DNA of 64,000 nt from the NCBI RefSeq assembly GCF_021869535.1, contig NW_026262690.1:77190001-77254000 (forward strand), in the 5' to 3' direction. The notes below the pieces were generated by a model, which made no database searches, had not been told where the DNA came from, and saw only the letters and a program-made list of their open reading frames with translations. This stretch comes from Mytilus californianus. Taxonomy: Eukaryota. Below, piece after piece: positions 1 to 64,000 of the stretch. The position numbers were made by a program, and so were the translations under genes. Within the stretch, counting starts at the first letter, position 1; every line of letters starts with the position of its first letter.

Positions 1-197
1 TCAATAACAAAAGGGAGATAACTCAAAATAAATAATGTGATAAAATTTTCAAAGAATAAATTTATACCATTACATATTTGAATTTTAAATTTAAATCATT
101 GCTGTGGCTACATATGATACACTTTATTACTACCATATATATATTAAGTGCATACTGTGGCAACAGATCAGTCCATGACTCAATAACCTTCCAGGAT

Positions 198-1982
198 CAC
201 TGTTGACAAGCGGATGATGGTAACTGAAGTTACCACGATCCCAATATGGCGTGGGGGAATCCCCGTAAGATCTTTCCCTCTTAATTTCTTTGTTTTTACA
301 TAAATGTGGCTAACATTACTCAGCAGTCATTTGGTTATCAACATTTGCAATGAGTCTGTAAAATATTAACCTTAAACAGCTGTCCGTTACTGAAAAAATT
401 GTACACAATAAAAACGCGATGATGATGGTAACTCTAAGATGGGATGATGGTAACTGTCGATCAAAATAGTTAGGAGATGATGGTAATTTTTATATTACTC
501 GAGGTTTCTTTTCGATCATACCGTGTTTAACATCACTATACATGAAATGAAACACAATAACACATCTTAACTGAAACCACTATATTGGAGTATAGACCAA
601 TACTAGCGCAAGAGATAAAAATGTGTCGGGGAAACAATTTAAAATGTTTTGTAAAATGAAACATTCTTTAATGCAACAATTTCACAAACAGTGTTGTAAT
701 ACCAACTAAAAAACTATATATATATATATATGTTTCAACAAAGAATCAAATAATTAAACAAATGAAAATTCAAAAGACTTAGCCTTAAACAGATTTATAT
801 GCCATTCCTGTTTCTTGTCAAAAATGAATAGATAGATATAGGAGTTTTATAAAAAAAAAAAAAAGCTTTAATTTGAGGTTATGAAGGATAAATTAGAAGT
901 TAAACATATTTCAAGAAATGCTAGCCATAAGAGTATGGCTTCTTAGGGCATCACAATATGGGGTGGGGACTTTTTTTCGGGACTATGAGGTTAGGCGGTT
1001 TTAAGCTCAGAATTTTGGGATTGATTGTTTTGGGATACGGGAATTCCTATTTCAAATTTCAGGATGTCGGAATTGAAATTTCTTTAAATTCGGGGCCTCT
1101 GAATTTTAAGCTTTTAAGCCCGCGATTTCGGGATCAGACCCCATCCTCCCCTCAGCAATGTAGTAGGTTTTGGAAACAGAAACAGGAAATAAACATATAA
1201 TTGTGTTCGACTTTAAAGTGAAACCAGAGAGGAATCTCTGGAAAACATTTCATACCATTCAAACTTGTCAGACACATATCCTTTAAATCGACATCATATT
1301 AATTACAATTATTAGGCATATATGTCAGTTAAATTCGCAAATTCCTGAAACAAAATGTTAGCCCCAATCATTTCGTATTTTTCATATTCTAAAATCACCC
1401 CTCCTTTTTTCACAGTGTCTGGATCCACCCCTGATACCGATATGTAGTACTCAACTATGGGTCATTATATAGGACGTAATATGAAACGTAAATTAATTTA
1501 AGGCATTACGTTTGCGCGCATTACCATTACATTTGCGCGCAAAAATCATTACTTTTGCGCACAGTTTTTGATAACATTTGCGCGCATTTATTTGACAAGT
1601 AAACTCAGGTAAATACAGGTAATAATACTTTATATATCCATATATCATGGCTAAAATTGTACTTAGTTTGTCGTTTTATACAGCCTTTTGGCAAGTTACC
1701 ACCATCCCAGAAATCAGTTACCACGATCTTTCAAAAATAACATGAACAGTTACCATCGTCAACGTACTTTTTTCACTCTCAATTTTCTAAGTAATGGACA
1801 ACTGTTTAAGGTTAATATTTTACAGACTCATTGAAAATGTTAATAACCAAATGACGGCTGAATAATGTTAGCCACATTTATTTAAATCAAAGAAATTAAG
1901 AGGGAAAGATCTAACAGGGATTCCCCTCCGCCATATTGGGATCGTGATAACTTCAGTTACCATCATCCGCTTGTCACCAGTG
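198..1982. mobile_element. Non-autonomous Transib-like TIR element (long imperfect TIRs, 5-bp TSD)
   Basis: Termini CACTG..(198) and ..CAGTG (1982). About 190-bp arms (198-388 vs 1795-1982) are reverse complements, followed by degenerate GATGGTAACT motifs. Flanks are identical AGGAT at 193-197 and 1983-1987. No transposase ORF inside. Confidence 0.75.
957..1153 (-). repeat. Short GC-rich MITE-like repeat (same family as 35438-35549)
   Basis: The reverse complement of the right end (GAGGGG..GATCCCGAAATC) resembles the start of the 35438 element. The left boundary is uncertain. Confidence 0.4.
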
Positions 1983-2829
1983 AGGATGAAATCCATTCTG
2001 TTTTTTGTAATCTGACATCCATCTTTTGTACTTTTGTACCTGAGAATAAATGAATGATATACAATAGAAATATATATATAAATACATTCCATGGCTTACA
2101 TTTCCTACCAAAATTTCCACAATAAAGGGTACATGGTTGCTGCTTACCGGTACAACATGTACAAGGGAGCTATTGACTTAAGGGTTCTCATGGGCAAAGT
2201 TTAAGTCATCTCTTCAAAGTTTTATGGACACCATCACATTTTGTTGACCATAAAGGAAAATCTGTAAAAGATGACAAGGTATATATTCTTTTCATAATAG
2301 CCACAATCTTGTTCTTATTTTCCATTTTAATGACACTACTCAATTTATACTTGTCATGAGCATTATTTCAATAGTAAAGCAGGATCCACAAACTGTAAAT
2401 TAAGAAATTTTATTTTAAAGATTTTTATTAATGGAAATAATGTGACTGAATAAGCATTGCAATAATAAAAACATGCATTCTGATATCTAATACATATGTT
2501 TGTATGCACATTTTCCTGAAATCACACTTAATGATCTCACATTTTTGTCCATTCTTCCAAAATCGCAATAATAAATGTATGAATGAATGATTTCTGAATT
2601 TACAATAATTAAATATATTTGATCATTCCAAGAAAAAAAATATCCTCATATGTGAGGATACAATTTGTTTCAAAATAGTTCTAAACTATCTACACTTTGA
2701 TATTCAATAAACTATCTACACTTTGATATTCAATAAATAAACTGTTGACACATAGATATGTCTCACTTTTTGTAATTTTGATAGTATAATGCAAATGTTG
2801 AAATTAAAATGGCAATATTTAAACATGTA

Positions 2830-3410
2830 AACTATGCAAATCGTTCAAAGTCAATGAGCCATGACTGGTGAGGTGCAGCCCCAAATAACTTCCATGAAAA
2901 TGAGAAATGCCTATGGTTTAAAACTGCATGCTAAATACCATTGACAGTGACTTATCATAAGTTGTTACCTTTAAACAAACCTAAGCACAAACTTTAATCT
3001 GTAAACTTTGCAAAACATTCAAAGTCAATAAATCATGACTGAGGGGGCGGGGTCAAATAATAATCTCCATGGAAAGAGATGTGCTAATGTTAATACATCT
3101 GCATATAAAATATCATTGATCTACCACTAATGGTTCCCTTTAAACTAACCTAATCACAAACTAATACATGGAATCTAAGCAAAAGTTCAAAATCAAGACC
3201 ATGACTGAGGAGACGAGCCAAACAATCTCCATGGAAATGTGATGTGCCAATGCTTATACAACTGCATACCAAATATCACTGACCTATCACTAGTTGTTCC
3301 CCATAAACTGACCTAATCATAAACTAATACATTGTTGATGCCAATGCTACCACAGGAAACAGCATACCTAAGTGACACTTTTTTTACTTTGTTGATGTTA
3401 GACAAAAGTG
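2830..3410 (+). mobile_element. Degenerate HINE/Helentron-type element with tandem core repeats
   Basis: Three diverged ~170-bp units (TTCAAAGTCAA..CCATGACTG..AATCTCCATGGAAA..GATGTGC). Boundaries approximate. Confidence 0.45.
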
Positions 3411-4489
3411 TGACACCAATATTTTCTTTTTGTATCATCTTACCAACCAATTATCTTCCTTCTTGTGCTGAATAACAAATATTATTTTTCGTCTCATACC
3501 AATTCTTTTCCATGTTTTTCTTGTTATCTGTTTTCATGGTTTTCCAGCTGTAACATAGTCTGTGATACAAAGGATATGTTGATGGCTGAAAAATACAGAA
3601 TATGATTTTTAAAGAGGTGCATTAGGATATGATAAATTTATCAGCTGCAAAAAAAATTATTTCAAGGGTCTGAATAACAATAATATTGGGCAATAATCAA
3701 TATCACTGTAAATGATGAGGAATATTCTTAATCTTAAAGTTATATCTACACAAGACCAGATTTGCACATTTGATAATTACATACTGACACCTTGATGTTT
3801 GTCTTTATCTATATTGTAAAAAAGATGAACTCGATTAAAATCCATTGATTTGTTTCAACAATTAAGTTTCCTTTTGTTTCATGTCTTTATGCTTAAATTA
3901 TTTGATGTGTTCATTAATTAATGATTCCGACAATAGAAATAGAAGTGTTAAACACCATTTTGTAGATAATTTAATAAGGTAGATTTAAAAAGATAAGTTT
4001 CAGTGGGACAGACAACCATTACATCGAAATATAACCAAAGCTAGTGGTCGGGTGACATTTCTCAAATATAAGAGTTAGGTACCTTATGCTATATCAAAGT
4101 ATTTAAGTAAAAAATTTCAGAGACATTAGTGCCTGTGTTCAAACCCCTACCACTATGGCACTAAACATGCTAAAGTATTTTATTTTGCAATTTTTGCTTG
4201 TTATGTTTCATATTTAGGAGAGAAATTTATATACAGAAAGCTGTGTTACCCTCTCGGATAATATCATTATTATTAAGATCATTATCAGTGTTAAACAATT
4301 GATCTTCAACATGTTTTTTGTTGCTCATAATTCAAAGAAATCAACACATCACTGATTAATTTCTACTGCTACTAACACACAAGTTTAAAGCTAGTGAAGT
4401 TCACAAATTTTAGTAACCAGTCGCAAATTTAATTATCCAATCAAAAAAGTTTTTATAACGTATCTCGGATCGCGTTTCGATGTAAACAA

Positions 4490-7400
4490 ATGGCCACCGG
4501 CGGAAAAGCAGAAAGCAAGATTTCTGTTGAATTTGAAGTTTTTGGAAAAGTTCAAGGTAATTAAATTAGCGAGGAAATCAAGATATATCCAATCCAAAAA
4601 GCATTAAGCTGAACCCTCTTGCTGCCGGAGGGACACATGTGTCCACAGAGGAAGCAAGTTAACTCGTACCATTGTAAACTCGTACCAAAAAAGTTAACTC
4701 GTACCAACGTAAACTCGTACCAATCAGAACTCGTACCACTGCAAACTCGTACCATTAAAAATATATTCAAAAATATTGGTAAACTTAATAAAAAAAAGTT
4801 GAATTACTTGAATTTTATACTAGATTTTAATGAAAACTTAGACAAAAATACGAATGTTTTATGATTTTTTTTTTAAGCTTTATACAATAAATTAAAATAT
4901 CTTTGAATTTTATACCAGATTTTAATGAAAACTTTAACAAAAATCAACTTGTTTAATCATATTATTAAATTTTGATTGTTGTTATATAATTTAACAGCTT
5001 GGAATTAAATGTATAATGTTTATTATTAAATGAAATTCCTGATTATCAAAACATAAGCTGACATGAGTTGTCTCAAAGCCCACTTTCCTCATAAAATGGG
5101 GCATGTTTGTGAGGTTCCTCATAACCAAATTGGAAGACGACAATTGTATACGGTGCCACTCTCTGGTTAGACCCTGACAAGAAGCAATAGAGTGTGATGT
5201 ATGTTCTAAATGGCAACACAGAAAGTGCGGAAATATAGGTAGCTACAAATTGGTCATATTGTAATTTCAAATTATATACATTTTACAGACTAAAGAGGTA
5301 TTGAGTGAAATTAAAGTATATATTCATCATTAAACACCATTTGAATGCATTTAGGGTCTTTGCATCGGCACTAAACACATTTATTTAAAAACCAGTTGTT
5401 GGCATGACACGGGTTATGTTCTTCTCATATATGTTATGATGGTATGATACTAAACCCCTAACGGGAAGGATTGTGCCTGATATTCATATGATGAAGACAT
5501 AATCTTTCAATCAGTTTAATTGAAGTCTGGAGCTGGCATGTCAGTTAACTGCTAGTAGTCTGTTGTTATTTATGTATTATTGTCATTTTGTTTATTTTCT
5601 TTGGTTACATCTTCTGACATCAGACTCGGACTTCTCTTGAACTGAATTTTAATGTGCGTATTGTTATGCGTTTACTTTTCTACATTGGCTAGAGGTATAG
5701 GGGGAGGGTTGAGATCTCATAAACATGTTTAACCCCGCCGCATTTTTGCGCCTGTCCCAAGTCAGGAGCCTCTAGCCTTTGTCATTCTTGTATTATTTTT
5801 TATTTTAGTTTCTTGTGTACAATTTTGAGTTTAGTATGGCGTTCATTATCACTGAACTAGTATATATATTTGTTTAGGGGCCAGCTGAAGGACGCCTCCG
5901 GGTGCGGGAATTTCTCGCTGCATTGAAGACCTGTTGGTGACCTTCTGCTGTTGTCTGTTCTGTGGTCGGGTTGTTGTCTCTTTGACACATTCCCCATTTC
6001 CATTCTCAATTTTAAATAAGTTGGTATGAGTTTTAATACAATGGTATGAATTTACCGTGGTACGAGTTAGCAGTGGTACGAGTTTGCATTGGTACGAGTT
6101 GACATTGGTACGAGTTTACAATGGTACGAGATAACTATAATTCTCCACAGACTACACACTGGCTGTGCCGGAGTACACATATGTCCATGTTTTAATTCAT
6201 GCAAGTTTCTCAACCTTGCTGTACTCTTTCAAATGAAATCCTGAAGAGTAAACAGTGTAATATTTTTCATCAATGTGTCCCAAATGTAACGATCACTAGG
6301 GTGTGACATCATATATGGAATGACGTCATTGTTGCACATATGACGTCACAGACGTTGAGCTTTCATATTTTCTGTCACATAAAATGCAACCATAAAAAAC
6401 TACAGGCAGCAAGAGGGTTAAAGAATATAAACAGCAGTGGGTAGGTGCCTTCTTCAATTGTTTGCAGAGGCGGATTTAGTGGGGTGGGCCTCTGGGGGCA
6501 GGGTGCCCGCCTCCTTCATGGAGCTCATTTATGGTTAATTCAGACTTTTTACCTGTTCCACTACAAATGTTGCCTTGAATCTGAGTCCGTTCGCCCCCAT
6601 TCACGTTCGCATCCTGGGTCTGTTTGCACTCTATAGTTGTTTTGTATTGAACATTTTTACATGTGTAAAAAGTAAACAATTATAGGTCAAAGTACGGCCT
6701 ACAACACGTAGCCTTGGCTCACACCGAACAGCAAGCAATAAAGGGCCCCAAAATGACTAGTGTAAAACAATTCAAACAGGAAAACCAACAGTCTAATTAA
6801 TCTATATAAAAAACGCGAAACACTTATGAACCACATCAACAAATGACAACCACTGTTCAACAGGCTCCTGACTTGGGACAGGTGCATACAAATGCAGCAG
6901 GTTTAAACGTTTTAACAGGCGCCAACCTTCACCCTAACCTGAAACAAGTATAAATAATTTTTTTTGTATTGTTTCAAAATAAAGTGACAGTTTAAAAATG
7001 TAAACAGGTTTCCTTTAGTGTTTTATTCATTATTTTAACGAAATGAATAATGAATAAAACATTGTCATGATGATCAAGGCAAAGGTCATTCATCTTAGAA
7101 TTGTAAAAGAAATGTGGAAGATACCAAACGGCTATCAAACTTGTCACAATGACATTGCCACGACAACAAGGAATTACAGCTATCAGTTACGATATAGAGC
7201 ATTTAAATGTTATTCATTATATATTTCATAACACAGAACAATAATACCAAATTTAGCTTTGTAAATACCAATTAGCAGTAACCATACATAATTAATATTT
7301 AATAGTTAATCATCAAATCACAAATAACAAAGATATTTCATTTAAAAATTCCCTAATTTTTATTCATTAAAATATAGATATTTTGATATATACATTTAAA

Positions 7401-10400
7401 CACATCTAATAATCCAAATGGTATTTCAATAAAAATAGGGTGCGAACGGACCCAGGGGGCGCATGTGTGGGGTGCGAAGGTGTATTGGAAGTGAATGGAC
7501 CCGATACCTAACAATCCCTAAGGCTCAGGTCAAAGGTGTTGAATAAACTGTTACATTAGAAGGTAATATTCGAACTAAAAGGAGTGAATTTTAAATATTT
7601 AAAGAAATCTGTTTGGATTCTCCTTTGAAAATATTGTACATTTTTGGTGAAATCTAAGGTGCTTCAGAAATATTACATTCAGATGTGAACTGTCAGTTTT
7701 GCCAGATGAAATAGAAGAGTTGCAAATTTGACAATGACATAAGAGATACAATATGAGTTAGCGATTGATATATCAAAGTTATTTTAGTCAATTATTTTGT
7801 TTATGATTTTTTTGTTTTCTTTTTCAGGTGTTTTCTTCAGAAAGGTAAGTGTGATACTTTTATTGATTAAAATTTCCAAAAAAACAAGATTGAATGTAAC
7901 AGTATTTTTAACAATGTCCTGTGGAGTATGTATCATCAAACATGTTGAGCCAAGGCTCAGTGTTGAAGGCCGTACTTTGACCTATAATTGTTTACTTTTT
8001 ACACATTGCGACTTGGATGGAGAGTTGTCTCATTGGCATTCATACCACATCTTCTTATTTCTATGAAGAACACTGCTGCCAGAGCTTTTTGTATATTGCT
8101 TGTTATGAAATTAATAATATTTCACTGATGATCGGCCCGCTTATTCTATTTAAGGTTAAAGAACTTTCCAGACTTCATTTTTTTTTAAAAACATTCAGGG
8201 AAATATACCATCAGCACTTGCAAATGAGTTCACATTGGTCAATTAAAACTAAAACTTTATCAGCTTATCTAAACAACCTTATAAATTTATTGCATGCTTT
8301 AATTTTTGGTTGTTTTTAAATAAAAAAAATTTGTGTGTCTGGAGGGGTGGATTATGAATACAATTTTAGTTAGAAAATGTGATAGTTTAGAAAATAAATG
8401 CAAAATATTACTTCAGAGGTGAGATACATGTACATGTAAGCCTGAGATTGCTCCGACAGGCCATCAGACATCAAGAAGTCTTGGACTTGTGTGATATATA
8501 AAGAAAATAGGGGAAATGCAGTGTCTTAAAAACCTTTTATTGAACTTGAAGGTTTTGTGGTCTCAAACATAATTACTACAATGTGAAGGAAAAACATTTA
8601 AGCTGGATGTGCAAGAGAGAACATTCAAATGACATGTTATATAAAAGCCAGAAATTTAAGAAACACTGGAAATGCCAGTACCAAGTCAGAAATATGACAG
8701 TTGTTTTCCATTGTTTGATGTGTTTGAGCTTTTGATTTTGCCGTTTGATAAAGCCAGCTTTCAGTTTTGAATTTTCCTTGGAGTTAGGTATCAATTGTTA
8801 TTTTACTTTTTTCTCTTTATTTATATACCGGCCCTTTACCGGGTAATCTTTATTTTGTGTTTAAAGATCATGTCTTGGAAATGTCAGTTGTGGAAATGTT
8901 CTTGAACATCATAATCATTGTTGGAAATAATTTTTTTAACTTTGCAAAAATTGAGAATGGAAATGGGGAATGTGTCAAACAGCCCAAGGCTACCAATGGG
9001 TCTTTAACACAGCAAGAAAATCCAGGAAGAGCTTCAGATGGCCATTTTACAACAAAGAAACTGTACCTAAAACTATAGTTCAAATACTGTACATGTACAG
9101 TGCTAATGAATGAGTAATGATTCTAGCATTATAGTAGTGTTACAAGTTTTATATCATTGATATGAATTTTAAAATTCTACTTTTCTCTTTCAGTTTTCTG
9201 GTGCATAAACTGAAACTACTGTTCATTTTACACAGGTTGAACAACCAAAGAATATTCATTGTTTATCATTCTATAAGAGTTAAGTTTACATATATTTTAT
9301 GCATGGTTTTGTTTAGACAGTTTTACTGTCTTTTATTGATATGTCTTGTTTTATATAAGATAATTTATAAAAAAGATATATTCCATGCTTAATATAGTTA
9401 CATGTATATACAAGTTGAAATGTTTTGATTAATTACAGAATACTCGAAAGACAGCACAGTCACTTGGGATTGTTGGATGGGTAAAAAACACACCTCAAGG
9501 AACTGTGCAGGGTTCATGTGAGGGAACTGAAAGTAAAATGAAAATTATGTAAGTCTTTCAAGTGTTCTACGAAAATTTACTGGTTCAGTTTGTGGAGAAA
9601 ATATAACACAGTAGAATGACGCTTATAAAAAATATTGATTAGCAAAATTTAGATGGAATGTCTTTTCTCCCTATCTTTTTTTTGTCTTTTAATAGGGGTT
9701 CAGAGTTTTGTAGGTCAGTATTTTCAGAAGTATAACCAATACTTTGAATTAATAATATTGTTCATATACGCCAACCATAACTTGTTTGTATCATGGTAAA
9801 TACAACTATGTTTATTTTGTTATAGCTTAACAATAAATACTACACCGATTTTTCATGAATATACTTGTGAAAATGAAGATAATCTTAAAGTCCCAACAGA
9901 AAAAATTGAACCCAATGCTCTTTTCTTAATTAAACAGTTATCACCTGAGGATAATGATCAGACATTGACATCAGAAAGCAAAAGGAATATTTACATTACC
10001 CTAGAATATTTTTATATGTTGCGAAAGTACTTTTCCATTTCAAAACTCACTTAATCTGCTTGTGGTATATAAAAGGAATCCCAAATTAGTAGGCTATGTG
10101 AAGTTTTTCCACTTTAATAAAATGCTCCGCTGGGGCGCAGCTTGATACGACCGCAGAGGTCGAACCCTGAACAGTTGGGGCAAGTATGGACACAACATTC
10201 AAGCTTGATACAGCACTGAATTTGGATTGTGATTAAATATTTGACACAGCATAGGTTTCTCACACAGAATGAAAGTAGTCTAAGGACTTAAAATTTTTTA
10301 ATTTACCTATTCAAACCATATCATTATTATTTGCTTGTATATATAAATCAGAAATAACCAATTTAAAATGGAAAATTTAAAAAAAAAAAAAGGAAAAAAA

Positions 10401-12745
10401 AATCCCCCCCCCCCCTCAAATTTTTTGAACCCCCTTATGATTCATCACCCCCAAACTCAATCCCAGCTTTCCCTTTATGGTATGGTACCTTGCAGTACAA
10501 TTTCAGAGAGATCCATACACTTGAACACAAGTTATTGTCTGGAAACTAGAAAAATGATTTTTTTTTGCCCCTTTTTGGCCCCAAATTCCTAAACGTTTAT
10601 GGCAATTACCCCCAAACTCAAACCCAGCTTTCCCTTTGTGATATGGAACCTTGTTGTACAATTTCATAAAGATCCATACACTTACACACAAGTTATTGTC
10701 CTGAAACTAGAAAAATGCTTGTTTTATGGCCCTAATTACTAAAACTTTGAGGGAATTACCCCCAAAATCAATCCCAGACTTCCCTTTGTGGTATGGTACC
10801 TTGCAGTACAATTTCAGAGAGATCCATACATTTGAACACAAGTTATTGTCTGGAAACTAGAAAAATGCTTATTTTTGGCCCCTTTTTGGCCCCTTATTCC
10901 TAAACTTTTTGGGCAATTACCCCCAAACTCAATTCCAGCTTTCCCTTTGTGATATGGAACCTTGTAGTACAATTTCATAAAGATCCATACACTTACACAC
11001 AAGTTATTGTCATGAAACTAGAAAAATGCTTGTTTTTTGCCCCTTTTTGGCCCCTAATTCCTAAAATTTGGAGGCAATTACCCCCAAAATCAATCCCAGC
11101 ATTCCCTTTGTGATATGGAACCTTGTGATACAATGTCAGAGAGATCCATACACTTACACACAAGTTATTGTCATGAAACTAGAAAAATGCTTGTTTTTTG
11201 CCCCTTTTTTGCCCCTAATTCCTAAAATTTGGAGGCAATTACCCCCAAAATCAATCCCAATATTCCCTTTGTGATATGGAACCTTGTGGTACAATGTCAG
11301 AGAGATCCATACACTTACACACAAGTTATGTCTGGAAGTTACAAAAATGCTTATTTTTGGCCCCTAATTCCTTAACTGTGGGTACCATAACCCCCAAAAT
11401 CAATCCCCACCTTCCTTTTGTGGTATTGAACCTTATGATTAAATTTCATTGAGATCCATTCACTTAAACTAAAGTTAGAGTGTGATAACTAATGTGTCTT
11501 CGGACGACGACGATGACGACGCCCGATGACGACGACGCCAAGGTCATACCAATATACGACCACAAAAATTTTTTTGCGGCCGTATAAAAATTGAAATTCA
11601 AACCAAGACAAACTTACAAATATCTTTTAACAAGCTAAGTCACAAACAAGTAATGTGAAAAAATATAAGCAATGTTCTCAACAAGGGAGATAATTCATAA
11701 CTTTTGCAGTAATATGAATAAACATTATGGAACAATTCCAGAAGTAAAATTTCCATGAGGGAAACACATCAACTATAAGAGGAAAACAACAGAACAACAT
11801 AAACACTGAACTGCTACAAAAAAAAACGCCAACATACATAGAAACAGACTATTTGATAACAACTGCTATTCCTGACTTGGTACAGCACATTTTAAGAAGT
11901 GGTTGGTTGAACCTGGTTTTATGGCTAGCCAAACCTCCCGCCTATATGGCAATGTTAAAAATACCACTAAAATGACAACATTACAACTAAACGCAAGAAC
12001 ACTCAGGACAGAGACATACATAAATAAATAATATAATAGTACATTACAACATGTAAACCACAGAATAACAACGGACACCTCCCATTTACATCACAATAGA
12101 ATTATGAACTGTGCGTCACACGAATGTATCAAGGCCACATAAACTGTACCAATTTTAATGCACCAGATAGGCATTTCAACAATAAATGTCTCTTCAGTGA
12201 TGCTTGAGCATTGTTGAGGCCAAAATATTTGAATATCCAAAATCTAATACAAATGTTGAAGAGTGGATCAAACAAAAAAAAGACCTAAAGTATAGCTAAA
12301 TCCGGACAAGGAGTCAGAGCTTTGTATTTAATTTACTATTTGTAAATATATTTTTTTAATTTCAATTCTTCATAATTATAAAATGCAAAGTATTTAAATT
12401 TCAGTTGGTAGATCATATACAGTTGCATGTGATCATTTTTTTTTAATATATGACAGAACAAATTTTTATCAAATATTACAAAATAAATCATTCATGTTTT
12501 CATAATTTTCTTGCAAGCAATCAATTCTATTTAGATTGTTACAGAATTTATGAGCTTTTAAAAAAATGTTTTGTGATTTGTTTTTACAAAATTTAATGTG
12601 ACCAAGATCTTTTTTTTTTTCTGTTTACAGGAAGGAATGGCTCTCAAAAATTGGAAGCAAAAATTCAAGAATTGATAAATGTGATTTTAAAAATGAAAAA
12701 AGTATACAAAAATTTGAATATAAGTCATTTAAAATTTCCCATTAG
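4490..12745 (+). CDS. ACYP: Acylphosphatase, 102 aa, 4 coding exons
   Basis: Exons 4490-4556, 7828-7844, 9439-9548, 12631-12745; all GT-AG and phase-consistent. Protein [53 protein letters not shown]...WLSKIGSKNSRIDKCDF..FKISH*, containing the V.G.VQGV.FR active-site loop and GWV.N motif. Confidence 0.95.
4650..6143. mobile_element. Foldback-type element with subterminal AACTCGTACCA arrays
   Basis: Six (AA)CTCGTACCA copies at 4660-4755 and inverted TGGTACGAG copies at 6045-6130. 8-bp direct flank TCCACAGA at 4642-4649 and 6144-6151. Confidence 0.75.
5353..6013 (-). mobile_element. High-copy ~0.65-kb interspersed repeat (AAATTGAGAATGGAAATGGGG family), retroelement-tail associated
   Basis: Near-identical to the copies at 43661-44284 and 47386-48009; fragment at ~8945-9000. 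Confidence 0.85.
10116..11590 (+). mobile_element. HINE/Helentron-type non-autonomous element with ~150-160-bp satellite core (copy 1, ACYP intron 3)
   Basis: 5' TACGACCGCA sub-terminal motif, 7 core units (CCCCAAA.TCAA..GATCCATACACTT..GAAACTAGAAAAATGC), (GAC)n microsatellite, 3' hairpin TATACGACCACAAAAA/TTTTTGCGGCCGTATA, A-run end. Confidence 0.8.
12160..12203 (-). ncRNA. Minimal type I hammerhead ribozyme motif within a Penelope-like repeat remnant
   Basis: Minus strand GCATCA-CTGAAGA-GACATTTATTGTT-GAAA-TGCCTAT-C-TGGTGC. Stem I GCATCA/TGGTGC, core CUGANGA and GAAA, stem II GACA/TGTT, NUH triplet AUC. Confidence 0.65.
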
Positions 12746-13954
12746 TGCTAATGCTCATCAGTTTTACCAGTAAATGCTTTTAGTATATATCTGTTATGAA
12801 TGGATATCTCAGAGTAGGCAGCATATTGTATAATTGAATATTATGTTGAAGTTTATTTATTTTCAAAGAAAAGATTGTATAATTGAATATTATGGCTTAA
12901 ATTTATTTATGTTTTGATAAAAATATATTTTTATGACTTGATTTGCTTTGTCTGCATAGTAACTGAGTGAAAATAATGAGAACAACTTTAAACTGATACC
13001 ATGTCACCTCCCACTTAACAGAAGACAAGAAACATTGTTGTTTTTACATCCCTAATGCATTGTTTACAAACGTATGTGCACTGGAATTTCTGTTATTTAA
13101 GTTGGATTTTTCTAAAACACATCAAAATATTTTTGGCATGTGAAGACTGAAGAGATGTGGATTGGCCATATTTCATGTCTTCTGGATTGATTCTCTTAGC
13201 TTTTAGTTTTTTGGTACAGGTTAATGATGTATATAGATATAAGAAGATGCAGTTATTATTAGTTCTCCTGAACAAAGTTGAAGGCATCCATAGAATTACT
13301 TTCAGATGCAATGATTCTCTTGATCAAATAATAGAAAAGAAAGGATATGGGGTATCCATCCATGACACAAAATCAGTATATTCACAGCAAAAAAAAACCA
13401 AAAAGCAAAGGACCTAATTCTCACCAAAAAAAATAGCATGCTCGAGTGACTTGTGGCATACGTTGTAGATCCTCATTTAATTGAATCATAAAAAATTAGT
13501 ATAAGGATATAACTTCAGGTGATAAATTAACAAAATATGGATTGTGTACCTCTTTTACTTTCTAAGTTGTTCCTAGGACCACAATAGCTAGATAAGCATA
13601 TGTACTTCTTGCAATATTGCAACTTGTCACAGCTAAGACAAAATTGTGTTTGAAAAATATACTAGCCAATCTTCAGTCTTCAATTCCTATTTGTTGTTAA
13701 TACAGATATTTTCATAAAATGTCACTTTATTGAGACTTTGTGCAACAGCAATGAAATATCATTTGAACATTGTAAAAATTCAAAATGTGGTGATATAAAA
13801 ATAAAGAGATGTGTATGATTGTCAATAGGAAAACTATCAACCAAAGTCGAAGATGTAAACAACTATAGGTTACTGTATGGCTTTCAACCATTAGCAAAAG
13901 CATTACCATATACTAAGCTTTAAAAGACCCTAGCATGACAGTTTCAAAACAGAA

Positions 13955-14742
13955 AATAAACTGCTTCGCTGAGCGCAGCTGGATACGCCCGCAGAGGTCC
14001 AACTCTGAACAGTTGGGGCAAAAATGGACACAATATTCAAGCTTGATACAGGTCTGAATTTGGATTGTAATTAAATATTTGACATATTATAGGTTTCTGA
14101 ATAAATGTAGTCAAAGAACTTGAAATTGGTTATATGAATTGAATTTATATTCAATTAAAGATTTCTTGCTGTTGTGCAATACACTGTGCTGTTGTGCAAT
14201 ACACTGTGCTGTTGTGCAATACTTAGTAAATCTGTTGTCAGACTATAAACAAATAAAGTTCAATTAATTCTCAATGTCATATTAGAAATTTATGAAAATG
14301 TAAAGGGAGCTTACATCAATAGATATAAACAATTCACCAAAGTTTCATGAGAATTGCTGACAGCATTTTTGAGTTATTGTCCGAAATCTGGAAAATCCCC
14401 CCTTTTTTAATGAATAAAACCCCATACCTCAGAAATGATAAATGAAAAATTTATAAAATTCTAAATGGAGCTTACATCAATAGATATAAACAATTCACGA
14501 AAGTTTCATAAGAACTGCTGAAAGCATTTTTGATTTTTTGTCCGAAAACTGGAAAATCCCCCTTTTTTTATGAATAAAACCCTGTAACTCAGAAACGTAA
14601 AATCTAAAATATATATAAAAATAAAAAGGGAGCTCATGTCAATAGATATAAACAATTCACCACAATTTCTTGCAAGTTGGTGACGACGGACAGACGGACA
14701 ACGGTATACCATAATACGTCCCGTAAACGGGCATATAAAAAA
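13955..14742 (+). mobile_element. HINE-type element, related 5' end with a different core repeat
   Basis: 5' end matches 10116/15319 (GCGCAGCT.GATACG.CCGCAGAGGTC). Two ~170-bp core units, GACG/GACA microsatellite, 3' hairpin (CCCGT AA ACGGG) and A-run. Confidence 0.7.
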
Positions 14743-14944
14743 TCAACCTCAATTTTAACTAAATACCAATTGGATTGTATGGAGCTTCCTATAATACATG
14801 AAATATATGAGTGGCTAGGTAGCACATGCAATACTATGGATTCATTTATTTTGGTGGATACCAATTTTTGTTGAACAAGGAAAACATGCATTTTGTTGAT
14901 ATTTGAATTCATTGTTTTGCCAAAGTCTGCATATATTCCTATTT

Positions 14945-15310
14945 ATAAAAATAAGATGTGGTATCATTGCCAAAATCAACTCTCCACCTGAGACCAAATG
15001 ACATAGAAGTTAACAACTATAGGTCACCTTACGGCCTTCAATAATGAGCAAAACCCATACTGCATTGTCAGCTATAAAAGGCCCGATATGACAAATGTAA
15101 AACAAATCAAACAAGAAAACTTGACAGCCTGATTAATGTACAAAACAATGAAAGTAAAACAAATATGATGTACATCAACAAATGACAAACACTGAATTAC
15201 AAGCTCCTGACTTGGGACAGGCACATACAGAATGTAGCTGGATTAAACATGTTTGTGGGCGCCCAAACATCCCACTAACCTGAGACTGGTGTAACAGCAC
15301 AACATAGTAA
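14945..15310 (+). repeat. High-copy interspersed repeat (AAGATGTGGTATGATTGCCAATGAGACAACTCTCC family)
   Basis: Homologous copies or fragments at ~6690-6945 (+), 7950-8065 (-), 13800-13950 (+), 20815-21145 (-) and 43160-43320 (-). Confidence 0.75.
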
Positions 15311-15318
15311 CAAACTAT

Positions 15319-16767
15319 AATAAAATGCTCTGCTGGGGCGCAGCTTGATACGACCGCAGAGGTCGAACCCTGAACAGTTGGGGCAAGTATGGACACAACA
15401 TTCAAGCTTGATACAGCACTGAATTTGGATTGTAATTAAATATTTGACACAGCATAGGTTTCTCACACAGAATGAAAGTGGTCTAAGAACTTAAAAATAT
15501 TTAATTTACCTATTCAAACCATATCATTATTATTTGCTTTTATATATAAATCAGAAATAACCAATTTAAAATGGAAAATTTTAAAGAAAAAAAATGAAAA
15601 AAAAATCCCCCCCAATTTTTAAAACCCCCTTATGATTCATCACTCCCAAACTCAATCCCAGCTTTCCCTTTGTGGCATGGTACCTTGCAGTACAATTTCA
15701 GAGAGATCCATACACTTGAACACAAGTTATTGTCTGGAAACTAGAAAAATGCTTGTTTTTTGGCCCCAAATTCCTAAACGTTTAGGGCAATTACCCCCAA
15801 ACTCAAACCCAGCTTTTCCTTTGTGATATGGAACCTTGCAGTACAATTTCATAAAGATCCATACACTTACACACAAGTTATTGTCCTGAAACTAGAAAAA
15901 TGCTTGTTTTTTTTGCCCTTTGATGGCCCCTAATTACTAAAATTTTGAGGGAATTACCCCCCAAAATCAATCCCAGCCTTCCCTTTGTGGTATGGTACCT
16001 TGCAGTACAATTTCAGAGAGATCCATACATTTGAACACAAGTTATTGTCTGGAAACTAGAAAAATGCTTATTTTTGGCCCCTTATTCCTAACCTTTTTGG
16101 GCAATTACCCCCAAACTCAATTCCAGCTTTCCCTTTGTGATATGGAACCTTGTACAATTTCATAAAGATCCATACACTTACAAATAAGTTAGTGTCATGA
16201 AACTAGAAAAATGCTTGTTTTTTGCCCCTTTTTGGCCCCTAATTCCTAAAATTTGGAGGCAATTACCCCCAAAATCATACCCAGCATTCCCTTTGTGATA
16301 CGGAACCTTGTGATACAATGTCAGAGAGATACATACACTTACACAAAAGTTATTGTCATGAAACTAGAAAAATGCTTGTTTTTTGCCCCTTTTTGGCCCC
16401 TAATTCCTAAAATTTGGAGGCAATTACCCCCAAAATCAATCCCAGCATTCCCTTTGTGATATGGAACCTTGTGGTACAATGTCAGAGAGATCCATACATT
16501 TACACACAAGTTATGTCTGGAAGTTACAAAAATGCTTATTTTTGGCCCCTTTTTTGCCCCTAATTCCTTAACTGTAGGTACCATAACCCCTAAAATCAAT
16601 CCCCACCTTCCTTTTGTGGTATTGAACCTTATGGTAAAATTTCATTGAGATCCATTCACTTAAACTAAAGTTAGAGTGCGAAAACTAATGTGTCTTTGGA
16701 CGACAACGACGACGCCAACGTCATACCAATATACGAGCACAAAATTTTTTTTGCGGTCGTATAAAAA
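15319..16767 (+). mobile_element. HINE/Helentron-type element with satellite core (copy 2)
   Basis: Same structure and nearly the same sequence as 10116-11590 (7 core units), with different flanks. Confidence 0.8.
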
Positions 16768-17740
16768 TCAGTTGAAAAGGGCTCAACTCATCTCAACTAC
16801 AAAACATTTTTAATTTGTGGTTCCTCTTTAAGCACCAAATCCATGAAAATTGGTATCCAACCAATAATAATGAATCCACATACATTATAACATTGGTCTC
16901 TCACAACAATTTTGACAACTGCAATCATTAGAAAAACAATGTTAAATTTTCAGTCATAAAAACCAAACTTATCAGGGCTCTGCATGATGGGCTAAACTGA
17001 CAAGCATTGAAAGCATACCAAGTATTAATGGTCTTTCCAATATACATTTCTCAAAATGGATCAAACCAGAAAATACATTTTTTGCCCAAAGAAAGTCTTT
17101 TAGTAAGTTGTCATGGAGACCTTGAACTAGTCGTTCATGTTAAAATATGGGTCTTGGTGACCCTGTTTTTATATGTATTTTCATTTGTCAGACATTTCTC
17201 TGGATAATATATTTCTCAATAGCTTTTGGATAAATAGTAGATAAACCTGACCCATTTTTTGTGTGGATCTCTGTTACTATCTTAAATGTTTATTTACATG
17301 TCAATCAAGAACTGCATCAGAGATGATTTTCTTCATCGCAAATAAATGTCAAAATAACTGTATTGAAAGTCATTTACTAGGTTAAGTTTTCCTGGGTTCT
17401 CTGCAGGTACTATGGCTTCTCAATCAATAACAATTTACTGTCATGATATTGTCATGGTCACTGGAATTGGTGTTAAACACAAACTATTTTGAAAAAAGAA
17501 ATGGAAACAAACAATCTAGAATTTTATTGAAATCCTAAAAAAAAACAGAATAGAATCTTCATTGTTGTATATTCCTCGATTAGTAGTTGTGCAGATTTTG
17601 ACCTTTTGTATACAATATTATCAGTTATTGAAGCATAAAATGAAGGTTAAGGAAACTTCTGTAAAAATAAGTATATAAAGTGTGATTGCCAATGAGACAT
17701 GTATAAAAGGCACCATCAGGAAACAAATCAAAATAGATAA

Positions 17741-18338
17741 ATGAGGAATGTGTCCATGGGACACAGATGATGCCCCTGCTTGCATATTATATTAAGTTAT
17801 AAAGGGACATAACTGAAGAACAGTAAAAGTGAGCTACCAAAATTTGTACTTGATCTGAGTTTTGTAGTAATAAGTATTGTGTATAAGTTTCATAAAATTT
17901 GGTTGAGGCAAACTAAAGTTAGAGAACGGAAACGAAAAATTCAGCAATTTTTCCGTTTGTAAAGGAGCATAACTCTAGAACGGTTAAATGACACCACCAA
18001 AATTCAAGCTTGATCTGCATTTTGTGGTAATAAGCATTGTGTATAAGTTTCATAACATTTGGTTGAGGCAAACTTAAGTTAGAGAACAGAAAGGAAAAAT
18101 TCAGCAATTTTTCCATTTGAAAAGGGCATAACTCTAGAATGGTTAAAGTGATGCCACCAAAATTCAAACTTGATCTGTGTTTTGTGATAATAAGCAATGT
18201 GTATAAGTTTCACAATATTTGGTTGAGGCAAACTAAAGTTAGAGAACAGAAACCAGCTATGGGACGTACGTACGTACTTCCGTACAGATGGACAAGGGTA
18301 AAACTTAATGCTCCCTCCGCTACGGCGGGGGCATAAAA
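17741..18338 (+). mobile_element. HINE-type element with ~120-130-bp core repeats
   Basis: About 3.5 units (CATAACTCTAGAA..AAATTCAA.CTTGATCTG..GGTTGAGGCAAAC), GTAC microsatellite, terminal hairpin CTCCCTCCG CTA CGGCGGGGG followed by CATAAAA. Confidence 0.7.
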
Positions 18339-18738
18339 ACCAACAGCCTGATTTATGCTTAAACAAAAAACAAATCTGGCAGACAGCAACCAACAAGTAC
18401 CACTGAATTACAGGCTCCTGACTTGGAAATGGCACATAAAGAACTTGGAGGGATTGACTGAGCAATCAACCCCCCAACACAAACTTGGGACAGTGGTCTA
18501 ACAGCACAACAAAAGAATAAACTAAATTCAGCTAGAAAGGGAAAGCTTTAAGGTTTTGGTTTATATGTTCTCAGCATGTATGTTACAATTGTTAACGGAT
18601 AATGTGATGTTGACGGAGATCTTTACTTTTGTTAATTTAGTCATAACCTTTTATCTTTAGATATTGTAAAGACATCTGTCTATTGTTGACATCTAGATGT
18701 TATTTAGTTCTTTGTGTTTTTTGATTGCTGTCTCATTG

Positions 18739-18744
<6 letters not shown>

Positions 18745-18774
<30 letters not shown>
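18745..18774. repeat. (TA)n microsatellite
   Basis: About 15 TA units; similar runs at ~716-730 and 27445-27462. Confidence 0.9.
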
Positions 18775-18781
<7 letters not shown>

Positions 18782-20417
18782 ATCTCCTTTTATTCATATT
18801 AAACTAATACCATTTGTTGGATTGCTGTCTCATTGATATATACCCATCATCTCTTTCTATTCATATTAAGCTAATACCATTTGTTTAGGTCATATTTTTG
18901 TACTTATAATATAATAAATTCTTTAAAAAGCGTATCCGCTATATATTTTATTAATTGGTTTGTGTTTCACAAGGGTTGTTTCCATTTAAGACCAGTAATA
19001 ATTTGTATAGATTTAGGGTTTATGACTTGTCCCAATTCATACTATAAATATTTTTGTAAAACCGAGGTCCAGACCCTCGCAGAAATGAATCCTTTTGGGT
19101 ATCACATTAATGAAGCAGCTTGATTACTTAACATCCAGTGGCAAATACTTCATGCATGTTCAGGACGAAAATAAATTAACAATACCTAAATACAATATGT
19201 AGGTCCTGTATTAGAGGCCGTTCAAGATGAAGGTCCTGGAAATTTGGACTGCTACCGGAAAATCAGGGTATATGATGGAGTAGAAAAGAGAGGGACGAAA
19301 GATACCAGAGGGACAGTCAAACTCATAGATCGAAAAACAAACTGACAACGACATGGCCAAAAATAAAAAGACAAATAATAGTACAGATGACACAACATAG
19401 AAAACCAAAGACTAAGCAACACGAACCCCACCAAAAACTGGGGGTGATCTCAGGTGCTCCGGAAGGGCAAGCAGATCCTGCTCCACATGTGGCAGTTACA
19501 AAGAAACCAAAAGGACATGACCATCTTTCTGTATGTTTACAAAACCTTGAACATTAGACAGACAAATCAGACACAAGATATAGTACAAAATTTATTTCAC
19601 ACATTTTCTTGTATATTACAAATAATAAATATCATGTGAATTGCAAAAAAAAGAAAAATATAAAAAGTTTGTTGGAATCCGAGACATAAAATTGTGTGAA
19701 ACTTGTTTAAACTGAACTTTTGTACAGGAATCTTCAATTACTAATTTAAGATCTCATAGTATCAATACATAAGTTTCTGTAAACAGATTTTAATGTTTAT
19801 AACTTAACTGAAAAATTTGAGCCTCTTCTTTTTTTAAATAAAATTTGTTCATAATGCCCATCTCTTAACATGGATACAAAGTAAAATGAACAAGTATAGT
19901 TTATATAGCACTATTAAAGAAGCAAAGAAAACAGGAAGTCTAGACACTAAACGTATACAAATGTCTGCTTTTCATTAACTTCTCTTTCCATACTTGACTT
20001 TTATAAAGAAATTCACATTTACAGATTCATTGTATTGATAAAAGTCAAAAAGTCAAATTTCCAGTAACTATTTAATATATGCAATTTGTTATTCCACAAT
20101 AAAGCCCAAGTCACAAGCTAATTTCCACCTGATTAGAAAGAATTTAATCTGTATGTTAAATCCAATGTTACTTATAGTGAAATATTCACAATGTATCAGA
20201 CTGGAAAAACAACTTCATTTTGTAAATAAATATAACCTACTGAAGTACACAGGGCACCAGTTTTATTTTAAATTATCATTAGATCACATCAATAAAGGGG
20301 ATATAAAAAGCTTTGTCCTGAACACTTAGTGGATGATAGATTTATGACGAGAGTTTGTAGATGAGTGTCCTATGTGTCACATGTATCTATATACCACCAG
20401 CATGGTCCAAAGGATGA

Positions 20418-23400
20418 TTATCTAATACACATCACCTGAAACATAAAATTTAAAATATAACAGTCTTTAAGAAGTTTCAAGTTATAATTATAAAACTTGT
20501 TAAAATTTTCATTGCAATGTTGGGCATAAAAAACACAAATTTCTTTCATATCATTTTGTCGCATTATCGTTAAATGACACAATGGTAACAATTTTTTACA
20601 TATTGAGAAACAAACCTTCTTGGTGAAGGGCTGTTCCATAATTGATCATGATGGGAATCACTCAAATCAACAAATTATGGGTGGTTGCATTTTCCTTACA
20701 ATTTTTTAATAATTATAAATGAAAATTTTATTTTATGGGTGGTTGAGTTCTAAAAAGTGCCTCCCATGTCCTGATACGTTTAATTCTGGAACAGCCATAA
20801 AATAATGGAGGGGGCGGGTTGGGCGCCCGCTAAAATGTTTAATCCAGCCACATTCTGTATGTGCCTGTTCCAAGTCGGGAGTCTGTAATTCAGTGGTTGT
20901 CGTTTGTTGCTGTATATCATATTTGTTTTTCGTTCATCATTTTGTACATAAATCAGGCAGTTAGTTTTCTTGTTTGAATAGTTTTACATTTGTCATTTCG
21001 GGGCCTTTTATAGCTAACAATGCGGTATGGGCTTTGCTCATTGTTGAAGGCTGTACAGTGACCTATAGTTGTTAATTTGTGTGTCATTTGGTCTCTTGTG
21101 GAGAGTTGTCTCATTGGCAATCATACCACATCTTCTTATTTTTATATTAACTTAATTTTATCTGTTAGTTCTGAATTCAATTTCCAAACCTTTATTCTTT
21201 TCATGTTGTTGAATTTATTTTTGTGAGGAAAAGGGTAGACAAATGACATCTCTGACTAACTCATAGCATATAAAGATAGATCACCCTTACATATATGCAA
21301 GTGCCTTGAATAAGACTTCAATATATGCAATAGTTGTTAAAGATGACAGAGATCTATACAGAAATAGGCTGATTTATTAGGTAAAATAAGTCAACCACCT
21401 TGACCAATCTGCAACTAAACCTTTTTAGATCAACAATATAAACAACATTCATTATAGTGTCTGCACCTTAACAGTGTCTTCTATATTTAGCACGTCTATC
21501 ATTCCATGTCACAATTGCAGATTTTAACCGGAATATAATTATGTTTAGCACTCAAACAGAAAAAAGTGAACTACTTACAATATCATCAATTTTCATAATA
21601 CTTCTAACTGTCTCAGATGCTAAATGAATGGCACTTGTTGATACAAGAAGCGGCTGTAGGACATTCTCTTCTAGGATATTGGTTATTGCTCCCTATAGAA
21701 ACAGACATAGAAGTTCAATCTATGTGCCATAAAAACTGGTTATGACTATCATTCAAGGTACAATAATCAAGTATAATTAAAAATTAGCAGCCAGAAGCTG
21801 AATCACTTTACTTTTGTCGCCAGAAAAATACAATCCCAACTTGAATATTTTCACAATAAATAGCTGTACAGTATAGTTGTATGATATATTTCATGTGTTT
21901 CATTTATAATGTTAGAGATAGATTTCTAGAGTTAACCATCCATCATAAAATTTGTAAGAAGTGCCTTCTTAACTCCAAATCCCCCCTTCAGTACAAAAAT
22001 TTCTAGAAAAGCAGTTAACTTTAATTGACATACCTTTCTGACATTAATACCAGCAGTTATTTCTCCTTCAGCATGTCTGTTTCTGAGTTCTGTGACAGTA
22101 GCTATGGGATTTAACCCTGCGTTTTCAGCCAATGTAAATGGGATGATTTCTAATGCTTCAGCAAATGCTCTAAAACAATACTGTTCTGTTCCTGTCAGGG
22201 TATTGGCATATTCCATCAATTGTAGAGATAGTTCTACTTCGGGTGCTCCACCTCCAGCAATAATGAACCTGAAATCAACAAAATGGATACTTTAATTATT
22301 TAAATACTAAACTGTTGGTCACTGTGATATATTTCAATCATGTTAAATTATCTGTTTTAAGTTCTTATTAGACGGTCAATATAAAAGTTTTATTGCATAT
22401 TCTATTTAATGGACAAGGAGCTAAAACAGACTAGATTATCAGTTTCAAATGCATTACTTTGATGAAAACATAATGTCATTCCTCCTTATATTTCATCAAT
22501 ATCTATTTCCTTCTGCCCAATTCCTCATAATTTACAAAATGGTTTGGCTGAGGTTTCTCCTCATTTAACAAATATCCATGCCAAATTAATAGCAAGAAGC
22601 AAGTATTATACAAAGCGTGTGTGGTCAATACAATGACATGTTTCTTGAAGAGTCCTCAATGAAATTGTTCCACTAACATATGTTGTTGGAACCCAAATCA
22701 CTGTACTGAAAAAAAAATCCATTTCCAGTCATTGAAACTTAACTTACTCAAATTTTCTTGAAAGTTGTTTCAGGCAGCCTGTCAGTAATCATACATTTAA
22801 CAAATCATAATTTCATGAAGATTTTTATCAAAAATTCATTATACTTATTATCTTCACCCTACCTTTCTTTGACAAGACATCTGATAACACAAAGGGCATC
22901 GTGGAGTGATCTATCAGCTTCCTCTAGCACAAGTTTGTTAGATCCTCTCATAAGTACTGTTACACACTTCCCTGGAATAGCCATTCCAGTAATCTGAAGA
23001 AAAAAAAAACGATTCATCCATTATTTTATATCAGTGCTTTTTTATTGCATTTCATTCAGATCCTTTATTTTCTACTTTCAATTAGCTGCCAAAAAGGGTA
23101 CAACTTGTCATTGTAACGATTTCCAACCAAATTTTCTTAAACTTTATGATCAGGAAAATTGTTTAATGGCTTGGAAGGTACCTTTCAATATATACTATGT
23201 ATTTGTTTTTTTCTTTAATCTTTATTTGAAAATATCATTTATAAAAAATAAAATTTATCATAGCTTTTGACACATTTATATTTGAAAATGTGAAACAAAT
23301 TATTAATATACAAATAAAACTCATTGCTACTTCAAATATTATATAAATTGTAGTAGCATTATATTGTTTTCCTTTTGTTTGTCATTGTATGGCAGCATTT

Positions 23401-26400
23401 CTTTTTGTTTATCATGGTGTGTACTTTAATATGATACACATTTTTCCAGGGGAACACCTTTCACAGTTTTGTAGATAATAAAAAAAAAGAAATTTGTACA
23501 GTAAAATTACCTTAACAATTTTACTTGTTCCTGTCTGTACTTCTTCCACTAATTCCGCACTACCCATGTTTTCTGGTAAGAAATGGTCTATACTTGCAAT
23601 AGGTTTACATCCAACTGACTGAAAAATAGAAACAGGATGAAAATAAAGATATCCTAATATGAAAGTAAACATTTCACAAAATATAAAAAGAGATTTTAGT
23701 ATCAAGTTCAGCCACCCCATATACTTTCTTTTCCAATTTGGAAAACTACATAAAGAGTTATGTACTGAACAAAAAAGTTAAAGAATCATTAAGATCGTAA
23801 AGTCAATTGCAAATGCTGTAAAACCTCTAACATGAAATATCTCTTCAACTAAATGTCTTACCTTACAAACAAATTCAATATCTTCTCTTTCTATATCTTT
23901 AACAACTAAAATTTTCATCTTTGCTAAGAAATGTAGAGCTAAATCACTAACAGCATCTCTAAAATAGAACATTTCAAATTCAGTATTCATGATCAAGTGT
24001 AAGTTTTATTTACAGTATGTATCAGGTGTCTGTAAATGTATGTAAATACTACCATATACATGTATAAAAACTCGAATTTAAAATATAACACGAGAAACTA
24101 AAGAAGTATTTTGTTAATCATTTCTTTAAAAAAAGTTGTTAAAGTAGTATCTGGTATACAAGATACTAATAATTTGTCAAGCCTAATTTGAATGCTACAT
24201 TGTTTTTATCATTCATTTTGATTGGATATCACAAATAAGTTTCAGGATATCAATAAGACGATTTATGGTCTGAAATTTTGCACACTATTGCAGATATGAG
24301 ACTGATTTTAAAATGCATGATTTAGGAGAATTTTTCTCTTTGATGCATTTGAAGGGAGAAAACATAATTGCATTTGAAAATTTACAGACGTCAATTTAAT
24401 ATTTGACAGTTACAATTTTCAGTTTACAGACATCGCAATAAACTGAATCAGTGATTATCAATTTGCCAATTGATACCCTCAAATCTCTCCTCTATCTAAA
24501 TGTAGCAACACTGCGTTTTCTATACTTTGAATTACTAACCTTAAAATAGATTTCTGTATAAGCAGAACATTGCATCCTGCCTTTTTAACTTTTTTAACAA
24601 TATCTAAGATATACTGTCTTTCCTCTCGTAAAACTCTATCCATCTGTGTATAATCTGATACAATTACACTGTTGTCCATCTGGAAATAAATGATTTGTAT
24701 GATCGTTATTTTTCTTAACCTATATTTCAAATCAAAACAGACATGGCATATTTTCATATTGTATGTTCCTTAATATTTATGATTTAACACTGTTTTGAAA
24801 TATAAAACAACTTTTTGTTTGTGTTGCAGAATAAATTTCTGTTCTCTGCTTTACTTATGGTGCACTGATGATGGTTATGACTGTTCAAGTCTACTTTCGA
24901 ATCATAGCTCAGCATGCATTTATAGATTTTCGGTTCACCAGAATTTTTACCTGAAGAGGATAAATTCAGAAATGTTCATTGAACACTCATTAAGATCAAA
25001 ATAAATAATTTATTGTGATTTTAGTTATACCATCATACATTGGAGATTTACAGTTTGTGTTTTGTTTTTGGTAGTTATTTAAAGAATCCAATTAGATAAG
25101 TGTCATATTTTGTTTTCAAGCTTACATCAGTTTTAGGTGGTGATATACAGAACTGAATTAGACCAATCTTTGCCTTTTCCACCCTATTTGGTCCACCAGC
25201 ACCAGTTGTTTTCTGTGAGAATACTAATCCATCAATCAACTCTGTATCATCTACTGTTCCTCTGTAAATTAATGAGGTAAATGTGTAATCATTATTGTGT
25301 ATTTTATTCTTATAACAAACCCTATTAAAGTGTGTAAGATGGGAAGTTCAATCAAAAAGAAAAGAATTGCGAAAATTAAAATCAGTTTTATTAACTATTT
25401 TTCCAATTTCTACTCTCAACTAGGTTACAAATAATCAAGATATCATGGTTAAGAAGTCATACATGTTCTTAAAAGGGAGAATCCAGGAATTTGTGTGAAA
25501 CTAGACAAATTCGTCCATAGGAAACATATTATAGTAAATTAGATACATGCATCATCAGGCTTCCCACTATTTTTGCAACAAAATATACCAGGGTTTGTCC
25601 ATGACATTTCAAGGATGGTATTTATAGAAATAACAGATGAAGTTACCTTTGATTGTAAGGGAACAGTTCCAAACACTCCACAGACTGAAGTTATAGTGAG
25701 TAACTTAGCACCTTAATTATAGGCAAAAAATATTAGCTTCTTACAAATGTTCAAAGGAGTATACACGTAATTTATATTGGGAGACTATGGCCTATAAAAT
25801 ATTAACAAATTTAAAGGTAGGGTTGGAACCCTAAGTAAATGGATAGATGCTCCTTATCAGAAACATAAAACATATTTACCCCAACTTTTTCATCATTTTA
25901 ATATCTCGAAGATCAACATTACTAGCTGTTGCTGGATCTATTACTTTCATCACAGCATCAACTGCTATTGGTGACAACAAACTTGAATACTGGGAAACCA
26001 CCTATACCAAAATCAAGTATTTGTTACATTCATGATAATCAATATAAGTTTATTTCAATGGCAGAAAAAGTAAAAAAAAGTTTGATGGATGTTGTGCAGT
26101 GATGTTTTCTAAAAGTAAGTATCTGATTTCAAGACAATACTTTTGGTTTCCACTGACACTTGATACTTTTGGTGTGTGTGTGTTATGTTTTGTTCTTTTA
26201 ACCATTTTTCAACTAGTGTAAAATCATGGACTGTTACATAAGTGAGAAGTTTGAAACCATTAAACCTCTTTAGTCAGTCTCTTTCATGTGGAATGTATGT
26301 GTTCCATGTCAGGAATATCTGTTTTACTGTTCCATTTTTGGGTAGTCCATTTCTTAAACCTTGAAATTTAGATTATTCAATATTTCCTTTTTTATCAATC

Positions 26401-29400
26401 ATAATATCAGAAAATTCAAGTGTTGCATTTGATATTTTCTTTTGAAAGATGTCCGACAAGACAGCATTTTAACTTCTATATTTTGAATACTTTTGAAATC
26501 ATCAAACTGAAAAATGAAACTTTATCTTTGCCAAAATTATTCAAATCTTTTTTTGAAGAAAAAGAAATCTTTTGAATCTAATGCAGTAAAAAAATAACAA
26601 TTTCTTGTGCTTTACTTACCTTAGAATTTAATGATGTTGATGCACTTTTCAATAAAGATTCTCTATCAGATAATTTTACTGGTGTAGCAATACCCTGCAG
26701 TATCTTTATAGCTTTGTCTGATGCTTTTTGGAATGCCTCAGATATACTTGTTGGATGGATTCCTGAAGGTAACAGAATAAAGAAAAGTCATTATTTTACA
26801 AATTATTTAATGCTATTTATCTTTTAGCAAATTTTTATAGTAGAAAACTGAGGAAGCATTCTTTCATAAAACATACGAGTTACTGACTTGGACCTGCCTT
26901 GTAAATGGCAGATTTGGATAAGAAATTTCTATGGCTTTAATACCCCTACATAAAGTTGGAAATGCCACTACAATTAACTTATTCTTATCTTTATTTGCTG
27001 ATAGCTAGTATAAACATTACCCAATTTTTTCCACATTGACGTACCCTTAAATACCAAATCTAGCTCTCAAGTATCAAAACTATAAAAGATTTTGGCAATG
27101 CAGAGGCCAAAGAAAAATGTATGCCAGGGATTGAAGTTAAAATTTTGGCATGGTAGCCCACAGCTTAATTTTGGTAGCCAATATATATAGTTCTACACAA
27201 GAAAAGCAGAAATTTTAATAGCCCACACCAAATTTTAGGGGCCATTGACGAGTGGGCCCCTGCTAATTTCAAACCCTGTATGCATGTACATGATTACCTA
27301 ATCTACCCTATATTTAGTCGCCAACCCTGAACCATTTTTTTCAGTACTGGTAAAAGTTGTCTTTACTGTTAGACATAAAATCCCCATATGCAAAAGTGCT
27401 ATTTTTTGCAGGAGGTTTTAAAATTGGGTACTTTTTGATCATAATATATATATATATATATATATTTTTTTTTTGCCAAATGATAAATACATTTCATTAA
27501 AATATTTGAATGACTATATTTTCAGTTTCTGCTGATTCTTTAAAACACAACTCAAAAGTCAATTTAAGCAACAATAATGAATAGTCATGATAGTAAATAC
27601 CAATGGAAATAAACTGACCTTTTGCCAAGAGATTGTGACAAGCATCTAACAAACTACCAGCAATCACACACACCGATGTGGTACCATCACCAGCTTCTAC
27701 ATCCTGTGCTTTTGAAAGTTCTACCAACTGAAATATTCATAAACTCTCTAATGAGAAAAGCTAAATAATATTTAGAAGATACATGAACAACTATTGTCAG
27801 CATAACATTGTTGTTTTGTAGTTTGGGATTTTTCATCAAAAAATTTCTGGGATCTAAGCATCACCTAGTTAGTGTACGATACGTAAAAATTGTCTAAAAT
27901 CTGATGTGTTAAGTCCAATAATTCTGAAATGTCCCCAAAGCAAATCAAAAGGGAGCTTACTTTCATTGATTCAAATAATCATGAAAATCTATCATAGAAT
28001 TTTCTAGTTTTTATATGAAGGGTGGACAGATGGGAATCGATATACCATAATACCTCCCTATACCCATTCGGGCATTTCAAAAACAAAATGTTATTTCAGG
28101 AAGGAGTCTCATTTTTCAATTATTCAATTATTTTGCCACACCAAAAAATTAAGTCAGAATTCAAAAGTGTTATTAATATACCATTTTTGCAGCAGGATGA
28201 AGAACTTGCATCTGTTTCAGGATTGTGGCTCCATCATTAGTAATAGTTACATCTCCATTGGAAGATTGTATCTAAAAAGAGAAAATCAATTTATTCAACA
28301 CTGCAGTACACTTTTTCAAGTCTTGAAAAGTTTCCTAAAATAGTTTGTACTCTTATTTAAGGAATGACAGTAATATTTTTTCTGTCTATGAAGAAATAAC
28401 ATAAAAAATGTGGTGCACACTGAATAACCTGCATAGCGGGTTATTTAAAAGTGTGCACAACATTTTTGAGGTTATTTCCAATAGACAGCAAAAATATTAG
28501 TCATTCCTTATAATTTAATTCTAAATTCCATTTTTAGAGAGTAAATCATGGAAAAATGTTGTTGACATCACGGTCACACGACAAAATTATGTCTGAACTG
28601 ATAGACAAAAACTTTCAGCCAATCAGAAGACGTGTTAATTACAAAATGTACATATTGTTTTTTTTTTCCTTTCCTTAAAGTTAGTGGGATAATTATATAA
28701 ACAATATATAATGCCAAAATAATAAACTTTAATCAGATTTCACAAAACATATTGTTATCTATTTTCAATAAACTGTTCTAATTAGGTTACTTTTTATTCT
28801 GAAAACCACCAGCTGCAGACATACCTGTCAGAAAAATTTGAAAGTTTTAATTACAAGTAAAATTGTGCAAGGCCATAAAATTAAAAAAGAATATATTTGT
28901 TTGCCCTAACCCTACCTACCCAGAAAATAGCTGCCTACTCAAAATCTTTTATTGTCCTGATGTGAAAAAGTTTTTTTTTTAATCACATAGCTATGAAGAC
29001 TAAAAAACATTTGACACTTCAATTTCTCTTTGCCGTAAAAAAAAAAGAGAAAATGCCTACCTACCTACCGACTGTGTCTACCTTTGAATAGTGTTTGGGC
29101 ACACCAAAATATTTTTTAAGTGTGGCCTAAAATCTTTCAATAGACTCAAACAGCCATTCAAAGCAGGAGATATACATTAAATAAAATACCTTAGAAAATT
29201 AAGCTAAAACAAATTGGGATCAAACATTAACTTACTACGTGTCTTTAAAATTTCAACCTCAAAAAATAATCAAACAAAATAAATTACATGTGGCATAAAT
29301 AATAATAAACTCACCATTTTGTCCATCCCTCTTGGTCCAAGACTTGTTCTTATAGCATCAGCTACAGCTAAAATTAAAATATTAGAATACAGTTTAAAAC

Positions 29401-32400
29401 AGATTATCTGGCAATCTGGACCATGTGTTGTTCGTCTTTGAATTTTTTCTGAGGCGACAAGTGTTCATGATTTGTGTGTTCTGTTGTCACTGTCTATTAT
29501 TTTTCAGTGCTTCCGGTTATCCTTTTTAAGAATTAAATTATTTACGTAATGCATCAATACAAGAGTAAACCCAACTGAAGAACCTTAAGCAAGAAGTGGC
29601 ACCTCGAAAAACATGTTTTGTTTTGAAAGGTCAGCATGGTCAGAGGCATGTAATTATGGCATGGCATTAATCAGGTCGTGTCCTAAAATCCCTTATATAC
29701 ATTTTGTTCTAATTTAAAGACGCAGGACTTAATTACTACTGACCTCAGTTTTTATCGATTTAGAAGAAGTTCAACTTCACGAATCAAAATTTATTATTTT
29801 CTACTGCACATGCTGCAAAACAATAATTTTTGGTTCAGGCATTTCTAGTGCCTTTTGTCGGTGCTAGGACCTCATTTGCCACATGGGCTTTACCCCAATG
29901 AGCTGGTCGGTACTTCAGGTAAAGCCAGATGCTTCATTTGCTAAAAAATCAGCTGCCCTCTCTGGTCACAACAGACGTCACGGTAAAAAAATGTATGGCG
30001 GAAAGCAGAGTCTGGTTAAATGTTAAATTGAAAGATGCAGATTGCAACATTCTCAATCCAACTTTATTGCAACGTGATCCTGCAATAGTCCACTATGATG
30101 ATACACCATTCCTTATTTCCAAATTTATCTCACAGAAAAAGATTTTCAGGACGAAATAAGGTTTTGGAAAGATTGTTCATTCATTTATATTGGCAGGTCC
30201 ATTTTTTGACATATTTGATAGCTCGAGAAGTTGATAGTATAAATGTGTACTTCAGTCATCATCTTTGATTCAATCAGTTCAACTTGTTGTAATATAAGCC
30301 GCTTTTAACCCTGTCACTTGATAAGGTTTACCAGGCATACAGTACGGGTAGAGACTTATTACTATAAATAACGGACTGGGACATGTCGGAAATGAATAAT
30401 CCGACTTTTTTATGGTAGGTAGTATGGTCATTAATCAACAGATCCAGGTGTGAACGGTAATATAATTGTCCTTTCATCTCAATCCGTGGTACTAGATTAT
30501 TACGCTTCACTGATTTCAGAATCAGGTTACCTGTGATTTAAACCTCTCAGTCACTTTATTGATTAGTTCTAAATCGTATTTGACATAAAATATTTTTACA
30601 GGTGAAGTACTGGAGACAACTTTGTTTTAACAAAAATAGCCTATTTTTTTATTTATGGCTTTTTATATTTCAAATGCTGTTTATATTCCTCAAAATATAT
30701 TTTTTTATGTTCCCTGGTTTTTTTTGTTATGTATCTTTTTCGTATTTGTTGGCATACAGTTTTTAAAATATTTTCTTTTTTATTTCTGAAAGGTTATTTT
30801 TGTTTTACTGATTTATTTTCCACGTAAACCCATTGATTAGCAGAATGATGTGCAAAGTGCTGCTGCATATGTTTTAGTTTGACAACACTACATTTGTATT
30901 TGATTTTTAGTCTGCGTTGGGTCAGTTCTGAAATAAAAATAATTACAGTGAGCAATACTTGTATACTAGTAGTTTGGTGATTCTTTATAATTGTGAATTT
31001 ACTTTTTACTGTAAACAAATATTGTCCGAAAGTTGGTGATATATAACTAAAGTAGTACGCAAATAATAACACTAGAAGAAGATAACGATTCTTCTTGGGA
31101 ATATTAGGTTTATGTTGATATTTCTGTGTTTGTTAAATATGCATGAAATAATTGCCACTGACATGAATGGACATTAAAACTAGAAGCATTCAATCGTTTG
31201 ATGACCAGTTAATTAAATATTTACTATGATTTGTAGTCTATTAACACTTTCACTCCTGATTTATTATTTTTCGCGGAATTTTTAAGCCGAAATAAATTAT
31301 CACGAGACGATTGCCTGACCGGAATTAATTTGACAGGTGCCGCGCAAAAATGACTATCGTATGTCTGATCGCTCATATCTCTGGAATGGATGGGAATTTA
31401 GTCTCAAAAATTAACATTCGTAGTCTTTATAATGACCTATTGAATCTTGAAACACCGTCGTTCTATAGGTAATGTTATATTTGTACACCGAAATGGTGTT
31501 ATCTATCTCTCAACGTAAGTTTTGTCAGTGAAAATTGTCCATTCGATTTCGTTTGCGTTTGGGCAATAATTTCTCTATTTTAACCCATGGATGTTTACTA
31601 GAATGAGCCTACGTACCGTCTGAAAAGATTCGTCACAAAGTAAATTTTGTTCGAGTTGTTTTTTCAAAAATGTGATTGAAAATCGTCCGACGGTCACGAA
31701 GGTGAATGACCGCCATTTTGTACACAAGGCTGATTGAAGGGAGACAACACCATCTGTTATTTTGAATTCCCATTTGCAACGCTGGAGTTGTCTTTCTTTT
31801 ACCCTTATATAAGCATACTAACATTCAGCTTGAGTCATAAAAAATAATTTTCTAACATTTTAGACTCCTTAAAAAGTGTTTAATATCAACATTAAACAAA
31901 GACTTACACAATTTTCAGTCTGGTTTTCAATTACATCTGAGACCTTGTCTGCCTGAGTAAAAAGCTACTGTCCTTCACAAAAGTTCATTTATAAAAAAAT
32001 GTCAATGTATTTAATGTTTTTTTCCATCCATTTTCTAAAAAAGTTTAACAATAAAACTGTCAACTATTGTCATAAATTCAGAACAAACTTCAAAAAACGG
32101 AACAACAAATATACTGCTCTCAATTATAGCAGTTCCTCTCTGTGTGGTATTTTGAGAAACACTCAGGCAGACACAGGTGTTTAACACATTTCAAACATCC
32201 AAACTTAGTCTGCTTGATAGGAACCTGGCGATTATTTCGGTTTCTCATGTAACAGAGATGGCACTTAGATTTTTTATCAAAGGAGGCCGGCATGTGACGT
32301 TGAACAAGACGGTTCTCAACAGGCATAAGTGATGGTCTTCCTCTACGGGTCTCAGAAATATAACCATTAACCAACCCCTTGGCTACAGAAATGGAAAAGT

Positions 32401-35400
32401 CCAGGAATGTCAGATTTGTTTGGTGGTTGGGACTCATGAGAAACAGTTTGAAGGCATTAAATTTAGCCATTTCCATGAGCACAAAGAAAACTCTTTTGCT
32501 CCACTTGTAGGTTTTATGGTTGTAGCAATAGTATTGAATGTATTGATCAGCATGATCAACACCACCCATGTTACATGTGTAATCAGCTACTGCCTTAGGA
32601 CATTCAAAATTTTGTCTAGTGAAAGTTCCATCATTATTGACGAGCCTTTTTACTTGTGAAGTTGAATGGTCATGGATTGTTGAAACAGTGTACACATTTT
32701 TTTTGTCACGCCAAACGGAAGCAACTAAAAATCCCTTCTGCCTGAATTTCATGTCTCCACGGAGGTTGATACCAGAAGGTTTTTTACACATTATGTCCTT
32801 AGGTAACCCTCTACGATTGTATCTTACTGTACCACAGGCATAGGTACCAAAGTTTTCAAACAGATTAGCAAACAACTCAGGACTGGTGAAAAAATTATCT
32901 GTATAAAGATGGTACCCTTTACCAACTAAATTTGAATTTTCCAGGCATCTCTTTACAACACTGCTACCAAGGTGTGTCTGGGGGATTGCATTTCGTCCTG
33001 GATAAATGTCCACATACTGGATATAACTTTGTTGTGAATCTGCTAAAACCCAAGCTTTCACACCCCATTTGTGTGGTTTCTGTGGCATGTATTGCTTAAA
33101 TTGTACCCTCCCTTTAAATGGTATCATGGTTTCATCCACAGTGATGTTTCTGTGTGGGGTGTATTCCTGTTGAAAGGTGGTATTAAAATGTGTAAGTAGT
33201 GGTTTTATTTTGTATAGCGGGTCATAATTTTCATTGCCAGGCAGAGGTTGTTGTGTAGAGTCGGAGAAATGAAGATATCTCATTAACTGAGTAAAGCGAT
33301 CCCGGCTCATGGTTTTGGAATATATTGGTGATTGCAAAAAGTTGTCTGTGGACCAATACATCCTTGTTGAAGGTTTGCGGTCTACACCCATCTCGAAACA
33401 TAGGCCAAAAAAGGCATTCATCTCAGGTATATTTGGTCTCACCCATGGCATCTTGTTTTCATTGGGATGGTTTTCTTTTTGTAATTTTGCATATGTGTCT
33501 GTTTGCTCTATCAGCATCTCTAGCAGGACATGATTAAAGAAAAGCTTGAAGAAATCAAGAGGGCTTTTATCTTGAGGCATGATTCTTGTAGGGCCAGTTC
33601 TCCCAGTAGGTGTAAAAAGATGTGGCAACCCCCGCTCATAATATGAAAAATCCTCATGCCAGCCATCAATATTTCCTGCATCACCAGCAGGTCCAGGTAT
33701 ATCATTATCAGATCCTTCTGAACTTTCATTACCATCCGTGTCATCACCTATACCCTGAAATTGCAATTGTTGTTCATATCTTGCTTCAGCTTCGTCGACC
33801 TCTGCCCGGGTGAAGCCTTCAAAATCATCGGATTCATCAGACGACATTTTTTTATGGGTGATATTTTACGAAGAGACGAGACTTACTTCCATCACTATTT
33901 TTAGTAAAATTATCCCACAAAGATGACTAAAATTTCGCTAAATAAACACATTTATTTAATAAGCATCTAAGAAAATAGTTTTAATATTTTTATAAATTGA
34001 ATCAAGCGAAAAAATGAACTTATTCCGGATGGTATAAGTTATGTCGCCGTGATTCCGCCATGTTGTTTTCATATTTTCCATAACAACATCAATTTCCGGC
34101 TTTCTATTTTTAGCTTGTTGGTTTTATTACTCTTAAAATAATAACACGGGATGACGACACTAACAAAAAAAATTGAAAATTATCTTGAAAATCACAGGAA
34201 TTTAATGACATACAACACGATACCAGAAACTTAATTTTTAGTTGATTTTGAGGCGATCAAAAAAGTGATAGAAAATCGAGGAATACGAGCACCTGCCAGA
34301 CACCACGAGGCTTGATTTCGAATCTAAAACACCATACAAACGATTGAAAATTGATAGACTAACCTAAAATATGTTGTAAAGTTCTAAAGGAAATTATTTT
34401 TTGCTGTTTTTTTATGCTTTCTTTGTCAAATTTACGAGAATGTTGTTGGGATTATTCTCGTCCGCCATGTTTGTTGTAGTCGTAAACTTTTTTCAGATAC
34501 GCTTCGAAATTTGACACTTATTGCCAACATTTTTGGTAGTTTTATTCTTTTATTTCTTAAATTGAAATATGTTTTAAAAATAGTTTTAACCATTCTACGT
34601 TCTCAGTTGTAAAAACATGCAAATTGCACTCTTGATTGCGATAGTCTAAAAATAGAAATTTAGGTATCCTTAAGGATAATTTCGGCATCTACACCGATGT
34701 GCCAAAAGGATCATTTCGGCATGCGCACGAGGGTGCCAAAAGGATAACTTCGGTATGAAAGGGTTAAAAGAAATGCAATTACTCCCATTTAAATAATTTT
34801 ATGGTGCTGCATTGACTCTTAATTGCATAATATTAATTTACGCACAATGCATGTTAACTTGTATTTTTGACACCAATCTACAAGGCCGTAACTAGGCATA
34901 TTATTTTAGTGAGGCAGAACTGATCACTGAGTTGAGCAAGGTGAAAAAAATTGAGCCGAGCGAAGCGATGCGAACAATTTTGGCAGGGGGTCTGGGATAG
35001 ATGGTGTAAAATCCTGCATTCTGGGCATTTACAGAGAGTTTGACATCGTTTTTATTTTTGGTAACTTTTTATATATTTTTCATATTTTAAGACATGTACT
35101 AACACCAAATTTTTAACAACTTTATCTAAATTCATATGTCAGATAAACATCCAAATATCAATTCGAGTCTGCTGCCAGAACAAAGAACAAACATCGACTC
35201 AGTAGCAATTGTTATTCAAATTGGAAGTTGCCAATTTTTCTATTGCCGGTTTCGTCAAATCGTTTCAGAATATTTGGTCTGCTGACATCCTTATTGTGAT
35301 GAACATGGAGCATGGCAAGACTGCACAGTCTCTCGTCACTCATGCATGCTCTTTCCCAAGTTTTCAGTCGTCTCAGGGCAGAAAAAGAACGTTCACAGCA

Positions 35401-38400
35401 AACACTCGTCGATATTTTAGATCGAGAATCGAATAATGAGGGGGTAGGCCCGGGGGCCCGATCCCGAAATCCCGAATTAAAAGACACGAAATTCTGTAGT
35501 CCCGAATTAGAAAACACGAAATCACGTTTTAAAGGTCCTACCGTCCCTCAATAATGTCAAAATTGGATTACGGGATGTTCTTAAAAATTTTAAGGTAAAA
35601 GAAACATGGATAAAAACTAATCCATGCAGTTTTCATATTATTTATATTTTGTTTATCTGTAAAGAGAACAAATAAAGTTGGGGAAAACGGGGAAATGAAT
35701 ACGCAGACAGGACTGCTCCCGTGCGGGTGCTCCAGTACTTGATTTGTCAGTCTATTTATAGTTTTTGGATTACTTCCAATGAAAATATATTCAATACTCG
35801 CACTCTTAACACCTGTTGTGATCACAAACAACAGCAGTTAGTTTACTAGAACTATTCCTTCCTCACCTTCAGTATCGCTTTTCCTTTTTCTGCAAGAGCC
35901 TGTTTTTAACCAGAGATCCATGATGATTACCGTTACTAGGTTAATGTAATCGAGAAACCCGGTGAGATGCTGAGTTATGTCCGGGAAGAACAATTTAACA
36001 GGAACGATGTGACTCAAGTTATAGAAGAAATTAAGGTTGAGACAGAAAAACAAATGACTATATTTCGTATTTAATTACCACAAAAAAAAGTGACACCAAA
36101 TTTGTGTCGAAATTTTAGTGAGGCAATTGCCTCACTTGCCTCAATGGTAGTTACGGCCTTGAACTAAAATAAATATTTGCCGTGAAAAGACAATTCCATG
36201 ATGCACATATCAGTGATCAACAGCATGTGGTTGAACTTTGAACTTGACTTCACTCACAATAAAATGTTGAATGCTAAAAATAGCTGGGATTAATTTTGTC
36301 AAATGCACGTGATTTTCATATGGCGGGAAATATCGTAACAATTAACACAGGTGACCTTACTGACCGACCGTGGGAAAATACATTCATGATTTAATTTGAT
36401 ACGTAATGATTGGCAGTATTGTGCGTTAGTTTTGAGGCTCTTGATCGAGATCCATTAATAATTGATTTACCAGAATAGAAAATTTAATCCTTGTACATAT
36501 AAACAAAACAAGCTTTAGTCTTCTTTAACTATTTTATTTATTATATTTATCAGTCAACACCCAGATTCCTATTTAAATAATTTATTCGGACACCTCCTTT
36601 AAAGTTCGGGAATTATACATTAAACTGCCGACAACGATTTACAAAATCTTACTGACTGCACGAGCTTTAGAATGGCTAGAAATACGACGCAAAAGTAAAC
36701 ACAGCTGATCATGAATAGTGTAAAACTTTGATCTTCGTGTATTGATTGACACAATTCGTAAAATATGTTTATAAAAAACACGATTTTCATTAAAATTTCA
36801 AACATGGAAATAGAAAGGCAATATCTTTGTTATAATACGACGAGTGTCAACAAATCTGTTATTTCCTTTATATGTAAATTTATTAACAAACAAAATAAAA
36901 TTAAAATAATGCTGGGTCATAGAATATTGACGTGCATATGAAAAGTTTTTTTTATATAAAAACTAGGAATCAAAAGATGATCACGGCGTTATAAATATTG
37001 TAAAAAAAAAACAATTGTTTCAAAGAGATTAACGGGAAATATATGTCAAAATAGAAAGCACGGATGATCTGGCTGACCAAATTGTTTTACTTGCGAGAAA
37101 TGATCGACAGGTATGAATAAATAGACGTAGAGGCTCCGACGGGGAACGTGTTATCGAAAGGAAAATAACAGTTTATTCACAATGCCTATATTCAATTTGT
37201 TTATATACTTTATAAATACTATTTGTTGGCCTTATACTTAAAATTGTGTTTCTATTAATAACATAAAGGAACAGGACGTTAAAAGGGGGACATATTGTAA
37301 CCATCAACAAAAACTCGTATAATTTACGGGATTGATGTCTCAACATTTTGATTAAAACTTCGATTGAAAACAGTCCTGGTTGTTATAATTTTGAATAAAA
37401 TGAAATGTTTACGGTTTACAAATACAAATAGTTTATTGGCACAAACACAATTATTATAATTGGCAACACATTTTTACAGTCATTGTTAAAAATCGTCTTT
37501 CTTTCATTTTCAAGAAAAAAAAAGTTGATCCCATATTCATGATATTAAATTTTTATTTTTATTGTAATTTTTTCTTTGAATACAAAACAATATTTTACAT
37601 TTATCATCTATCCTCCATAAATACTAAAATATCTGTACAGGTAAAATTTAATTCTAATCAAGCTGGTACAGATTGATTTACGACCTTCCACTCGGATATT
37701 GTACAGGTTAATATCACAGCAGGTGTTAATTACACTAAGACAACTGTCCGACCAGTCTGACATCTAGACGGATTAAGACATCCATAATAATAAGTCTCTA
37801 CCCGTACTGTAGCTCAAACTTGAACAAATGAAGCAGACCCAGTGTGACAACTGACCTAATGACGTTTGCAAAACAGTTGTCTTTGGTCTATGTACGTAAA
37901 TTCCTCCACGAGAGCTGCGAGGGTACATGTACAGTGGAATCTGTGTGCACTTCCTATAAGGATTAATAGAGATGTGTCACGAACTTATATACAACCCACC
38001 ACCTGCAGTCAAAAATATTAGAATATTGGTTTTTGGACTAGAAGTCGGAAAAGGTTTTGGTGCAGACTGCACCTGGCACGGACAATCCCCAAGGGAGTGT
38101 TAGGACACCAGGAAGTCTGTTAATATGGTGGAGGAAGATGTGTGAGAGAGGGTGAAAATCACACTTCTGATGTACTAAAATTTGCAAGGCCCAGTAAGGA
38201 TTGAACATGGGACCTTCAGTAATGTAGCCAGCATTCATAACCGCTGAGCCACACACCGACATCTCTCCTATTGAGACACTGAAGAATAATTTAAGGGGAA
38301 ACGTTTTTTCTCCTACAAATTGGTCACACTGCACTTTGACATCTCTACTTTTTCCTTGCACAAATTTGTCTGCAGATAAAGAGATTTTTCACATGCACAC

Positions 38401-38598
38401 CATAGTATTTAACGACATTTAGTAGGGTTTAATACACAAATCATCATTCTTGTGACATAAAGTGTATTCAAAGAATGTAACTAATGTAAACAAACCCTTT
38501 GCTGCCGTTATATTGCTGTAACGGATTTGAGTTGGCTTTTCTTTGTCTTTGTACAGAGATCTTGAGGCATTATTCGAAGGTCCTGATTTGCCCTTCAT
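20418..38598 (-). CDS. CCT4: T-complex protein 1 subunit delta, 532 aa, 14 coding exons
   Basis: Exons 38598-38496, 29367-29315, 28271-28182, 27727-27619, 26762-26620, 26001-25880, 25261-25126, 24679-24540, 23958-23862, 23618-23511, 22993-22863, 22268-22034, 21692-21579, 20435-20418 (1599 nt, phases consistent). Motifs [55 protein letters not shown]. Confidence 0.96.
27125..27278. mobile_element. 154-bp MITE (hAT-like CAGGG termini)
   Basis: TIR CAGGGATTGAA / TTCAAACCCTG; direct flanks TATGC at 27120-27124 and 27279-27283. Confidence 0.6.
28358..28640. repeat. MITE-like repeat with ~150-bp palindromic head
   Basis: AAGGAATGAC..AATATTTT ... AAAATATT.GTCATTCCTT inverted arms around TGTGGTGCACAC/GTGTGCACAACA. 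Confidence 0.5.
31245..34763 (-). mobile_element. Full-length piggyBac transposon (3519 bp)
   Basis: TTAA at 31241-31244 and 34764-34767. Imperfect TIRs CCCTTTCA / CACTTTCA. Three AAGGAT.A.TTCGG.AT subterminal repeats at 34671-34757. Contains an intact transposase ORF. Confidence 0.88.
32120..33847 (-). CDS. piggyBac (PGBD4-like) DDD transposase, 575 aa
   Basis: Uninterrupted ORF with catalytic motifs [18 protein letters not shown] and MGGVDHADQ, the KPHKWG motif, an acidic N-terminus and a C-terminal Cys-rich domain ([24 protein letters not shown]). Confidence 0.95.
   Translation of the reverse strand: MSSDESDDFEGFTRAEVDEAEARYEQQLQFQGIGDDTDGNESSEGSDNDIPGPAGDAGNIDGWHEDFSYYERGLPHLFTPTGRTGPTRIMPQDKSPLDFFKLFFNHVLLEMLIEQTDTYAKLQKENHPNENKMPWVRPNIPEMNAFFGLCFEMGVDRKPSTRMYWSTDNFLQSPIYSKTMSRDRFTQLMRYLHFSDSTQQPLPGNENYDPLYKIKPLLTHFNTTFQQEYTPHRNITVDETMIPFKGRVQFKQYMPQKPHKWGVKAWVLADSQQSYIQYVDIYPGRNAIPQTHLGSSVVKRCLENSNLVGKGYHLYTDNFFTSPELFANLFENFGTYACGTVRYNRRGLPKDIMCKKPSGINLRGDMKFRQKGFLVASVWRDKKNVYTVSTIHDHSTSQVKRLVNNDGTFTRQNFECPKAVADYTCNMGGVDHADQYIQYYCYNHKTYKWSKRVFFVLMEMAKFNAFKLFLMSPNHQTNLTFLDFSISVAKGLVNGYISETRRGRPSLMPVENRLVQRHMPASFDKKSKCHLCYMRNRNNRQVPIKQTKFGCLKCVKHLCLPECFSKYHTERNCYN
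35212..35437 (-). pseudogene. hAT C-terminal dimerisation-domain remnant
   Basis: [28 protein letters not shown] is the Dimer_Tnp_hAT signature. The ORF-track start lies inside an inserted MITE. Confidence 0.8.
35438..35549. mobile_element. 112-bp MITE inside the hAT derivative
   Basis: Imperfect TIR GAGGGGGTAGGCCC / GGTCCTACCGTCCCTC; 6-bp TSD AATAAT at 35432-35437 and 35550-35555. Confidence 0.7.
38188..38265 (-). repeat. tRNA-derived SINE head or tRNA pseudogene
   Basis: Pol III A-box TGGCTCAGCGG (38251-38241) and B-box GTTCAATCC (38206-38198), 34 nt apart. I could not form a convincing cloverleaf. Confidence 0.5.
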
Positions 38599-39012
38599 TT
38601 TAGTTCACTTTAAACTGAATAAACTGTTGAAATTTTGTCAAAGATGATGTTGATGGGTTCAGATTAGGCTTGCTTGTTCACGTTGGTTCTCGATCCTTCC
38701 TGATCGCCGGAAGTCAACATTTAACCCCCCTTTTTTCCTATTTTTACTTTGATCTGTTAAATCAGTGAAAATATTTTTCTTATCGGGTAAACATTTTTTA
38801 TTTTTATTAGAATGATGAAATGTGAATGTTGTTAAACGACAATCATGAAAGAAAATATATGTATTTAATTTTCCGGTTCTAAAATCCGTCATTATTTTTT
38901 CTTTTATTATATTGTCTGGGTTATAATGAAGCTTTAATCTTAAAGTATTTGCCTGAAAACATTTTTCTGACAAGGAATATTTGGCGGGAGATCGGAAAAT
39001 TATATATAGAAA
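38599..39012. promoter_or_regulatory. Putative bidirectional promoter CCT4/DTL
   Basis: Only 414 bp separate the divergent ATGs. ETS motif CCGGAAGT at 38707-38714; E2F-type TTTGGCGGGA at 38980-38989. Confidence 0.7.
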
Positions 39013-42000
39013 ATGCTGTTAAAATTCTTAGAAAACAGTCGAAAATTAGGAATAAAATGTAAGTTAATGACACCAGACGATCAAGAAAAATACAAAATTA
39101 CAAACTTAGGCCATGGCCTAAAATGATTTCAAAATCCTATTTTTATCTAAAGTCTTAAAGAGACTGACTATCAGTATCCCATTCCCATATCAAATGAAGA
39201 AATTATATATGATGTCTGATGATGCACTTATAAATATATGAAATCAGAAATGGAAAAGTTATTCTATTTCTTAACAATGCCATTGAAACTAGACTGATAT
39301 TTTCACTGCTAATTAGATTTTTTCCAAAACGGGCCTGGAGTTTTGGTGATAATTCTGATTTTTTTTTATTGCAGCCAACATGATTCTGCCAATTTTCACC
39401 ATCATATCCAACTATAGCGGTCATCACGTGACTTTTACGCTTCAGTTGTATATCATTAATGGCTGATTGATTATCAATGAAAATGATCGGGGAACATAGA
39501 TTAAACGGTCATAACTTTTTTGTTACATTGTGTATTTTACCTCCCAACCCCGCGTTTTACAGTATATTCATTTTTACAATTAAAAATGTTTTAAGTTTTA
39601 GTTCAGATATATGAGTTCTTGCGTCAAAATAAGTTTGAAAATTGTGGTGACATATATAACCACCCAGCCTCCGTTGACTTCTTTGTTAAAACTCGATAAA
39701 ATTGCAATGGGACCTTATTATATAATCAATTTTCTCAACTTATTTATTGTAACTAATATCCTCCCAACCCCTAAAACGATCAACAACATTTTCATATAAA
39801 TGAAATAGAAAACCATATCAGTTTAGGTATCAAACTTTTTGCTTCAAAATTTGATTGAAAAGTTGACATTTTGGCATTCGTTAGCAATATTTTTAACATG
39901 GCGGCCGCTGTTGGAACAGTAAATAACGACTCGACATGCCGGTATTCATTTAGTTATTAATCAAAAAGTAATATTTCAAATTTTTATTGAAGTGTGTCTT
40001 ATTGTATTTAAGAAATTTCTTATTTCACCTTTTCTTTAATATATTTATTAGAAACAGTCTCTCGCACTCAAAATAAAGATTTATATGCATTAACCATGCA
40101 GTTTACATTGACAGCTTGGGCCGACTTGTGAACATATATTTTGTTAGATATTTACGATGAAAATCGAATAAATGTTGGATGCATGCGTTTTCAGTAATTG
40201 TCTTACCTTATAGCAGCATAGAATCAAACATTGTTTCTCTTTGTTAAAGTGGATACATACTGTTTTTTTTTTAAAAATTTTGAAACTACGTAAAAAATGG
40301 TGACCAAATAATTTTCAAACGTAGAAGATGTTCGACACTAATTTTACCCATTCAAATGATTCAATTTGATTTCACTGTTGATATTGCAATTAAGTATGAC
40401 ATGTTATTGTCACTTTAATAATACCCAAGGACATAGCTAGATTAAGGAGATATTAAGTCATCAACGTGATCAAAGAAAACAATCATGGCACCTAATCACG
40501 ATGTAAGTTTTGACAAGACCTGTGTACATGTAGATTAGTATTGTTCGATTCTTATAATGATATTAATTTATGCTATTATTTTATATCAATAAAAGAAAAC
40601 CTCGAATGGATGGTAACCGATGTGAAATATCTATATTTTTCAATTTTCTAATCACACAGGTAACCAGTAAATTTGACATAATTCTTATTAAACCAGTAAC
40701 ATGCAGAGTTATCGAACGTAACTATGACTGAAATAGTTGCATATGGTATGCCTAAACTTGTCCAATATAGTGTGATAATCTTGAGGGCTCTCCTAAATAA
40801 CCATATTAATGCCTCCGGGAAATAATGGCTAATGATCATTAATCTGGAGTCTTGGTCATACATGTAATTCTGAATTTATTTTATATTACAGCCAACACAG
40901 TTCTGGAAATCTCTGAGATCGGTAACGTTAACGAATTGGGTAACCATTACTGAATTAATTAACTGAACCATTAATGAATTCGTTAACTTCAGTGTTTATT
41001 TGGTTTTGGCATTTATAAATAAATATGAAAATGATATGGATTTTGGAACATTTCACATGTTTGATCAGTCAGTTTTTATCAACCCGTAGATAGATTTTAA
41101 TTTTACCAGGAAGAATTCTAGAAATTTGTCTGTAGTTCCAGCTAGATTTTTTCCCAGCATGCCGTTTTTTATTTGAAAATGCCAAAACCAAATAAACACT
41201 GAAGTTAACAAATTCGCTTATGGTTCAGTTAATAAATTTGGTAACGGTTACCCAATTCGTTAACGTTACCAAATTTGTAGATTTCCAGAACTGAATATGA
41301 TTCTGCCAATTTTCACCATGTAGGCCTACACTACATGATTTTGACTTCTTAGATGTCATTTTTGCACAATCATGACCAAGAATATTGCACAAAAATCAGG
41401 ATTTTTGAAAATCTACATGTAGAAATTGGCCTGATTTTCACTTTTCTCAAAGGAGACAACCTTATTCAACTGATCAAAATCTGTCTTTCCTTTCTGTTAT
41501 CAGTTATCTGTAGATTTTGCTCTTGACACAGGCACTGGATAGTCACTCATGTACTTTAAATTGTCTTGAGATAAAAATATGATTTACCTTTGATCACGGT
41601 TTCATCTCCAGATCAATTGAGTTACATGTATACACAAGTTCTGAGATAGTCTGTTTTAAACTCTATACATTGTTGGGATCAATACCACATAGCTGCATAA
41701 AAACATCAATATAAAATGATGTCAACTGTCAAGTTGCAATAGGTTTTCATCAGGGTGTCTGGGGGTCAAACTAGAACAGCGTGGTTGACTTTTTGCTGAA
41801 TTCGCCTGTGTAAAAAACTAGGCACGTGCATAGAAAAATGTCACACTTTGAAACAAAAATTATCCTGGAATTCTATTTCAAACAAGCAAAGATTATATGG
41901 ATATTACAATAATTGTAACTGATCCTTATATTGTTTTCATAATAAAAGTGTTAGTTATTAAAAAATTATCAACTTATTATATAATTAAAACTATTGTCTT

Positions 42001-45000
42001 TTTACAAGGAATCAGACAAATGTTGTTATGTGCCAACTTTAAAAATTTGGAAAAGGTCAATAGTCAATTATACAGGTACATAAGAAAAGATCTTGCTGGT
42101 ATTCTACGTACTTATATTTTTCTGCACAATTGAATAAGTCCATGCAAATAAAAAGGAAGAAAAAAGCTAATTAGCTCATCAGTATACCATAGTAAAATAG
42201 AAGAGATATGACACTATTAGCAGATTAGAGATAAAAAAAAAATGCATGCAACATTGTTAACCTCAAAAATGTAGTCATGTCTTAAAACTCCAATGGAGAT
42301 TTTCATATTAAAGTTGGCATGTGTGATTTAATTTTATCCCATTTGGAATTTGGATTCCAGAGTATTTTATCTGATTTTGGCTGATTTTGGCTGCCCACTT
42401 GAAATGACTTGATACCTTATCAGGCATGTTAATTCTATTTAGGAAAATTTTAACCAACTACCACAGCTTGAACGTGTATTTTACATGGACACCACCAAGG
42501 ATCCGAAAAAATTTTCACACAATTTCGGTCATTTTGAGATGATTTAAAAGTTGGGCCCCTTTTTTCAAACTGTCGAAATTATTCACACTAGATTCAACGA
42601 ACTTGTGTTGACTGTTTCATCCCATTTAATTCATAAATTTTCTCACTGTTTCTCAAAAAACGTTCAAGAACAGTTATTGGAATGCAACAGTTTAAAATTG
42701 AAATGATTTTAATGACTCAAAATGGTAAATTTCACAGACATTGCTAACACTTTTTTCGCCTTTGAAGATGAAACTATAACCGGAATTTTCACGACAATAC
42801 TAACATGAGTAAAGCACTAGTAATGCGGGATTTTTTATTTTATTACCTTTAAATGTGTTTGAATACAGACAATAGTTGCATTCGTTTAATTTAACATGAT
42901 ATCATATTGCATTTTATGATTAAGTGTCTAATCTGTTGAAGACAATTTCACGCATGCGTATTACATAGTAAATAAAGCACATTTCTTTTTTGTGGCGTTA
43001 AAGAAACCCAATCTCAATGAAATGACCGAAATTATTTCTGTAAAAAAATATAATTAGTCCTAAATCCCAATTTGCTGTTTAGGACAAATAGCATTCAGTT
43101 TAGGACATGACTGGCAAATATGACCGTTTCCTGACCCTTTTTTCCTGTTTGAATTGTTTTACACTAGTTAGTCTTTTTGGGGCCCTTTTTAGCTTGCTGT
43201 TAGGTGTGAGCCAAGGCTCCGTGTTGAAGGCCGTATTTTAACCTATAATTATTTACGTTTTACACATTGTGACTTGGATGGATAGTTGTCTCATTGGCAC
43301 TCATACCACATCTTCTTATTTATCATGTTTATATGATAGTTTCCAAAAAAATAAATGCAAATACAAAAAATGCAATATGAGTGTTGAAATCATAACAGAG
43401 ATGAATCATACCTAAAAGCAAGAAAAAAGACCATGCCTGCTGGATACTATCAAATCTTCCCCCTTTTATTTGGCACACGGGGTATATAAGCTTGATTACT
43501 AAAGGTTCTTTAAATCTACATATATATCATGTATATATATATATCACATGGTTGATGGAGACTGACAGATTAGTGAATTTTTCTGTCAATATTTTTATTG
43601 GTAACAGTTGTGATTCATATTTATTACACTTGTGCTGAGTACAATGATACGATTATACATAAAATTGAGAATGGAAATGGGGAATGTGTCAAAGAGACAA
43701 CAACCCGACCATAGAACAGACAACAGCAGAAGGTCACCAACAGGTCTTCAATGCAGCGAGAAATTCCCGCACCTGGAGGCGTCCTTCAGCTGGCCCCTAA
43801 ACAAAAATATATACTAGTTCAGTGATAATGAATGCCATACTAAACTCCAAATTTGTACACAAGAAACTAAAATTAAAAATAATACAAGACTAACAAAGGC
43901 TAGAGGCTCCTGACTTGGGACAGGCGCAAAAATGCGGCGGGGTTAAACATGTTTATGAGATCTCAACCCCCCCCTATACCTCTAGCCAATGTAGAAAAGT
44001 AAACGCATAACAATACGCACATTAAAATTCAGTTCAAGAGAAGTCCGAGTCTGATGTCAGAAGATGTAACCAAAGAAAATAAACAAAATGACAATAATAC
44101 ATAAATAACAACAGACTACTAGCAGTTAACTGACATGCCAGCTCCAGACTTCAATTAAACTGATTGAAAGATTATGTCTTCATCATATGAATATCAGGCA
44201 AAATCCTTCCCGTTAGGGGTTTAGTATCATACCATCATAACATATATGAGAAGAACATAATCCGTGTCATGCCAACAACTGGTTTTTAAATAAATGTGTT
44301 TAGTGCCGATGCAAAGACCCTATAAGTGAATCAATATTAACGCCAAAATATGCAATCTTTAATGACCTGACAACAGTATCGTAACTATATCCCTTCTTAA
44401 TAAATCTATTTAAAGGTTTTGTTAGCTTCAGAGGTGAATACTGACATTTTTGTGCTTTATAAAGAATATTGACATGTATATTTGTAATCTGTGCTAATTT
44501 TAAATCCTTTATTATAGCAGAAAGTAATGCCATAAAACATTAAGCTTAAACATTATCATGATTACAGTGTTTGCTAATTGTTACCTGTATGCCTGGTATT
44601 TAAGTATTTTGCTGGAACTGATTCCTTAGGAAGTGAACCCAAATATATATTTTCAGAACTGGTTGTAGATAACAACATAAACCTTTTGAAATGGCATCAA
44701 TAATAGATACACCAGGCTCAAAAGACAGCAGCACTCTACAATTTTACTCAGAAGAGAACTGGGGATTGGATTTCTATTTCCAGACATACAATAAAATGTT
44801 TGTTTCTGATATTTTATCCATGAGTGAATATCCAATGTTCCCTGGCGCATACATGTACAAAAATCATCCAGTATACAAAGTAGATGTAGTAGGTGTAATC
44901 GTAAAAGTAGATCAGAATTCTAAATGTTTTATGTATGAAGTGGATGATGGCACAGGTGTAGTTTCTTGCAGTTGCTGGAAATTTTCATACTCGGACAAAC

Positions 45001-48000
45001 ACTATGAAAATGTTAGAAACGATATGTGCAAGCTTCCTGTTGAATTACAAAGGAAGTTCAAATCTTTAGATAAAACTGAAGAATTCAGTGGCTATACTTT
45101 GGGCTGTGTTATTCATGTTCGTGGGAAAATAAGTATATTTCGAGAGAAAAGACAGATTGTAGCAGCAAATCATCAACTTGTAAGTGATCCAATGTTAGAA
45201 GTCTTTCGGATGATGGAATTGCCTAAATTGTACCAAATGAAATATGATAAACCATTTGAACTACCGTGGAAAGTTGCAAAAAAGTTAATGAGTAAAGCTG
45301 ATGAGAATGATTTAAATACAAATGATATGAAGGAGGTAAAAACCACACTATATGGACATTTACAATCATCAGATATTGTAGAGGTTACTGCACATGTGGC
45401 ATTAAAATTAGAAAGTTTGGAGGCAATAAGGAATAGACTCAATTCAGAAATGCTACACAAATGTATTGAGGAAGTTTTGATTTCTTTAGAAGACGACGGC
45501 TTTCTTTGCAGAAGGATTGAAAACGATAAAGTGTTTGAAGTATTGCGTAAAGATTGTGATTTAGAGAAAACAATACTTCATATTTTAAAGGAAGAATGTA
45601 GTAAAGAAAAATACATAGATAAGGGATGTCATTATATGCATGTGATTGACATTTTACATAGAACATACCAATACTCTCATGTTAAAAAACAATGTGTTAT
45701 GTACTGTTTGGATAAACTGGAATTACAGAGTGATATTATAAGGTCAACAAAATGTCATTATTTGCCAATAAATTATTCATAAATTGACAAGAAATCAGAT
45801 ATCCAGTTATTCGTTTAAATGTACATAATCACTGATTATGTAGGGTATACCTTGTACATCAATGAGACACAACACCCAAAAGAAACCAATAAAACGGAAA
45901 AGTCACCTAGCTGGCAACACGTTATTTTTTTTTGTTTTTTTTTGTTTTTTTCTAAAGATGCTAAAATACTGTATCTTTCAGAATTCATGTATTTTATTTT
46001 GATGTTATATTTGTTATTCTCGTTGGATTTTGTCAAATGTCTTAACGTCTTTTCTGTTATATTCGTGTGTTATGGTAAAGATAATTAATAACCCCCTCCA
46101 TTTATTAGATTTTAGTTTGGTTCGACGATATTTATACAATATAATTGGTTTACAGTTTGATTCAGAAGAAACACCGACATAGCTAGATAATACAATTAAT
46201 TATCTAAATACTACCACAATTTGATAATAGTATTGTAATTTTCATTGTTATTAATAAATGTAATGTCAGTATTACAAATCTAATCTTGTATCAATCCTAA
46301 TTCTATCTTATTTTTGGTAAATATTTTTACAAATTCAAAATGAAATGTGACGTCACTTTGTGTGTTTTTTTAGAATTTCAAATGTGATGTCACTTTGTGC
46401 GTTGAGGCTTTGGCTAACTCGGCAGTGTATTTTTATGTGTTGGATTAAGTTGTTTTATGTAATGTATCCGTTTTTATTCTGTAGTTAGTCCCCACTTCGG
46501 TTTTATCATGTATATCCATTATATAGTCATTTTATAAAATTTACTGTTTGCAAAAGTATAAATTATTCTAAATAATAAGGATGTTTTTGTCCCAGGCAGA
46601 AAATCCTGGCCGTGTTAGGCGCAACTTTTTGGAAGTTTTGGTCCTCGGTGCTCTTCAGCTTTGTACTTGTTTTGGCTTTCAAACTTTTTTCATCTGAGCG
46701 TGACTGGTTAGTCTTGTGTGGGTGAGACGCACGTCTGGCGTAATAAATTTTAAACCTAGTACCTTTTGTTAGCTATTATTCGTGTGTTTCTTTGTCCTAT
46801 ATGTTCTCCCATTTATTTGTATTGTAGTCATGTCATGTAATGTTGTCATTTTAATGTTATATTTAACATTGCCATGAAAGCGGGAGGTTTGGCATGCCAC
46901 AAAACCAGGTTCAACCCACCATTTTTTTCTTAAAATGTCCTGTACCAAGTCAGGAAAATGGCCATTGTTACATTATAGTTCGTTTCTGTGTGTGTTACAT
47001 TTTAATGTTGTGTTTTTGTTGTGTCGTTGTTCTCCTCTTATATTTGATGCGTTTCCCTCAGTTTTAGTTTGTAACCCGGATTTGTTTTTATCTCTATCGA
47101 TTTATGAGTTTCGAACAGCGGTATACTACTGTTGCCTTTATTTACATGATATATTTTAAGCTCTAAATCGCATTTGGCTTATGTTTATTTTTTTATTATT
47201 GGCAAAGTTATCATGAAAAAACTAACAAATATCATGAATCGTGTGAATATGATATGTTGCTAAAAACTGATTTACATACAGTGTACAGGATTTGCCAAGA
47301 CAAAATCAATAAATTTTATAAATAATTGTTACAGCATACATGTAAACCATTGTTATGTCTTGGTGGCCTTACTAAGCATAAACATAACCAGTTGTTGGCA
47401 TGACACGGGTTATGTTCTTCTCATATATGTTATGATGGTATGATACTAAACCCCTAACGGGAAGGATTGTGCCTGATATTCATATGATGAAGACATAATC
47501 TTTCAATCAGTTTAATTGAAGTCTGGAGCTGGCATGTCAGTTAACTGCTAGTAGTCTGTTGTTATTTATGTATTATTGTCATTTTGTTTATTTTCTTTGG
47601 TTACATCTTCCGACATCAGACTCGGACTTCTCTTGAACTGAATTTTAATGTGCGTATTGTTATGCGTTTACTTTTCTACATTGGCTAGAGGTATAGGGGG
47701 AGGGTTGAGATCTCATAAACATGTTTAACCCCGCCGCATTTTTGCGCCTGTCCCAAGTCAGGAGCCTCTAGCCTTTGTTAGTCTTGTATTATTTTTAATT
47801 TTAGTTTCTTGTGTACAATTTGGAGTTTAGTATGGCGTTCATTATCACTGAACTAGTATATATATTTGTTTAGGGGCCAGCTGAAGGACGCCTCCGGGTG
47901 CGGGAATTTCTCGCTGCATTGAAGACCTGTTGGTGGCCTTCTGCTGTTGTCTCTTCTGTGGTCGGGTTGTTGTCTCTTTGACACATTCCCCATTTCCATT

Positions 48001-51000
48001 CTCAATTTTATAAACCCTCTAGGGAAGCACAACATATTAATTGCAATACTTTTCTTTCAAATAGCTCTTGATAAAATTTCAATTGCAAGACAGTCTTCTA
48101 CTTCTATTGTCCAGGGGCAGATTGGCATGGGTTGTCCTCAGATTAATAGAAATAATAAAATGAGATATTCACAGGGAAAAATGACATTGTTACTAAGGTT
48201 TTGAATCAAATGAGAGAGAGAAAATTGATATACAAAATAAATTATGATTTTGAGAGTACTCTGTTTAAAACAAAAGTTTGAGTATTTTAATCTAACATGA
48301 ACAAACACCTCTGACATATATATCTGTTAAATAAAATGTAACATTACAACACAAACATGATACATTCTGTTGTTTCTTTACAGTATGAGGCAAAATGTGT
48401 GTTCAAAAATTACAAAAGAAGTGGTGTACTTTAAACAAAAAGCTTATGAAATACTAAGAAATATATTACAATGTAGTTATGTGTATCAATATGTGTGTTG
48501 TCAGAGTTATCATGGTTATGGTCTACACAGTGGAATTTATCTTGTTATACATTTAGTATATAAGATATATGATTTGTTACATATGGTTTTGTGAAGAATT
48601 ATATTTGTTATATGTATTTGCCTGCTTCTGGACCTATACAGATATTTTTTCTATGCAAGGTTTTTTTTCTTGTGGTATGTGTCTGTTTTACAAGCATTGA
48701 AATAAATGAAAATAACACTAGTAAATTTTGTGCATCCAAAGCACTTTTCTGGCTTAATGTTCATCAAGAAAACTCAAACCCAAGTGATTGATGTGAAAAT
48801 TCTTGATTACTAGGAGAAGCTACATGTATATAAACAAAAGGGACACAAAAATAATATTCAAATAACCTAAGGTCAACTTTGCCAGAGCGATTTAAAAGCT
48901 TTCTTAATAATTTCTAAATCTATATATATCAACAGAGAATGATAAATCAAGACAGTACAAAAGCACAGAATTCTGATAATACCCTTGGTGACTAGAAATC
49001 TTCTAGTAGAGGTTTAGACCCAATGCTACATTGTAGAAAATGAAAATTACACTATGAATTTGGTGCATCTAAAGCACTTTCCTGGATTTACCTTCATCAG
49101 GAATGCTCAAACCCAAAAATTTGAATCAGTGATGTATAAATGAATACTTGAGGAGATATATTACCAAAAGGGACCTTAAAAGAATAGCCAAATGAAAATT
49201 TTGAATCTATAGGTTTCACATGTTTCATAGATCAATTTTTATTAATGAGCAAAATTTTAGCTGCAATTCTTTGTTGTACACATCTTTTCTCAAACTAACA
49301 AATAAAAAGTGAAGAAATGGCAACACAGAATAGTAAACACAAGCATAGTGCAGTGTAAAATGTATTGTCAAACTTTGATGATCAGAATACCAAGTGACAA
49401 TCTGAAATAGTTTGAGTAATATTGGCAGAAAGTTTTACATTTTGTAAAATTTTATCAGTTGGATGAAAAGCACACATTTGTACAAATATGAAATGTTATA
49501 CTGCAGTATGGCAGAAAAGTTCTGACAAATTTGGGAAGTCATATTGTTGTCTTTTCTTCTGTAACATGTATTGATAATATTTTTACCTGCAGGCTACTCT
49601 CCACAATTATTTTCACAACTGTTGGAGCAGTATGAATCGTCTATTTATGATGAGTATGGCATAGAAGGTGAAGAGGAAGGGGTAAGTAGCTTTAAAGTTA
49701 TTAATTTGGGAACCAAAAGTAGTCCTTGAATTAAACCACTAGGAATATTTAAAAAATCTATAGTTTCATCACATGACAAGGAAGTTTTTCAGATATTTTA
49801 GAAGAAGGAAATATTAACCTTCTTTTTTAGCTCACCTGGCCCAAAGGGCCATGTGAACTTTACTCATCACTTTGGTGTCCGTCGACGTCTACTGTCAAAT
49901 TTTACAAAATTCTCCTCAGAAACTACTTGGCCAAATTTAACCAAAATTGGTCACAATCATCATGGGGGGGCATCTAGTTTAAAAAATGTGTTCGATGACC
50001 CCACCTGCCTACCAAGATGGCTGACATGGCTAAAAAAAGAATATATGGGTAAAATGCAAGTTTTGTCTATTTTTCTGAAAACCGTTTTAAATAGAGAAAA
50101 TCTGACAAGGTATAAATGTTCAAAATGCTGAGCTCTACCAATTGTGCATATATGTCAAAACTGTCAGACGATTCTCTATCAGAGTTATTGCCCTTAAATA
50201 ACCTTTTTTTTTTCATTTTTGCCTATTATCTTGAAAACTATAATAGATAGAGAGAAACTTTAAAATGCAAAAATGATCAGAAAGACAAATTCTACAAGCA
50301 AGTCTAATGGTTGAAATCGTCAGTTGACTCCTTATTAGAGTTATTGCCCTTTGATGACGATTTATACAATTTTTTTCCGTTTTTGCCTTATATCTTTAAA
50401 AATTATAATATATAGAAAGAAACTTAAATAAACAAAAATGTTCAGCAAGACAAGATCCACAATTATGACAAATGGCGGAAATCGTCTGACTACTCCTTAT
50501 TGTAGTGATAGCCCTTTAATGATGATTTTTACCATTTTTTTTGTGTTATGCCTTATATGATAAAAATTATAATAGATAGGTAGAAACTTAAGCCCTTATA
50601 GTTAGTAGACTGTCACTCTTTATAGGAGTGATTGCCCTTAAATTAGGAAAAAATTAGCAAAAACTAAATAAGATAGAGAGAAACTAAACAGACAAAATGA
50701 TCAGCAATATAAGATAAAACGATTTTTGTCATTAATTCTATTCTCGTCTACAATGTTGGAGAGTGTCCTTTGTTGAATATGCATATAGACCAAGGTGAGC
50801 GACACAGTCTCTTTACAGCCTCTAGTTACATTGCTTTTTAGTCCCCTACCAACAGAGTTGAAGGGGACCTTAGGTTTGTAAAGTCCATCTGTCTGTCTGT
50901 CTGTCTATCTGACCATGGTCCAGCAAATCAGTTTTCCTCACTTTTTTAGCTAACCAGGCCCAAAAGAGGTCTTAAGAGCCTCTAGTTTCTTCGGTCTTGA

Positions 51001-54000
51001 AGATATTGATTTGATATTTGGTGTATTGTTTTATCATGACAAGTTACAGATCAAGTTAAAATTTTGTTCCAGTCTGATGGTTTTGTGCAGAGTTATGGTC
51101 CTTAGACTTAGAAAGTTCACTTAAATAATCAATTTTTTAAACACTTTTTTTCATCATGCTTGAAGTTATTTATTTGATAATTGGTATATAGTTTTATCAT
51201 GACCAGTTACAGATCAAGTTCGAATTTTGTTCCGGTCTGATGATTTTGTGCAAAGTTATGGTCCTTGGACTTGGAAAATTCACTTAAATAATCAATTTTT
51301 CAACACTTTTTTTCGTCATGCTTGAAAATATTGACTTGATATTTGTTAAATAGTTTACACCATGACAAGTTATAGATCAATTGGCATTTTGTTCCAATAC
51401 AATGAATTTTTAACCGGTAGTGGGCTATGTATTGCCATGCAATACTCTCAAGAATTCTTGTTGTTCTCATATTTATGCCAAAGCAAAGTTTTCAGGCATG
51501 TAGGAATTACCAGTACCATGTGTCGTACAGGAAAGAAGAGTTCATTGTCTGTTTTGTGTCAAAATTTGTGATGTGATGTATATAATTCTTTGGATACACA
51601 GATAAATTCAACCAGAAAGAAACCTTTTGTGAGGGTAATTGTTCACTGAATAACTATGTTTACTGTATTTTTTCTGGGACAACAATTTTTTGTATTCAGT
51701 TATTGTGTTTTCTTTTTCAGTCATCTGTACCACCATTGGCGTGTGAATTTTCTAAAGGTAAGACCCAATCAGCTATATGGGTGTCTATCTGTATTGAGAT
51801 AATAAATGAGAGTTTGCTCACTAGATAAACACAAACAGTCAAACCTGTATTAAGCAGTCACTCTTGGGAAGTATCAAAAGTGACCGCTCAACAGAGGTGA
51901 CCTTTTAAAAGAGGTTCCGAATAATTTCGGTTCTGACATCTCACATAGTCGGGATTGGAGTAAATTGTTTAAGTGTTTTCAATTAGCCCAGTTATTGTCC
52001 TTGCGAGCCGTGAATGAAAAATATGCAGATTCCTGTGCTGTAAATATGAAGAAAACATCAAATTATGTTATTCATGGAGAAATAAGTCAGTACGGTTTTC
52101 AATGGAAACTGAAAGGAGTGGAACATGAGGAATTCACGTATTCACCTCCAGTATTGTGCTATCTTGGTTGCAAATGAGTTCTGGCTTTCATTTCTCTTTT
52201 GATACTGAACACATATGTTTTTTGTCATGATTATTTTGGTAGCTAAACACATTAGAATGGCCGTTAAAAGTTGAAATGATGATTTCATGTGAAAATTAGG
52301 TGACTGCGACTGCGTTAGACAGGTGCCTGCTGAAAAGTATTAAATTTTCTAGAGAAAACATTTGGGAGGGTCTGAAAGTGCCTGTTAGAGGCAGATGACC
52401 CTTAAGGCAGGTTTGACTGTATCTTACATGAGAATATTATTCATACAATTTCTGTGATTTTTTTATTGAACAAAAAGAACAATGAATTTTTTTACATCAG
52501 TATTTTATTGTGAAATGTAAACATCTCCAAATCCTTTTATGAAGTAAATTGTTAAACAGCATGACTTTTGTATGGGTTAACTTTGGAGGTGACCTTTAGT
52601 ATATATGTTCATTTGTAAGTTATTGTGAAAAAAAGGAAGTATGTTATTAATTTTGTACACATTTAATAATATGTTTTGTGTATCATGTGTATAGGACATT
52701 ATTGAATTATTCAGCCTTTTACATCTTACAGAAAAGTCTTCTTCGCACATCCTTGGTCTAGTTGATGAGAATGGTTATGTGGTCATCTATAATACAAACA
52801 AATATGGACAGGAAGCTATTGTAAAAGGTTGGTTTCTAGATACATGTACAAGACAATGCAAGTATAAAAAATCTTACCTTATGAAGTATGCATTTGCATA
52901 GATTTATTTACAATTTTCCTCATCATCAGTATCAGTCAAAAGATCTGTTTATATTTGAATTGCTTTATAGAACAAATTTATTTCAACTACAAATACAATT
53001 ACAAAAGAAATGTCGTCAGTAACTTGTTTGAAATTTGCTGCTATGAAATGTTGAAAATCATTTCAGCATCAGGAATATATCTCCCTCATTCAAAGCTCTG
53101 ATTCCTTGTTCAGATCTGGCTATACTTTAGATCCTCTTTGGTTTGTTCAGCTCTTCAAAGTTTGTATAAGTATTGGTTTTCCAAATATTTTGTTGAAATG
53201 CACATCTGGTGCAGTAAAAATTGGTTCCTTGAATGTTATTACCCTGTTATAGATATTTGGTTCGTAGTAGGACAAAACAATTTCAATAATTTCAAGAACA
53301 TTGAACAACAATTCAAAAGTAATGATGAGTGATTCCATTGCAATGTTCTGATGTCAAAATGTTATAAAACAAATGAACACTTCAGATTGGAGAGCTCATA
53401 GTAATGCTATATTTGACTTGGCATGGATGGGTGGAGACAACAAACTTTTATCAGCAGCAGGGGACCAGACTGTTGTATTATGGGATGTTCCCACTGCTAA
53501 GAAAGTCAACAGTTTCCAAGGTCATACAAGCAGTGTTAGATCTGTTAATTTCAAGACTAATGATCCAGGTTAGTAATACATTTATAATGGCAAAAATAAA
53601 GAAACATATTTGGGCAACCAATTGACACCATTTTTAGCTCACCTGGCCCAAAGGGCCAAGTGAGCTTTTCTCATCACTTGGCGTCCGTCGTCCGTCATCG
53701 TTAGCTTTTTACAAAAATCTTCTCCTCTGAAACCGCTGGGCCAAATTTAACCAAACTTGGCCACAATCATCATTAGGGTATCTTGTTTAAAAAATGTGTC
53801 TGATGACCCCGCCAACCAACCAAGATGGCCGCCATGGCTAAAAATAGAACATAGGGGTAAAATGTAGATTTTGGCTTATATCTCTGAAACCAAAGCATTT
53901 AGAGTAAATCTGACCGGGGTAAAACTGATTATCAGGTCAAGATCTATCTGCCCTGAAATTTTCAGACAAATCTGACAACCTGTTGTTGGGTTGCTGCCCC

Positions 54001-57000
54001 TGAATTGGTAAATTTAAAGAAATTTTGCAGTTTTTGGTTATTATCTTGAATATTATTATAGATAGAGATAAACTGTAAACAGCAATAATGTTCAGCAAAG
54101 TAAGATCTACAAATAAGTTGTCATGACCAAAATTGTCAGTCGACCCCTTTAGGAGTTATTGCCCTTAATAGTCAATTTTTAACAATTTTTTGTAAATTTT
54201 TGTAATCTTTTACAAAAATCTTCTTCTCTGAAACTACTGAGACAAATTTAACCATACTTGGCCATAATCATTATTAGGGTAACTAGTTTAAAAAATTTGT
54301 CCGATGACCCGTCTTCCAACCATCATGGCCGACATGGTTAAAAATAGAAGATAGGGGTAAAATGCAGTTTTTGGTTTATATCTCTGAAACTAAAGCATTT
54401 AGAGCAAATCTGACAGGTTGCAAAAATGTTCATCAGATTTAGATTTATCTGACCTGAAATTTTCAGACGAATCGGACAACCCGTTGTTGGGTTGCTGCCC
54501 CTGAGTTAGTAAATTTACAAAAATTTTGCAGTTTTTTGTTATTATCTTAGATATCATTATAATATCTAATATCTTATACTATTAATTATGATTTTAACCT
54601 TATTTTACATGATTTCCAAAGCATCAGTAAATACAGGTGAGCGACACGGGCTCTTGAGAGCCTCTAGTTTAGGAATACTGGTACATTGATTCTAGAAGAT
54701 GTCTTCATCATTTATGAAATTAGGACTTTTCTAGATGAGGAATGGCAATATTAGTGCTATCTGTTCATATTGGTTATCTCCAAGTAGAGACAGTTTTATT
54801 GCCATATTGACACCAATCTAAATTGGATTGTTTTATTATTGAATCACATCATAAATGAAATGTGTTCTTGCACAAAAAGTAATGATTCATTTCTTGATAT
54901 CAGAATGTCCATTTATTTTGACCTTTGAAATATCAGTTTATAAGGTGTGATCCTTTTCAGAACATGATCCAAATATTCAATAAGGGTTATTCTCATCTAT
55001 TCGTTTATCTAACAAGTGTAATTTTATGTTGTTGATTTTATATTACAGCTGTGTTTGCTACAGGATCTAGAGATGGACATGTGATGATATGGGATATTAG
55101 ATGTAACAAGAAAGGTAACTTGTTATTTGTATAAAATATTGGCAGATTATAGGTCCTTTAATTGTTAAAATAGGTGAGATCCTAGGTTCCTTTAATCTAG
55201 TAAAAAAAATGATGACAAGTAGGCTGGAACCTCCCCTGAAAAAAGCAAGTTTATTCTCATTTTAGTCTCGTAAAAAAAACAACACAAAACATCTATATAC
55301 AGTTCATGTCATTTAGCTAGTTTAATTTCTATTTATGTAGCATAAAGAAATATTATGATAACCATTTCTGCATGTGATCAGTATTTCACTTTCATCATCA
55401 TGTAATGTAAAATTACAGGAATCTAATTAGTTAGACCTGATAATTTGAAGTTATTATTCCAATTTTAATGGTTTGTTGAAAAAGTATTGGCCAGTGGCTT
55501 TTAAATACATGATTTATTCAAATTTTATGTTTTTATTAAACACAACTCCATGAAAATGTGTACCCTACAAATAAAAGAACTTTGACAGTATTGTAAAGAT
55601 GATGAGCTATAGTTTTCAGCATGAAATAACTGATTTAATTTGAACATTCTTGGTAAAATCATCTTAAGGACAAACTTGTACCTTATGAACACTTTAACTA
55701 ACCTACATGACTAGTGTTACAATAAAAAGAACAGGGAGGAATGATATATATATATATACTATTGAATTAAGAGTGAAGACATTTGAACAGTGCAATGCCT
55801 TTAGTTTGCACTGTACAAACTGAATTCTTGAATCAGGGTATGCCATGCATATTCTTCAGTAAATTTATATAAACTGTCTTGCATGTATCTTTGATAACAA
55901 AATCCTATGGCTTGAAGATGCTCAGTTTTGACAGTTTTCATTGTAAAATATTTAATACATATAAACAACAAAATCTTTTTTGCACTATTCACACTATTTG
56001 TAATAACAGTATATTATATTTCAGGATTATATACCTCCCCTGTACAAGTCATCAAAAATGCACATTCCATTCCACATATACTGAAAGCCAAGAAGAAATC
56101 AAAACTTGGTCCATCAAGAGTATGTATAAATATTTGTGTACTGGTGTATGTTCAGCCTCCTATCTGATTAAGAAAACTTAACACAAAAAGTACATAGACT
56201 TTTCATGTTAATATTCATTTTGTTATTGTCTCACTTGTGAAGAAAGTTGCAGAATGCAAGAAATATGGATATGACAGCTTTAATTATTTGTTGTGGACAA
56301 AAAAAAACCTGGATACTTCATATCTTGTATACAGATGCTTGTGAAGTTTCAGTATGGCATATATATAAGTTGTTGTTGACTTCATTTTCATGGTTCAGTG
56401 ACTGCATATAACACTTAAGTTTTTTTGTCATGATGATATTTCTTTCAGAGGTAGAAAAACACATTTTAGTAAATATTATTATATTTAAAATATCACTTTT
56501 TATTTCTTTATTTCAAAGATACTTATTTGAAATTTATAAATCTTGTGCAGTAATCATAATCTGTTATAGAAATGGTGTTAAATAGTAAAATATTTTATTG
56601 TAGGATAGCCAACAAAGTGTGACTATAGTAGTGTACCAAACAGACATGACCTTACTATCTGCAGGAGCTGTTGATGGGTTAGTATAAAATACAATTTATT
56701 AACTGATAAGGATGAATACAAACTTCTGTATTTTGGTTCAAATGTAGAGTAAACATGGTAAAGGGTGAAAACTTGAAACAGAATTGATGACAAACATAAA
56801 AGAAGTTAAATTAGAATAGTCCAGTCTTTGGGATGCACCTGTATATTTATAACAAGGAAGTCCCCATGTTTGGATTGTTCCCGACTTTTATCTGCTGACA
56901 CAAGTGTCTTTTATATCAGTGTAAGATCAGCAGACAGTGCTTATTTAGATATTTTGGTGTTTTTCAGTAGCCTGGATAAATAATATATTTTATAACTCTT

Positions 57001-60000
57001 TGCAGATGTGTTAAAATGTGGGATTTAAGAAAAAATTACAGTTCCAGTATACCTGATCCAATGGCTAAGCACACATTTAATTACAGTGGAGTAAATAAAC
57101 GATCGCATGGTAGGTTTGTCATTTAAGTATGATTGGTGTAGGTCAAATTGCTGAATATAGAAATGCTTTGAATTTTATTTTTTTCTGAATGAAAACTGCT
57201 ATTAGTTCAAGTCAAATATAGGTATGAAATTAATGATTAACATAATTGTATTTGTTGTACACCCTATATCATTTACCATTTTAGGCACCTTCCTTTGAGG
57301 TACATTCAGTGGTACCTATTTTTTATAAGCTGTTAAATATTTAATTTTGTCTACCATAGGATACTCCAGTCTGGTATTAGATTCCAGTTGTACCCAGTTA
57401 TTTGCAAGCTGTACAGATGATATCATATACCAGTATAATCTACTCTCTCTAGATCCTAAACCAGGTATAAACTTATTTCTAGATTGAGTCAATAGACATG
57501 ATAGAATATATTAAAATCTTGAAAAGATCAAAACAATGTTAACTGTCTCAGCTCCCCTTAAATGATATTGGAACAGTTTTAAAAAATAAGACCTGTCTAT
57601 AAAGTTATTGCTGTAAATTCAAATGTTTAGCTGAGCTTGAGACAAATGAATTTCGTTTAAACATCAACATTTCGATTTCTAGACAGAATCTTCATCTTAA
57701 CCAACCTTGGCTCCATGATGCAATTGAAAGAGGAATAACCCTATTGAGTATGGGGTCAAAGGTCAAGGTCACAGCAGTTATTCACTGATTGTTATCTTTT
57801 AACAATGTGTCTTAACTTTTACTGATCCTGGTTTATTAATGCCTCATGGGATGAGCCATAAATGACATCTTTCCCTATCTTTGATTGATAACGCAATGTG
57901 AAATAGAACCATATTGATTTTTAGGTCAAATATGGTAACTCTACTTATACACTGGCATTTGTGTTCTACTTGTAGTTTGACTAATCAGTATAATATAACT
58001 TCTTGTAGAATTGAATTTATATTTGATTTATTTTTTTCAGTGGCACACTTTAAAGGACACCAGAACAAGTCATTTTATGTAAAAGCAGCAATAAGTCCAG
58101 ATGACCAGTACTTACTTAGTGGATCCAGTAATGAAATGGCCTATATTTGGAAGGTACTAACAGAAAATAGATAGTCAAACAGCTATTGTTAGCTTTTTCA
58201 TTCATCCGTCATCAGCAGAACCTACCCAAATGATTCATTGATTTTTTTCTCATTATTTACACATAACAAATATTTTATCATTGAACGTTAAGCCAAAAAC
58301 AGTCAATCCTTGGTTGTAGCAAGTGTTCTTTATAGTTCAAATTAAGATTAATCTGTTGCTGTATTATAATATTAAACATGAGATGACAAACCAATCGATT
58401 TAAGTTGTACATTGATATGATTTCAGATTACTAAACCTAATGAAAGTCCTGTCGTTCTTAAAGGTCACAATGCTGAAGTGACTGACGTTTCATGGAATTG
58501 CAATGATTTCACTAAGGTAAGTCTTTGGTAAAATTAACAAAACGGCAGAAGTACAAGTGATTCATTGTGTTTAAAAAAGGTTTAGAAGTGCCAAGGAGGG
58601 CAATCAAAAACCAAAAGTTGAAGAAAACATCATGGCCAAAAGAAAAAGGCTGCTAAAAACAGGTGAACTCCAGTGCTCGGAATGGTAAGAAGTTTCTGCT
58701 CTTCTAGTTGCACCAATGTATACATGCATACTTGGAAACAAATAGCAAAAGTAGTAAAAAGATTTTGTTTTACTCTAGAATTGTTCACAGATAGATTTTT
58801 TAGCCATAATTCAAACTTAGAGACTGAAAAGCATTACTACTTCAACAATGATTTCCTACTAGCATAAGCATACATGTGGTGCAAAGGCTTGACTTGAAAT
58901 TTGTAACAAATAATCAAGTTTATCAAGTGTGTATTTTAAAGTATGCTGATTGAAGTAATAAGGATGTATTTATGTGGAATGCTTTTCCACTGCATTCAAA
59001 AACAATTTGAAGAGAAAAAAATGTAAGGATGGATTAGTTAGAAGACTAATCAGTTTTGCAAATTTATTTAAAAATCGAAGAATATGCTTTATGTAGATTT
59101 TTTTGTACCTTCACCACCTATACATAAATGTTCAGTGCATAAAGCTTGCTCCAATTTTTCAGCCTCATTTTATTTTTCTAAAGTCAACATTCAGTAAACA
59201 ATGATCTTGCTGTTACAGCTTGCAACTTTATCCGACGACAATACAATGAGGATATGGAGACTGAACAGACGATTGGAACCAAGGTTACCAAGAGAAGTTA
59301 CTGGATATTCTGAAAGAACTCACAGAGAAATAGGTAATCTTAATCTGGTAGAAAATCTTAACAACAAATCTGATAAAATGATTTCATTGATAAAGGTAAT
59401 TGTGCTTTCAGAAAGGATTTTAGGGAGAAATTTTGTGACACTTTTTTTAACAATGTTACATCTGTAAAGTCTTGACTGTTAATTATTGATTTTATGCAAT
59501 TGTGTAATTTCTTCGGATATCTTATATAAGGATTATGTTTATGCCATCACTGTTTTGTATTCCTGTACAGTTATAAGTCCATTGTTGACAATAAATTTAC
59601 TTTACATTATTCTTGTTTCTGGAAAGCTTCAAAACTTAGAATATAAAGGAACTTCTGTTCTGAATTTATCAAATGGAATCAGGGGAAATGAATTTATTTG
59701 TGCATAAAACTGGTTATGAAATAATCAAAGGGAACAGAAGGTGTAACTGAGAAATTTCTGATTAACTTACTTCTTTTTTTGTCTCTTTTAGGTATATCTG
59801 CAAGTCAACAAGTGGAAGTAACACCAAATAAAATACCATGTACCCCTAAGACTGTATCTCCATCAATACTTCATTTCCTGAGCAAGAGTGCGCAAAAAGC
59901 AACCTGTGATAAGACTACCAAGCTAGATAACAAATCTGATGTAAAGGAAGGTAGTAAAAGCATAGATAATTCATGTGATCGCAATATTTCACAAAGTACA

Positions 60001-61544
60001 TCGAAGTCTGTGTTGGTAACGTGTAATGACGAATCTAAGACACGAGTCAGCTGCAAAAGAAAATTGGTTTGTGATGATGAAGAGGATGACAATCCAAGGA
60101 AAAGACCAAATATTGGAGATCAAGACTTTATTTTGTCTAGTCCCAATAAACCCTCAACGTCTGCTAATGTAATGAGAAGTCCGTGGAAATGTGATGATAA
60201 TCCACAAAAATGGTTACAAACAAGTAAAATGGCATCTCCTATTGGAAGCCCTAGAAAGAGATGTTCTGTTTTACTGGAAAAATCAACAACTGACAATTCT
60301 CCATCAAAATTATCGCTTGCTGCTACGCCTCAGTCAGTACCTTCACATGTTAAAACAAAACTATTTAACTCTTCACCAACAGTCAATCTTCCAAATCTGG
60401 TTGAAGAGGGAACAGTCAGGGATATTAATGTCAATTTCAAAAAGTGTGATAAAGAAAACAGTCCGAAAAAAATAGACTGGTTAACAAAAAAACGTTTAGA
60501 GAAGGAATCAGAATCTGCAAACAATAGAAAAGAGTTAGGTTCTCCCAGATTGCGTAAAACTAAAAGTATTGCTCAGGACATAAGTGCTTTCAAAAATTCA
60601 AATTCCCCTAAAATAAACAAGAAAAGTAAATTAAAGGAAGACATGACATTGAGAGGGGAAATAAGTTCACCTTGTCGGGTTAGAGGAAATAATTCTCAGG
60701 AAGAAGACGATTACACCACTGAAAAGTTGAGAGAGGTATAGTGTTAAGTTTATATTTAAAATTCCTACATAGGCATGAACACTAAAATTGTGATATTTAT
60801 TGATCGGTGCCAATTAATCCACTTTAAGAAATGGCTTGCTTAAAGTACAAATTTGAAAAGTCAACGAAAAGTTTGTTTTTCAATTGATTTGGTAGGAGTT
60901 AGTTCAACAAATTCAAAATTTTAGATACTCAACTCTTTTAAACAAACCATGAAGACTAACCATTTAGTAAAACAACCACTTACCAGACTTAGAAATGTTC
61001 AAATCTTACAGAGCTTCTCCAAAATAATTAACAACCACCTCAGTGATCTTGTGCTAGAGTGATTGCTTTATCATTGAGTGTGATCAGTCTGGTCAATTAA
61101 ATACTTTAAAATTGATTTTTGCTGCTTCTCTACCAAGCAACTGGTAAAAAGGAGTAAAACAACAGGTAAAAGCAGACTATTTGACTCCCAAATCAGTCTT
61201 CCTGTAAACTTTTACCTTGTTTTACTGTAAGAATGTCTGTTAAAAGAGACTTGAATTTCAACTGATACTTGTATTTTGTGAATATACTATCATACTAAAA
61301 AGAAAACTAAGATTTTTGGCAGTACTATAATTAACATTGCAAGCAGCATTAAAACTGTTGCCCTATAAAGAACTTTGCTTGATACTTCACAGAACTGCAT
61401 TAAGTGCTGCTTGAGTTAGTTCACAGGATCAGTGTTACTTACAAAAAGAAAATTAAACAAAATGAATAATGATTATTTAATGCTTTATTTCAGACTCCAC
61501 CCAAAGGAATGAAGTCACTGAAGCACTACTTCTCTGTCAAGTAA
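39013..61544 (+). CDS. DTL: Denticleless / CDT2 (CRL4 WD40 substrate receptor), ~735 aa, 15 coding exons
   Basis: Exons 39013-39058, 49593-49681, 51721-51757, 52732-52827, 53386-53568, 55049-55114, 56025-56119, 56604-56677, 57006-57109, 57360-57464, 58041-58153, 58427-58516, 59219-59333, 59792-60735, 61494-61544 (2208 nt, phases consistent). Motifs VPPLACEF, AHSNAIFDLAW, GHTSSVRSV, TGSRDG.VMIWDIR, FYVKAAISPD, S/TP-rich tail and terminal MKSLKHYF. Exon 1 is the least certain (short; supported by MLL..R.LG similarity, a GTAAGT donor and phase-1 match). Confidence 0.9.
39895..39905 (+). promoter_or_regulatory. YY1-like AACATGGCGGC motif in a locally GC-rich patch (possible internal TSS)
   Basis: Matches the ATGGCGGC core often found at housekeeping TSSs. 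Donor-like GTAAAT (39919) and GTATTC (39942) follow; E-box TCACGTGAC at 39424-39432. Confidence 0.35.
40898..41293. mobile_element. 396-bp MITE with ~125-bp TIRs
   Basis: CAGTTCTGGAAATCT..GGTAACGTTAACGAATTGGGTAACC..AACTTCAGTGTTTATTTGGTTTTGGCATTT is mirrored at the right end. Flanks AACA/AATA. Confidence 0.75.
43661..44500 (+). mobile_element. AAATTGAGAATGG-family repeat plus retroelement C-terminal remnant
   Basis: 43661-44284 is shared with the 47386-48009 and 5353-6013 copies. The tail encodes minus-strand ..KLTKPLNRFIKKGYSYDTVVRSLKIAYFGVNIDSLIGSL.., which I interpret as a retroelement ORF end (family not established). Confidence 0.75.
44691..45782 (+). CDS. STN1: CST complex subunit STN1 (OBFC1), 363 aa, intronless CDS
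   Basis: N-terminal OB fold WGLD..F..Y.KMFVSDIL.M..PG.Y.YKNHPVYKVDVVG..VDDGTGVVSCSCWK..G.VIHVRGKISIFREKRQI..DP..EV, then a winged-helix-sized C-terminus (KGCHYMHV..LE.QSDI). Acceptor TTTCAG at 44651-44656, in-frame TAA upstream at 44670-44672, AATAAA at 45888-45893. Confidence 0.93.
   Translation: MASIIDTPGSKDSSTLQFYSEENWGLDFYFQTYNKMFVSDILSMSEYPMFPGAYMYKNHPVYKVDVVGVIVKVDQNSKCFMYEVDDGTGVVSCSCWKFSYSDKHYENVRNDMCKLPVELQRKFKSLDKTEEFSGYTLGCVIHVRGKISIFREKRQIVAANHQLVSDPMLEVFRMMELPKLYQMKYDKPFELPWKVAKKLMSKADENDLNTNDMKEVKTTLYGHLQSSDIVEVTAHVALKLESLEAIRNRLNSEMLHKCIEEVLISLEDDGFLCRRIENDKVFEVLRKDCDLEKTILHILKEECSKEKYIDKGCHYMHVIDILHRTYQYSHVKKQCVMYCLDKLELQSDIIRSTKCHYLPINYS
46500..46830 (+). repeat. Penelope-like terminal repeat remnant with degenerate hammerhead motif (46699-46740)
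   Basis: CGTGA-CTGGTTA-GTCTTGTGTGGGT-GAGA-CGCACGT-C-TGGCG has type I hammerhead topology, but both core motifs are mutated. Confidence 0.5.
47386..48009 (-). mobile_element. AAATTGAGAATGG-family repeat, inverted relative to 43661-44284
   Basis: 624-bp reverse complement of 43661-44284 with only scattered differences (about 97-98% by eye). Confidence 0.85.
49825..50826. mobile_element. HINE-type element (TTTTAGCTCACCTGGCCCAAAGGGCC family), diverged copy
   Basis: Head hairpin GGCCC AAA GGGCC, GTCC microsatellite, tail GGTGAGCGACAC..GCCTCTAGTT; homologous to 53633-54670. Confidence 0.7.
50835..51470. mobile_element. HINE-type element with ~180-bp core repeats
   Basis: TTTTTAGTCCCCT..AGGGGAC head, (TCTG)n, and three TTATCATGAC.AGTTACAGATCAAGTT units. 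Confidence 0.6.
51836..52419. mobile_element. pogo/Tigger-type MITE
   Basis: TIR CAGTCAAACCTG / CAGGTTTGACTG; TA at the right flank (52420-52421), AA at the left. Confidence 0.6.
53633..54670. mobile_element. HINE-type element (TTTTAGCTCACCTGGCCCAAAGGGCC family)
   Basis: Head hairpin, (GTCC)n, two ~500-bp core units, tail CAGGTGAGCGACAC..GAGCCTCTAGTT. Confidence 0.75.
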
Positions 61545-62087
61545 TCAATGTTGGATTTGGACCATTGGGTCTTATGGTGCTTTCATTTAGGAAATTAATG
61601 GTATTTTACAGCCAGCTGTTTCCTTGATATATCAGAAAATGGAATGGAGTCATTTTTGAAAATTTACTTTATACAAATCATGAAATATCCTCTCAAAATG
61701 TATTGTGCTTAAAATATTTAATTTAATCACCATTTTAAAAAGAATAAACTTATCTTTGATTTTAGAGTATACATTATATGTTTCGACAAAAATAAAAACG
61801 TAAGAATGTACATTTTAACCATGGTTGCCACCAGGTGTCTTTCAATTTTAAGGTATCTTACTAGAAAGTTTGGTTCCAACTCTTTTTGTGTGGCTTGAAT
61901 GTTTACAGCTGGGAGGATTACAGGGATCAATCTGACTTAAATCAATACCATTGAGCAATAAAATAGAAAAACAACAATTACTGAACAAGAAATTTTTGCA
62001 TTACGGCTGGAACATTAAGGATGTGGCAGGATGAAAAATAAGTTGTCATTTCTGCATCCTTCCTTACCTTAGGACAGTTGTTAATAG

Positions 62088-62139
<52 letters not shown>

Positions 62140-62854
62140 TGTCCGTCCGACAGTCCGTCAGTCCTATTTCTTGTCATCGCAACTCCTCTCAAACCACACT
62201 ACAGAATTTCAAGTAACCTTTTTAGATTATTAGGACATACTATGTAGTTATGCATATCAACAGGAAATTACGATTCAATTTTTAAAGGCAGTGCTTTAAT
62301 GCCTTTCTGGTTGCCGGGTTAATCCTTCCTTCCGCGATATCCAACTTATCTACATGGGGGGTCATTAGGCTCCAAGTAGATCCGGAAATGTTGAATTCTC
62401 TCCTCTTCTTATTGTGATATAAAATGTTTTTTGTTTCATTTCATGTACATTGGGAAATAGAGAAACGATCATTGTGTTTTGTTAGTTTTAAAAACTTTTG
62501 AATTATTTGTATTTTGCATTATAAGCAGTCAACCGATTGACAAACTAGCATTATTTGAATTCCGTGTGGAAAGAGGTCGGGTTAATTTCGAGTGTTATCA
62601 GCAATCTAGATGTTTATAAATCATTTCAGTCGTTGATATAATAATTAAAGGTCGACTGAACATGAATTATATTATACAATTTAAAGCGCATTTCTGTTTA
62701 TGCACTTGAACCCGTCTAACGTTATTGTTTTTTCGCAGTTATGTAAAGTAGCAAATTATCGTTCCTGAATAGGTGGCGCCATGGTAACCCATCCTGTTCC
62801 TCAACTTCCTGTTTCTGCACTGTGCAACTAGAACAGTTACATTTTTAATTAACG

Positions 62855-64000
62855 ATGCCAAGTACTTGTTGTTGTGTACCTGGATGTCATTTAAGAGGAG
62901 GACATGCATTTCCAAATGACTTAAAAAGAAGGAAAAGTTGGATCAACGCCATGGCCCATACGCAGATTGGACGAGAACACGATGAAATCGTGGAGTCCAT
63001 CTCAATCAGCTGTTGTTTGCAAGGCACATTTTACTGAAAAAGACTACGTGCAGGAAACTATTCATGGTAAAACTCTATTTTCTTTTTGAAATATATAGTT
63101 ATATATGTAATCGCCATGCGAATAAACCAAAGTCTGTTTACAACCGCAATTATCGTTTTAGAATAAAAGGGGGTGGTTAATTCAAGACGTCATAATTTTT
63201 TGGATTACGATTCAATGTGATCTGTTTGAGATTTTTTGGTGATTGCTACAATTATAATGATTTCTTACAAGAGGTATATCGTACTGAGAATTATTTTAGC
63301 AGTAATTATGCTAATGTAGTAATGACAGGAATGCATAAGCTATGCCTCATAGACTTTCTTGAAAAATATCAATGAAAATGTTAACAGGAACAAAACAATG
63401 ACATGCTCTCATCTATATTATAGTTATTTAGGTACAAACAATGTACGTTTGTTGCATAAGTCTCTCATTGTTTGTCCTTTGGATTTACATTATACATAAC
63501 ATACATTGAATCAGGCAAACATAGTTTTATCCAGATTGTAAAGAATAAATTGAGGTAATATTTTGCCAGGTAGTACAAAGTATACATTGCTAATGGAAGT
63601 TCATTTAGTTATCAAAAAACTAATGTTTTATAACCTTTTTCAGGGCGCAAACCCACCATACAGAGACTTAAGTCTACTGCCATTCCCAGCCTATTTTCCT
63701 GGACCAAGCAAGAGACTGAATCGTCCGCAAAAAGAAAAATCAGGGCAGTTTCCTGTGAAAACAAAAGAACTAAACTTGATGAATATTGTAGTAGAAATCT
63801 AGAGGAAAGTTTTGATTGTAAAGTTGGTTTTCCTGACGAAGTCATTCATACTGCAGAAAGGATTTATGACTGTCCACCACCAACTGCCGAGCTAATGTTG
63901 AGCTTCACAGATGGAATTACACAAACACCATCAATACCTATGTTTTCAACAGAGAATTTTGAAATGAAGACACGTGACACAGCCATGCATTTTTATACCG
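62855..64000 (+). pseudogene. THAP-domain gene, probably an ISL2EU/Harbinger-type transposase, with a frameshift; runs off the window
   Basis: Exon 62855-63066 reads CCVPGC..FP....W..A, then in the +1 frame IRR..W.P..VVCKAHF..DY. A GT-AG intron spans 63067-63643. Exon 63644-64000 is open: LKSTAIPSLF (AVPTIF-like) ... PMFSTENF..MHFYT. Confidence 0.7.

What the first reader, a model, noticed from the sequence alone, without database searches (positions are those of the whole stretch)
39013..49592. STN1 nested same-strand in DTL intron 1; splicing DTL exon 1 to the STN1 exon creates a stop codon at the junction
Seen in sequence: DTL exon 1 (MLLKFLENSRKLGIK + T, donor GTAAGT at 39059) joins in phase to exon 2 at 49593. 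Inside that 10.5-kb intron, on the same strand, are an acceptor (44655-44656), the complete STN1 ORF and an AATAAA. If the DTL donor uses this acceptor, T+AA forms TAA exactly at the junction. That leaves a 15-codon uORF, 32 ATG-free nucleotides, then the STN1 ATG in strong context (GAAATGG). Established: short uORFs permit re-initiation; DTL/CDT2 (CRL4 PCNA-coupled degradation) and STN1 (CST, Pol-alpha fill-in and fork restart) both act in S phase. Inference: one promoter and first exon may yield either DTL or STN1 mRNA through an alternative terminal exon choice, coupling the two genes. I do not recall this arrangement being described, but could not search.
Basis: partly seen in the sequence, partly recalled or inferred. 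Interest (0 to 1): 0.85.

Follow-up and report, generated by a model that had tools for sequence, protein, structure and literature searches.

The report
STN1 retrogene sharing DTL's first exon

Summary

**Structure**
- The window comes from Mytilus assembly GCA_021869535.1.
- DTL exon 1 is 39013-39058 (15 codons plus T, donor GTAAGT). It joins exon 2 at 49593.
- An independent M. galloprovincialis "denticleless" protein begins with this same exon 1/exon 2 junction. It matches human DTL at 4e-120.
- A complete, intronless STN1 ORF (44691-45782) lies inside that intron on the same strand. It matches human STN1 at 6e-45 and has dN/dS 0.12.
- STN1 in Solemya has at least 6 coding exons, so the mussel gene is most likely a retrogene that replaced its parent.

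**Transcript evidence**
- One contig from a run of a near-identical mussel joins 39058 to the acceptor at 44657.
- A transcript contig from a distant relative (60% STN1 identity) joins a DTL-exon-1-like 30-mer to the same acceptor, again giving T|AA.
- Unspliced contigs also exist in RNA runs, so an additional promoter inside the intron is not excluded.
- The only raw-read run had no coverage, so isoform ratios, transcription start sites and poly(A) sites remain unknown.

**Verdict**
This is a new member of a known kind, comparable to ChAT/VAChT and to chimeras between a retrocopy and its host gene. The host's start codon becoming a junction-closed uORF is an unusual detail. The "ATG-free leader" is not conserved. 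Interest is moderate.

The parts
38980..38989 (+). E2F-like motif TTTGGCGGGA in the CCT4/DTL intergenic promoter region, 24 nt upstream of the DTL ATG
   Evidence: It is the only match in the 64-kb window (0.07 expected) and is identical in M. edulis. Function is inferred, not tested.
39013..39058 (+). DTL exon 1 coding part: ATG plus 15 codons plus T (phase 1). In the STN1 transcript it becomes a 15-codon uORF.
   Evidence: The gene call in the public collection starts at this base. The M. galloprovincialis denticleless N-terminus uses it. It is conserved with its donor in M. edulis.
39059..39064 (+). Splice donor GTAAGT shared by the DTL and STN1 transcripts
   Evidence: It is the joint's left end in X2.
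43659..44284 (.). Left arm of a 626-nt inverted repeat (a high-copy expressed repeat) upstream of the STN1 exon
   Evidence: 97-99% complementary to 47386-48011. Depth reaches hundreds to tens of thousands in all four runs.
44557..44656 (+). Conserved 3' end of the upstream intron part, with pyrimidine/AT tract and acceptor AG at 44655-44656
   Evidence: About 90% identical at aligned bases to relatives whose synonymous sites are 68% identical.
44657..44690 (+). STN1 5' leader. Its first two bases complete the junction stop T|AA, followed by 32 nt without an ATG.
   Evidence: It is the joint's right side in X2.
44691..45782 (+). Complete intronless STN1 ORF (363 aa plus stop)
   Evidence: dN/dS is 0.12.
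45767..46258 (+). Candidate STN1 3' end region with AATAAA at 45767, 45888 and 46253
   Evidence: Usage was not tested.
47386..48011 (.). Right arm of the inverted repeat. It is absent from the M. galloprovincialis-like relative.
   Evidence: In L002 the STN1 stop lies only about 1.1 kb from DTL exon 2.
49593..49681 (+). DTL exon 2 (acceptor AG at 49591-2, donor GTAAGT at 49682)
51721..61544 (+). DTL exons 3-15 (WD40 propeller and C-terminal tail)
   Evidence: tblastn of P0195 against the window. Human DTL matches at 4.4e-120.
38422..38598 (-). First coding exon of CCT4, head-to-head with DTL (414 nt between the two start codons)

Best explanation
Mussel STN1 is a functional, intronless gene lying in intron 1 of DTL on the same strand. 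It is most probably a retrocopy that replaced its multi-exon parent. It has no coding exon of its own upstream.

At least part of its mRNA is made from the DTL promoter. DTL exon 1 (ending at 39058) is spliced to the acceptor at 44657 instead of the one at 49593. The transcript then presumably ends at a poly(A) site after the STN1 ORF, making this an alternative terminal exon.

In that mRNA the DTL start codon and its 15 codons are closed by a TAA formed across the junction. STN1 must therefore be translated by re-initiation or leaky scanning.

Shown here: the gene structure, the identities of both genes, purifying selection, conservation, and the junction itself in two species.

Inferred: use of the shared promoter (E2F-like site), the poly(A) choice, the mode of translation, and coupling of the two genes in S phase.
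For: - Structure and identities.
- The public gene call and the M. galloprovincialis protein both start DTL at exon 1. The register against human DTL (mussel residue 20 = human residue 23) needs those 15 codons.
- Spliced contig in X2: exon 1 to the STN1 exon, depth 6.5. It is the only contig on 44657-44850 in that run, with no coverage upstream beyond the repeat tail.
- Spliced contig L010 in a distant relative uses the same acceptor, whereas L003, L007 and L011 carry the intron there. Its upstream 30-mer is 19/30 identical to the exon-1 end. Only 5 of 127,940 window 30-mers reach that, and of 3,461 followed by GT only exon 1 itself does.
- Nesting, exon 1, the donor and the acceptor are conserved in M. 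edulis-like and M. galloprovincialis-like DNA.
- STN1 dN/dS is 0.12.
- Solemya STN1 has at least 6 coding exons over 14 kb.
- No second Mytilus STN1 appeared among the homologues.
- Precedent for the mechanism: Carelli 2016, PMC4772013.
Against: - Only one contig per species supports the junction. X2 is labelled 'RNA?' by guess.
- The one raw-read RNA run (X21) had zero depth on both exon 1 and the STN1 5' end. There are therefore no read counts, no strand information, no TSS and no 3' end.
- Sister runs of L010 gave contigs unspliced at the acceptor (L011 with 315 nt upstream, L007 with 16 nt). STN1 RNA starting inside the intron, or pre-mRNA, therefore also exists.
- About 100 nt upstream of the acceptor are conserved above the neutral level, which would also fit an internal promoter.
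- L010's upstream exon is identified as DTL exon 1 only by a 30-nt resemblance.
- Extra upstream ATGs in the leaders of relatives argue against a finely tuned re-initiation design.
Confidence: 0.72

Rival explanations
1. STN1 is mainly transcribed from its own promoter within DTL intron 1, just upstream of 44657. The exon 1-STN1 junction is then a minor by-product of DTL pre-mRNA meeting a good acceptor. This rival overlaps with the best explanation, because both routes may coexist as they do in VAChT.
For: - Contigs from RNA-run siblings are unspliced at the acceptor (L011, L007).
- 100-150 nt upstream of the acceptor are conserved above the neutral level.
- L008 ends about 20 nt after an AATAAA yet is unspliced at its 5' end.
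Against: - In X2 the STN1 5' end is covered only by the spliced contig, with nothing on the non-repeat intron next to it.
- The acceptor and the junction stop persist at 60% protein identity.
- The unspliced contigs may be DNA or pre-mRNA. L002 runs on through DTL exon 2 into intron 2.
- The 250 nt upstream of the acceptor contain no CpG, which is weak evidence.
Confidence: 0.35
2. The junction contigs are assembly artefacts or come from a processed DNA copy, and the two genes are merely nested.
For: There is one contig per run. Both start exactly 30 nt before the junction, which is the graph overlap length. X2's library type is a guess.
Against: - Both joints fall exactly on the GT donor and AG acceptor predicted beforehand from sequence.
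- They come from two species and two studies.
- A 30-nt start is what a real branch in a k=31 assembly graph gives.
Confidence: 0.05
3. The main role of the proximal acceptor and poly(A) site is to attenuate DTL by premature termination in intron 1, and STN1 output is secondary.
For: Any use of 44657 plus an STN1 poly(A) site necessarily removes a DTL mRNA. This follows from the structure.
Against: The STN1 ORF is under purifying selection and appears to be the only STN1 gene, so its expression cannot be incidental. There are no data on isoform ratios.
Confidence: 0.1

Closest known systems
Cholinergic gene locus (VAChT inside the first intron of ChAT)
   Same: - The whole ORF of the nested gene lies on one exon inside the host's first intron, on the same strand.
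- Transcripts of both genes can share an upstream exon and promoter.
- Alternative splicing and promoters inside the intron also contribute.
- The two products act in one pathway (PMC3053374).
   Different: - There the shared exon is non-coding, as far as I recall. Here it carries the host's start codon and 15 codons, which become a uORF closed at the splice junction.
- The cholinergic arrangement runs from nematodes to mammals. This one has so far been seen only in mussels and is derived, since Solemya STN1 has introns.
Retrocopies in host-gene introns expressed as chimeric transcripts with the host's upstream exons (e.g. Taf9 in Ak6), and orphan retrogenes
   Same: An intronless copy sits in an intron, is spliced to the host's upstream exon and so borrows its promoter. 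The parent gene has been lost and the copy has taken over (Carelli et al. 2016, PMC4772013).
   Different: - Those cases are mammalian. This is a bivalve case involving a conserved telomere and replication factor, and a host gene from the same S-phase process.
- Hallmarks of retroposition (poly(A) remnant, target-site duplications) were not found or sought here. Only the loss of all introns was shown.
uORF-controlled mRNAs translated by re-initiation
   Same: A short (15-codon) upstream ORF with an A at -3, a stop well before the main ATG, and a main ATG in a good context.
   Different: - The uORF is simply the host gene's N-terminus, so its conservation says nothing about a regulatory role.
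- The spacer is short (32 nt).
- Relatives add further upstream ATGs.
- There are no translation data.

Membership tests
STN1 (CST complex subunit) | N-terminal OB fold and C-terminal winged-helix domain, colinear with known STN1 | tested here: met
   Pfam STN1_2 at 1.2e-20, the OB-fold family (PF01336) at 6.8e-08 and Stn1 at 7.4e-06. Human STN1 structures match at 6e-45 over residues 23-357.
STN1 (CST complex subunit) | Functional gene: intact ORF under purifying selection | tested here: met
   The ORF is intact in 8 sequences. dN/dS is 0.12 at dS 0.41.
DTL / CDT2 (CRL4 substrate receptor) | WD40 propeller orthologous to human DTL, including the N-terminal register | tested here: met
   The M. 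galloprovincialis orthologue P0195 is 87-100% identical to the window's exons. It matches human DTL at 4.4e-120, with residue 20 aligned to human residue 23.
Retrogene (processed copy) | Lacks the introns present in orthologues | tested here: met
   The ORF is a single exon here and in L002, L003 and L006. Solemya velum has at least 6 coding exons over 14 kb.
Retrogene (processed copy) | New genomic location relative to the parent | tested here: inconclusive
   No DTL or CCT4 exons lie within 10 kb of Solemya STN1. The flanks examined are short, and no other outgroup locus was examined.
Retrogene (processed copy) | Poly(A) remnant and target-site duplications | not tested
   These are expected to have eroded, since the insertion predates relatives at 58-61% identity. 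Only a T-rich tract at 45920-45950 was seen.
Orphan retrogene | Parent gene absent from the same genome | tested here: inconclusive
   The only Mytilus hits are orthologues of this gene. That search works by shared words, and no whole-genome tblastn was possible.
Nested gene sharing the host's first exon (ChAT/VAChT type; retrocopy-host chimera) | Nested in the host's first intron on the same strand, with the ORF on one exon | tested here: met
   The same holds in M. edulis.
Nested gene sharing the host's first exon (ChAT/VAChT type; retrocopy-host chimera) | Transcript joining the host's first exon to the nested exon | tested here: met
   X2 contig joining 39058 to the STN1 exon. L010 in a distant relative. 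There is one contig for each.
Nested gene sharing the host's first exon (ChAT/VAChT type; retrocopy-host chimera) | Common transcription start and promoter | not testable with these tools
   There were no raw reads on exon 1. Only an E2F-like motif was found.
uORF / re-initiation control | The uORF is translated and limits downstream initiation | not testable with these tools
   Only sequence was available: context A at -3, 15 codons, a 32-nt spacer.

The most novel reading that the evidence does not exclude
STN1 in mussels has no promoter of its own. It is made only as the alternative terminal exon of the E2F-driven DTL transcription unit. The DTL/STN1 ratio would then be set by the choice between acceptor 44657 plus its poly(A) site and acceptor 49593. 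STN1 dosage would be held low by the DTL-derived uORF. On this reading the locus is an obligate two-gene S-phase unit maintained across Mytilidae since the retrocopy replaced its parent.
Probability: 0.3. Interest if true: 0.65.

Novelty: new member of a known kind. Interest (0 to 1): 0.5.

Why it matters
The case shows how an essential, low-abundance genome-maintenance gene can survive replacement by a promoterless retrocopy. The copy landed in the first intron of a gene with the right cell-cycle regulation and spliced onto its first exon.

It is a natural animal example in which two replication-linked genes share one 5' exon, and in which the host's start codon is neutralised by a stop built at the splice junction.

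It also matters for annotation. Three mussel annotations handle this locus differently:
- M. coruscus: an STN1-DTL fusion.
- M. edulis: a chimera of STN1 with a transposable-element ORF, and a DTL model without exon 1.
- The window's own assembly (GCA_021869535.1): the two genes called as nested.

Tried and rejected
1. Raw-read RNA run X21 gave zero depth on exon 1 and on 44651-44850. It therefore yielded no junction counts, TSS or strand.
2. Seven Logan/ENA contigs carrying STN1 ORFs of relatives (L002, L003, L006-L009, L011) are unspliced at the acceptor and are DNA or pre-mRNA. They helped with conservation but not with splicing.
3. A search for short N-terminal STN1 fragments, meant to find more spliced contigs, returned one unrelated-length hit.
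4. The exhaustive representative search with a 66-aa WD40 exon was swamped by generic multi-repeat WD40 proteins. All 150 listed hits were useless, and this was a poor choice of query on my part.
5. DTL exon 2 alone against PDB gave nothing. The M. coruscus fusion protein served as a spliced reference instead.
6. A junction pattern matching both spliced forms found nothing in JGI metagenome contigs.
7. The run accessions were not found in the papers library, so the library types of the Logan runs remain unknown.
8. NCBIfam has no model for either protein.
9. I considered an in-frame STN1-DTL fusion through the weak donor at 45730, as in the M. coruscus model P0044. I rejected it as a prediction without transcript support.
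Full report
**What is in the sequence**

- An ATG at 39013 opens 15 codons (MLLKFLENSRKLGIK), followed by a single T at 39058 and the donor GTAAGT.
- An acceptor AG at 44655-44656 precedes AACTGG. Joining 39058 to 44657 therefore writes TAA across the junction.
- 32 nt without an ATG follow, then the ATG at 44691 in the context GAAATGG.
- That ATG opens a 363-codon ORF ending at 45782.
- AATAAA occurs at 45767 (inside the end of the ORF), 45888 and 46253.
- The acceptor at 49591-2 puts T+GC (Cys) in frame with the next DTL exon, which ends at 49681.

**Identity of the two genes**

- The nested ORF is a full-length STN1. Pfam STN1_2 scores 1.2e-20, together with the OB fold. The match to human STN1 structures is colinear at 6e-45.
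- The window belongs to Mytilus assembly GCA_021869535.1. There the public gene calls give a 735-aa WD40 protein whose coding range starts exactly at 39013 and encloses the STN1 call.
- The M. galloprovincialis protein named "denticleless" (P0195, 735 aa) begins MLLKHLETSRKLGIKCYSPH..., which is exon 1 joined to exon 2.
- P0195 maps to 15 coding exons between 39013 and 61541 of the window.
- P0195 matches human DTL at 4.4e-120, with mussel residue 20 opposite human residue 23. The 15 codons of exon 1 are therefore needed for a normal N-terminus.
- CCT4 lies head-to-head upstream, with 414 nt between the two start codons.
- A TTTGGCGGGA motif of E2F type sits at 38980-38989. It is the only match in the window and is conserved in M. 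edulis. DTL being an E2F target is my own knowledge and was not tested here.

**Origin of the nested gene**

- STN1 is uninterrupted here, in M. galloprovincialis/edulis-like contigs (89% aa identity), and in three contigs from more distant relatives (58-61%).
- In the protobranch Solemya velum the gene has at least 6 coding exons over 14 kb, with no DTL or CCT4 exon within 10 kb.
- No second Mytilus STN1 turned up.
- The ORF evolves at dN/dS 0.12.
- The simplest reading is an old retrocopy that landed in DTL intron 1 and replaced its parent, i.e. an orphan retrogene. Only the loss of introns is actually shown.
- Nesting is conserved in M. edulis: exon 1 at L005 8970-9015, STN1 at 18323-19415, exon 2 near 20530.

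**Is exon 1 really spliced to STN1?**

I laid four runs on 38851-44850.
- The raw-read RNA run had no depth at all on exon 1 or on the STN1 5' end, so it says nothing.
- In run X2 one contig (303 nt, depth 6.5) carries 30 nt ending at 39058, then AACTGGTTGTAGATACATG, then 44670-44850 with 3 differences. X2 is kept as contigs and its library type is guessed to be RNA.
- The first 13 of those 19 letters equal 44657-44669. The joint is therefore 39058^44657, with a 6-nt insertion in that animal.
- This contig accounts for all the depth on 44651-44850. The adjoining intron has only the tail of a high-copy repeat.

A second, independent piece of evidence came from Logan contigs of a relative with 60% STN1 identity.
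- L010 reads TACAAAGTAGCCAATGGTCAGGAAATAAAT|AAACCATGAG....
- L003, L007 and L011 carry ...tttaatttcag|AAA... at the same point. L010 is therefore spliced at the homologous acceptor.
- Its upstream 30-mer is 19/30 identical to the last 30 nt of the window's exon 1. Only 5 of 127,940 window 30-mers reach that level. Of 3,461 followed by GT, only exon 1 itself does.
- In the same phase it reads ...SGNK+T, and T|AA again makes the stop.

Both contigs begin exactly 30 nt before the joint. That is what a branch in a k=31 assembly graph produces when one exon has several continuations.

**What is not shown**

- There are no read counts, TSS, strand or 3' end.
- Sister runs of L010 yielded contigs unspliced at the acceptor.
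- About 100 nt upstream of the acceptor are roughly 90% conserved at aligned bases, against 68% at synonymous sites. Splicing signals or an internal promoter could each explain this.
- STN1 may therefore have two sources, as VAChT does.
X2's animal has an ATG-TAA insertion, one M. galloprovincialis-like allele starts the exon with AAATGG, and L010 has a second 17-codon uORF ending 1 nt before the STN1 ATG.
- The junction stop is kept in the 89% and 60% relatives. In L006 the exon starts with GCT and a stop follows three codons later.

**Mechanism (inferred)**

- Transcription starts at the CCT4/DTL bidirectional promoter.
- After exon 1, the spliceosome uses either 44657, followed by cleavage after the STN1 ORF to give STN1 mRNA, or 49593 to give DTL mRNA.
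- In STN1 mRNA, ribosomes starting at the DTL ATG (A at -3) stop at the junction TAA. A stop there lies downstream of the only exon-junction complex, so nonsense-mediated decay should not be triggered. That rests on the established 50-55-nt rule and is my inference.
- STN1 is then reached by re-initiation over a short spacer or by leaky scanning, which fits a low-abundance protein.

**Comparison with known systems**

- The closest analogues are the cholinergic locus and retrocopy-host chimeras.
- In the cholinergic locus the single-exon VAChT ORF sits in the first intron of ChAT, with shared upstream exons plus promoters inside the intron (PMC3053374).
- Retrocopies in introns can be expressed as chimeras with the host's upstream exons, for example Taf9/Ak6. 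Related to these are orphan retrogenes that replace their parents (Carelli 2016, PMC4772013).
- No paper linking STN1, DTL and Mytilus was found.
- I therefore file this as a new member of a known kind. The unusual detail is a coding host exon turned into a junction-closed uORF. The appealing feature is that host and guest both serve S-phase genome maintenance.

**Limits of the work**

The right arm is missing in a close relative, so the repeats are not part of the conserved arrangement.

Noticed in passing
window 43659-44284 and 47386-48011: A 626-nt inverted repeat pair (97-99% complementary) brackets the STN1 exon. The element is very highly represented in all four runs. The right arm is absent from an M. 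galloprovincialis-like relative, where the STN1 stop lies only about 1.1 kb from DTL exon 2. The pair is therefore young and lineage-specific. It could still affect splicing or back-splicing of the STN1 exon in this species.
   Followed up: partly
P0044 (M. coruscus CAC5391605.1); window 45729/45730 to 49593: The M. coruscus annotation fuses STN1 residues 1-346 in frame to DTL exons 2-3 through a weak donor (AGA|GTGATA). It looks like a gene-prediction artefact, and no transcript evidence was seen.
   Followed up: partly
L005 (M. edulis CAJPWZ010001621.1) 10001-19421: The M. edulis 'STN1' model is a chimera of a transposable-element ORF (endonuclease-like N-terminus) with the C-terminal 70% of STN1. 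The assembly has a frameshift near L005 18647. The neighbouring DTL model (719 aa) lacks exon 1.
   Followed up: partly
window 38598-39013: CCT4 (minus strand) and DTL (plus strand) start codons are 414 nt apart, which suggests a bidirectional promoter. This region holds the only TTTGGCGGGA motif in the window.
   Followed up: partly
window 45767-45772: An AATAAA lies inside the last codons of STN1, 8 nt before the stop, and is conserved in the 89% relatives. If it is used, the mRNA would have almost no 3' UTR. L011 ends 22 nt after its stop.
   Followed up: no
L010 1235-1259: The spliced contig of the distant relative diverges from its sister contig L007 31 nt after the stop codon, after ...cactgggtttat. 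This could be an allele, an insertion or another joint.
   Followed up: no
window 39251-40450: Low plus-strand-compatible RNA depth (2-5) appears in several runs at 94-95% identity, with fixed differences. It is either intronic pre-mRNA of a diverged allele or a repeat copy from elsewhere.
   Followed up: no
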